Source of the DNA: Squalus acanthias
Taxonomy: Eukaryota
Direction: 5' to 3'
Length of the DNA: 64,000 nt
NCBI GenBank assembly: GCA_030390025.1
Contig: CM059431.1
Span: 138,262,001-138,326,000 of the forward strand
Below, in pieces: positions 1 to 64,000 of the stretch. The translations under genes and the position numbers were made by a program. Positions within the stretch are counted from its first letter, which is position 1; every line of letters begins with the position of its first letter. The notes below the pieces were generated by a model that did no database searches, was not told the origin of the DNA, and saw nothing but the letters and a program-made list of their open reading frames with translations.

Positions 1-253
1 CCGGAGCAGCATCGCCCGTGCCTCCTCCCACCCCGGCAGCCATGTAATCTCCTGGGTGAGGCAGAACAACCAGAGTAAAAAACTCAGCGACAATAAGGAA
101 AACAAAAGCTATCGATCCCTCTGCGGCCCCCTCCGGCGTTCAATAGCAGTCCAGGAGATCAGATGGAAAATCCCATGTGAACTGATAAGAACTTCCTGCG
201 CTAATAATTATGGATTGAATTTCCGAGCAGAGGTTGTAAACTACACAACCGCT

Positions 254-320
254 TATAGAATCATAGAATAGTACAGCACAGAAGGGGGACATTCGGCCCA
301 TCGAGTCTGCGCCGGACCCT
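254..320 (-). mobile_element. CR1-type LINE/SINE 3' tail fragment
   Basis: tagaatcatagaatagtacagcacagaagggggacattcggcccatcgagtc is the reverse complement of the CR1 3' end seen at 56520-56589 and 63930-63990. Confidence 0.6.
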
Positions 321-1407
321 GAATGTATGGATCAGATGTAGATACACTGAACGTAGCTATCAGGTTTCAAACCGGTTATTTTTGCTCAAAATATTTTTTC
401 TGTAATTTGCTCGTTTCGAGGTTAAACACCGACAGGGACCCGTTAGGCTGACTGGTCTGTTTTTTGTGTTGTAACTTCTATGCATTATATTTCTATATCT
501 GGTTATTGCTGCAATGTCCTTTGTAAATACAGAAGTAAAGTCTGCTTAAGGTGATGTTTGTTTTTTGGAAATTAGAAGAGAGTGAAATCTGTGTATGTTC
601 GGCAAACACAAGGAACATGTCCCGTAAGATTATTTTCAACAACTGATTATTCAATTTGCATTTAACACAATGCAGAAGTAAAACTACGTCTTAACATTCA
701 GCCGAAATAAGACCTTCATTTTTACATTGATGCAATTACGTTTCGTTTTAGTTCAATGAGCAGTGTAACCTCATACAGTAATAATATATATTTGTTGAGT
801 GCTTTATTGTTATAAATATAGAGAACGGGATGAAAATTAAGTGGGAAGATTTGCGCTATGCTGCACTGAAAAAATTACCTAGGTGTGCTTCGAAATTTAT
901 TTTGGTTGGTAATTATAGCGAAATTAACGATACAAAAAAGATGCTTGCGATTTCAGGACGAATATCAGGCAGAACAAAGCACTTCATCACCACAGGAAAA
1001 ATACGGTCATCGATTTTGCCCAAATCAATTGCCCCGATTAAATTTCATCACTGAGTAGAAAGTTTCCTTCAGAGGTTTAGTTTGTTAGATTTTTTTAATT
1101 GAATTATTAAAATCCCCAGCTTGTGATTCGTGAAAACGAAGCACTCCTCAATAATCAAAGGAAAGAACCTTGTGAACATTACATGAACGTGTCATGTTGA
1201 TGGGTTCAATCGAAATGAATTGAATTCGTAGAAAATTGTTGGAGATTCGGTGCCAGGATGGTTATCATGTTACACATTTCCATTGCCAGATTATAATACT
1301 ATAAAGAGTATTGTTTATTTACTATTAAGTGAAATGTTGGTATTCTAATGTCTGTGGAACTAGCTTCTTATTCACTAAGGGTCGAGTGTCCAGTCCTTAT
1401 TTGGAAC

Positions 1408-1572
1408 ATGGCAACTTCACTGGGCATAGAAGAAAGCGGCATCAGTCCCAATAATAACCCTCAATCCGGTACAAGGGAAGCCCTGGTGAGACGGGGAGGT
1501 TCCCAGACTCATTCACCAACCAGAAGAGTAAACAGTCCAGGAATTCTTATGGGAAAAGCGAACGCTCTGGGG
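1408..1572 (+). CDS. MS4A-like exon 1 (N-terminal cytoplasmic segment)
   Basis: Part of ORF 1348-1581; ends GKANALG followed by donor gtaaga, comparable to MS4A 'GEPKALG'. Confidence 0.7.
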
Positions 1573-2316
1573 GTAAGATGAAAGCATTTATTTTATTCAT
1601 TTATTCCTTCTCAAGTAGATCACAATTTCCATATGCAATATTTTACTTTCACAACGCCTTTGGTAAAATGGGTTCCAGTCGCTATGTTTAGCGACATCAT
1701 CAATTAACTGATGGAGGTTAGTTCCCGTCACTGCTCGTAGCGAAATTTTAAACAACTTCAGCATGATCTCATGTAGAATTTCGCTGGGACTACTAACCGG
1801 AAAATAAGGTCCTGAGTATATTTATGAGCTATAATTTTAAACATTAATTCTGGGGATATGGGCCTCGTTAGCAAGGTCAGCATTTATTTCCCAGACCATG
1901 GCCCAGAAATTAAACACTGAGCGTTCCTGCGGGGGTAAGGCTTCCCCGCGATATCTCACTGCGTGCCTACCTTTTTCCTCCGGGCCCACACGAACTTTAG
2001 ATTCAAGGCTGCAGCTGTGCAGTGCTTGTGTGACCCAGAGACGCAGTTAGTTCGTGCGAGCTCTGGGATCACGTGATTCCATTAGAGCCAATGGCAGCAC
2101 ACCATCTTTCGTTCATAGTTTTGACAGGAAGGGCTGTCAAAGCTATGAATCTTACACACCCCCAAAAGAACAGCTAAACCTCAATTAAATTTAAAAAAAA
2201 GCCATCACATTAATAAAATAGTGGTCATGATGTGGACATGCCGGCGTTGGACTGGCGTGGACAAAAATGAGAAGTCGCACAACACCAGGTTATAGTCCAA
2301 CAGATTTATTTAAAAT

Positions 2317-2352
2317 TACAAGCTTTCGGAGCTGTCGCCCCTTCCTCAGGTA
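2317..2352 (-). ncRNA. Minimal hammerhead ribozyme motif in the inverted PLE pLTR
   Basis: Minus strand reads UAC-CUGAGGA-A-GGGGC-GACA-GCUCC-GAAA-GCUU-GUA: core boxes, 5-bp stem II, palindromic AGCU at stem III, 3-bp stem I. Confidence 0.75.
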
Positions 2353-2520
2353 GAGTAACTGTGAGAGAATCTATCAGAATTCACAGAATATAAACACAGA
2401 GAAAATGCATTCAAATCTTTCCCTACATAAATCCCTTAAATAAATCTGTTGGACTATAACCTGGTGTTGTGCGACTTCTCATTTTTGTCCACCCCAGTCC
2501 AACGCCGGCATCTCCACATC

Positions 2521-5199
2521 ATGACCACTATTGACACCGCAAACTGTCGGCTGAAAGTGGAGAGAGTCGAAAAGAAGATCGCGCATATTGACACAGACAT
2601 CATGTACCTGCAGAGATGCAAGAAAGCAGACAAGATTCCGAAAGGACTACAGATCACGAACCCACTCAAGTCGACATACAACACAGACTACGCTGAGAGA
2701 CTTTGCCTTCGTACCTCTCGCACACTCCTCAACCATCTCGTACACCAGCTCTACAGAAGACATCGCAACTTCGAAACCAAGATAGAGTCCATGCTCTCAG
2801 CCTGTGCTCAGGGCACAGCAGACCAGCTACGAGACACCGCCAAACAGACGAGGCAACGGAACTACACTGCCTACATGCGCATCAAGAGCAGGAAGCTTGA
2901 GAAACTCATCGTAACCACCAGCTGCAACCAAGCCTCCCCCGGTAACACGGTAGCAACCACAGGGAAGTCCATCGTCAACCTGTCGGACCAGACCCTTCAA
3001 CCAGACGAAATCGAAGTTCTCGCCCTAGGGCTCAAGTTCTGCCCCACCACCAAAATGGACCCCATCGGTCTCGCGGCGGACACAGAGGAATTCAACAGGA
3101 GAATGAGGATCCGGGAATACTACCACAAATCCCAAGATGTCAGCAACAAACCTAATGAGACAATCAATGATCCGGAACAGCAGACAGAGGGAACCGCAGT
3201 GCTACAACCGAGGAAGAAAGAGTCAAATTGGACCCCTCCGGAGGGTCGCTGCCCTAAGCTTGACATGTATGCTCAAGCTGTCAGGAAATGCATCAATGCC
3301 AGATTCATCAGCCGTACTCACAAGACAGTCCAGAATGTCACCCGAGCACAACGCAACGCCATCCACGCTCTCAAGACCAACCGCAACATCGTCATCAAAC
3401 CAGCGGACAAAGGAGGAGCCATCGTCATACAGAACAGAATGGACTATTGCAAAGAAGCATACCGACAACTGGACAACCAGGAACACTACAGACAACTACC
3501 TGCAGATCCGACCAAAGAACACACCCGCCAACTCAATAGACTGATAAAGACCTTCGATCCAGACCTTCAAAACATCCTACGCGCTCTCATCCCACGTACT
3601 CCCCGCGTAGGAGACTTTTACTGCCTCCCAAAGATACACAAAGCCAACACACCCGGACGTCCTATCGTATCAGGCAACGGAACCCTGTGTGAGAACCTCT
3701 CTGGGTACGTCGAGGGCATCCTGAAACCCATCGTACAGGGAACCCCCAGCTTCTGTCGCGACACTACAGACTTCTTGCAGAAACTCAGCACCCATGGACC
3801 AGTTGAACCAGGAACACTCCTCGTCACGATGGACGTATCGGCACTCTACACCAATATCCCCCACAATGACGGCATCGCTGCGACAGCCTCAGTACTCAAC
3901 ACCAACAACAGCCAATCTCCGGACGCCATCCTACAACTCATCCGCTTCATCCTGGACCACAATGTCTTCACCTTCGACAACCAGTTTTTTACCCAAACAC
4001 ACGGAACAGCCATGGGGACCAAATTCGCACCCCAATACGCCAACATCTTCATGCACAAGTTCGAGCAAGACTTCTTCGCTGCACAGGACCTCCAACCAAC
4101 GCTGTACACCAGATACATCGACGACATCTTCTTCCTTTGGACCCACGGCGAAGGATCACTGAAAGGACTACACGATAGCATCAACAGGTTCCATCCCACC
4201 ATCAAACTCACCATGGACTACTCCTCAGAATCGGTTTCATTCTTGGACACACGAATCTCCATCAAAGACGGACGCCTCAGCATTTCACTCTACCGCAAGC
4301 CCACGGACAACCTCACGATGCTCCACTTCTCCAGCTTCCACCCTAACCACGTTAAAGAAGCCATCCCCTATGGACAAGCCCTGCGAATACACAGGATCTG
4401 CTCAGACGAGGAGGAACGCGATGGACACCTACGGACACTGAAAGACGCCCTCGTAAGAACGGGATATGACACTCGACTCGTCGATCGACAGTTCCGACGG
4501 GCCACAGCGAAAAACCGCATAGACCTCCTCAGAAGACGAACACGGGACACAACCAACAGAGTACCCTACGTCGACCAGTACTTCCCCGGAGCGGAGAAAC
4601 TACGCCATGTTCTTCGCAGCCTTCAACATGTCATCGATGACGACGAACACCTTGCTAAGGCCATCCCCACGCCTCCACTACTCGCCTTCAAGCAGCCGCC
4701 TAACCTCAAAAGTACCATCATTCGCAGCAAATTACCCATCTTTCAGGAGAACAGCGACCACGACACCACACAACCCTGCCACGGCAACCTCTGCAAGACA
4801 TGCCAGATCATGGACACAGATACCGTCATCACACGTGAGGACACTACCCACCAGGTACATGGTACATACTCATGTGACTCGGCCAACGTTGTCTACCTGA
4901 TACGTTGCAGTAAAGGATGCCCCAGAGCATGGTACATCGGCGAGACCATGCAGACACTGAGACAACGTATGAACGGACACCGTGCAACAATCGCCAGGCA
5001 GGAGGGTTGCCTCCCAGTCGGGGAACACTTCAGCAGTCAGGGGCATTCAGCCTCGGATCTGCGGGTTAGCGTACTCCAAGGCGGCCTTCGGGATGCACGA
5101 CAACGCAAAATCATCGAGCAGAAACTGATAGCCAAGTTCCGCACTCATGAGGATGGCCTCAATCGGGATATTGGGTTCATGTCACGATACAGAACGTGA
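2521..5199 (+). CDS. PLE polyprotein: reverse transcriptase + Cys-rich linker + GIY-YIG endonuclease (~892 aa from ATG 2521)
   Basis: Uninterrupted ORF with IVNLS, IKPADKGGAIV, LVTMDVSALYTNIP, GTAMG, RYIDD, CHGNLCKTC linker, NVVYLIRC...YIGET...RMNGH. Confidence 0.95.
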   Translation: MTTIDTANCRLKVERVEKKIAHIDTDIMYLQRCKKADKIPKGLQITNPLKSTYNTDYAERLCLRTSRTLLNHLVHQLYRRHRNFETKIESMLSACAQGTADQLRDTAKQTRQRNYTAYMRIKSRKLEKLIVTTSCNQASPGNTVATTGKSIVNLSDQTLQPDEIEVLALGLKFCPTTKMDPIGLAADTEEFNRRMRIREYYHKSQDVSNKPNETINDPEQQTEGTAVLQPRKKESNWTPPEGRCPKLDMYAQAVRKCINARFISRTHKTVQNVTRAQRNAIHALKTNRNIVIKPADKGGAIVIQNRMDYCKEAYRQLDNQEHYRQLPADPTKEHTRQLNRLIKTFDPDLQNILRALIPRTPRVGDFYCLPKIHKANTPGRPIVSGNGTLCENLSGYVEGILKPIVQGTPSFCRDTTDFLQKLSTHGPVEPGTLLVTMDVSALYTNIPHNDGIAATASVLNTNNSQSPDAILQLIRFILDHNVFTFDNQFFTQTHGTAMGTKFAPQYANIFMHKFEQDFFAAQDLQPTLYTRYIDDIFFLWTHGEGSLKGLHDSINRFHPTIKLTMDYSSESVSFLDTRISIKDGRLSISLYRKPTDNLTMLHFSSFHPNHVKEAIPYGQALRIHRICSDEEERDGHLRTLKDALVRTGYDTRLVDRQFRRATAKNRIDLLRRRTRDTTNRVPYVDQYFPGAEKLRHVLRSLQHVIDDDEHLAKAIPTPPLLAFKQPPNLKSTIIRSKLPIFQENSDHDTTQPCHGNLCKTCQIMDTDTVITREDTTHQVHGTYSCDSANVVYLIRCSKGCPRAWYIGETMQTLRQRMNGHRATIARQEGCLPVGEHFSSQGHSASDLRVSVLQGGLRDARQRKIIEQKLIAKFRTHEDGLNRDIGFMSRYRT

Positions 5200-5430
5200 C
5201 TTGACATCGTTGCCAGTCTTTCCAGCTTTAAAAAAAAAAACAAACACAAGAAACAAACCCAACTGGAGAGGATATGCAGCCAGCAGGTGTTTTGACACGT
5301 TGGACCCCCTGGGACACATCTCATTGTCTTGGCTGTGCTCTTAGTGTGTCTTTGATGTAGGGAAAGATTTGAATGCATTTTCTCTGTGTTTATATTCTGT
5401 GAATTCTGATAGATTCTCTCACAGTTACTC

Positions 5431-5466
5431 TACCTGAGGAAGGGGCGACAGCTCTGAAAGCTTGTA
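5431..5466 (+). ncRNA. Minimal hammerhead ribozyme motif in the 3' PLE pLTR (C>T in the stem II closing pair)
   Basis: tac ctgagga a ggggc gaca gctct gaaa gctt gta. Confidence 0.7.
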
Positions 5467-6740
5467 ATTTTAAATAAATCTGTTGGACTATAACCTGGTG
5501 TTGTGCGACTTCTCATTAATAAAATAAGTATAGTTAAATAAATTAACCAATTTAAACAAAAAATTAAATTTTTGAAAAAATTTAAAATCTTTTTAAAAGT
5601 TATAAAAATAAACTTACCTTTCTTTAACGTCTCTAAAAAAGATAAACCTGTTGAAAAAAAATTTAAATAATACTTAATTAATTACTTACCTTGTTAAAAG
5701 AGGGTCTTACGCCTCCTTTCTTTATGTGTAAAATCTTCCATGCTTACCTGCGCGTTCAAAGCACTAAGTGCACTGCATGCGCGTAGCCTGTAGCGCGCAC
5801 GCGGTTGACTTAGGAACCGCCCCCTTTTGAGTTCACGAAGTGCCGGTTTCCCGCGCATGCGCAGTGCATGCTGGAAACCGGCAATTGGAGACCTAAAACG
5901 CTAGAGTACGCAGTGCGTACTCTCGCGTATTAGGTCTAATTTTCGGGCCCATTTCCCCTTGAGAAAATCGTGGCGCGCCTTCTCTTTGAACAGCTGCAAT
6001 CCATGTGGTGAAGGTGCTCCCACAGAGCTGTTAGTCAAGGATCTCAAAGGGTGTTGACTAAGCGACGATGAAGGACTGGCGGATATCTGTCCATGTCGGG
6101 ATGGTGTGTGACTTGGAGGGGAGTTGATGATATTCCCGTGCCTGCTGCCCTTGTCCGTGTGGGTTGTTGAGTTCGTGGGTTTCGGCGGCGGTGTTGAAGA
6201 ATCCTTGGAGTTGCTGCAATGCATCCTGCAGATGGTGCACACTGCAGCCACCGTGCGCCGGTGGTGGAGGGAGTGAATGGTCCACGGGAATATGTTGTTG
6301 GAGAATTTCCCCCGTGATTATCGTCGTAATAGAGGCTTGTTAGTCCGGCAGCAATAACTCAGCTCATGATACATGCACGAATGTGTTTTTTTTATAACAG
6401 CAAGCTTTATTACATTGAACAATAACAGTATTAGATTTTATATAACCGTTTTACAATATTATAGTAAATGACAAGATGACATGCAAAGTATAAAACCATT
6501 TTCCCCGGCCCGGAGCGCATCCGATTGGCTCTGAGAGCGCTCCCAACCCAAAGAGAGCCATCCAGCCCATGTTTCCCAGGCGTGGAGCGACCAGCTCCAT
6601 CCCTCCAGGACACCCGTGTGGCTGTGTGCCTCCTGACCAACCCGAGAACGCTCAGCCTTGGGGGCAAACTGGTTCTATTGTTATATGTTCCAGGTTTTGC
6701 CGAGGCCACGCTTTTAGGGGTTTACCCCGTTTTTCTTTGA

Positions 6741-6918
6741 AGGGCTAGAAATTCGTCTCGGGCGTTTGCGCAAAAGGGGCGGTAGGGGACTGGTATTCAC
6801 AGCGACTGATATTCAGTTCCATTGCAGTCAATAGGACTGAACATTAGGCGCTGCGTATAACTGGGCCGCCGATGCGATAACGCCCGTTTTGTATCACCGC
6901 CCGAGAATGTCTAGGTCA
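6741..6918. mobile_element. Short degenerate MITE-like element
   Basis: Starts gggctagaaattcgtctcgggcg and ends ccgcccgagaatgtctagg; related text at 48715-48805. Confidence 0.4.
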
Positions 6919-7259
6919 TTTTTCGGACCTTGCCTATGTTCTACAACCTTTGTTTATCATTCAGTAATCGGTTAATGTTTATCATTTTTTGTGGTAAATG
7001 GTGTCTTGGCAACTACTCTCTTATCAGCCTTATTCTCAACCTGGATGTTTATCAATTTGTTTCCTTGCGTTTCCAAACTGTTTATAGAGACAAGAGTCAA
7101 GTTCCCCTTGCTCCCACATCTGCTCCAACACTAAATATGCTGATGGCAGAATGCTTGGACACCTTGACCATTTAAACGATCGTAAAGCATTCTAACAATG
7201 TGTTATTTCGAATCATCTCAATCAGCTTTCAACAAAGTTTTACTTGTCTCTTACCTTGA

Positions 7260-7337
7260 TCTCTCTCTCCTCCTCTCCCTCTCTCGCTATCTCTCATCCC
7301 TCTCTCTCCCAACCTCTCCCTCTCTCGCTCTCACTCA
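7260..7337. repeat. Degenerate (CT)n microsatellite
   Basis: ctctctctcctcctctccctctctcgc... Confidence 0.8.
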
Positions 7338-7408
7338 CACTGTTATATTTTGTATGGTTTTATTGATGTTATTTTGTTTTCCACAGTGCGATACTTGTTC
7401 TCTTTTAG

Positions 7409-7519
7409 GTTAATCAGATTCTGTTCGGAATAGTTATCATAATATTCTGGACGCCTTTAATTCTATAATCGAGATCGGTTGCAGGAGGACACAAATTACA
7501 CTGGTGTGGCGCGCTGTCG
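7409..7519 (+). CDS. MS4A-like exon 2 (TM1), contains in-frame TAA
   Basis: ttttag|GTTAATCAG...CTGTCG|gtgagt; 111 nt; QILFG motif. Confidence 0.7.
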
Positions 7520-7899
7520 GTGAGTTTCTGTCCAATGGCTGTTGTAGAAACTGTTTGGAGGAAGTTAAATCTGGTTAGAATTGATTAAATGTGATGTTAG
7601 ACTTTTTTTTGCAATATTATGCATTGAAGTGTGGTGCCTTGCTGCGATATTCTTCTAATTTTCGCTATTTTATCGGAGGCATGAACTATTCTAAACCGAA
7701 TAACATTCCCGTTAAAATAGCGAACAAACGGGATGTCAGAGGAACGAGAATTCCGAAGGTAAAGGCAGAAACAATAATGTCTGCACCCAGATTTATTTAA
7801 AATCTAAAGTTATCGAGATGTATATTTGTTTATTGCTATCGTATTCAAAGTTTTGTGGTCTGTGAATAATCAGCCAGAAAAATTATGCTTCAGAATTTA

Positions 7900-8378
7900 A
7901 GACAGTTGTTATAGTTCACCAGAATGATAACGGGCTAAAGTAATTTTAATTACGAGGACGGGTTGCATAGACTAGACTCGTATTCCCTCGAGTATAAAAG
8001 ATTAAGAGGTCATCTAACTGAGATGTTTAAGATGATTAAAGTACCTAATATGGTAGATACAGAGAAACTATACCCTCTGGTTGGGGAGTCCTGAACGTAA
8101 CCTTAAAATTAGTAGTCGGCCATTCAGGAGTTATGTCAGAAAGCACTTCTTCTCTGAAAGGGTATTGGAAATCTGGTACTGTCTCCCTCCAATAGCTGCT
8201 GAGCGTAGGGATCAATTGGAAATTTCAAAACTGAGGCTGTTCGATGTAATTTACATGAGTTTATTAAGGGTTACAGAACCAAGGCTGGTAGATGAAGTCA
8301 AGTTCAGATCAGCCATATCTAATTAACTGGCGGAACAGGCTCGATGGTTCTGAATGACCAAGTCGTCATTCTGTATTC
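7900..8378 (+). mobile_element. Decayed CR1 3' fragment
   Basis: Residual ORF2 C-terminal text (YSLE...RLRGHL...KHFFSERV...W) and 3' UTR-like cagccat...ggcggaacaggctcga. Confidence 0.65.
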
Positions 8379-8435
8379 CAATAATTATACACAGGCTTTA
8401 TCATGTGGAATTGATATGTCACATTTATTTCCCAG

Positions 8436-8492
8436 TTTCTTATTTCTGGGAGCCTGTGGTGTGTTATGGAAAAGACATCATCTACAGGTCTT
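8436..8492 (+). CDS. MS4A-like exon 3 (TM2)
   Basis: cccag|TTTCTTATTTCTGGGAGC...GGTCTT|gtaagt; 57 nt; FLISGSL. Confidence 0.8.
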
Positions 8493-9526
8493 GTAAGTAT
8501 CTCCACAATGACTCTCCATTTAAACAAAACAGTCCATTGCACGGAATACTGCTCTAATTTGACATTCTGGTTGCTGAGCTGATTATGGACGTATGCAAAA
8601 AGTTACCTTTAACTGGGATTGTTCAGATATGTGGTAACCCATATAATTGGGTGGGTCTCGAGGATGAAATTGGAGAATTGCAGTTTTGTAAAACAAGCGG
8701 ACGTGCATTGGTCACTCGTTAGACGTCCGGCACGATATTCAGTTCCATTGAATTGATAATCGATATTGTCGGTTTTACCGTCAATGGGGATACATTTAAA
8801 ACGAGTGATAGCGAGTCGGCAGCTCGTTTTATGTTCAACCCCAAAGAGTTTTACCCGCTAGGCCCAGTTGAAATTCCAGACACTTGTGCTCATTTCACTT
8901 TTACTGGGCAAGACAATGCAGACTCTTTGGAACCAAGACGGGTAGATGATAGTAAGCTAAATATCAGAAATAACTAATTGATTGGCGGAACAGTTCGAGG
9001 GCCTGAATGGTCTGCTCCTGTTTCTACGTTCCTGTGTTCCTAATGACTGTCTAGACGAGATTTTTTATGTAATTATTTAATTGCTTGTTCATTTGAATCT
9101 ACCCCTGATCAGTGCAGATTCGCACGACTCACTTTACTCAGATTGCTCTGCGAAACACAAAATAGAAAATAACGCTGTCCTCTACAAATTAAATTGAAAT
9201 AAATCCCACTTCTTCTGTTTATCTTTCAGGACAACTACATATCCTGCAATTGTAGGTTCAATGATATTTCCAGAAAAATATACTCTAATTTGAGAGCTCT
9301 TTCAAAGAGCCAGCACCGCCATTATGGACTGAACGGTCGCCTTGTGTGCTGTAAGATTCCATGATACTATTTGTATTGCAATAAATCCGTTTTGTATTGA
9401 ATTTGGAACTCATTAATGTCTTTAGATGGGTGCATTGAATTAGATTTTCCACCCAGACAACATAATGGCATTGTGAAGATCTCACCAAATTCAGATATTT
9501 AATAATCTTTTGCTTATTCTTCGAAG

Positions 9527-9607
9527 GTAGCGACCTGTCTGGCGCTGAGTGCGATCAGTGCCCTTCTTGGCGTAACCAGTCTGATCCTGTTGTTCAATTA
9601 CACCGAG
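9527..9607 (+). CDS. MS4A-like exon 4 (TM3)
   Basis: gaag|GTAGCG...ACCGAG|gttagc; 81 nt; hydrophobic helix. Confidence 0.7.
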
Positions 9608-9679
9608 GTTAGCACCCTACTCATTCTCTGCCTTCTGGTTGTATCTGCGATTCTGGTATTTTACTTTGGCTGTAAGTAT

Positions 9680-10135
9680 AGAACTGTTTTTATACAATTC
9701 TCCTTTGAAAGTTATTATTGAATCTGCTTCCACCGCCCTTTCAGGCAGTGTAGTCCAGATCACAGCAACTCGCTGTATATTTTTTGTCCTCATGTCGCCT
9801 CTGGTTAATTTTCCAATGACCTTAAATCTATATCTTTGGATACGACCGATCTGCCACTGGAACCAGTTTCCCCTTATTTTATCTGTCAAACGCCTTCATG
9901 ATTTTGAACTCTTCGATCAAATTTAGCCCTTAATATTCTTTGCTCTAAGGAGAACAACCCCAGTTTCTCTAGTCTATCCACGTAACTGAAGTTTTTCATC
10001 CCAGGTACCTTTCCATAAAATATCATCTGCACCCTCTCTAAGGTTTAGACATCCTTCCGAAAGTGTGCTGCCTAGTATTAGCCGCAGTACTCCAGTTGAA
10101 ACCTAAGCAATGCTTTATACAGGGTAAACATAACT
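9680..10135 (-). mobile_element. Decayed CR1 3' fragment
   Basis: Minus ORF text RYRFKVIGK...QRVAVIWTTLPERAVEADSIITFKGEL. Confidence 0.7.
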
Positions 10136-10569
10136 CCCTTAATACATGAATAACAGTTTCAAGTCAGCACTCCCTCTGGCCGTGTTATGGTTGATTACAC
10201 AATTAAACAATTTCATTCAAAAACAATTGAGATTACCCTTCACAGTACAGCTTTGCGTCACTTTCTATTTCCTAGGCACACACAGGCGTAATAAACCCAA
10301 TGTTCGGCGTATCAATTTGAGAGAGAAGCAGTGAGAAATCCCTTGAAGAGCCGTTCTAAGACCGCTTTGTGTTCCGATCTTACGAAGTGTATCCACAATA
10401 CACTCTCAATTCAGCGTTTCAATGGGTCTAGGGGACATCCTGTGAAGTCATATATACAGTTAGCAAGCTTGAAGTTAATATAAATCTTAAGAGAGGCAAC
10501 ATTAACTTGCTTAAAATCTCCAAATAACTAACAAAATGATTTATTTATTTGGTCGTGTGAATCATGTGT

Positions 10570-10920
10570 TTTTTTAGAGTAAATAATGAAAAACTGATTC
10601 CAGTAGCAGAGGGTCGGTAACCAGAGGACACAGATTGAAGGTGATTGGCAAAAGAACCAGCGGGGGGATGTGGCGAATTCCTTTTTAACACAGCGACTTG
10701 TTACGATCTGGAATGCATTGCCTGATAGTATGGTGGAAGCAGATTTAATTCTAATTTTCAAAAGGGAATTGGATAAATACTTCAATGGAAAACAAATGTG
10801 GGGCTATGGAGAAAGAGTAGGCGATTGTCACTATTTGGAGATTTCTTTCATTGTGCAAGCACAGGCACGATAGTGCGAATGGCCTCCTTCTCTGCTGTAT
10901 CATTCTATCATTCTATGAAT
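10570..10920 (+). mobile_element. Decayed CR1 3' fragment
   Basis: FLTQRLVTIWNALPDSMVEAD...FKRELDKY and tail gaatggcctccttct...ttctatg. Confidence 0.75.
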
Positions 10921-11603
10921 TGGTACTGCGGAGATTGAAGCAATCTTTGGTCTGTTCGTACATTCTATGTGAACAACCTGCTGTAACTTTGCCAATTACA
11001 TTTCCGTCTGTTCACGTTTGTTACGAGCAGAAGTTATGCTGTAATTACACCAGCCGGCTTGGAGCGGCGCTGTAGCTACTGTGTTTAGCGGCTGCTCCCT
11101 CCTCAGCCTGGAGTGCAGAGAAGCTTCAATGAAATGTTGTTCTAGACTTCCAACATTGCGATCAGTTTGTTAGCTAAGTGCAAAGTTCAGACTTGCAAAC
11201 TGGGGCTGAGTAACATTTCCACGCCCTGGTCCATTAATTCCCTCCCCCACACTGAAATATAGTTTCAGCTGAAGACATATTCGTGATGCCCTGTGGGTGG
11301 TCGCTTAATGTTGAGACAATGGGGCTGAAATTAGTCTGCGTTAAGTTCCTCCCGATTTTCTTTTCAACTGAATTCAATTGGAGAGGAAAATCCAGAGGAG
11401 CGTAAAACGGTCTTCCGATGCATGTTTAGCACTACTGGCAGAGATCAATTCCGCTCCAAATATTCTTCGTTGGCCCAGAATAGGTAAGCTTCTATTTGAG
11501 ATTCGCCTTGAATTGTGCTGTCGCTGTATGTACGGCAGTTCTCGTTGCCTGAAATCGTGTTATTTCTGACTGCCCTAAACATGTTCTTGCCACTGATCCA
11601 CAG

Positions 11604-11729
11604 ATATACCGTTCCAGTCTCCTACTCGGTCTATACCTGCTGGCAGTTTTGGATCTGTTGTTATCAATTGTCGTTTCCATTTTCGAGGGCAAGGAGTTGT
11701 GGAACCATTCCAAAATACACGTCAATAAG
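11604..11729 (+). CDS. MS4A-like exon 5 (TM4)
   Basis: ccacag|ATATAC...AATAAG|gtttg; 126 nt; LLAVLDLLLSIVVSIF. Confidence 0.7.
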
Positions 11730-11884
11730 GTTTGTAGTTACAAGACCAAATTACAAATCAATATTTCTGCCTTTGCTGAATATTGACTCTTAAAAATCGG
11801 AGATTGGTTTATACCACGCAAAGGTATTGCAATTTGAAATATTGCGCTAGGATTTACTGTAGCCAGCGGACTAACCGCGCCCGC

Positions 11885-13640
11885 CATTCGTTCGTCTTTT
11901 TTATTCGTTCCTGGTATGTGGGCGTCGCTGGCAAGGCCAGCAGGTATTTCCCATTCCTAATTGCACTTGAGAAGGTGGTGGTGAGCCGCCCTCTTGAACT
12001 GCTGCAGTACGCGTAGTGAAGGCACTCCCACAGTGCTGTTAGGGAGGGAGTCCCAGAATTTTGACCCAGCAACGATAAAGGAACGGCGATTTATTTCCAA
12101 GTCAGAATGGTGTGTAACTTGGAGGGGATCTTGCGGGTGATGGTGTTCGCATGCGCCTGCTACCCTTGTCATTCTTGTTGGAAGAAGTCACTGATTTGGG
12201 AGGTGCTGTGGAAGAAGCCTTGGCAAGTTGCTGCAGTGCATCTTGTTGATGGTACACACTACAGCCACGGTGCGCCGGTGGTGGAGGGAGTGAATGTTTA
12301 ATGTGGTGGATTTTGTGTCAATCAAAAGGGCTGCTTTGTCCTGGATGGGGTCGAGCTTCTTAAGTGTTGTTGGAGCTGTACTCATTCATGCAAGTGTGGA
12401 GTATTCCATCACTCTCCTGGCTTGTGCCTTTTAGATGGTTAAAAAGGCCTTGGGGAGTCAGGAGGTGAGATACTGACCGCAGAATACCTAGCCTCTGACC
12501 TGCTCTTGCGGCCACGGTATATACGTGACTGGTCTAGTTAGGTTGTTGGTCAATCGTGACCCCCAGGATGTTGATGGTGGGGGATTCGACTATTATTATG
12601 CCGTTGAATGTCTAGGGGCGGTGGTTAGACTCTCGCTTTTTGGAGATGGTCATTGTCTTTCACTTGTGTGGCACGGAAGTTACTTGCTACTTATCAGACC
12701 AAGCCTGAATGCTGTCCAAGTCTTGCTGCATGCGTGTATGGATAGCTTCTTTATCTGAGGAGTTGCGAATGGAACTGAACATCGTGCAATCACCAGCGAA
12801 CATCTCGACTTCTGACCTTATGATGGTGGGAAGTTCAATGACGAACCAGCTGGAGTTGGTTGGGCCTAGGATACTGCCCTGAGGAACTCCTGCATCAATG
12901 TCCTGGGGCTGAGATGTTTAACCTGCAACAACCACAACCACCTTCCATTGTGCGAGGTATGACTCCAACCAATGGAGATTTCCACCCCCACCCTCATTTC
13001 CTTTAATTTTAATTTTACTAGGACTCCTTCATGCCACACTCGGTCAAATGCTGCCTTGATGTCATGAGATGTCACTTTCAGCTCAACTCTGGAATTCAGT
13101 TATTTTGTCCATGTTTGGAACAAGGCTGTCATGAGGTCTGGATCTGTGTGGTCCTGGCAGAACGCAAACTGAGCTTCGGTGAGCAGGTTATTGGCGAGTA
13201 AATGCCATTTGATAGCACTATCGAAGACACCTTCGATCACTTTGCTGATGATTGTGAGCAAAATGATGGGGCTATAATTGGTCGGTTTGGATTTGTCCTA
13301 CTTTTTTGTGGTCAGAACATATCTGGGAAGTTTTACACATTGTCGGATGGATGCCAGTGTTGTAGCTATACTGGAACAGCTTGGTTCGGCTAGGTCTTTA
13401 GCAGAACTCTTCAGCACGACAGCCAGGATGTTGTTGGGGTGCATGCTGTATCCAGTGCGCTCAGCCGTTTCTTGATATCACGTGAAATGAATTGAATTGG
13501 CTGAAGACTGGCTTCTCTGATGGTGGGGAACTAAGGAGAAGACTGATATGGTTCTTCCACTCGGCACTTCTGGCTGAAGATGGTTGCAAAAACTTCAGCA
13601 ATGTCTTTTGCACTGGTGTACTGAGCTGCGCCATCATTGA
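11885..13640 (-). mobile_element. L2/CR1-group LINE, 5'-truncated, degraded RT
   Basis: Minus-strand remnants DIKAAFDRVWHEG, GVPQGSILGP-like text, LKKLDPIQDKAA, HSLHHRRTVA, RSFIVAGSKFWDSLP. Confidence 0.8.
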
Positions 13641-13804
13641 GGATGTGGATGTCCATTTAATTTCTATATCCTTTTGTACTTGAAGTTGCAGTAAGTAAGA
13701 GATCCAAAGGTTGCAGCGCACTCTACAGGGCATCTGGGACCAGTGTGAACAGAACAAGCAACTGTTTATCCCCTTCACCAATCATACTGAAGGATTGAAG
13801 TAGG

Positions 13805-15070
13805 TGTAGGGGGTGTTAATGGGGTTAGCCTTCACTTTCTGACTCAGTGACGATTCGAATCGCTCCCACGCCCCTCTGGTTCCTAGACTTTGGACTTATT
13901 TAGGGGTTGTGAACAAAAATGCAGTAGACAACAGGTCTGATGAAAGTATTTTGACTTTATTAAACGAAAAAGGTACCAAACTTAAAACACACTTAATACT
14001 TAAACACAGATTGGGGAGCACACGGTACGGGCGAGGGAGAAAGACAATATACCAAACAAAAACCTTATCCCTCTCAAAGATCCCACTATCTAGCTAGGTT
14101 TTTGCTTTCAGGAGATCAGGGATAATGCTCACCAACGAATCCTTGACAGGATTTTAGAGTCTTTTGATTAAAAGATTTCGTAAGGCCCTTGTTGCTGCGA
14201 GGTGTCCGATGGTCACTGAGGCATTCGCTTTGGTTTCTTCTGTGCTGGTCTGTTTGCTGGCCTTCCTCCTCGTGGCTTGTAGTGGTTTTTGCTGGAGCAG
14301 GGAGAGAGCTGTGTCAGCGTAGTCAGCGAGTCAAAAAGAGAAAAAAAAGTTTGGGGACAGGCTTTCAATTATACTGCCTTTTTTTCGCCCCCAAAAACCC
14401 CTTACTAAAACGTTTCTTTTAGGTTGCAAATGAGCCTTGCTAAGTCCATTGTCTAGTTTGGGCGGGCTTGCCAGTTCCGATGGCTTTAGCTCAGTGTTAA
14501 ACATGTCTTGTTCGTTTTCCGATTTAACACAGCCGATTATCTACGCGCCAAATCTCAACCCAATGGTACTACGTCTTTTGGCGGGCTTTTAAATCTGTCC
14601 TGTGGATACCTGGTTGATTGGTTTTTGATGAAGTACTAAATGTTTTATTGATTTCAGGCTTCTGGTATCCTGTTTGGGCCTGGGAATTTCAAAAGGGGGT
14701 CTTGGATTATTCATATTTCGATGTGTGTGTGAGGCTTTGGGTTTGTCTCTTCCTCCTTGGTAGGATTGCAGTGTAAACAATTCCCAGACAGCTTGATAGG
14801 GCCCCAATACCCAAAGCTGTCCACTGCCTGGCCACGCCCCTCCGCAGCCTGTATTGTGTCTGTGGAAGTTGTCTTTCCCAACAGTAAGATTCAAAAGTCA
14901 TTTTCCTCAGGGTTTTTCTTCCCTGATCTTTAAAATGTCCAAGACTGAGGTTTTTACATCAATCACTTCACTTAGGTCCCATCATCCCAAGTTTGTATGA
15001 AAGGTCCAAAACTCACTCCCTTTAGGGCTCCGTTCGAGTTTCTGGGGGATTTTTTGAAGTATCATTAACA
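13805..15070 (-). repeat. 3' LTR
   Basis: Direct repeat of 23201-24466; TG...CA ends; AATAAA on minus at 13956-13961. Confidence 0.9.
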
Positions 15071-16038
15071 GGTGAGCAAAAATTTCTGATCCCCGAAAAC
15101 CAACCTTCCCCTGTATTATTCAACTAAAAACCCAAACATACATTCCCCTTTTAAAAGTGGTGTTTCAGGTACATACAGGTAAGAATCAATCTTTATTTCA
15201 CATCCAAGCACGGAGAGGGTCCGACACCCCTGCACAGCTTGGAAAAACACATCATACACATCATAAAAATGTCACAACACACAGACACATTTTTTTATTA
15301 AAAGACAAAATTCAAGGTTCGCTCCATCCCTGGCCATAGCCTTTATTTTGATGCACTTCCCAAGTCTCTCCGTGTCTGGAACGGAGCTCCCCGTCCCTTC
15401 CCCTGCACTTTGTACACAGCAGGGAGAGAACTATCCCGAGCTGGCACACCACCAAAGATGGAAAGCCATCCTGATACAGGAAGGCACCTCTATATTCTCG
15501 AAAATATCCCACCAGGGTGGAACTGCTATATACTTGTTCCAAAAATACAGATACAGTTAATAATTCACTTTAAGACATTCACATCCAAGAAAGAAGTGGG
15601 TCCAACACCCCTGCACCACTTGGAAAATATATACATAGAAAACTTTATTCTCAAAATCGATCCAGGCTCATCTCATGCTTTCCGATTTCCTCACTGTAGG
15701 GACACACAAAAACAGATAGCCATGTCCCGAGAAGGTTCTCTGGCTTGACAAGTGATCGAGTCTTGAGAATTTAAAATTAACTCACTAAAAATCCTTAAAT
15801 TACAAAACCTATAAAAGTTTTAATCAAAAGAAACTATATACATTCGCCGTCCGTCTCCGGACGGCTAGCCTAACTCCTGTGTGGACTGCGGCAGGCTGCT
15901 CCCTACAGCATGGCTGTACGGACCCTTACGTCTGGTCCCTCACAGCCTGCGACTGCTGGCTGGGGACCTTTGTCTTTTAACTTAACTTTTGCTCGGGAGT
16001 TCGCCCCTTTAAACCGGAGATTCGGCGACCATGCCTTC

Positions 16039-17193
16039 CTAGGTTGGGTGTCCGAGGGGACCTCCTAGGAAGTGCTTTGGTGGGGCTACCCTGGCGAGCG
16101 GACCCTTGCCGTGGGTCGCAGTCCTCACTGGCTGGGGGCTTTTCCCATGTGGCTCCTCCCCTCCCAAGTCTGAGCTGGGGACAGACAATCCCTCGCTGCT
16201 TGCTGCCGTTGGCTTTGAGTCCTCGCCTCCAGGTTCAAAACCTGGGTCGGGGGTGGGGCTATCTGGTTCGGGCTCCTCCTCCTCCCTACCTGAGTCCCAG
16301 AAGAGAAGGGGGGTGTTTTGAACAGGGTTCTGGGTGACTCCTCCCTCAAGACAGGCCACTACGCCTGCTTGTGCAGTCTGTGAATTTGCAACTGCTGCAG
16401 GCTGAGGATTTCTAACCTGGGGGAAGTCCACCTTTGCCGGCTGTTCCCTTTTAGGTTTTAACAGTTTGCACTGGTCAGTCTCCCACTCGTGGGTTCTCTG
16501 GGGTTCTAACAGCAGCCCATCTTTCTGGTTCCCCAGGATACTGGCTGCTTGCCAGTGACTCTGTTTTAAAATCTCTTCCTCTGCCCTGAACCGACCTTCT
16601 AGGGACTCCCCATTCTCTCCCTTTACTAGGCCGGCCTTAAAGACGGGATTCTGGGGTTGGACCTGCTTTAAGTCCGGGGGCAAAGCTACCCCCTGTTTGC
16701 CTCCTTTATCCCGGATTGCAGCTACCGGACCTGCTTTAAAGGGATCCCAGAACTCTCTTTCCCTGGCCCCCTGCTTGGCCAATTTACCAGCCTTTTGGTT
16801 ACCCTCCCACTTTTTATGGAGGGATCCTAAATCTATGTCCAAAGGTTTGGACATTGCCCCAGCCTGCTTGTTCCCTATGATTCCCATTAAGCTGTACGGG
16901 ACCCCGTTAGACCTGGGTGAATTGCTCAGGTCTTCCGATTGGACCACCGGGCTGGCAGCTCCGGTGTCCACCAAACATCTCCCCTGCACTTTCTCCACCC
17001 CCTTCTTACCATCGTATCCCGGGGAATACAGGTGGACAGGCTGCGCTGGTTCTAGTCGTAGGTCTGCTTTAGGGGGGCCAGATGGGATTAAAGCGTCAGT
17101 GGCTGTAGCCACCTTCCCTGGGCCACCAAACAGGACTCTGATGGCCGCTACTATTGTGTACAGTGTGGGGGAATAGGTCGGTGCATCTACCTT
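16039..17193 (-). pseudogene. Protease fused in frame to RNase H C-terminus and pol tail (RT and IN core deleted)
   Basis: CLVDTGAASPVV...LMGIIG (aspartic protease) runs directly into EGNQKAGKLAKQGA (retroviral-type RNase H GN-xx-AD-xLAK motif), then a Pro/Glu-rich tail. Confidence 0.75.
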
Positions 17194-17273
17194 AACATAG
17201 AACATAGAACAGTACAGCACAGTACAGGCCCTTCGGCCCTCGATGTTGTGCCGAGCATTGTCCGAGACCAAGA

Positions 17274-20060
17274 TCAAGCTATCACACTCCCTATCATTCT
17301 GGTGTGCTCCATGTGCTTATCCAATAACCGCTTGAAAGTTCCTAAAGTGTCCGATTCCACTATCACAGCAGGCAGTCCATTCCACACCCCAACCACTCTC
17401 TGAGTAAAGAATCTACCTCGGACATCCCTTCTATATCTCCCCCCATGCACCTTATAGCTATGCCCCCTTGTAACAGCTGCCTCTACCCGAGGAAATAGTC
17501 TCTGAACATCCATTCTATCTATCCCCCTCATCATCTTATAAACCTCTATTAAGTCGCCTCTCATCCTCCTCCGCTCTAAAGAGAAAAGCCCCAACTCCCT
17601 CAATCTTTCCTCATAAGACCTCCCCCCCCAAACCAGGCAGCATCCTGGTAAATCTCCTTTGCACTCTTTCCAATGCTTCCACGTCCTTCCTATAGTGAGG
17701 TGACCAGAACTGCACACAATATTCCAAATGTGGTCTCACCAAGGTCCTGTACAGTTGCAGCATAACCTCACGGTTCTTAAACTCAAACCCTCTGTTAATA
17801 AACGCCAACACACCATAGGCCTTCTTTACTGCTCTATCCACTTGAGTGGCAACCTTCAGAGATCTGTGGATATGAACCCCCAGATCCCTCTGCTCCTCCA
17901 CGTTCCTCAGAACCCTGCTGTTGACCCTGTAATCCTTATTCACATTTGCCCTACCAAAATGAATCACCTCGCACTTATCAGGGTTAAATTCCATCTGCCA
18001 TTTTTCGGCCCAGCTCTGCATCCTATCAATGTCTCTTTGCAGCCTACAACTGCCCTCCACCTCATCACTACTCCACCAATCTTGGTGTCATCAGCAAATT
18101 TACTGATCCACCCTTCAGTCCCCTCCTCCAAGTCATTGATAAAAATCACAAACAGCAGAGGACCCAGCACCGACCCCTGTGGCACACCGCTGGTAACTGG
18201 TCTCCAGTCCGAAAATGTTCCATCCACCACCACCCTCTGCCTTCTATGAGATAGCCAGTTACTTATCCAATCGGCCAAATTTCCCTCTATCCCACAACTC
18301 CTTACTTTCTTCATGAGCCGACCATGGGGAACCTTATCAAACGCCTTACTAAAATCCATGTATACGACATCAACTGCTCTACCTTCATCTACACACTTAG
18401 TTACCTCCTCAAAGAATTCAATCAAATTTGTTAGGCAAGACTTACCCTTCACGAATCCGTGTTGACTATCCCTGATTAAGTTGCCCCTTTCCAAATGGTC
18501 ATAAATCCTATCCCTCAGGACCTTTTCCATTATCTTACCAACCACCGAAGTAAGACTAACCGGCCTATAATTACCAGGGTCATTCCTATTTCCTTTCTTG
18601 AAGAGAGGAACAACATTCGCCACTCTCCAGTCCTCTGGCACCATCCCCGTGGACAGTAAGGACCCAAAGATCAAAGCCAGAGGCGCTGCAATCTCCTCCC
18701 TTGCCTCCCAAAGAATCCTAGGATATATCCCATCTGGCCCAGGGGACTTATCGACCCTCAGGTTCTTCAAAATTGCTAAAACATCTTCCCTCAGAACATC
18801 TACCACCTCCAGCCTATCCACCTTTATCACACTCTCTTCCTCAAGAACATGGCCCCTCTCCTCGGTGAACACTGACGAAAAGTATTCATTCATCACCTCT
18901 CCTATCTCTTCTGACTCCATGCACAAGTTCCCACTACTGTCCTTGACCGGCCCTACCCTCACCCTGGTCACTCTTTTATTTCTCACATAAGAGTAAAAAG
19001 CCTTGGGGTTTTTCTTGATCCGACCCGCCAAGGACTTCTCATGCCCCCTCCTAGCTCTCCTAAGCTCTTTTTTTAGCTCATTCCTTGCTACCTTGTACCC
19101 CTCAATCGACCCAACTGAACCTTGTTTTCTCATCCTTACATACGCTTCCTTTTTCCTCTTGACTAGACATTCAACCTCTTTTGTGAACCATGGTTCTCTC
19201 ACTCGGCCATTTCCTCCCTGCCTGACAGGGACATACCTATCAAGGACACGCAGTAATTGCTCCATGAAAAAGCTCCGCTTTTCGTTTGTGCCTTTCCCTG
19301 ATAGTTTCTGTTCCCATCTTATACTCCCTAATTCTTGCCTAATCGCATCATAATTACCCCTCCCCCAATTATAAACCCTGCCCTGCCGTATGGCCCTATC
19401 CCTCTCCATTGCAATAGTGAAAGTTACCGAATTGTGGTCACTATCTCCAAAGTGCTCTCCCACATACAAATCAAACACTTGGCCCGGTTCATTACCCAGT
19501 ACTAAATCCAACGTGGCCCCACCTCTTGTCGGCCTATCCACATATTGTGTCAGGAAACCCTCCTGCACACACTGTGCAAAAACTATCCCATCCGAACTGT
19601 TTGACCTATAAAGGTTCCAATCAATATTTTGAAAGTTGAAGTCACCCATGACAACTACTCTGTGACCTCCACACCTATTCATAATCTGCTTTGCAATTTC
19701 TTCCTCCACATCTTTATTACTATTTGGGGGCCTGTAGAAAACTCCTAACAACGTGACCGCTCCTTTCCTATTTCTAACTTCAGCCCATATTACCTCAGAC
19801 GGCAGATCCCCGTCGAACTGCCTTTCTGCCGCTGTTAAACTATCCTTGATTAACAATGCTACTCCTCCACCTTTCTTAGCAACTTCCCTACTCTTACTGA
19901 AACATCTATACCCCGGAACTTCCAACAACCATTCCTGTCCCTGTTCTAACCATGTCTCCGTAATGGCCACCACATCGTAGTCCCAAGTACCAATCCACGC
20001 TCCAAGTTCTCCTACCTTAGTCCGGATGCTCCTTGCATTGAAGTAGACACACTTCAAGCC
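17274..20060 (-). pseudogene. CR1 ORF2 (APE endonuclease + RT) with two frameshifts (~18063, ~17625)
   Basis: [47 protein letters not shown] across three consecutive ORFs. Confidence 0.9.
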
Positions 20061-20170
20061 ATCTTCCTGTCTGCCGGTACATTCCTGCGACCTTGATACC
20101 CTCCTCAGTACCTCCCTACACTCACCACTGGCTCGTGGACTACAGCCCTTTTTACCATCCCCCAGACAAA

Positions 20171-21097
20171 TTAGTTTAAACCCCCCCGAAGAGCCGTAGC
20201 AAATTTCCCTCCCAGGATATTGGTGCCCCTCTGGTTCAGGTGCAAACCGTCCTGTTTGTACAGGTCCCACCTTCCCCAGAATGTGCTCCAATTATCCACA
20301 TAACTGAAACCCTCCCCCCTACACCATCCCTGCAGCCACGTGTTTATCTGCACTCTCTCCCTGTTCCTCAACTCGCTAGCACGTGGCACCGGCAACAAAC
20401 CAGAAATTACAACATGGTTTGTACTGGCTCTCAGCTTCCAACCTAGCTCCCTAAATTCCTGTTTTAAATCCCCGTCCCTTCTCCTACCTATGTCGTTGGT
20501 ACCGATGTGTACCACGACTTGTGATTGTTCCCGTTCCCCTTTGAGGATTCTGAAAACACGGTCCGAGACGTCACGGACCCTGGCACCCGGGAGGCAACAT
20601 ACCATCCGTGAGTCTCTTTTGCTGCCACAGAACCTCCTATCTGTCCCTCTGACTATTGAGTCCCCAATAACTATTGCTCTCCTGCTCTCCCCCCTTCCCT
20701 TCTGAGCCACAGGGACCGACCCAGCGCCGGAGATCCGGTCACCGTGGCTTACCACTGGTAAGTCGTCCCCCTCAACAGTATTCAAAGCGGTATACCTGTT
20801 ACTGAGGGGAACAACCACAGAGGATCCCTGCACTGACTGCTTCCTCCTAGCTCCTCTCACCGTCACCCATCTATCTTCATGCTTTGGAGTAATTACATCC
20901 CTGAAGCTTCTATCTATGACCTCCTCTGCCTCCCGAATGATCCGAAGTTCATCCAGCTCCAGCTCCAGTTCCCTAACACGGTTTTCGAGGAGCTGGAGAT
21001 GGGTGCACTTCCCACAGGTGTAATCAGCAGGGACACCTACGGCGTCCCTCACCTCAAACATTCTGCAGGAGGAACATTTCACTGCCTCCCCTGCCAT
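20171..21097 (-). CDS. CR1 ORF1p (zinc finger, leucine zipper, SGNH esterase-like), 308 aa
   Basis: CSSC...[27 protein letters not shown]. Confidence 0.9.
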
Positions 21098-21295
21098 CCC
21101 CTCCAGCTAACTTGCAGATTAAACTAGAACAAAAAAGAGCTTACCTGATAGTCACTCACCTCCTTTAGGTTAGAGGAGGAGGAAGGGTGGGGGACACTAC
21201 AAGTGTAGTGTCTCGGGTTAAGGAACCGCCCAACTTATATACAGGTAAAAATTACTCACCTACCCAGCAACCACTGCGTCCCGCACTTTAAACGC

Positions 21296-21515
21296 CTCTG
21301 TGGGCCTACCTGATCGCCGCCGCCTCTTAAGTCCTCCGCCTTGCCGCAGCCGCTCCACCCAGGTCCGCCGCCTCTGTGGGCCTACCTGGTCGCCGCCGCC
21401 TCTTAAGTCCTCCGCCTTGCCGCAGCCGCTCCACCCAGGTCCGCCGCCTCTGTGGGCCTACCTGGTCGCCGCCGCCTCTTAAGTCCTCCGCCTCGCCGCT
21501 TCCGCTCCACCCAGG
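21296..21515 (-). repeat. ~3 x 76-bp GC-rich tandem monomers in CR1 5' UTR
   Basis: ctctgtgggcctacc recurs at 21296, 21372 and 21448. Confidence 0.9.
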
Positions 21516-23198
21516 GGCAAAAGCTGGGGAATTCTTTGCTAGGCTATCCTTCCAGGGATTCCTACAGTCCTTTCTCCAGTGCCCAGTCTTCCCGCACCCG
21601 AAGCAGCTACGCTTTGTGTTGGAAGGTTTACCACCTTCCTGGTGCCACTCCTTCTTATCCTGACTGGGCTTTATCTCATGCACCTTCCCTTTCGGTGGGT
21701 TGTCTTCAGCTCCCCTACCGTTCCAGTAGGCTAGGGTCAGTTGCCTGACCACTGCCTCCTCGGTGACCCGGGGGTCTCTTGGGTCAAACCAAAGCTCAGC
21801 CTTGGCTTTGACTCGTGGCAAGCTGTTTGCCACTAGTCTACGAAGCCAGTGGGCCAGCTTGTCCCTGTTCAGGTTAGCCCTGTCTAGAGCCCCATTACAA
21901 GCACCCTTGTACACCGGCCACAGCCTGTCTGCGAAAGCCTGTGGGGTCTCCCCTGCGAGCTGCACTGTTTTCTCCACCCGGGAAAAAGGACTTCCCTCAT
22001 TCATTCCCATGGCCTCTAAAACTCCCTCTCTGACGGCAGCATACCCGTTCTGTCCTCTCTTTCTCTCAGTAGACAGGGACTAGTATAGTTTGCCATCTAA
22101 TGAGAACAGAAGCATTTTTGCCATCTTGGCATCATCACAGTCGTTGATGCCTGCTGTCTGCTCCACCTCCATGAAGTGGACAGAGGGGTCTTCCTTTTGG
22201 GTAAGTTTACTCAGGTGGCTTACCATAGCCCTAATCTGTTGTGTACCGTGGGGAGCCAAGAATTGACTTTCAAGGGTTCCCTGACCTCCACCACCGGCGG
22301 GCGGGCCGAATTTTTGCTGTCGTGCTGGGCACATTGGCCCTGGCTCCGACTTCTCCTGCATCGGTTTGCCCCCCTCTCCCTGCTGCCAGACCGAGTCAAA
22401 ACTCGGCGCCACAGCTGCTGGTGTGCACTCCCTTTCAGCCTCATAGATTTTCTGCCCCTCCTGCTGCCGAACCAAGCTTCTCCTTGGCGCCACAGGTGGT
22501 GGTCGAACAGTCTTCCCTTGCTCCTCCAGGTCTACCTGGGCCGCACCCGGGCTAATCAGGCACAGCATGCCTTTTGTCTCGGACAGAGCAAGGTTCAGAC
22601 TCTAAATCTGCTTCTGACAGGGGCCCTGGTCCCCGACCTCAAACTCCCTTGTACTGGCTTCTCTGTAAGCTGCCTGAACATCGTTTAACTTCTCTGTGAT
22701 ATCCCTTAATTGCTTGGCAAGGCGGGTGTTCTCTTCCCGCAATGCCAGTTCACTACTTTTGGCCTCGGTGGCCTGAAACTGGAGGTATCCCTTACTGGCA
22801 CGGTGTTCCTCCAGCATCTGTGACTGTTCCTGATCTTTTGTGCCTAGCTCTGCTAACAACCTATCCCCTGCTATAGCTCTGGCATGGGACAGTTGGCTTT
22901 CTTCCTTTAGCTCTTCTGTGATAGCCTGATTGCGCTTCCCCATAAGTTGTATTTGTTTCTGGGAGCAGACCAACCATATGGCTTTCTCCACAGACTTATT
23001 GTATTCCTTGCTCTCAGTCCATGCAGCTGCAGCGTCCATAGCACATTCAGCATGCAACAGCCTGAGGACACATTTCCTGGTGACATTTACTTTTTTGTAT
23101 ACAAAGGATGACATTCTCTCTCCTATTTTTGATCTCTCCTCAAAACCAGCATGTACTGCTCCACAACCCTTTCGGCAAAGTCCTGCCGCGGTCGCCAT
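21516..23198 (-). pseudogene. gag: gag-like ORF with two in-frame TAG stops (22602-22604, 22080-22082)
   Basis: ORFs 22602-23231, 22080-22568 and 21327-22010 share one frame: coiled-coil region, QLAGETPQAFADRLW (MHR-like), CFGCGKTGHWRKDC zinc knuckle. Confidence 0.85.
23180..23197 (-). promoter_or_regulatory. Primer-binding site complementary to tRNA-Arg(TCG) 3' end
   Basis: Plus strand GTCCTGCCGCGGTCGCCA matches, from memory, the 3' 18 nt (with CCA) of vertebrate tRNA-Arg-TCG; it lies 3 nt from the LTR end. Confidence 0.8.
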
Positions 23199-23200
23199 TA

Positions 23201-24466
23201 TGTAAGGGTTGGTAATGGGTTCAGCCTTCACTTTCTAACTCAGTGAGCGGTTCGAATCGCTCCCACGCCCCTCTGGTTCCTAGACGTTGGACTTATTTAG
23301 GGGTTGTGAACAAAAATGCAGTAGACAACAGGTTCTGGTGAAAGAATTTTGACTTTATTAAAAGAAAAAACGTACCAAACTTAAAACACACTTAATACGT
23401 AAACACAGATAGTGGAGCACACGGTACGGGCGAGGGAGAAAGACAATATACAAAACAAAAACCTTAACCCTCCCAAAGATCCCACTATCTAGCTAGGTTT
23501 TTGCTTTCAGGAGATCAGGGATAATGCTCACCAACGAAACCTTGACAGGATTTTAGAGTCTTTTGATTAAAAGATTTCGTAAGGCCCTTGTTGCTGCGAG
23601 GCGTCCGATGGTCACTGAGGCAGTCGCTCTGGTTTCTCCTTGTGTGCTGGTCTGTTTGCTGGCCTTCCTCCTCGTGGCTTGTAGTGGTTTTTGCTGGAGC
23701 AGGGAGAGAGCTGTGTCAGCGTAGTCAGCGAGTCCTAAAGAGAAACAAAAGTTTTGGGATAGGCTTTCAATTATACTGTCTTTTTTTCGCGTCCAAAAAC
23801 CCCTTACTAAAACGTTTCTTTTAGGTTTCAAATCAGCCTTGCTTAGTCCATTGTCTAGTTTTGGCGGGCTTGCCAGTTGCGATGGCTTTAGCTCAGTGTT
23901 AAACATGTCTTGATCGTTTTCCAATTTAACACAGCCTTATCTAAGCGCCAAATCGCAACCCTATGGTTCTACGTCTTTTGGCGGGCTTTTAAATCTGTCC
24001 CGTGGATACCTGGTTGATTGGTTTTTGATGAAGTACTAAATGTTTTATTGATTTCAGGCTTCTGGTATCCTGTTTGGGCCTGGGAATTTCAAAAGGGGGT
24101 CTTGGATTATTCATATTTCGATGTGTGTGTGAGGCTTTGGGTTTGTCTCTTCCTCCTTGGTAGGATTGCAGTGTAAACAATTCCCAGACAGCTTGATTGG
24201 GCCCCAATACCGAAAGCTGTTCACTGCCTGGCCACGCTCCTCCGCAGCCTGCCTTGTGTCTGTGAAAGGTGTCTTTCCCAACAGTAAGATTCAAAAGTGA
24301 TTTTCCTCAGGATTTTTCTTCCCTGATCTTTAAAATGTCCAAAACTGAGGTTTTTACATCAAATCACTTCACTTAGGTCCCATCATCCCAAGTTTGTATG
24401 AAAGGTCCAAAAATCACTCCCTTTAGGGCCCTGTTCGAGTTTCTGGGGGATTTTGCGAAGCCTACA
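23201..24466 (-). repeat. 5' LTR
   Basis: Direct repeat of 13805-15070, followed on minus by the PBS. Confidence 0.9.
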
Positions 24467-25654
24467 CTATAGTTCTCTGATTCTATGGAGTAGATTTTCA
24501 GCGTGCTGCCTGGACATCAAACTGGCATTTCAGATTACCCGCCAATTATGCAAACGACCTGCTTTTCATTCACATTGATTTCTGTTTCGAAGATACTACA
24601 GTCCTCTGTTCTCTGAACTGTGTGCCTCTGATTTTTTATTTCTATGGTTACATTATTGTTTGAATCATAGGCTCCAAGGTCCTAAGATTCTATGATTCTA
24701 TGATTCGCTGATTCTATGATTATCTGCTTATTTGACTCTCTGATTCTGTAACTCCACCATTCTACAGTCCCGTGATTTTCTATTACTCCGGTGCTAACTT
24801 TCTATGATACAATGATTATTTTTAACGTAATACTTCGCCATGAAGGCATCATCCTGCTGAATCTATGCTGCATGTTGTCTGTGACTTAATGAGGTTCTAT
24901 ATTGGGGTGCCCAAAACTGCACACATTTTCTGTCTGAGGCCTGTCCACAATTACTTTCTAATTTCTGTACTCTATGACCTCTTGTTTTTTTAATCCGCTG
25001 CTATTTGACTCATGCTCAAATTTTGAGATTAAACTCCCTAGGCTCAATTGCAAATCTTTTATATACACCAAGAACTAAAATGGACGCAGTTCTGAACCCG
25101 GACTATACCACTTCCAACCTGTCTCCAAAACAGGCATCCCCATTAGGCCCCGATTTTAAAAGGGCTGCCGCGAACGCTGCATGCCAGATGGAAGGCAATT
25201 GCCACGCCTGATGAGGGCACGACCTTTGAATGTTATGTAGGCCCCACCTCCCTTTAGTGGGAGTACCATCGATGGCGTGATTGTTCTTCATGACAATGAA
25301 GGCAGCCAGCAAGCTGGAGCTTGGAGGTAAATATTATAATTCGAACCTTTCCCCTGCACTATTCTCGCTGTTTAGAGTCCCTGCTCTTTTTTTCTCTGTC
25401 AACAGATTTACAGCTATCCTGCTGTAGTTTCTCATAGCTTTTTCCTGAGTTTTGTAACAAGCTTCCTTTGAAGCGTCTTATCAAATGCCTTGGGGAAATT
25501 CATTTATATTACATTCACAGCATTAACAATTAACTCCAATCCCACACCTCTTCGTTGGATCTTAAGGCCTCCAAGACAACTAGAGTTGGGAATAAAAGCG
25601 CCCTTGCCAGGGTCACCGAGGTCGCGAGAGTGAACAATCAAATGACGTACTCAC

Positions 25655-25766
25655 CAGTTGATGAACGAGCTCTTGCCGGCCGAATGGTTCCCCATCAACA
25701 TCACCGTGATCTTCTTCCTAGGAGCCAGGAGGCCGAGTCCCAGCCGGCAGGCAATGCCCTCCAGGC
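25655..25766 (-). CDS. Exon 2 of uncharacterised P-loop GTPase (dynamin/EHD-like N-terminal domain)
   Basis: ttgacag|GCCTGGAG...ATCAACTG|gtgagt gives (G)LEGIACRLGLGLLAPRKKITVMLMGNHSAGKSSFIN(W); Walker A GNHSAGKS. From memory it resembles zebrafish si:dkey-98f17.5. Confidence 0.85.
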
Positions 25767-26389
25767 CTGTCAACAGCAGAGGGTCTCTCATCACCTCATT
25801 CCAAACAGCAAAGTTGTGGGTTGTGTGTGCGTGAAAGTGAAACAGAGGGGGGATTTTAACTTTGGTGTAAGATGGGACATATCCAATGGGTCGCCCATTT
25901 TATACCACGCCCGATTTTCCTTACCATTGAAAACAATGGAAGGCCAATTCGATATTGCCCATTTCATATTATCGCCAGAAGCTAAAGTGCCCTCAGACAA
26001 TGATACTGGGATGGGGAATGTAGCTAAATTAAAGAGAGAAAGTAAATGCCTGCTTAATATACATGAGACGTTGATTGTCAGAATAATCAAAGAGTGCTCA
26101 GTTTAAGTTTGGATGATGGCATAACACGGCCGATGGAGCACTGGCCGCTGAGTATACACGCCGCCCGATTCTCCCTTCCACTGACTTCCTCAGAATGGAG
26201 AATCCAGCATGGTGGATAACACGTATCTAATTCGATATCACCCAGTTTACAGCTTCGCATGAAATTACAATTTGTATCTAAAGCATTGAAAGTCGGTCAG
26301 TGAGACCATAGTTGGACTGGTCTATCGTTATCTGGTTTATCTCTCTATCCCTTCTTGCACAAAGGTTACACTTGAAACCGCCACATCTT

Positions 26390-29066
26390 TAAATGTAATT
26401 CCTATTCACCCACTCTGTAAATCTCATTCCTACTCCCATTCCCTCACTTATGGATGCCAGACATATTCTCTCACTCGGTGAGTCTCACTCACAATCTCAA
26501 TCTCTTACTCTCTAAATCTCACTCTCATTCCCACACTCTGTAAATCTCACTCCCATTCCCTCTATCTCTAAATCTCACTCCCATTGCCTCACTCTCTAAA
26601 TCTTACTCCCGTTCTCTCACTCTGCAAATATCACTCCCAATCCCTCACTCTGTGAATCTCACTCCTTTTCCATCATTCTGCAAATCTCACTCCCATACCC
26701 TCAATCTGTAAATCTCACTCCCATTCCATCAATTTGTAAATCTCACTCCTATTCCCTCACTCTGTAAATCTCACTCCCATTCCCTCAATCTGTAAATCTC
26801 ACTCCTATTCCCTCACTCTGTAAATCTCACTCCCATGCCCTCACTCTGGAAATTTCACTCCCATTCCCTCACTCTGTAAATCTCACTCCAATTCCCTCAC
26901 TCTGTAAATTTCACTCTCATTCCCTCACTCTGTAAATCTCACTCCCATTCAATCAGTCGGTACATCTCACTCCCATTCCCTCTCTCTGTAAATCTCACTC
27001 CAATTCCCTCACTCTGTAAATTTCACTCCCATTCCCTCACTCTGTAAATTTCACTCCCATTCCCTCACTCTGTAAATCTCACTCCCATTCAATCAGTCGG
27101 TACATCTCACTCCCATTCCCTCTCTCTGTAAATCTCACTCCAATTCCCTCAATCTCTAAATCTCACTCCCATTCAATCACTCTTTAAATCTCACTTCCAT
27201 TCCTTCACTCTGTAAATCTCAATCCCATCCGCACTCTGTAAATCTCCCTCCCGCTCCCTCACTCTACAAATCTCACTCCCATTCCCTCACTTTGTAAATC
27301 TCACTCCCATTCCCTCAATCTGTAAATCTCACTCCCATTCCCTGACTCTGTAAATCTCAATCCCATTCCCTCACTCTGTAAATCTCACTCCCATTCCCTC
27401 AATCTGTAAATCTAACTCACATTCCCTCACTCTGTAAATTTCACTCCCATTCCCTCACTCTGTAAATCTCACTCACATTCCCTCACTCTGTAAATTTCAC
27501 TCCCATTCCCTCACTCTGTAAATCTCACTCCCATTCAATCAGTCGGTACATCTCACTCCCATTCCCTCTCTCTGTAAATCTCACTCCAATTCCCTCAATC
27601 TCTAAATCTCACTCCCATTCAATCACTCTTTAAATCTCACTTCCATTCCTTCACTCTGTAAATCTCACTCCCATTTCTTCAATGTGTAAATCTCACTCCC
27701 ATTCACTCAATGTGTAAATATCACTCCTATTCCCTCACTCTGTAAAACTCACTTCCATCCCTCACTTTGTAAATCTCACTCCCATTCCCTCACTCTGTAA
27801 ATCTCAATACCATGCCTTCACTCTGTAGATCTCACTCCCATTCCAACCCTCTGTAAATCTCACTCCCATTCCCTCAATCTTTAAATCTCACTCCCTTTCT
27901 CTCACTCTGTAAAGCTCGCTCCCATTCCCTCACTCAATAAATCTCACTCACATTCCCTCATTCTGTATTTCTCACTCCCTTTCCCTCAATCCGTAAATCT
28001 CACTCGCATTCCCTCACTCTTTAAATCTCATCCAATTCCCTCAATCTGTAAATCTCAATCCCATTGTTCACTCTGTCAATCTCACTCCCTTCCCCTCACT
28101 CTTTAAATCTCACTCCCACTCCCTCACTCTGTAAATCTCACTCCCATTCCCTCACTCTGTAAAACTCACTCCCATTCCCTCACTTTGTAAATCTCACTCC
28201 CATTCCCTCACTATGTAAATCTCACTCCCTATCCCTCACTCTGTAAATCTCACTCCCTATCCCTCACTCTGTAAATCTCACTCCCATTCCCTCACTATGT
28301 AAATCTCACTCCCTATCCCTCACTCTGTAAATCTCACTCCCATTCCCTCACTTTGTAAATCTCTCTCCCACTCCCTCACTCTGTAAATCTCAATCCCACT
28401 CCCTCACTCTGTAAAACTCACTCCCATTCCCTCAATATGTAAATCTCACTCCCACTCCCTAACTCTGTAAATCTCACTCCCATTCCCTCACTCTGTAAAT
28501 CTCACTCCCATTCCCTCACTCTGTAAAACTCACTCCCATTCCCTCAATATGTAAATCTCACTCCCATTCCCTCAATATGTAAATCTCACTCCCACTCCCT
28601 AACTCTGTAAATCTCACTCCCATTCCCTCAATCTGTAAACCTCACTCCCATTCCCTCACTCTGTAAATCTCACTCCCATTCCCTCACTCTGTAAAACTCA
28701 CTCCCATTCCCTCACTATGTAAATCTCACTCCCATTCCAGCAATCTGTAAATCTCACTCCCATTCCCTCACTCTGTAAATCTCACTCCCATTCCCTCAAT
28801 CTTTAAATCTCACTCCCATTCGCTCACTCTGTAATTCTCACTCCCATTCCCTCAATCTGTAAATCTCAATCCCATTCCTCACTCTGTAAATCTCTCTCCC
28901 ATTCCCTCACTCTGCAAATCTCACTCCCATTCCCGCACTCTGTAAATCTCACTCCCTATCCTTAACTTTGTAAATATCACTCCCATTCCCTCAATCTTCA
29001 AATCTGATTCCCATTCCCTCACTCCACAAATATCACTCCCATTTCCAGTCTCTGTAAATCTCACTC
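26390..29066. repeat. 28-bp minisatellite (CTCACTCCCATTCCCTCACTCTGTAAAT)n, ~95 units, in GTPase intron 1
   Basis: Direct reading; degenerate at both edges. Confidence 0.95.
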
Positions 29067-29498
29067 CGATCCTTCCTCTTTCTGCTGCCCTGCTGTGTCC
29101 ATACCAGACGGAGCCAGTGCATTGTGAGCAACAAGATTACTTAAAGCTGTAGTAAATCTCAGAGCTTGCGCTTCAAATATATTTCTAAATTTTAGAGATA
29201 CATATGACTGAATCATTATAAATATATTTAAATATATTTGAAAGAAAATTGTCTCACACAAACACAGCTCTGAGAGAGATTTCTGACAAAGTCCTGCTGA
29301 AAGCAACATCATAAAGTTGAATTGTTGCCAACTAATTCAGAGTGAAACTCGACAGCCGAGTGAATGAGAAACAACGAAGTAAAGCTCTCAGTTGCCGCCT
29401 TTCACACACGCGGGGGAGGGACTGGGCCGTGTGTTGCAAATATGTGTTGAAAATATATCTCAATGCTGTCCCTAAAACGCTTTCACCCAGTGTCTTAC

Positions 29499-29613
29499 CG
29501 TGATTTGAGCCCGTGTACAGCAAGTGACATTCCCTGAGGATCTTCTCATTAATGGAGAGGCTCACACTCTCCAAGGGGTTCGAAGCGGATCGCAGCCTCA
29601 GCCTTCCTGACAT
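29499..29613 (-). CDS. Exon 1 of the same P-loop GTPase
   Basis: ATG MSGRLRLRSASNPLESVSLSINEKILRECHLLYTGSNH(G)|gtaaga; 115 nt; phase 1 matches exon 2. Confidence 0.75.
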
Positions 29614-29966
29614 TGACTGTGCTGGGAGTTCCGCAGAATCCCTCAGCCTGGCCCGTTATGTAAAGCAGCAGGAGTTTTAAGTCAATGTGTGAGTGACAGA
29701 CCGTGTGTGCGAGCCTGCTCACACCATCTGTTTAATCCCTCTGGGCCCCTGTCCAACAGAATCTTTAAATCGCCGCCCACCCCAATCCAGCAGCTGGCTC
29801 GGGTCAACACCCTTGGTGTTCTGTTTAATTGAAGTCGTTAAAACGGAGCCTGTTGTTAAGGTCTCAATGTTCTGTTTAATGTTATTTTAACCAAACGTGT
29901 ATTCACCCCTCAATGCCATGTCTAATTCAGTAACTTATTATATTTGCAGGCTTGGTTAAACTATCG

Positions 29967-30738
29967 GGGGGGAAAATTCAGCTGCTTGCGCCTCCCGTTA
30001 GCGCCTTAAGAGGGCGCTAATGGGGCGTAAAGCAGCTAACGCCCGGGCGCAGCGCCGCCCACGCCTCCCGTAAAATTCAGCGGGAGGTTAGCGGCGGCGC
30101 CAGCCGGTAGCGCCCCGTGGCGCTGCGCCGCCGGCGATGACGTCATCGCCGTGCGCAGCACCCCGCTCGCGCTCCAGCCGCGATCTTCAGTCGCGCCCCC
30201 TGATTTACCGCCAGACGCTATGTCCGACGGGTTCAGGGAGGCGTACGTGCGGCCGGGGCGGCGATATTCAAAGGGGAGGTGGCAGGCCGCCATTTTTGTT
30301 GCTGGCCGCCTGCCAGCACCTGGCCCCGTTGCTGTCCCCGGCCCCGTGAAGCCCCCCCACCGTGAAGTGCCGGCTGCGCTCCAAGAGCCCGGCACTTCTC
30401 TTGAGTGCCGGGCTCTTTTGCCGGCACTCCCGATCCCTGGGGGCCCAGCTGGGCCCCGGTTCGCGCTGCGCAGGGTCCCTCCCCTTTAAGAAGGGGAGGA
30501 AGGCCTGCAATACCGCGGCGCGACGTGCCGCAGCGCCTGGCGCAGCGGCACGTAGCGCCAGGATATTCCCTCGCAGCGCCCCAAGAGGGATGCGGGGTGC
30601 TTCCAGTGGCGCCCCGCTTCCCTCTTGGGGCGCAACCACTGAAGTTCCGGCGCGGGGCCGCTAATTTTTTCGGGGTGCTAAAAGTCGCGCCCCGGCGAGG
30701 TTAGCGCCCCAAATGGGGCGCGACTGAATTTTTACCCC
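29967..30738. mobile_element. GC/CpG-rich Harbinger-like MITE (772 bp)
   Basis: TIRs GGGGGGAAAATTCAG ... CTGAATTTTTACCCC; 3-bp TSD TCG (29964-29966 / 30739-30741); repeated TTAGCGCC subterminal motifs. Confidence 0.75.
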
Positions 30739-32262
30739 TCGGTCTCTAATGAAATAGCAAAACTACAATCCACGAATAAACCTTCCATGTACAGTCTCAA
30801 AGTAACTACAACAAACATATTATTAATCTATTAATGCAGCTGAGTCCTCTGACAAAAACAACAACTAGATAAGGTCAAACTAAAATAAAAATATGGCTAA
30901 TCCTTAGAGGTGCTGCCTTATTCATTAACTAGTTATATTCAAGCCCCTTGTTAACCGCTTAGTGAAACCAACTACCGATCCTCTAGTTAATGTTCAAACT
31001 CTTCCTTGCGCGCTCCAAACTCTGGCGAAGCCCTGTTTCACTCAGATAAGTCCGGATGAGGCATGACGTTCGGTCCATCGAGCAGATCAATCCACTGAGA
31101 CCCACAATCCTATCACAGCCTCTAGCTGCTCCTTGAACGGTTCAACAGTCTTCCGTCCATCCTAGAATATCAATTCAGTGACCAGTCAGCACAAGTATGA
31201 AGCATTGACACATGGTCAAGCTCTGGTCCTTTACCGCTCTGTACCCTTAAACCTGATTAAGATATTCCTTGTTTACCAAACCTCGTACCTTGCCAAACTC
31301 CACAGGTCCACAGTCTTAGAGGCGACCTGAGAGTTATATAAAATAATGAAAGGCATGGATAGAATGCCGAATGATAGGTTATTTGAGTTTGAGAGGATGA
31401 AGAGAACCAGGGGACAAGCATTTACATTACACTAGCATAGGAGCGTTTGGATTGCGTTGCCAGTTTGTGCGGTGTTTCCTGACTCTCTGCATCCCTTCAG
31501 CAGGGAGCTGGACTGGTCTTGGCTGGGCCAGAGATCGCCTCATGTTAAATATATATTGCTTAACTATTAACGTGCGCATGGCCACTGTGATCTACTGGAC
31601 TGGTTTCGATCGTCTGAGCGTGTCCGGGAGGATTTCCGGGAGGTAGAAAGCCCTGATGCTACAAGCCTGTGGGAGCAGGATTGATGGGCCAGCTGGGCTT
31701 TTCCTATCTTTGTATGTTCCTGCACCGCCATTAAGTTTTAACAGTGTGACTTTTCGCTGCACTTTCCCCGTGGCCGAGATCTCTGACACCGGATCGCGGC
31801 CTAGCAGCCTCCCTCTACCTCGCTCCCAGGAGTGGATGCTACCTTTCTGCATGAGTGACCAGAAATAAAGTCAATACCCAGGGTCAGTCCTGACTGGAGC
31901 ACATCACAGCTGCAGCATTAGAGCCTGAAACGTCATGTTTATTGGGATTTGTAGCTCAGTCCTCTGTTTGTTTGTTTGCTCAGTGTATCCGCTAACCTCA
32001 GTCACATCACCATTCATTAAATGCTCACTGATTAATCTGTCCTTCACAATCCGAGAGCAGTTTTGTGTTATATGATTTTCAAAGGCAGCCTTGCATTGAC
32101 AGAGCGCCTTTCACCAGCTCAGGTTATCACGAAGCAATTTACAGCCAATTCAGTACTTTTGAGACAAAAATAAAATACTGCAGATGCTGGAAATCTAAAA
32201 TAAAAACAGAAAATGCCGGAGATACTCAGCAGGTCTTGCAGCATCTGTGGAGAGATAAACAG

Positions 32263-32299
32263 AGTTAACGTTTCAGGTCGATAACCTTTCGTCAGAACT
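32263..32299 (-). ncRNA. Minimal hammerhead ribozyme motif in PLE2 left pLTR
   Basis: AGUU-CUGACGA-A-AGGU-UAUCG-ACCU-GAAA-CGUU-AACU; 4-bp stems I and II, palindromic ACGU. Confidence 0.75.
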
Positions 32300-32570
32300 G
32301 GAAAAAAGCAGGAAATGGAAAAGATATTTAAGCAAGTGTAGAGGCTGGGAAAGGGGAGCGGGGTTGAAAGAACAAAAGGGATGGTCTGTGATAGGATAGA
32401 AGGCAGGAGAGGTTAAGAGACATTAAGAGATAATGAAGGCAAAAGGAGATGGTAATGGGACAGGTTAAGAAACAAAGGAAGGCTCTAGATGAAATGTATA
32501 TTGCGCTGGCAGAATGAAAGTCAGCTGCCATGTGGGAGAGAAGAGAAGACACAAACAAAAAGTGTGGTTA

Positions 32571-33331
32571 GGCCCGAAAATTAAACCTAATACGCGAGAG
32601 TACGCACTGTGTACTCTCGCGTATTAGATCCCGAATTGCCGGTTTCCTGCATGCACTGCGGATGCGCGGGAAACTGGCACTTCGTGAATTGCAAAGGGGG
32701 CGGTTCCTAAGTGAACCGCGTGCGCGCTACAGGTTGTGCGCATGCAGTGCACTTAGTTTTTTTTCAGCTTTGAACGCGTAGGTAAGTGGTGAATATTTTA
32801 CTCATAAAAAAAGCAGGCGTAGGACCCCCTTTTAATAAGGTAAGTAGTTAATTAAGTGTTATTTTACATTTTTTTCAACAGGTTTACCTTTTTTAGAGAC
32901 TTTAAAGAAAGGTAAGTTTATTTTTATAACTTTTAAAAAGATTTTAAATTTTTTCAAAAATTTAAATTTTTGTTTGAAGTGGTTAATTTATTTAACTATA
33001 ATTATTTTATTAATGTGATGGCTTTTTTAAAATTTAATTGAGGTTTAGCTGTTCTTTTGGGGGTTTGTAGTATTCATAGCTTTGACAGCCCTTGCTGTCA
33101 AAACTATGAATGAAAGATGGTGTGCTGCCATTGGCTCTAACTGAATCACGTGATCCCAGAGCTCGCACGAACTAATTGCGCCTCCGGGAAACACACACAC
33201 TGCGCGGTTGCAACAAGAAGAGGCTCTGAACTAAAGTTCGTGTGGGCCCCAAACAAAAAGGTAGGCGCGGAGTGCGATATCGCGGGGAATCCTTACCCCC
33301 GCGGGAAGCATTGATGTTTAATTTCTGGGCC
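32571..33331. mobile_element. Harbinger/PIF-like MITE (761 bp), same family as 1900-5949, inserted in PLE2 pLTR
   Basis: TIRs GGCCCGAAAATTAAAC / GTTTAATTTCTGGGCC; flanked by TA; absent from the partner pLTR copy at ~35680-35700. Confidence 0.85.
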
Positions 33332-35980
33332 TATATATATATGATAGGGGCCGAGGTTATGATCTGAAATTGTTGAAATCCATGTTGAGTCCAGAGGTCT
33401 GTAAAGTGCCTAATCGAAAGATGAGGTGCTGTTCCTGAAGCTTACGCTGAGCTTCAGTGGAATAATGCGAGAGACCGAGGACAGTGTGGTTTGAGTGGGA
33501 GTGGAGCGCAGAATTAAAGTGACAGGCGACCGGAAGCTCGGGGTCCCAATTACGGACTGAACGGAGGTGTTCTGGAAAGCGGTCACCCAATCTGCGTTTG
33601 GTCTCCTCAATGTAGAGGATTCCGCATCGTGAGCAGCAAATACAGTATACTAAATTGCAAGAAGTACAAGTAAATCGCTGTTTCACCTGGAAGGGGTGTT
33701 TGGGGACCTGGACAATGGGAAGGGCGGAGGTATAAGTGCATGTGTTGCATCTCCTGCGCTTGCATGGGAATGTGCCGAGTGAAGGGGAAGTGTTGTTGTG
33801 GGTCATAGAGGAGTGGACCAGGGTGTCACGGAGGGAGCGGTCCCTTCGGAATCCTGATTGGGGAAGTGAGGGGAAAATGTCTTTGGTGGTGGGATCAAGC
33901 TGGAGGTGGGATTGTACATCCATAGTGAAAAGGAGGCAGTTGGGGCCAGGAAACTGGAAACTGTTAAAGTGGCAGAGGGCGTCTTAAGAGTCGCCGCTGT
34001 AGGTGGGAAGAGACTGGACAAGGGGAGAAAAAATAGAGTCGAGATAGGAAGAGATAAGTTCTGTGGGGCAAGAACAGGCTGAAACGATGATTCTACCAGG
34101 GCAGTCCTGTTTATGGATCTTGGGAAGGAGGTAGAAGCGGGCTGTGCGGGTTTGGGGAACTATGAGGTTGGCGGCTGTGGGGCGAAGATCTCCAGAGGAT
34201 ACGAGGTCAGTGACAGTGTTGGAAACGGTGGCTTGATGTTCGGTAGTTGGGTCAAGGTCCAGGCGGAGGTAAGAGGAGGTGTCGGAGAGTTGGCGTTCAG
34301 CTTCCGCGAGTTTCCAGTTTCTTGGTTCCAACCGCCTCCTTTTCACTATGGACATACAATCCCTCTGCACATACATCCCCCACCAGGATGGCCCTCGGGC
34401 GCTCCGCTTCTTCCTTGAACAGAGGACCAACCAGTCCCCATCCACCACCGCCCTTCTCGCCTGGCTGAACTTGTTCTCACGATTGAACAACTTCTACATT
34501 GACTCCACTCACTTCCTCCAAATCAAAGGTGTCGCTAATGGAAACCGCATGGGTCCTAGCTATGCCTGCCTTTTCGTGGGATAGGTGGAATACTCTTGGT
34601 TCCAGTCCTACTCAGGTCCCCTCCCTCAACTCTTTTTCCGGTACATTGATGAGTGTATCGGTGCCGTTTACCGCTCTCGCTCTGAAATAGATAATTTCAT
34701 TCACTTCGCTTCTAATTTTCACCATTCCCTCACCGTCACATAGTCCATCTCCGACTCTTCCCTTCCCTTCCTCGACTTCTCCTTCTCCATCTCTGGGGAT
34801 AGGTTATTGACAAACATTCACTACAAGCTCACTGACTCCCACAGCTACCTGGACTACACTTCCTCCCACCACACTTCCTGTAAGGGCTCAATTCCATTCA
34901 CGCAGTTTCCCCGTCTCCGCTCATCTGCTCTGACGATGCCACCTTCCATACCAGTGCTTCCAAGATGACTTCCTGTTTGCTCAACCGAGAATTCCCCTCT
35001 ACTGTGGTTGACACGGCCCTTGACCGTGTCCGTTCTATCACCCGCACATCTACCCTCATCCATGCCCCTGCCTCCCGGAACCATGATAGAGTTCCCCTTG
35101 TCCTCACCTTTCACCCCACCAGCCTCCACATTCAACGGATCATCCTCCGACATTTCCGGCACCTCCAGCTTGATCCCACCACAAAGCACATCTTCCCCTC
35201 ACCTCCCCTTTCGGTATTCTGAAGGGACTGCTCCCTCCGCGACACCCTGGTTCAAACCTCTATCACCCCCACACCCGTTCCGCTTCGCCCGGCACCTTCC
35301 CATGCAAGCGCAGGAGATGCTACACATGCCATTATACCTCCCCCCTTCACACTGTCCAGGGCCCCAAACACCCCTTCCAGGTGAAACAGCGATTTACTTG
35401 TACTTCTTGAAATTTAGTATACTGTAATCGCTGCTCTACATTGGGGAGTCCAAACGTAGATTGGGTGACCGCTTTGAGGAACACGTCCTTTCAGTCAGTA
35501 AGGGGGTCCCCGAACTTCCAGTCGCCTGTCACTTTAATTCTCCGATCCACTCCCACTCAGACCTCGCCGTCCTCGGCCTCTTGCATTGTTCCACTGAAGC
35601 TTTCGATTAGGCACTTTACAGCTCTCTGGACTCAACATAGAGTACAACAATTTTAGATCATAACCAAGGCCCCTATCATATATATATTTTGTATCCACAC
35701 TTCTTGTCTGTATCTTGTTCTCTTCTCTCCCACATGGCAGCTGTCTTTCATTCTGCCAGCGCAATTTACACTTCATCTAGAGTCATCCTTTGTTTCTTAA
35801 CCTGTCCCATACCATCTCCTTTTGCCTAGAAAATCTCTTAATATCTCTTAACTTCTCCTGCCTTCTATCCTATTACAGAACTTCACTTTGGTTCTTTCAC
35901 TCCCCGCCCCCCCCCCCGCCCCACCCCTTTCCCAGCCCCTACACTTGCTTAAAAATCTGTTCCATTTCCTGCTTTTTTCC

Positions 35981-36016
35981 AGTTCTGACCAAAGTTCATC
36001 GACCTGGAACGTTAAC
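35981..36016 (+). ncRNA. Degenerate hammerhead motif in PLE2 right pLTR
   Basis: agtt ctgacca aagttcatcgacct ggaa cgttaac; core positions mutated. Confidence 0.5.
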
Positions 36017-36449
36017 ACTGTTTCTCTTTTTAACAGATGCTGCCCGACCTGCTGAGTATCTCCAGCATTTTCTGTTTTTATTTCAGTACTTTTGCGGTGC
36101 GGTCACTGTTGTAGTGCAGTACATGTGGTAGCCAATTAGGGCACAGCACAATCCCACACTGTAATAATCACCAGATAATCTGTTTACATGTTGTTGTTTG
36201 AGGTTAAATATTGGCGAGATCGCCGGGGAGAATTCCACTGCTCTTTTTCTCAATAGTGCCATGGGATCTTTAACGTCCACCCAAGAGCTCAGAGAAGGCA
36301 TCGATTTAACGTCTCGTCGGGAAGTCTCCAGCAACATAGATTGTTGATTCAAATCATCTTCTCATGGCAACTTTGATTATCAGTAACTGGCTACATCATT
36401 GAATGAACTTTAAAAATGTGAACGGTTTTGAATAGATTAGATAGGTGGT

Positions 36450-36735
36450 TGAACCCGCGACATCTTCCACCTAGGGCAGCAGGCGCACGGGAAAACCACC
36501 AACTTCCCCTCCAAGTCACCCACCATCCTGACATAGAAGTATATCGTCGATCCTTCATCGCCGCTGGGTCAAAATCCTGGAACTCCCTCCCGAACAGCAC
36601 TGTGGGAATACCTTCACCACACGGACAGCAGTGGTTCAAGAAGGCGGCTTACCATCACATTTTCAGGGGCAATTAGGGATGGCCAATAAATGCTGTCCTT
36701 GCCAGCGAAGCCCACATCCAATAAACGAATAAAAC
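36450..36735 (+). mobile_element. L2/CR1-group LINE 3' fragment
   Basis: RRSFIAAGSKSWNSLPNS and tail aataaatgctgtccttgccagcgaagcccacatcc. Confidence 0.75.
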
Positions 36736-37119
36736 AAGTAAAGTGGGATAAAGTGATATGGGAACCAGGTGGGCACATGTAATTTGAAGTTAATTATCAA
36801 CACTACGGAATGTTTGGGCCAATTCCATATTGTAATTTCTATGTAATTCTGACTTCGGAGACCCTGTTTATTTTGAGGCACTTGTTGCTCCCTTTCAATT
36901 AGCACTTTGGTTCCTCAAACTTTCTTTGGAGTGAACTATCACAGGGAGCAAAGGAAACACAGGGAACACGAATAAGGAAACTTAGGAGACAGTAAGCAAA
37001 AGGAACAAGTGAAACCAGAATAAAAGGAAACAATAATTGCAGAGAAAAGGACGCAGTAAATATAGAAAGCAAAAAAATGGAACTCAGGAAACTAAGGGCA
37101 CGTTAAACTTAAGACTGGC

Positions 37120-40100
37120 TGTTAGAGTAATGTTATAGTAGAATCACCACCAGTAATGTTAGAGCAGAAACATCGCCAGAAATTGCAGAATCTCTACCAT
37201 TAATGTTAGAGTAGGATCACCACCAGTAATGTTCGATTAGAATCACCACCATTAACGTTCGAGTAGTGTCACCACCAGTAATGTTAGATTAGAGTCACCA
37301 CCAGTAATTATAGAGTAGGGTCACCACCAGTAATGTTAGAGTAGAGTCACCACCAGTAATGAAAGAGTAGTGTCACCAGCAGTAATGTTAGAGTAGAGCC
37401 ACCACCAGCAATGTTAGAGTAGGGTCACCACCAGTAATGACAGAGTAGGGTCACCACCAGTACTGTTAGAGTAGAGGCATCGCCAGCAATGTTAAAGTAG
37501 GGTCACCACCAGTAATGTTAGAGTAGGGTCACCACCAGTAATGTTAGATTAGGGTCACCACCAGTAATGAAAGAGTAGCGTCACCACCAGTACTGTTAGA
37601 GTAGAGTCATCACCAGCAATGTTAGAGTAGAGTCACCACCAGCAATGTTAGAGCAGAGTCACCACCATTAATGTTAGAGTACCGTCACCCCCAGTAATGT
37701 TAGGGTAGAGCCACCACCAGTAATGTTAGAGTAGTTTGATCACCAGTAATGTTAGAGTTGGGTCACCACCAATAATGTTAGAGTAGTTTGACTACCAGTA
37801 ATGTTAGAGTTGGGTCACCACCAATAATGTTAGAGTCGGGTCAGCACCAGTAATGTTATAGTGGAGTCACCACCATAATTTTAAAGGAGGGTGACCAACA
37901 TTAATGTTAGAGTAGTGTCAACAGCAGTAATGTTAGTGTAGGGTCACCACCAATAATGTTCAGTAGATACACCAGCAGAAATGTTACAGTGGTGTCACCA
38001 CCAGTAATGTTACAGTAGAGTCACCAACAGTAATGTTAGAGTAGGGTCACCACCTGAAATGTTAGAGTAGAGTCACCACCAGAACTGGTACAGTAGAGCC
38101 ACCACCAGCAATGTTAGAGTAGGGTCACCACCAGTAATGTTAGAGTAGGGTCACCACCAGTACTGTTACTGTAGATTCACAACCAGCAATGTTAGAGTAT
38201 GGTCACCACCATTAATGTTAGAATAGGGTCACCACCATTAATTTTGGGGTGGCATCACCACCAGTAATGTTAGAGTAGAGTCACCACCAGTAATGTTAGG
38301 TTAGGTTCACCACCAGTAATGTTAAAGTAGGTTTAACCAGTAATGTTTGAGTTTGGTCACCACCATTAATGTTAGGATAGGGTCGCCACCAGTAATGTTA
38401 GAGTAGGGTCACCACCATTAGTGTTAGGATAGGGTCACCACCAGTATTGTTAGAGTAGGGTCACCGCCATTAATGTTAGGATAGTGTCACCACCAGTAAT
38501 GTTAGAGTAGGGTCAACACCAGTAAAGTTAGTGTAGAGTCACCACCAATTATGTGAGAGTAGAGTCACCACCAGATTGTTAGAGTAGGGTCACCACCATT
38601 AATGCTAGAATAAGGTCACCACCACTAAATTTGTTGTGAGTTCATTACCTTTAATGTTAGGGTAGAGTCACCAACAGTAATGTTAAAGTAGTTTGACCAC
38701 CAGTAATGTTAGAGAAGGGTCACCAGCAGTAATGTTATAGTAGAGTCACTGACATTAATGTTAGAGTAGGTTCACCACCAGTAATGTTAGAGTAGTGTCA
38801 CCACCAATAATGTTAGAGCAGTGTCAAAAACAGTAATGTTAGTGTAACGTCACCACCAGTAATGTTAAAGTAGAGTCATCATCAGTAATGTTAGAGTAGG
38901 GTCACCATCAGTAATGTTCGAGTAGATACACCACCAGAAATGTTACAGTAGTGTCACCACCAGTAATGTTACAGTGGAGTCACCAACAGTACTGTTAGAG
39001 TAGGGTCACAACCTGAAATGTTAGAGTAGAGTCACCACCAGAAATGTTAGAGTAGAGCCGCCACCAGCAATGTTAGAGTAGGGTCACCACCAGTAATGTT
39101 AGAGTAGAAACATCACCAGAAATTGCAAAGTCTCCACCATTAATGTTAGAGTAGGATCACCATCAGTAATGTTAGATTAGAATCACCACCATTAACGTTC
39201 GAGTAGTGTCTCCACCAGTAATGTTAGATTAGAGTCACCACCAGTAATTATAGAGTAGGGTCACCACCAGTAATGTTAGAGTAGAGTCACCACCAGTAAT
39301 GAAAGAGTAGTGTCACCACCAGTACTGTTAGAGTAGAGTCATCGCCAGCAATGTTAGAGTAGGGTCACCACCAGTAATGTTAAAGTAGGGTCACCACCAG
39401 TAATGTTAGATTAGGGTCACCCACCAGTAATGAAAGAGTAGTGTCACCACCAGTGCTGTTAGAGTAGAGTCATCACCAGCAATGTTAGAGTAGAGTCACC
39501 ACCAGCAATGTTAGAGCAGATACACCACCAGAAATTAAGGAGTAGAGTCACCATCAGTAATGTTAGTGTAGGGTCACCTCCATTAATGTTAGAGTAGGGT
39601 CACCACCAGTAATACTGGTGTAGATTCACCACGATTAATGTTAGAGTAGGGTCACCTCCTTTAATGTTACAGTAGGGTCACCACCTGTAATGTCAGAGTA
39701 GATTCACCACCAGTAATGATACAGTAGATTCACCACCAGTAATTTTGGAGCAGGTACACCACCAGAAATTGTAGAGTAGTGTCACCAACAGTAATGATAG
39801 AGTAGTGTCACCAACAGTAATATTAGAGTAGGCTCACCACCAGTAATACTGGAGTAGAGTCATCACGATTAATGTTAGAGTAGGGACACCTCCATTAATG
39901 TTATAGTAGGTTTACCACCAATAATGTCAGAGTAGAGTCACCACCAGTAATGTTAGAGTAGGGTCACCTCCATTTATGTTAGAATTGGGTTACCACCAGT
40001 AATGTCATAGTAGAGTCACCACCAGTAATGTTAAAGTAGGGTCACCACCAATAATGTTAGAGTAGAGTCACCACCAGTAATGTTAGAGTAGAGTCACCAC

Positions 40101-42560
40101 CAGTAATGTTATAGTAGAGTCACCACTGGTGATGTTAACGGAGTGCCACCACCAGTAATGTTAGAGTAGAGTCACCCCCATTAATGTTAGAGTAGCGTCA
40201 CCACCAGTAATGTTAGGGTAGAGCCACCAACAGTAATGTTAGAGTAGTTTGACCACAAGGAATGTTAGAGTTGGGTCACCACCAATAATGTTAGAGTCGG
40301 GTCAGCAGCAGTAATGTTATAGTGGAGTCACCACCATAATGTTAAAGGAGGGTCATCACCATGAATGTTAGAGTAGTGTCAACAGCAGTAATGTTAGTGT
40401 AGGGTCGCCAGCAATAAGGTTCGAGTAGATACAACACCAGAAATGTTACAGTGGTGTCACCACCAGTAATGTTACATTGGAGTCACCAACAGCAATGTTA
40501 GAGTAGGGTCACCACCTGAAATGTTAGAGTAGAGTCACCACCAGAAATGGTACAGTAGAGCCACCACCAGCAATGTTAGAGTAGGGTCACCACCAGTAAT
40601 GTTAGAGTAGGGTCACCACCAGTACTGTTATTGTAGAGTCACAACCAGTAATGTTAGAGTTGGGTCACCACCAGTAATGTCAGAGTAGGGTCACCACCAC
40701 TAATGTTATTGTAGACTCACCAACATAAATATTAGAGTATGGTCACCACCATTAATGTTAGAATAGGGTCACCACCATTAATTTTGGGGTGGCTTCACCA
40801 CCAGTAATGTTAGAGTAGAGTCACCACCAATAATGTTAGGATAGGTTGACCACCAGTAATGTTAAAGTAGCTTTAACCAGTAATGTTTGACTAGGGTCAC
40901 CACCATTAATGTTAGAGTAGGTTTCACCAGTAATGTTTGAGTATGGTCACCACCATTAATGTTAGGATAGGGTCACCACCAGTAATGTTAAAGTAGGGTC
41001 ACCACCATTAATGTTAGGATAGGGTCACCACCATTAATGTTAGGATAGGGTCACCACCAGTAATGTTAAAGTAGGGTCACCACCATTAATGTTAGGATAG
41101 GGTCACCACCAATAATGTTAGAGTAGGGTCAACACCAGTAACGTTAGTGTAGAGTCACCACCAATTATGTGAGAGTAGAGTCACCACCAGAATGTTAAAG
41201 TAGGGTCACCACCATTAATGCTATAATAAGGTCACCACCACTAAATTTGTTGTGAGTTCATTACCTTTAACGTTAGGGTAAAGTCACCAACAGTAATGTT
41301 AAAGTAGTTTGACCACCAGTAATGTTAGAGAAGGGTCACCAGCAGTAATGTTATAGTAGAGTCACCACCAGTAATGTTAAAGTAGAGTCATTATCAGTAA
41401 TGTTAGAGTAGGGTCACCACCAATAATGTTCGAGTAGATACACCACCAGAAATGTTACGGTAGTGTCACCACCAGTAATGTTACAGTGGAGTCACCAACT
41501 GTAATGTTAGAGTTGGGTCACCACGAGTAATGGTATAGTAGGATCACCACCTGTAATGTTACAGTAGAGTCACCACCAGTAATGTTAGAGTAGGGTCACC
41601 ACCAGTAATGTTAGAGTAGGGTCACCACCAGTAATGTTAGAGTAGGGTCACCACCAGTAATGTTAGAGTAGGGTCACGACCAGTAATGTTAGAGTTGGGT
41701 CACCACCATTAATGTTACGGTAGAGTCACCACCAGTAATGTTAGAGTAGGGTCACCACCAGTAATGTTAGAGTAGGGTCACCACCAGTAATGTTAGAGTA
41801 GGGTCACCACCAGTAATGGTATAGTAGGGTCACTACCAGTAATGTTACAGTAGAGTCACCACCAGTAATGTTGGAATAGGGTCTCCATCAGTAATGTTTG
41901 AGTTGGGTCACCACCAGTAAAGTTAGTGTCGGGTCACCACCAGTAATGTTAGAGTAGAGTCACCACCATCAATGTTAGAGTAGAGTCACTACCAATCTTA
42001 TTAGCGTAGAGCCCCCACCAGTAATATTACAGTATGGTCACTACCTGTAATGTTAGATAGTTTCACCGGCAGTAATTTTTGAGTAGGGTCACCGCCAGTA
42101 ATGTTAGAGTAAGGGGTCCACCAGTAATCTTAGAGTAGAGTCACCTCCATTAAAGTTAGTGTAGGGTCAGCACCAGTAATGTTAGTGTAGGGCCAAAGAA
42201 CAGTAATGTTAGAGTATTATCACCACAATAATGTTGGAGTAGGGTCATCCCCAGTAATTACAAGTAGGATCAACATCAGTAATGTTAGAGTAACTTTACC
42301 AGCAATAATGTTGGAGTGGTCCTCAGCAGTTTTTTTTTTGTGTTGGGTTACCAGCGGTAATGTTAGAGTATAAACACCACCAGTAACGGTAGAATAGGTT
42401 CATAACCAGTAACGTTAGAATAGGATCACTAGTATTAATGTCAGCGTAGCATCCTCGCCATTAAAATTCGAGTAGAGTCACCGCCAGCAATGTTAGAGAG
42501 TAGTCATCACTAATAATGTTAGCGATGAATCATCACCAGCATTGTTAGCAATGAATCATT
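37120..42560. repeat. 26-bp minisatellite (GGGTCACCACCAGTAATGTTAGAGTA)n, ~200 units
   Basis: Direct reading; purest around 41570-41830. Confidence 0.95.
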
Positions 42561-42880
42561 GCCAGTAATAATAAATCGGAGTCATCACTCGGTATCATTC
42601 CAGTAAAAAAACAAATTTAGCTTATGCAATGGATGAGGAAAATTTTCAGCAAATGGAATTGAAACCTCATTAGCCTAACGCAGAATTCAGGAGGGATGTT
42701 CCATTCAGCGTCAAGGGACCATGCGCTAGGCACATTCCCTCTGGGATTACTTTCCATACAATTTTTCCACTGCGGGCCGGGGCGCACTGAAGCGGAAAAT
42801 CGCCCCTTGTTTGTTAAGTAACTGTAACTAACGCCACTTATTGTGTAACATGTTTTTTTCTGACCGGGACACCGATTGTT

Positions 42881-42889
42881 CTATAAATG
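42881..42889 (+). promoter_or_regulatory. Candidate TATA box upstream of GPCR exon 1
   Basis: ctataaatg ~80 nt before the ATG at 42964. Confidence 0.4.
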
Positions 42890-42963
42890 AGGAGTATTTA
42901 CCGATCTCAGTAACACTCCAGTCCGAACCGTAAAGCTGGACAGATTTCGCACAGTTTTTTTAA

Positions 42964-43033
42964 ATGGAACTGCCAACAATTCGACAGATAAGGAACATTT
43001 ACTACCCTATTCTCGCAACCTTTGGGGCTCCCG
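42964..43033 (+). CDS. GPR139/GPR142-like GPCR, exon 1
   Basis: MELPTIRQIRNIYYPILATFGAP+G|gtaagt; phase-1 intron at the position GPR139 uses (YY...GLP|AN). Confidence 0.85.
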
Positions 43034-43996
43034 GTAAGTCAATGTATTGTGTTGTCTAATAGCTGTTGACGATCTCAGTGTTAATGTAACAGATTCCGAG
43101 AATGTCCTCATTGCAGAGTCATTGACCACCGGGATAAGTCGGTGAAAATCAGCGGGAATGCTACCAGTCAGCGCGGCCGCTGAGGCGCAGTTCTGGTCGC
43201 TCGATCGTGGCCAACAGGAGCTCAACTTTCCTCCCTGTACTGAGGGAGGGCGAGGCTGATTCCCCGGCCCCTCCAATGGTACATAGATCATTAAAGAATG
43301 TGTTGCTTAGTGTCCATGGTAATCATTTCATCTGTCCCTTTGTTTCCTGTCTACTTAACGTTGATAATTCCTCGTACTGCAGCCACCTCCACCCATCAGA
43401 GGACGATGAAAGATATTTGGAGCAATAATTGCCGCTCAGGGCGCTATTCCCCTCCCCTCGGCTGCAAAGATCCTTCGCGGCTCCACCAACTCCCGCTCTG
43501 TTACCGAGCAGATTCCTCGAGGCGATTATAAATAGAAACAGCGCAGAGATTCGACCTACATCGAATGTTTGTGTTTCAGCTGAATGTATTATTTAAATTC
43601 CTATCTTTCCAGTAATAGTTTGTAAATTATATTTAATAGAGCTGACATCTGATGCCGCTCCCGAGATCCCCCTCGCCAATTAAACCGATGAGATTAAATG
43701 TAAAATTCCATCGATTGCTCCCTGGGGCCGCTGTAGTAACTCATCAAATTGGCTCGGTGCATCACATGGTTCCAGCCTCATGGCGGGATGGTTTCAGCGC
43801 TCCACACTGCAATGGAATGTGTGTTTGGGTGTATGTAAGGGAATCCGCTTCTTTATTGACTGTGAAAATGAACAAGTTATAGAACCATCCAAGGTTGCTC
43901 TTTAACTAGCGTTAATCTGTAACTGTACCGTCCCTTCGAGGTACTGTGTCTTGGCCTGGACCGCGCCGTTAAAGTCTGAATGGACCCTCAATGGAT

Positions 43997-44095
43997 TTCT
44001 AACGAAAGGTTTCAACATGAAACGTAAACTTTGTTTTCCTCTCCACAGATAATGCTTGTCCTGCAAAGTATTTCCAGAATGTTCTGTTTTTATGC
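43997..44095 (+). mobile_element. Solo degenerate PLE2-family pLTR fragment (hammerhead remnant) in GPCR intron
   Basis: ttctaacgaaaggtttcaacatgaaacgtaaact...ctccacagat...ttctgtttttat matches 35985-36080; absent from the paralogous intron at ~57690. Confidence 0.6.
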
Positions 44096-44544
44096 AAGAA
44101 TATAGTGTCAGTGGCGATAGCGATGGAAATTCATTCGGAAGAGATGTATCATGGTCGGCTGATACGGAGTCGCCCGTTTTACACTGTCGCCCAAAGTCAA
44201 AATTCCCCTCGGTTGAGCCATCAGTGCCTGGTTGTCGGTGGTGTTGGGGTCGCTATCCGTTACCATTGCCGATACTGAATACGAGCGACCCTCCCAGCAC
44301 CAACCTCCACCCACCGGCTTGACACAGTCTGACTGAAGTGTGCTGGAATGCTGGCGCATTCTCACTCCCTCGATATTGGGTGTTTAATGAGTATTTTCAT
44401 TTGAAAAGGTATACTGTCAATGCTCGACTATATTGTAAGGTGGGCATAACCTTAAGTAGGAAAACAACGGTTCATCTCCCCACAATATGCTGTCAGATTT
44501 ATCTGAGCGTCCCCGTTATTAAGTCGTGTCGCTCTTTCTTACAG

Positions 44545-45452
44545 CGAACCTATTGACAATTGTGATTCTCTCCAGAGGAAAATGCGGCCTTTCCAAATGT
44601 ATCTCGGTCTACATGGTGGCCATGGCAACAGCAGATCTACTGGTCATGATCGTCAATGTAATCGTATATCATATTTTTAGTAAACTCTTCCCATATTCAT
44701 TCCTGTCCTACACTCCTGTTTGTAAGTTCATGATGTACATGTCTTGTACCAACCTGGATATGTCGGTGTGGTTTACCGTCTCCTTCACATTTGATCGATT
44801 TGTAGCTATCTGTTGTCAGAAGTTTAAAACAAAGTATTGCACAGTGAGAACTGCGGCCGCGGTTATAACAACGGTCTCTGTCCTGGTTTATTTAGAGAAC
44901 ATACCCTTTTGGTTTGCCTTTGAACACAAACAAATAATCAACAATGTTCCTTGGGATTTCGTCCCAAGTATGGCCTTTTATACATCGCCTGCAGGTGTAG
45001 CTTTCTCCCAGTTAGAAAATATTTTAATTACATATATTCCTTTTGTTTTGATATTACTGTTTAATTGTTTGACAGTCAGACGTATTTTAGTCGCCAGTAG
45101 AGCCCGCAGGGGACTCCGGGGTCACAGCAGTGAGAATCAGAGCGATCCAGAGATGCAGAGCCGAAGGAAATCCATCATTTTACTGTTCACTGTATCGGCC
45201 AGTTTTGTATTGTTGTGGCTGTCAGTTGCCGTGAATTCTGTAGTTAAGAACATCGTGGTTTTTCACCGACCCGATTATACATCTCCTGCATACATCGCCA
45301 CTGAAACCGGATATATGCTCATGTATTTGAGCTCCTGTACAAACACGTGTATTTATGCAGCTACCCAAACTAAATTCAGGGAAGAGCTGAAGAAGGTGGT
45401 GAAATCTCCTTCGACATTGATTCTGATATTTGTTAAAAAAATGAAAAATTAA
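44545..45452 (+). CDS. GPR139/GPR142-like class A GPCR, exon 2 (spliced protein ~325 aa, intact)
   Basis: ttacag|CG AAC: ANLLTIVILSR, MATADLLV, SVWFTVSFTFDRFVAIC, IPFVLILLFN, RKSIILLF, TNTCIY. Confidence 0.9.
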
Positions 45453-45614
45453 ACTAAAGCTTCCTTTAAGTAGAGTTAAACTACAGCCCGTGTTCCATTT
45501 TAGAATGGCCATCTTACCGTTAGGACGAAAGCCGATTGTTGCTGTGAAAATGAACAGGGATCAGAAAACCTTTCTTCCTTTTTGTGCCGTGTGTTTTGTG
45601 TCTGCTTCATTCCC

Positions 45615-46080
45615 TGGGTCAGCCGTGGCTCAGCTGGTAGCAACCTCGTGAGAAAGTTGTGGCTTCAAGTCCCACTCCAGAGACTCAATAATCTACCATA
45701 ATCTAGGCTGACACTCCAGTGCAGGGCTGAGGGAGTGCTGCACTGTCGGAGGTGCCCTCTTTCGAATTAGGCGCTAAACTGTGGCTCCGTCTGCCCTCTC
45801 AGGTGGACGTAAAAGATCCTTTGCATTATTTCGAAGAGGAGCAGGGAGTAATCCCGGGTGTCCCAGCCAATATTTATCCCTCAATTAACATCATTAAACA
45901 GAAATTATCTGGTAATTATTACATTACTATTTGTGGGAGCTTGCTGTGCGCAAATTGGCTGCTGTGTTTCCTACATTAGAACAGTGGTTACACCTCAAAA
46001 AGCACTTCATTGGCTGTAAGGCGCTTTGGGGCGTCCGGTGGTCGTGAAAGGAGCTATATAAATAGAAATCTTTCCTTTTC
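45615..46080 (+). mobile_element. tRNA-derived Deu-domain SINE (SacSINE1/AmnSINE1 superfamily), full length
   Basis: A-box tggctcagctgg, B-box-like gcttcaagtcc, Deu core gtcggaggtgcc...ccgtctgccctctcaggtggacgtaaaagatcc, L2-like tail gcgctttggg...gtgaaaggagctatataaat. Confidence 0.8.
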
Positions 46081-47234
46081 TTTCTGTTACCCCGGGTGAA
46101 TATAATCATTTCCCGCTAATCAGAATATCTTAAAGTCTGCTAATGTGATACTGTATTGGTTTGTCTTTCTATTGTAGCAATGTTAACCTTTAGCCTCGTC
46201 CTGTTAAGCAGGGAAGTACTGGTCTGTTTAAAGTACCACTGGGCTATTGGGACAGGGCTGACCCTGCAGCAATGCTCAGTTTCATGATGACGTAATAAGC
46301 GATTTAATTAAACTTATGTCATTGCAAACAGATTCAGCAATTTCAGCGACCTTTCATCATTTGGAAACAGTTTGGGAAGAGAGTTAGCTCTGCAAAGGAA
46401 AACATCCGGGCATCCATCATCATTTTCAATTAGTACAAGAAATACAGAAACAGACAGTCTTACTGTTAAAGGTTTCACTTGGTGCAGTTGCAATTATATG
46501 GACCAAGAGTGAAATAATCGATCAGATAAATCAATTAAAATATATATGTGTGGAGTTTTACTTTAAATTTGATATCATTATATAATGCAGAATTGCGAGG
46601 ATTGTGAAGTACAGGGAGTGAGAAAAATGTATCTAAATTTATTCGATTTGGTAAAGGCCTAAGATACTGAGCTCAGGACTGTGACATGTTTGGGTCTCCA
46701 CAAGTGTGTGTGTAAGTACTATTGCATGTATTATGTGCTTAATAAACCTATGACACCTCACTCCAATGTTCCAGAGCATTATTGAAAAGCTTATGCTGAC
46801 AATAACCTTTGTACTTTAATTGTGAATGGGCTCTATTTATTAACTGTGATTAAGACTCCGCTTTACCCGTCACTCTTTAGCGTTCCCCTTGACCCAGACG
46901 TTCTCCAAAACCAAAATCCTCTTGGTTGCAGGGCCCCGTGGAGCCCGGGCTCTGCCAGTCCGGCTGGCATCCAGCTTCTGGGGAAAGTAGTGATTAGTTG
47001 CGGGCGGTTTTGTGTAAGAGCCACATTCTCATTTACCTGGATGCGGACAAACAGTAGTATTTAAGGCCCGAGTCAGGCAGCCGGCAGAGGTTTTAGTTCC
47101 ATCAGTCAGTCATGTTCTGCACCCAGCTATAATCCTGAGAAGGCGGCCTGCAGTCAACCACATCATCCAAACTCCGCAGGAAAAAGGAAAGCAAAGGCGT
47201 GAATAATTAACCATTACATTACCGTGTCACATTC

Positions 47235-47800
47235 AATCTGATGTGGTTGTGATTCCCCGTCCCCTGTTTCTAATTAACCAGTTGTTGTATTCCCTTGTGC
47301 TTCTCTATTTCTAATTGAACAATTACTGTGTTTCCATGACATTCCCGTCTCCTCTATTTCTAAATAAACAGTTACTGTCTCCCCAGTCCACTACTTTTAA
47401 ATAAACAGTTATTTAATGTGTTACCCCATGTCTCCTTTTATTCTATTTCTAATTAGACAGTTAGTTTATTCCCCTGAATGTCCTTGTCCTCTATTTCTAA
47501 TTGAACAGTTGCTGTCTTCCCCTGTCCCCTACTTCTAAATGAAGCGTTATTGTGTTCCGCTGGGCCCTATTTCTAATATCAGTTGCCGTATTCCACTGTC
47601 CTCTATTTCTAAATAAACCATTACTGTGTTCCCCTATATTATTTTATTATATGTCTAATTAACAGTTCGTTGGTTCCACTTAATGTTCCTGTTCTACATT
47701 TCTAATTAAACATTTACATTGTTCCCCTGAATTCCCCTTTATTCTATTTCTATTTATGCTTCACGTGTTCCGCTGAATTCCCCTGTCCTCTAGTTTTAAT
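47235..47800. repeat. Degenerate ~35-45-bp tandem repeat (CTCTATTTCTAATTGAACAGTTACTGT...)
   Basis: Motif ctatttctaa(t/a)taaacagtt recurs more than 10 times. Confidence 0.75.
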
Positions 47801-48112
47801 TCTAAAGATTAGCAGCAAGTCTGTTCCATAGATACAACGTCGCTCATTGAAATAACGGTTCCAGAAATTAGTTTTGAATTTACCCCCACCAATCTCAGGA
47901 CATGTCCTCTGGTTTTACAGTTCTGGACAAGGTGAAACAGCTCGTTAAGATCCACTTTACCTCGTGGATAAAGAGCAGTGTCTCGCACATATTCAGGTCC
48001 CGGATATTCCTGTGCCCTTTTTATGTTTGTCATAGGATTGTTAACATGAAAAGGGTAATGGAACTTCTGGTGCTGAGGCCAGCTACAATTCAACAGTTTC
48101 AGTGCTTTACAC

Positions 48113-50060
48113 GGGGCCGGATTTTGCGGACCTACGGGTGGGTACGACGTGCGCACGAGTCCGTAGGGGCCACGCAAGTTCCGGGTTTAGGCATGCGAAG
48201 CGCATGCGCTAAAATTGGAAATTGCGATCTGGTGCAGATTTGCGCTATTTGTCCAACTACTGGCCAGCAGTTATTGACGAAACTGCAACGACAGAAAAAA
48301 AGCAGGCGGACAGCCGGCATTCTATCGAAAGAAGAAGCAGGAAGAAGACGTGGAAGTCAGGGGGCTGGAAACCGGACTGTTTTAGCTTTTAAAGTTAACA
48401 AAGTTCTTGGTACAAAGTCTGGTTTAAGTTTATAATAAATTTAATTTGTTAAATATTTCATTGGTTTTGGATTTAGTTCTGAGGAGTGTCGGTGATTAGA
48501 AGAGGAACTTTCGCTGTGGACAAGGTAAGCATTGCAATCAAATAGATTTCTTTTTTTAAACTTGAAAATGACTGTTTTAAAATGACTTTGTTCACATTTA
48601 CTCATGTTTAAAATTATGCCAAAATATATGAATGTTTTAAATGTTAAACTTTTTATGCTGTTTACAAGTTAATGTCTGACTTTGTAAAATGTTTTAAAAG
48701 TGTTAGACATTGTTCTCAGGCGGTGATATTGATCAGGCGGGTCTGACGAGCGGACGATCCGATACCGCCCGTTTCGCATCACCGCCCGACGTGAATTTCT
48801 AACCACTCACTTTATTAATATGACGTTTACAACTCTTTCCTTTTCTTCCCTACAGTTACTGCATCTATTTAAAGAGGACGCCTGTGAGGGAGAATCATGC
48901 CTCATGAGTAGTTTGCCCCAATCTTTTGTGTGATTCTGGCCCATACAATCGAAAACGCCATGGAACAACAAAGAAAACTGAGGAACCATGACCGCCACCT
49001 AATCAGGAGGAACTACTACCCACCAGAGAGGGTACAGGGAGAGGCTGTCTTTTCAGATGCTGTTGGAGGATTTGTGTGTGAGCAGGCTGCACTTTTGTAA
49101 AGAGACATTTGACCGACTATGTGACATGTTGAATGACAGCCTTCAAACACGGGCGGCGGGGAGTTTGCAGTATTCTCCTCTGAAAGCGGCAAGGATTGTG
49201 GTGGCCTTTTGTGCTTTGCATAACTTTGCCCTCTGGGAAGGACTGACCCTTAACCCTGCAGAGGAGCTCCCAGCTAAAATGGAGGACATGGAGGATGCCA
49301 ATATCTTTGTGGCCAGGCCTGATGGGGAGGAGCCAAGTGCTGCCGAAACCAAAGCTGCCATGGAACTGCTAGTAGCCAACACCTTCACGAGGTGATGATA
49401 GAGTCGCCTCCTACCTCCCCCTCCCCCAGCAAGGCACAGAAAAGAACAGACACAATTTAAAGTGAAACATTGAACGTTTATTGCTCCATTAAAGACTTTT
49501 GTTATACTGTTTTGATGTTCCTCGTCTTTAAATACAAATTGTTAGCTAGCTATGTTCTACTTTGTAAACATTTGCAAAGATAAATTGGTTGATAAATAAT
49601 GTAAACCTTTTAATGTGACTTTTTGGGTTTCTTAGTGCAATAAAGACTTTACATTCAAGATGAAATCTAGCTATTTTCTAATTTTTTAAACAGTTGTAAT
49701 GTTCAATTGACTGTTAATAAAACAAAGTTGAAAAAATAAATAAAGTTACTGGAGGCTTTACATATAAAACGAAATGGTTAAATACACTATGAGTCACAAT
49801 TATAAATTTCACGAAATAATACAACGCCAGCATTTAAGTAACAGCAAACATTGAAAAATTGACAGATATCCCCTCGCATCTGTGCCTGAGGATCGAAGAG
49901 GTGAATTTTGCTAAAGGTGGCACCGTACTGTCTCCTGCGCTTTCCCCCTCCCCGTGACTGGAGCCCTCTCAGGCCAAGTGAAAGGCCCCTGTGGACAATC
50001 TCTAGCCTTTAAGCAACTGGCACGTGACAGGGTTACTGCTGCTGCTGCTGAAAGGCAACA
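48113..50060 (+). mobile_element. Internally deleted Harbinger DNA transposon (right end unresolved)
   Basis: Left end GGGGCCGGATTTTGCGG; HARBI1-like remnants YRERLSF...CVSRLHFCKETFDRLCDML joined to GSLQYSPLKAARIVVAFCALHNFAL. Confidence 0.7.
48960..49395 (+). pseudogene. Harbinger transposase remnant lacking the DDE core
   Basis: N-terminal and C-terminal HARBI1 motifs fused in frame at ~49150. Confidence 0.75.
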
Positions 50061-50069
50061 TATACATGC

Positions 50070-50870
50070 AGATTAAAACTACCTCTACACCGTCCCATCA
50101 AACACTCCCAGGTCAGATACAGCATGGGTTACATACAGTGTAAAGTATATTTAAACTGCCGATAAAATACTCCCGCGACAGGTCCAGCACGGGTCACATA
50201 CAGAGTAAATCTCCTCGACACTATCCCATCAAAGATTCCCACAATCGGTCCAGCACGGGGTAGATATAGAGTGAAGCTCCCTCCACACTATCCCATCAAA
50301 GTCTCCAAGGTCAGGAATAGCATGGGTTACATACAGAGTAAAGCTCCTAGCACATTTTCCCATCAAAGACTTCCACGACAGGTCCAGCACGGGGTAGATA
50401 TAGAGTAAAGCTCCCTCCACACTATCCCATCAAAGATTCCCACGTCAGGAATAGCATGGGTTACATACAGAGTAAAGCTCCCTCCACACTATCCCATCAA
50501 AGATTCCCACGTCAGGAATAGCATGGGTTACATACAGAGTAAAGCTCCCTCAATACTATCCCATCAAAAACTCCAAGGTAAGGTACAGCACGGGTCGCAT
50601 ACAGAAAGCTCCCTCGACACTGTTCCATCAAACACTCACAGGGCAGGTAGGCAGGAGTTGGATACATTGTAAATCTCACTGTATTATCGTTCATCAAGCA
50701 CAGTGAACTCAGATACAGCATGAGGTCAAAGCAGCGTAAAGTTCCTCTTAAATTACCCAATGAAGCTCACCATCTCACGTACAGCATTGTATTAATACAG
50801 CCCGGAAATCCCTGTACATGTAAGCATCACGCACTCCCAGGTGAGGTATGGGCGTGCTTTACATACCAGT
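50070..50870. repeat. 67-bp tandem repeat (GTAAAGCTCCCTCCACACTATCCCATCAAA...TACAGA), ~11 units
   Basis: gtaaagctcc at 50405, 50472 and 50539. Confidence 0.9.
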
Positions 50871-51204
50871 GAATCCAGTCAAATTATCGCATCAAATACC
50901 GAGCATTTTGCCAAAAATTAAACGGTGCCCTTTAGCTTGATAGAATCTCACCTTGAAAAAATCCTGTACTGATGGGATTCTCAGCCTTTCCAATCATTGA
51001 TGAAGCTTCCTGGTTTATGCCGTCTTGTCCAATGTGAGTGTTGGTCACACCAGGTCTGTTCTGTGAAACCAGAGACGTTTCTCTAGTCCCAGTGAGTTCA
51101 TAAAATCAGCGTCAGTTCTTTATATTATCGGCCCGCACCACAGAAAACACTCCTGACCCCGCAAAAGTGGCAGGAAATTCCCCTTAGAGAGACCACATTG
51201 GCAC

Positions 51205-52129
51205 GGATGTGGGGATTAAATCCCTGTTGCACTGGGAGTCTCTCTGAGTCTGTTGCTGAGGCCCATGTGCTGTCTTTGGCCGATACTACAATGGGGCTGG
51301 TGTGGGGACTGAAACTATGTTGTACTGGGAGTCTCTCTGAGTCTGTTGCTGAGGCCCATGTGCTGCCTTTGGCCGACACTAGAATGGGGCTGGTATAGGG
51401 AATGAAACCATGTTGTCCTGGGAGTCTCTGTGAGTCTATTGCTGAGGCCCATGTACTGCCTTTGGCCGATACTACAATGGGGCTGGTGTGGGGACTGAAA
51501 CCATGTTGTACTGGGAGTCTCTCTGAGTCTGTTGCTGAGGCCCATGTGCTGCCTTTGGCGGATACTACAATGGGGCTGGTGTGGGGAATGAAACCATGCT
51601 GTACTGGGAGTGTCTCGGAGTCTGTTGCTGAGGCCTATGTGCTGCCTTTGGCCGATACTACAATGGGGCTGCTGTGGGGAATGAAACCATGTTGTATTGG
51701 GAGTCTCTCTCAGTTTGTTGCTGAGGCCCATGTGCTGCCTTTGGCCGACACTACAATGAGTCTGGTGTGGGGAATGAAACCATGTTGTATTGGGAGTCTC
51801 TCTCAGTTTGTTGCTGAAGCCCATGTGCTGCCTTTGGCCGATACTACAATGGGGCTGGTGTGGGGAATGAAACCATGTTGTATTGGGAGTCTCTCTGAGT
51901 CTGTTGCTGCGGTCCATGTGCTGCCTTTGGCCGATACTATAATGGGTCTGGTGTGGGGAATGAAACCATGTTGCACTGGGAGTCTCTCTGAGTCTGTTAC
52001 TGAGGCCCATGTGCTGCCTTTGGCCGATACTACAATGGGGCTGGTGTGGGGAATGAAATCATGTTGTACTGGGAGTCTCTCTGAGTCTGTTTCTGAGGCC
52101 CATGTGCTCCCTTTGGCCGACACTACAAT
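51205..52129. repeat. 93-bp tandem repeat, ~10 units
   Basis: atggggctgg at 51291, 51384, 51477 and 51570; 31-aa periodicity in the ORF track. Confidence 0.95.
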
Positions 52130-52561
52130 GCCGTCCCAGCATAGTGTTAGAGTCTGAAAATGACACCCCGGGAGATGCTGGGTTGATTCAGATTCTTGCA
52201 GAATGACTGGAACCAAGTCAGAGGCGGCGGACCTGGGTGGAGCGACAGCGGCGAGGCAGCGGCTGTAAAAGAGGCGGCGACCAGGTAGGCTTACCAATCT
52301 GAGCCCCGAGAGCGGGAGAGAGAGAAGTAGAAAATAATCAAAGTGTGACGTCACCAGAAAGCAGGTAAGTGATTGGTTGGTGAGTATTTCTCTTTTTCTC
52401 CTGTGTTCCATACTTAAATTCTGTGGTTTATAGTTTCTAGAGTCTCTGTGGTGTAGCGGGGACTGCTGTTAAGCAAGGGTCCTTGAGTATATCATTTAAT
52501 TGAAGTGATATTGGTGGGATTCAATTAGTTTAATTTTAATTAATTAATTAAAGGGTAAGTC

Positions 52562-53512
52562 ATGGCAGCAGAGCTCGGCGCCGTGATATGCTCCTCCTGC
52601 AATATGTGGGAAATCAGGGACACTTCCTGTGTCCCTGACGACCATGTGTGTGGGAAATGTATCCAGCTGCAGCTACTGACGGACCGCATTGCGGCGCTGG
52701 AGCTGCGGATGGATGCATATTGGAGCATTCGTGACGCTGAGAACTTCGTGAATAACATGTTTAGCGAGTTGGTCACACCGCAGGTAAAAGGTGTACAGGC
52801 AGGAAGTGAATGGGTGACCACCAGGCAGAGTAAGAGGTGGAGGCAGGTAGTGCAGGGGTCCCCTGTGGGCATCCCCCTCTCAAACAGATATACCACTTTG
52901 GATGCTGTTGGGGGGGATGACTTATCAGGGGAAGGCGGCAGCAGCCAACTTCCTGGCACCATGGGTGGCTCTGCTGCACAGGCTGGGAGGAAAAAGTGTG
53001 GAAGAGCTATAGTGATAGGGGATTCAATTGTAAGGGGAATAGATAGGCGTTTCTGCAGCCGCAATCGAGACTCCAGGATGGTGTGTTGCCTCCCTGGTAC
53101 AAGGGTCAAGGACGTCTCGGAGCGGCTACAGAACACTTTGGAGGGGGAGGGTGAACAGCCAGTTGTCGTGGTGCACATAGGCATCAACGATATAGGTAAA
53201 AAACGGGATGAGGTCCTAAAAGCAGAATATAGGGAGTTAGGAGGTAAATTAAAAAAGAGGACCTCAAAGGTAGTAATCTCAGGATTGCTACCAGTGCCAC
53301 GTGCTAGACAGAGTAGAAATATGAGGATATTTCAAATGAATACGTGGCTAGAAGAATGGTGCAAGGGGGAGGGATTCAAATTCCTTGGACATTGGAACCG
53401 GTTCTGGGGGAGGTGGGACCAGTACAAACGGGACGGTCTGCACCTGGGCAGGGCCGGGACCGATGTCCTAGGGGGAGTGTTTGCTAGTGCTGTTGGGGAG
53501 GGTTTAAACTAA
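52562..53512 (+). CDS. CR1 ORF1p (zinc finger + SGNH esterase-like), 316 aa
   Basis: CSSC...[25 protein letters not shown]. Confidence 0.9.
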   Translation: MAAELGAVICSSCNMWEIRDTSCVPDDHVCGKCIQLQLLTDRIAALELRMDAYWSIRDAENFVNNMFSELVTPQVKGVQAGSEWVTTRQSKRWRQVVQGSPVGIPLSNRYTTLDAVGGDDLSGEGGSSQLPGTMGGSAAQAGRKKCGRAIVIGDSIVRGIDRRFCSRNRDSRMVCCLPGTRVKDVSERLQNTLEGEGEQPVVVVHIGINDIGKKRDEVLKAEYRELGGKLKKRTSKVVISGLLPVPRARQSRNMRIFQMNTWLEEWCKGEGFKFLGHWNRFWGRWDQYKRDGLHLGRAGTDVLGGVFASAVGEGLN

Positions 53513-53697
53513 AGTGGCAGGGGGTTGGGAACCTGAGCAGGGAGACAGAGGAAAGGGAAATAAGGATAAAAGCTAAAGACAGGAAGGAGAAAAACAAAAG
53601 TAGAAGGCAAAGAACTCAACGGTTTAAATAAAACATGGTCACAGTAAATAACAATTAATATAGGTCTGAGAGCGTTAAAAAAACAAGCCTGAAGGCT

Positions 53698-56497
53698 TTG
53701 TGTCTTAATGCAAGGAGCATTCGGAACAAGGTGGATGAATTAGCTGCGCAAATAGAGGTAAATGAATACGATTTGATTGGGATTACAGAAACATGGCTCC
53801 AGGGTGGCCAAGGCTGGGAACTGAACATCCAGGGTTATTCAATATTTAGGAAAGATAGGCAAAAAAGAAAGGGAGGTGGGGTAGCATTGCTGGTTAAAGA
53901 GGGGATTAACACAATTGAAAGGAAGGATATTAGCTCTGATGATGCGGAATCTGTATGGGTAGAACTGAGAAATAACAAGGGGCAGAAAACGTTAGTGGGA
54001 GTGGTATATAGACCTCCAAACAGTAATACGGAGGTTGGGGACGGCATTAAAAGGGAAATTAGAGAAGCATGCAGTAAGGGCACAGCAGTCATCATGGGTG
54101 ACTTTAATTTACATATAGATTGGGCTAACCAAATTAGTAAAAATACTGTGGAGGAGGAATTCCTAGAATGTTTACGAGATGGTTTTCTGGAACAATATGT
54201 CGAGGAACCAACCAGAGATCAGGCCATCTTAGACTTGGTATTATGCAACGAGAAAGGATTAATTAGCAATGTTGTTGTACGAGGCCCCTTGGGTCAGAGT
54301 GATCATAATATGATAGAATTCTTCATTAGGATGGAGAGTGAAGTAGTTGAATCAGAGACTAGGGTCCTGAATTTAAATAAAGGAAACTACGATGGTATGA
54401 GGCGCGAATTGGGTAGGATTGATTGGGGAATGTCACTCAAGGGGTTGACGGTGGATAGGCAATGGCAAACATTCAAAGACTGCATGGATGAACTACAGAA
54501 TTTGTACATCACAGTGTGGCATAAGAATAAAACAAAAAGGGTGACTCAACCGTAGCTACACAAGGGAAATTAGGGATAGCATAAGATCCAAGGAGAGGGC
54601 ATATAAATTGGCCAGAAAAAGCGGTAGCCCTGAGGATTGGGAGCAGTTTAGGATTCAACAAAGGAGGACAAAGGGATTAATTAAGAAGGGGAAAATAGAA
54701 TATGAAAGTAAGCTTGCTGGGAACATAAAAACTGACTGTAAGAGCTTTTATAGATATGTGAAGAGAAAAAGATTAGTGAAATCAAGTGTAGGTCCCTTGC
54801 AGTCAGAAGCGGGGGAAGTTATAATGGGGAACAAAGAAATGGCAGCCCAATTAAATGCATATTTTGGTTCTGTCTTCACAAAGGAGGACACAAATAACCT
54901 CCCAGAGATGTTGGAGAACATACGGTCTGATGAAAGGGAGGAACTGAAAGAAATCAGTATTTGCAGGGAAATGGTGTTAGGGAAATTGACGGTATTGAAG
55001 GCCGATAAATCCCCAGGGCCTGATAATCTACATCCTAGGGTACTTAAGGAAGTGGCCCTAGAAATAGTAGATGCATTGCTGATCAACTTCCATCATTCGA
55101 TGAAATCTGGAACTATACCCATGGATTGGAGGGTAGCTAATGTTACCCCACTATTCAAAAAGGGAAGTAGAGAGAAAGCGGGGAATTACAGACCGGTAAG
55201 CCTGACATCGGTAGTGGGGAAAATGGTAGCGTCCATTATAAAGGATGTAATAGCTGAGCATTTTAAAAACAGTGACAGGATAGGACAAAGTCAACATGGA
55301 TTTAGAAAAGGTAAATCGTGCTTGACTAATCTACTGGAATTTTTTGAGGATGTAACTGGGAAAATAGATAAGGGAGAACCAGCAGATGTGGTGTATTTGG
55401 ACTTTCAAAAGGCTTTCGATAAGGTCCCGCATATGAGATTAGCATGTAAAGTTAAGGCACATGGGATTGGGGGCAAGGTATTGAATTGGATAGAGAACTG
55501 GTTGGCGGACAGAAAGCAGAGTGTAGGAATTAATGGGTCTTTTTCCGAGTGGCAAGCAGTGACTAGTGGGGTACCGCAGGGATCGGTCCTTGGGCCCCAG
55601 CTATTCACAATATACATTAATGATCTAGATAAGGGAATTAAATGTAATATCTCCAAGTTTGCAGATGACACAAAGCTGGGTGGGAGTGTGTGCAGCGAGG
55701 AGGATAACGAGAAACTCCAGGATGATCTAGACAGGTTGGGTGAGTGGGCAGAAGCGTGGCAGATGCAATATAACGTGGATAAGTGCGAGGTTATCCACTT
55801 TGGTGTCAAAAACAGAAAGGCAGACTATTATCTGAATGGCAATAGATTGGGAGAAGGGGAAGTGCAACGAGACCTGGGTGTCCTTGTGCACCAGTCGCTG
55901 AAAGTAAGCATGCAGGTGCAGCAGGCGGTGAAGAAGGCAAATGGTATGTTGGCCTTCATAGCGAAAGGGTTTGAGTATAGGAACAGGGATGTCCTGCTGC
56001 AGTTATACAGGGCCTTGGTGAGACCACACCTTGAGTACTGTGTGCAGTTTTGGTCGCCTTATCTGAGGAAGGATGTTCTTGCCATGGAAGGAGTTCAGCG
56101 AAGATTAACAAGGCTGATACCTGGGATGGCAGGAATGACATATGAGGAGAGATTGGGTCGATTGGGCTTATACTCACTGGAGTATAGAAGAATGAGAGGG
56201 GATCTCATCGAAACATATAAAATTCTGACAGGTCTGGACAAACTAGATGCAGGAAGAATGTTCCCGATGGTCGGAGAGTCCAGAACCAGGGGTCATAATC
56301 TACGGATAAAGGGTAAACCATTTAGGACAGAAATGAGGAAGAATTTCTTCACCCAGAGAGTGGTGAACCTGTGGAATTCTCTACCACATGAGGTAGTTGA
56401 GGCGAAGTCATTAAATATATTCAAGGATGAGTTAGATATATTTCTTAAAGCTAAAGGTATCAAGGGATATGGGGAGAAGGCAGGTACAGGGTACTGA
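53698..56497 (+). pseudogene. CR1 ORF2 (APE + RT) broken by a stop/frameshift at ~54553-54565
   Basis: ITETW, GDFN, SDHN in 53698-54555; [21 protein letters not shown] in 54608-56497. Confidence 0.9.
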
Positions 56498-58103
56498 GTT
56501 TAGATGATCAGCCATGATCTCATCGAATGGCGGAGCAGGCTCGAGGGGCCGAATGGCCTACTCCTGCTCCTATCTTCTATGTTTCTATGTTAACTCAGAA
56601 AGTCCACCAGTGGGTGAAAGCCCTTTGCTCCGGGCTGTAAAAGCCAACATTCCCCTGTCGCAATCATTGGCCATGGCGGGAGCGGCTCGGCTTTGCTCAG
56701 AGTGGCCGGAGATCAGTGAATTCGGCGAAGAGGGTCTGAGACCCATTGATGCTGGGGCTGAATTTCCATCAATCGACACTGGACCTCAAGCTACCATTCA
56801 GCTGTGAACAGATTCCAAGAGCTGTGCCCATGGGTCGGGGATTTCTGGGACTAACCCTTTGTGTCCGGAATGGTCTGTCCGGAATGATTCCTCTCTTTAA
56901 AGAGCCGGGAAAGAATCCTTCAGTACCTTGCACTCCCTCCATGGTCTGTGGGATCTACAGCCCGATCCTCTGCTGGGATCCAGTGCGTCGTCTCACGGGA
57001 GCAGTCACAACCATCAAGGCCTTTCTCACAGTTTTACTCCTGAGCCCTCAGCCCCATGGGTTTAACTCTATGAACAGTAAGTTCAGGAATCTAATCCTTT
57101 TTAATCAGTGGTATTTCTCTATTTGGATTTCCAGCTCCTACTCACTCCCCTAGTTTACCGGGAGTTCACTGATCAGGTGTCCCTTCATTTCTTTGCGATG
57201 GTTGTTATCTTTACCATCCTGTGATCGCCTGGTCTGCAGCAGCGGTCGCGGTTTGTGGTTATAATGCTTTGTGTCACAGCTGAATATTAAGTTTGAATTC
57301 ATAACTTTCCAGTAATTGTTTGTAAATTCTATTGAATACAGCTGACATCGGATGCCGCTCCCAAGATCCCCCTCGTCAATTAAACCGATTAGATTAAATG
57401 TAAAATTCCATCGCTTGCTCCCTGGGGCCGCTGTAGTAACTCATCAAATTGGCTCGGTGCATCACATGGTCCCAGCCTCATGGTGGGATGGTTTCAGCGC
57501 TCCACACTGCAATGGAATGTGTGTTTCGATGTATGTAAGGGAATCCGCTTCTTTATTGTCTCTCGAATATGAACAAGTTACAGAACCATCCAAGGTTTCG
57601 CTTCAAGGGGCTTTTATCTGTAACTGTATCGTCCCTGCGAGGTACTCCGGTTTGACCTGGACCGCACAGTTAGATTGTGAATGGAGACTCAGTCTAGTGT
57701 CAGCGGCGATAGTGATTGAAATGACAATCGGAGAGATGTATGACGGACGGCTGATCCAATGTCGCCGGTTTTACATTATCTCACAAAGTTAATATCCTCC
57801 TATATCAGTGCCTGGGTTTCTGTGGTGGTGGGGATCGGTCTCCGTGTCCATTCCCGATACTGAATCCGAGCGACCCTCCTCCCCGCGCAGCCTTGATAAC
57901 GTCTGACTAAAGTATGCTGGAAGGATGGTCATTCTCAGTCCCTCTACAGTGAGTGTAGAATGATGCGTTTATTTTGAACAAAATGTCGACAACGCTCACC
58001 GATATAAAAAATAATAGGAACACATCTCAACATTTCCCCACAATAAGCTGTGAGATTTATCCGAGTGTCCCTGTTACTGACCTCTTGTCTCTCTTTCTCG
58101 CAG

Positions 58104-59004
58104 CGAACCTACTGACAATGGTGATTCTCTCCAGAGGAAACTGCGGCCTTTCCAAGTGTATCTCTGTCTCCATGGTGGCCATGGCAACAGCAGATCTACT
58201 GTTCATGATCCTCAATGTAATAGTGTATCACATTTGTACAATCACTTTCCACATTCCTTCCTGTCCTCCACTGCCGTTTGTAAGATCATTATTTACATCC
58301 ATTCTACCAGCCTGGATATGTCGGTGTGGTTTACAATCTTGTTCACCTTTGACCGATTTCTAGCCATGTGTTGTCAGAAATTTAAAACAAGTTATTGGAG
58401 AGTTAGAACTGCGGCTGTGGCCATAAAAACGGTCTCTGTCCTGATCTATTTACAAAGCATTCCAGATTTGATTGTCTATAAACCTGAACGAAACATTAAC
58501 AATATTCATTGGGGTTGTTACCCCGGACTGGACTATTTTTCATCACCTGCAGGTGTCGGGTTCTGCCGGTTACAAGTTATTTGAACGATGTGGATTCCTT
58601 TTGCTTTGATATTACTGTTTAATTGTTTGACAGACAGACGTATTTTTGAGGCCAGTATTGACCGCTGGGGCAAAAGGGGTCACAGCAGTGAGAATCAGAG
58701 CGATCCAGAGATGGAGAATAGAGGGAAATCCATCATTTTACTGTTCACTGTATCGGGCAGTTTTATAGTATTGAGGCTGACAGCTGTCGTAAGTTTTTTA
58801 ACTATCAGACTGAAAAACACTGCGCATTGCCGAGGCGATTATACATCTCCTGCCGACATCGCCACAGAAACCGGATATCTGCTCATGCATTTGAGTTCCT
58901 GCACAAACACGTGTATTTATGCAGCTACACAAACTAAATTCAGGGAAGAGCTGAGGAATGTGGTGAAATCTCCTTGGACATTGATTCTGATATTGGCTAA
59001 ATAA
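58104..59004 (+). pseudogene. GPR139-like GPCR pseudogene (exon 2 only; frameshift ~58237, TGA 58582-58584)
   Basis: ctcgcag|CG AAC ANLLTMVILSRG; FTFDRFLAMCC; TNTCIYAATQTKFREEL; paralogous to 44545-45452. No exon 1 seen upstream. Confidence 0.9.
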
Positions 59005-59252
59005 ATGTAACATTAAGCCAAGGCTTCCTGTCCTTGCTAAAGTTCAATTACAGCCCGTGTTCCATTTTGGAATGCCCGTCTTTCTGTTGGGGCGAAAGCC
59101 AATTGTTGTGAAAATGAACAGGAATCAGAAAACATTCCCTCCACTTTGTGCCGGGTGTTTGATGTCTGCTGTTTTCCCCGGGTGAACATAATCGATTCCC
59201 GCTAAAACAGCGCCCTTCCCGCTCAATATTCCAAGAAACTTCCTATAAATGC

Positions 59253-59368
59253 AAGTTGTTATTGTAGTGTAATTGATCAGAGATTGTTTGCTGAGCTCAG
59301 TCAATAACTCAAGTTGTTGTTGTAGTGTAATTGATCAGAGATTGTTTGCTGAGCTCAGTCAATAACTC
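59253..59368. repeat. 58-bp tandem duplication (2 copies)
   Basis: aagttgtt(a/g)ttgtagtgtaattgatcagagattgtttgctgagctcagtcaataactc x2. Confidence 0.85.
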
Positions 59369-59389
59369 CATTGTCAACAATAACAGGAT

Positions 59390-60070
59390 GTTAATGAGGC
59401 GGGTTAATAAGGCCAGAAAAAGCAAACCAAGCACGAGTGCTTATTTCTAGAGGAATAGAGTTGCAAAGCAGTTACGATATGTTAAACTTGTATCGAACCT
59501 TGATTAGACCACACTTGGAGAACTGTGCACATTTCTGGTCTCCATATTATAAACAAGGACATAAAGACAATGGAGGAGTTGTAAATAAAGATTTACTGGG
59601 GTGATACGAGAACTGAGAGTTTATACCTGTCAGGAAAGATTGGACAGGTGGGGGCACTTTTCCCTAGAAAGGAAAAATATGAAGGGTGACCTGATAGAGG
59701 TCTTTAAGATTATGAAAGGGTTTCATTGGCAGACGTAGGGAAGATGTGTCCACTTGCGGGGGAGACCAGAACTAGGGACCATAAAAATAAGATAGTCACT
59801 AATGAATACAATAGGGAGTTCAGGAGAAACTTATTTACCCGGAGAGTGGTGAGAATGTGAAACTCGCTACCACATGGCATTGTTGAGGTGAATAACATAG
59901 ATGTATTTAAGGGGAAGCTGGATAGGCACATATGGCAGAAAGGGATAGAATGATATGTTGATGGAGTTAGAGGAAGGAGGTGGGAGGAGGCTCGTGTGGA
60001 GCATTTTCACCAGCATGGAAGTGTTGGGGCGAATGGCCTGATTCTCTGCTGTAAATACTATGCAATACTC
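59390..60070 (+). mobile_element. Decayed CR1 3' fragment
   Basis: LYRTLIRPHLE...FWSP; FRRNLFTRRVV; tail cgaatggcctgattctctgctgta. Confidence 0.75.
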
Positions 60071-61239
60071 TGAAAGAACGGTCATGACTGAGCTTCAGCA
60101 GTGAAGTAGAACACGTGGGCGTTAGTGTTAACTGCCTCACACCGCAGGTACTAGAAAGAAACTCCGTTTAAATAACAGATAATGTTTCATTTAGTGTAGA
60201 AACAATGTGTTACAATGGTGGTTATCTGTAATTCTGTAATCTCGGTGTGAATGTTGCAGGCGCTGGTCTCCCCATCAGACTCCGCCCCCCAGTGTCTCCT
60301 GGACCAATAGAACGGGGCCCTGTCTCCTGACCAGTGTCTAATGATGGAGACAGTAGGAACTTGACTCCTCAATGTGACATTAGACATCTTTGTTCACAGA
60401 TATTTACTGAAAATCTCAACTGGTCAACACAATGGAGTGCTACGGCAGGAAAGAAAAAATGATTCGACCCAACCAGTCCTAGGCGGCGTTTAACCTCCAC
60501 CCTAACAATTAGTTCCAATCACTTTACCTGCTCGGTCTGAACATCCCTTCAACATATTTGTATTCATCCATCTACCGTTATTGATAAAGGATAAGTAAAT
60601 TAATTCTTCTCATAGGAAGTAGCGGGAGTGAGGGCAATGTATAAAATGAGCTGTTTGTAATGAGTATTTGCAATTTTTAAAAGCCGAAGATACTGAGCTC
60701 AGAACCGTAAACTTTTGACTCCATCATCAAAACCATCATCAGGTGTGGCTGTAATTTGTGCCTTTTAATTTTATGTGTAAGTACAATTGCACGTACTGTG
60801 GGATCAATAAACCAATGACACCACACTTCAAAGTTCAAGAACCTTATTTAAAACCTTACTCTAAAAATAGCCTCAGTACCTTAAATCTGGATGGGCTTCA
60901 TTTATTAATTCTGATGAAGTGCCCCCGCTACCCGTCACTTTCTAACGTCCCGCCTCATCCTGAGGTTCTCCAAAAGCCAAACGTCACATGGTTTAATTTC
61001 CCCGTGGATCCCAAACTCTTCTAATCTGGCTGGCATCCAGCTTCTATGGGAATTGATGGTGAGATCTGACTATTCTATGTAAGAGGCACATTCACATTAA
61101 ACTGGATTGAGCTGATCTTCTCTATTTAAGGCAGGAGTCAGACAGCAGGCAGGGATTTTAATTCTATCAGGCAGCGATGCACCTGAACACAGCTCCAATC
61201 GTGAAAAGGCTATGTGTAATAAATCACATCATCAATATC

Positions 61240-63990
61240 AACATGTAAAATAGAGAACAAAGGCATGAACAAGTTAAACATTGGTGTCCAGGAAAGACAG
61301 GGAAGGAAAGAAATGAAGTGTGGCGGCAGTATTGATTAAGGAGAATATTAAAGTGCTGTAGAGAGGATGTCCTGGAGAGGTCAAGGACAGAATCTCTTTG
61401 GTTAGAGTTAAGAAACAGTAGGGGTGCCATTACACTACTAGGTGTGTTCTATAGGGCATCAACTAGTGGGAAGGATACAGAGGAGCAAATTTGCATGGAA
61501 ATTACAGAGAGGTGCAAGAACTACAGAATAGTGATAATGGAGACTTAGTTTATCCTAATATAGATGGGATCATAATAGTGTAAAGGGCACAGTGGGCGAA
61601 GAATTTCTGAAGTGTGTCCTTTCTTGATCAGTACGCTTCTGGCTCAACGAGGAAGTAGGCATTGCTGGATCTGGTTCTGGGTAATGAGATGGGTCAAGTG
61701 GAGCAATTGTCATTAGGGGCGTATTTAGGGAACAGTCATCATAGTATCATAAGGTTTAAATTAGCTACAGAAAAGGACAGGGAGCAATCTAGAGTGAAAA
61801 TACTTAACTGGTGGAAGACCAATTTCAGTGGGGTGGGAATGGATCTGGCCCGGGTAAATTGGAATCAAAGATTGGCAGGCAAAACTGTAATTGAACGATG
61901 GGCTGCCTTTAAATAGGAGAATGTTCGGGTATAGTCGAGGTACATTCCACGAGGGGGAGAGGTAGGGTAACTAAAATCAGAGCTCCATGGACGATGAAAG
62001 AGATAGAGAGTAAGATGAAGCAGACAAAGAGCCAGTCTATCAGATGTTGGTTGAGAATATAAGTGATAATCAGGCTGAATATAGAAGGTTCCGAGGGAAC
62101 ATGAAAAAGGAAATAAGCGGGGCAAAGTGAGAGCGTGAGAAAGACTGGCAGCTAACATTAAAGGGAATCAAAAAGTCTTGTATAGGCATATAAATAATAA
62201 CCGGGCAGTAAGTGGAGCGGTGGAGCCGATAAGAGAACAAAAATAAGATCGACGCATGGAGGCAGAGGGCATGGCTGACGTACTAAATTAGTACTTTGCA
62301 TCTGTGTTTACCAAGGAGGAAAATGCTGTCAAAGTCGTAGCGAAAGAGAAGCTAGTGGAGATACTGGATGGGATAAAAACATTGATAAATTAGATGTCCT
62401 AGAAAGGCTGGCTGTAATTAAAGTAGGTACGTCTCCATGACCGGATGGGATGCATCCTTGGATGCTGAGGGAATTAATGGTGGAAATTGCGGAGGTACTG
62501 ACCATAATCTTCCAATCCTCCATAGATACGGGGGTGGTGCCAGAGGACTGGAGAATTCAGATGCTACAAACTTGTTCAAGAAAGGGTGTAAGGATAAACC
62601 CATCAACTACAGGCCAGTCAGTTTAACCTCGGTAGTGGGGAAGATTTAAGAAACGATAATCCGGGACAAACTCAACGGGACAAATGTGGATTAGTTAAGG
62701 AAAGCCTGCACGGATTTGTTAAAGGCAAATCCTGTTTAACTAAATTTGATTAGTTTTTTGATGAGGTAACAGAGAGAGTTGATGAGGGCAATGCGGTTGA
62801 TGTGGTGAAAATGGACTTCCAAAAGGATTTTGATACGATGCAACACAATAGTCTTGCTAGCAACGTTGAAGCCCAGGGAATAAAAGGGACAGTGGCAGCA
62901 GATATGGGCTAATTGACAGGAAACAGTGAGTAGAGGTGAAAGGTTATTTTTCGGACTGGAGGAAGGTACACAGTGGTGATCCCCAGGGGTCTGTTCTACG
63001 ACCACTGCATTTATTGATATATGTTAATGGCTTGGATTTGGGTATACAGGGCATATTTTCCAAATTTGCAGGTGACACAAAACCTGGAAGTATAGTGAAC
63101 AGTGGGGAGGAGAGTAATAGACTTGAAGAGGAGAGCAGACAAGCTGGTGGAGTGGGCGGACGCGGAGCAGATGGAAATTTTATGCAGAAATGTGTGAAGT
63201 GATATATTTTGGTAGGAAGAACGAGGAGAGGCAATACCAATTAAAGGGTACAATTCTAAGGGGCTGCAACATCCTGGGGGTATATGTGCACAAATCGTTG
63301 AAGGTGGCAGGGCAGGTTGAGAAAACGATTAAAAAGCATACGTGATCCTGGGCTTCATAAATACAGGCATAGTGTAAAAATGCAAGGAAGTTATGATGAA
63401 CCTTTATAAAACACTGGTCCGAGCTCGACTGCAGCATTGTGTCCAATTCTGGGCACCGCACTTTAGGAAGGATTTGAAGGCCTTAGAGAGGGTGCAGAAA
63501 AGATTTACAAGAATGGATCCAGGGATGAGGGACTTCATCTATATGGATAGATTGGAGAAGCTGGTGTTGTTCTCCTTCGAGCAGAGAAGGTTGAGAGGAG
63601 ATTTGATTGAGGTGTTCAAAATCATGAGTTGTCTAGACAAAGTAGATAGAAAATTAGTATTCTCATTGGTGGAAGGGTCGAGAACCAGAGGACACACATT
63701 TAAGGTGATTGGCAGAAGAACCAAAGGCCACATGAGGAAAAAGTTTTTTACGCATTGCTTGCTTAGAATCTGGAATGCACTGCCTGAAATGATGTTCGAG
63801 GCAGATTCAATCGTGGCTTTCAAAAGGGAATTGGACAAGTACATGGAGGAAAAAACTGCAGGGCCAGGGGGTAAATTCGAGGGAGTGGGACTAGCTGAAA
63901 TGCTCGTGCATAGAGCCAGCACGGGATGGATGAGCCGAATGGCCTCCAACTGTACTGTAGCCTTTCTATGATTCGATGATTCTATGATTC
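61240..63990 (+). mobile_element. CR1 LINE, 5'-truncated, heavily mutated ORF2
   Basis: [41 protein letters not shown]; (TTCTATGA)n tail at 63963-63990. Confidence 0.9.
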
Positions 63991-64000
63991 AACAGCTTAA

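Follow-up and report, generated by a model that had tools for sequence, protein, structure and literature searches.

A young, well-preserved Neptune-type Penelope-like element in Squalus acanthias with conserved hammerhead motifs and head-to-head arms

The Penelope-like element (PLE) described here, PLE1, which lies in a 64,000-nucleotide stretch of the Squalus acanthias genome (the window), is young, intact, and well preserved, and its layout is the arrangement typical of published PLE insertions. Its hammerhead ribozyme (HHR) is an ordinary motif already described for PLEs, and it is probably under selection in the source elements. The forward arm of the insertion begins close to the equivalent of the predicted cleavage site, and the preliminary description of this sequence had taken that as a sign that the copied RNA was processed by self-cleavage. 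In our judgement, the start of the arm is probably an ordinary stop-and-join point in an AT run rather than the end of a self-cleaved RNA.

The coding region consists of a single unbroken open reading frame (ORF) that combines a reverse transcriptase (RT) domain (RVT_1, E = 1.1e-8) with, at the C terminus, a GIY-YIG endonuclease bearing the CCHH residues (Table 1). Together with the inverted pLTR arrangement, the tail at one end, and the short target duplication, this is the build of an endonuclease-bearing (EN+) PLE, and the earlier identification of an intact PLE is borne out. The GIY-YIG and C/C/H/H residues were placed by motif and alignment; the PLE1 protein itself gave no Pfam match for them, and PF01541 matches many of its homologues. 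The CX2-5CxxC linker cysteines are invariant in 21 of 21 aligned proteins. Because PLE1 has the CX4CxxC form of this linker, it groups with the Neptune-type PLEs as these are defined in the available text of PMC8557442, an assignment made by linker motif rather than by tree, with Nematis having the same linker. Shark proteins (92% and 85% identity) are the nearest named ones, ahead of elements from turtle and invertebrates. No relative of solved structure was found (one chance match had E = 0.96), NCBIfam returned sub-threshold RT models only, and viral contigs held no relatives. Neither metagenome contigs nor viral contigs contained a match to the pLTR core pattern (0 in each).

PLE1 agrees with the Neptune clade as summarized in PMC8557442 (citing Arkhipova 2006) in its single RT plus GIY-YIG ORF, its DKG motif, the CX2-5CxxC linker, an HHR in the pLTR, an inverted 5'-truncated copy, and a tail at one end. 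It departs from that clade in two ways. The direct 5' pLTR is reduced to 48 nt, without an HHR and without the upstream part that holds the D. virilis promoter, and the target is AT rich rather than a (TA)n microsatellite. As the forward arm is without the upstream pLTR part, the intact ORF may lack its own promoter.

Published PLE insertions comprise an inverted 5'-truncated copy, a tail at one end, and duplications of 8 to 10 bp in the portions available of PMC3846280 and PMC8557442, and the typical layout also appears in PMC2377424. PLE1 sits in a member (1900-2220 plus 5515-5950) of a MITE-like repeat family with short terminal inverted repeats. A second member (32561-33345), which sits in another PLE in the window (PLE2), provides an empty-site comparison: in this uninterrupted paralog of the host repeat, near 33000, the 12-bp target sequence is present only once. 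The inverted arm of PLE1 starts 109 nt upstream of the predicted cut, runs through an uncut HHR, and reaches with its 49-nt tail into the beginning of the ORF; it differs from the 3' pLTR at 1 of 163 nt and, within the tail, at 2 of 49 nt. The forward arm (2436-5517) equals one 3034-nt unit plus 48 nt, the latter visible as a direct repeat (2436-2483 = 5470-5517). Position 2436 is equivalent to 5470, and 6 nt (5464-5469) are therefore missing after the predicted cut. The forward copy thus does start about 6 nt past the equivalent of the cut, as had been described, although what lies at 2436 is a head-to-head (inversion) junction containing filler rather than a free 5' end. We rejected the filler as a templated copy, as no match of at least 8 nt lies inside the element.

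The 3' ends of the two arms coincide with two ATT triplets (element positions 2481-2483 and 2529-2532), the sole ones in 2436-2586; we estimate a rough chance of 0.006 for both. The overlap of these ends with the target duplication suggests short pairing between primer and RNA at the RT start. Around the junction, a 97-bp inverted repeat of 98% identity (2217-2313 and 2436-2532) would give a long hairpin in read-through RNA; sub-threshold Rfam matches to miRNA were rejected as being this repeat.

Table 1. Features of PLE1 and of related sequences in the window (coordinates in nucleotides of the window; residue numbers for the 892-aa protein)
Feature	Position	Strand	Details
Target-site duplication, left copy, 12 bp	2209-2220	+	Identical to 5515-5526; overlaps 3' end of inverted arm by 4 nt (2217-2220)
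Inverted arm	2217-2428	-	5'-truncated pLTR (equivalent to 5355-5517) plus 49-nt tail (equivalent to 2484-2532)
Minimal type-I HHR, inverted pLTR arm	2317-2352	-	C3 2349, H17 2320; predicted cut between 2320 and 2319; G10.1-C11.1
Head-to-head junction filler, 4-7 nt	2429-2435	.	
Forward arm start / 5' UTR	2436-2520	+	6 nt downstream of HHR cut equivalent
ORF, 892 aa, intact	2521-5199	+	RT, Neptune-type CX4CxxC linker, GIY-YIG endonuclease
RT motifs in 892-aa ORF	DKG 296-298, D438, YIDD to D535		
Linker cysteines in 892-aa ORF	C753/C758/C761		
GIY-YIG endonuclease residues	Y792, Y805-G807, R816, H820, H836, E866, N881		
3' UTR and 3' pLTR	5200-5517	+	Ends at first RT start site, without tail
Minimal type-I HHR, 3' pLTR	5431-5466	+	C3 5434, H17 5463; predicted cut 5463/5464; U11.1 (G-U) replaces C11.1
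Target-site duplication, right copy, 12 bp	5515-5526	+	Overlaps 3' end of forward arm by 3 nt
PLE2, decayed	32149-36094		Head-to-head arms, 80-85% identical where alignable; joined at ~34305-34336, inside RT region
PLE2 target duplication, 13 bp	32149-32161 and 36082-36094		
Solo PLE2-type pLTR	43997-44093	+	Damaged HHR; similarity starts 2 nt upstream of C3, the 5' edge of the ribozyme

PLE2 is built like PLE1, with head-to-head arms, a longer left end, and a target duplication. Its left arm is broken by the MITE-like repeat, its HHR copy near 35980-36010 (plus strand) is degenerate, and its right end overlaps its own duplication, with 4 of 5 nt matching the other arm. The rest of the window holds further repeats and gene-like frames. 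Two 91-nt inverted arms (9686-9776 and 10690-10780; 79%), 913 nt apart, possibly delimit another small DNA transposon. Judged from ORF translations, broken gag-like (CCHC) and protease-like frames occupy 16039-23234 (minus strand), split by a CR1-type LINE (17274-21106), and two frames resembling seven-transmembrane receptors, the one 309 aa long and the other partial, lie on the plus strand at 44523-45452 and 58081-58584. A ~90-nt tandem repeat that contains open frames (51125-52468) is followed by a near-complete CR1-type LINE (52559-56497, plus strand), with an esterase-like ORF1 and with endonuclease and RT in separate frames.

The HHR motifs of PLE1 are located where the preliminary description had placed them. 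A stricter HHR descriptor produced 3 matches in the 64-kb window versus 0 in 100 third-order Markov simulations; the third match belongs to the decayed and unrelated PLE2 (C3 at 32295, minus strand). Dissection of both PLE1 motifs gives CUGAGGA, one extra A, a 5-bp stem II, GAA, the palindrome AGCU, U17, and a 3-bp stem I, so that the core CUGANGA...GAAA...UH with stems I and II, by which minimal type-I HHRs of PLEs are recognized, is present. Both also have the palindromic 15-16 segment, which permits dimers, and the extra nucleotide at 9/10.1, and the palindrome and overall build support the earlier reading as a dimer-type minimal hammerhead. That both pLTR copies bear an HHR holds for the motif itself, but the upstream copy proved to be inverted (2266-2431 versus 5352-5517, 99%). 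The extra A and U17 recur in PLE2, as had been noticed, and there the palindrome is ACGU. Each of the five PLE arms in the window carries an uncut HHR-derived motif. The search with hammerhead models envisaged in the preliminary description gave a negative result: Rfam gave 0 matches at the gathering score across the whole window, and none of the 10 matches at E <= 10 over 2200-2600 belonged to a hammerhead family.

A pyrimidine-rich run followed by CAG lies directly before the HHR in PLE1 (5411-5424, plus strand; 8 of 12) and in PLE2 (just upstream of 32297, minus strand; 11 of 12), reminiscent of the Penelope intron of D. virilis, which ends directly at helix I. We do not put forward a general splice acceptor before the HHR. 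Such a run is clear in PLE2 (11/12 pyrimidines) and in 1 of 12 relatives (10/12) and is weaker in PLE1 (8/12), at a background of 5%.

Because the two HHRs of PLE1 lie on opposite strands, a single transcript of the locus cannot form an intramolecular dimer, and the sense transcript has one HHR only. In silico, the active dimer fold of the PLE1 HHR is disfavored (-15.1 kcal/mol computed for the double-HHR fold versus -26.4 kcal/mol for the minimum-energy dimer). An active fold away from the computed minimum is in line with the weak or protein-assisted cleavage of published work.

The preliminary description had regarded the extra A and U17 as non-canonical and as hinting at a conserved variant class. 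We reject a new class, since the extra nucleotide has already been published and both features are common in relatives. Metazoan PLE minimal HHRs (min-HHRs), including those of fish Neptune elements, are described in the available text of Cervera & De la Pena 2014 (PMC4209133) as having a recurrent nucleotide between 9 and 10.1, G10.1-C11.1, and a palindrome, a description repeated in PMC6155905 and PMC6765202. We surveyed the best 80 of 496 related loci, in which the descriptor matched 12. Among these 12 HHRs, 9 have the extra A, and position 17 is most commonly U (U in 6, C in 4, and A in 2). The NUH rule permits U at position 17. Within the PLE1 family, U17 is changed to C in 47 and 67 contigs of two runs (~4% and ~16% of depth).

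The likeness to the min-HHRs of PMC4209133 includes the type I build without a real stem III, the palindrome at 15.1-16.1, the unpaired nucleotide at 9/10.1, G10.1-C11.1, and the pLTR site. The stems of PLE1 (3 bp for stem I and 5 bp for stem II) are shorter than those of the S. mansoni examples given there (4-5 and 7-8 bp), and the 3' copy of PLE1 has a private G-U at 10.1-11.1, unlike the min-HHRs in that source. At 2328, the equivalent of U11.1 of the 3' copy, no variant reaches 1% in the family, and the G-U is probably a later mutation. There is no shark entry in one searched supplementary file of PMC4209133; a 2026 preprint (10.64898/2026.07.22.740005) describes HHR-bearing retrozymes in its single sampled chondrichthyan.

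Family variation across the 231-nt stretch 2205-2435 was assessed with contigs of three sequencing runs (9462, 10267, and 20 contigs) that had passed an 85% likeness filter, so that divergent copies were dropped. Variants reach at least 1% at 22 places in this stretch, and those inside the 36-nt HHR are confined to N7, two loop-II bases, and position 17. With positions classed after the variant table had been seen, none of the 29 constrained positions has such a variant, against 4 of the 7 free ones (p = 6e-4) and 14 of the 43 in the flanks (p = 4e-4); the comparison with the downstream flank by itself (4 of 20) gives p = 0.02. This pattern points to selection, probably acting on the dimer-type HHR in the source elements, rather than to activity. 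One contig of run X1 (depth 92.9) joins 2312 to 2380, a family variant that skips 67 nt, with 6 other letters instead, and in which the whole HHR is gone.

We propose that PLE1 arose by a single insertion of a young Neptune-type PLE into an AT-rich spot of the MITE-like host repeat. The endonuclease would have nicked both target strands, 12 nt apart, and from each nick reverse transcription would have been primed at one member of a pair of internal start sites separated by the 49-nt tail, probably aided by 3 to 4 nt of pairing with AUU in the RNA. Of the two resulting cDNAs, one would have measured ~3.08 kb and the other ~0.21 kb, and their far ends would have been joined with a few filler bases. 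The HHR would be a conserved, weak ribozyme, dependent on dimers or protein. The layout of PLE1 fits what the available text of PMC11167929 reports for PAc, a PLE of the Poseidon type from Anolis carolinensis: RT starting at two internal sites, both strands being cleaved and extended, and a preference for ATT.

We consider it rather unlikely that, instead, the template RNA was cut at the upstream HHR, with the 3' HHR left uncut, and that the long cDNA ran off the 5'-OH end, with a loss of 6 nt as the two arms were fused. An uncut 5' HHR does not follow from read-through of the 3' HHR, and no other arm among the five in the window has the length needed to meet a second (upstream) HHR, whereas the forward arm does and stops 6 nt short of the cut. 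The arm measures 3082 nt where a 5'-cut template would allow a maximum of 3088 nt. If an end may fall anywhere in the 200 nt between the 5' limit of the inverted arm and the ATG, the chance of one 0 to 6 nt from the cut is 3.5%, and it is 10.5% for a post hoc window of +/-10 nt (21 nt). The conserved HHR core (variants at none of the constrained positions and at most of the free ones) also favors a cut template. Against it stands that this is one case (n = 1), noticed post hoc, and that the junction contains filler and falls in an AT run. Four of the five recognizable 5' ends in the window lie away from the cut: the inverted arm of PLE1 at -109, both PLE2 arms in the RT region, and the solo PLE2 pLTR at the 5' edge of the motif. 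Published experiments also count against this alternative, at least as far as the available texts go. In PAc, uncleaved RNA was the dominant substrate, no RNA-seq reads started at the cut, and HHR mutants left insertion unchanged (Frangieh et al. 2024, PMC11167929), and cleavage by min-HHRs is poor even in dimer form (PMC4209133).

The family data lean against a 5' end set by cleavage as the rule, with cleavage possible in a subpopulation. In runs X1 and X3, which come from one organism, the summed contig depth, a quantity distinct from copy number, drops by a factor of more than 10 at the 5' edge of the HHR (~2352), and a fall this steep at that place means that a large share of copies keep the whole motif. 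Abundances fitted with 31-mers, a rough deconvolution in which this word length fitted best and 36 and 42 fitted worse with unstable profiles, differ between the runs: in X1 they are level across the cut (134 versus a mean of 126), a lack of any step that tells against a cut template, and in X3 they show a graded but ambiguous fall (168 to a mean of 70), which may speak in its favor. Both runs have an excess of sequence ending between ~2295 and 2320, which could represent mini-copies derived from the cut or diverged sister subfamilies. One contig of run X17 departs from the reference at 2315 and continues into an intact HHR variant of its own. Among the 18 of 233 loose-end places listed, 5'-side loose ends of X1 and X3 are found at 2352-2356 (14, 2, 18, and 6 contigs) or farther upstream, at 2409, 2410, and 2428, and none at 2313-2320; 3' ends, among the same places, cluster at 2258-2268 (27, 45, 52, and 71 contigs). 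In the HHR-bearing loci among the best 80 of 496, the repeats mostly start at contig base 1, as in collapsed assemblies, and are of no use for locating 5' ends. RNA run X21, from another organism and with ~12% of its reads used, had 0 reads on 2205-2435, too little for a test. No RNA run among the 23 listed is recorded as a carrier of the sequence, and 4 of these 23 runs were compared with the 231-nt stretch. In the literature searched, which left most subscription papers outside, no paper ties the 5' ends of PLE copies to the HHR cut or twin priming to PLEs.

A circular template, already proposed in PMC4209133, is very unlikely: RNA cleaved at its two HHRs and re-ligated into a circle of ~3034 nt, with RT running slightly more than one lap and stalling before the refolded ribozyme, would account for a forward arm of one unit plus 48 nt and is compatible with HHR-bearing copies because re-ligation restores the motif, but one circle predicts an identical tail and 5' UTR, and these differ at 2 of 49 nt, albeit a weak objection. 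A stop-and-join point at 2436 is, as a matter of judgement, the reading that we carry forward.

PAc, in the available text of PMC11167929, resembles PLE1 in its two 3' end positions a short tail apart, its AT-rich target with ATT, and the use of both strands. It differs in that it is without the Neptune linker by clade definition, in that its HHR overlaps the start of the ORF whereas that of PLE1 lies in the non-coding pLTR, and in that its priming is described as non-homologous whereas the ends of PLE1 overlap the target duplication by 3 to 4 nt. R2 carries an HDV-like ribozyme (PMC6765202). This ribozyme has a role in processing the 5' end. Under the self-cleavage model, the PLE HHR would act like it; R2 belongs to another ribozyme and element class, and by this analogy a fixed, ribozyme-made 5' end in PLE1 is a proposal only.

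According to the available text of PMC8557442, it is unclear what hammerheads do in endonuclease-bearing PLEs. PLE1 is a further well-preserved example of the described arrangement, and its clean target duplication, together with the uninterrupted paralog, lets the two priming junctions be read at single-base resolution. With its conserved core, the very abundant, young shark family lends itself well to a map of where ORF-spanning copies end on the 5' side. On the boldest reading, which we regard as improbable, the locus would be the record of a whole transposition, in which a protein dimer primes both strands through 3 to 5 nt of pairing at start sites one tail length apart, and the long cDNA runs off a 5' end made by the upstream HHR, with the 3' HHR uncut. 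If true, this would count as genomic evidence for an in vivo role of PLE hammerheads in fixing where full-length copies end on the 5' side, and for priming guided by micro-homology rather than non-homologous.
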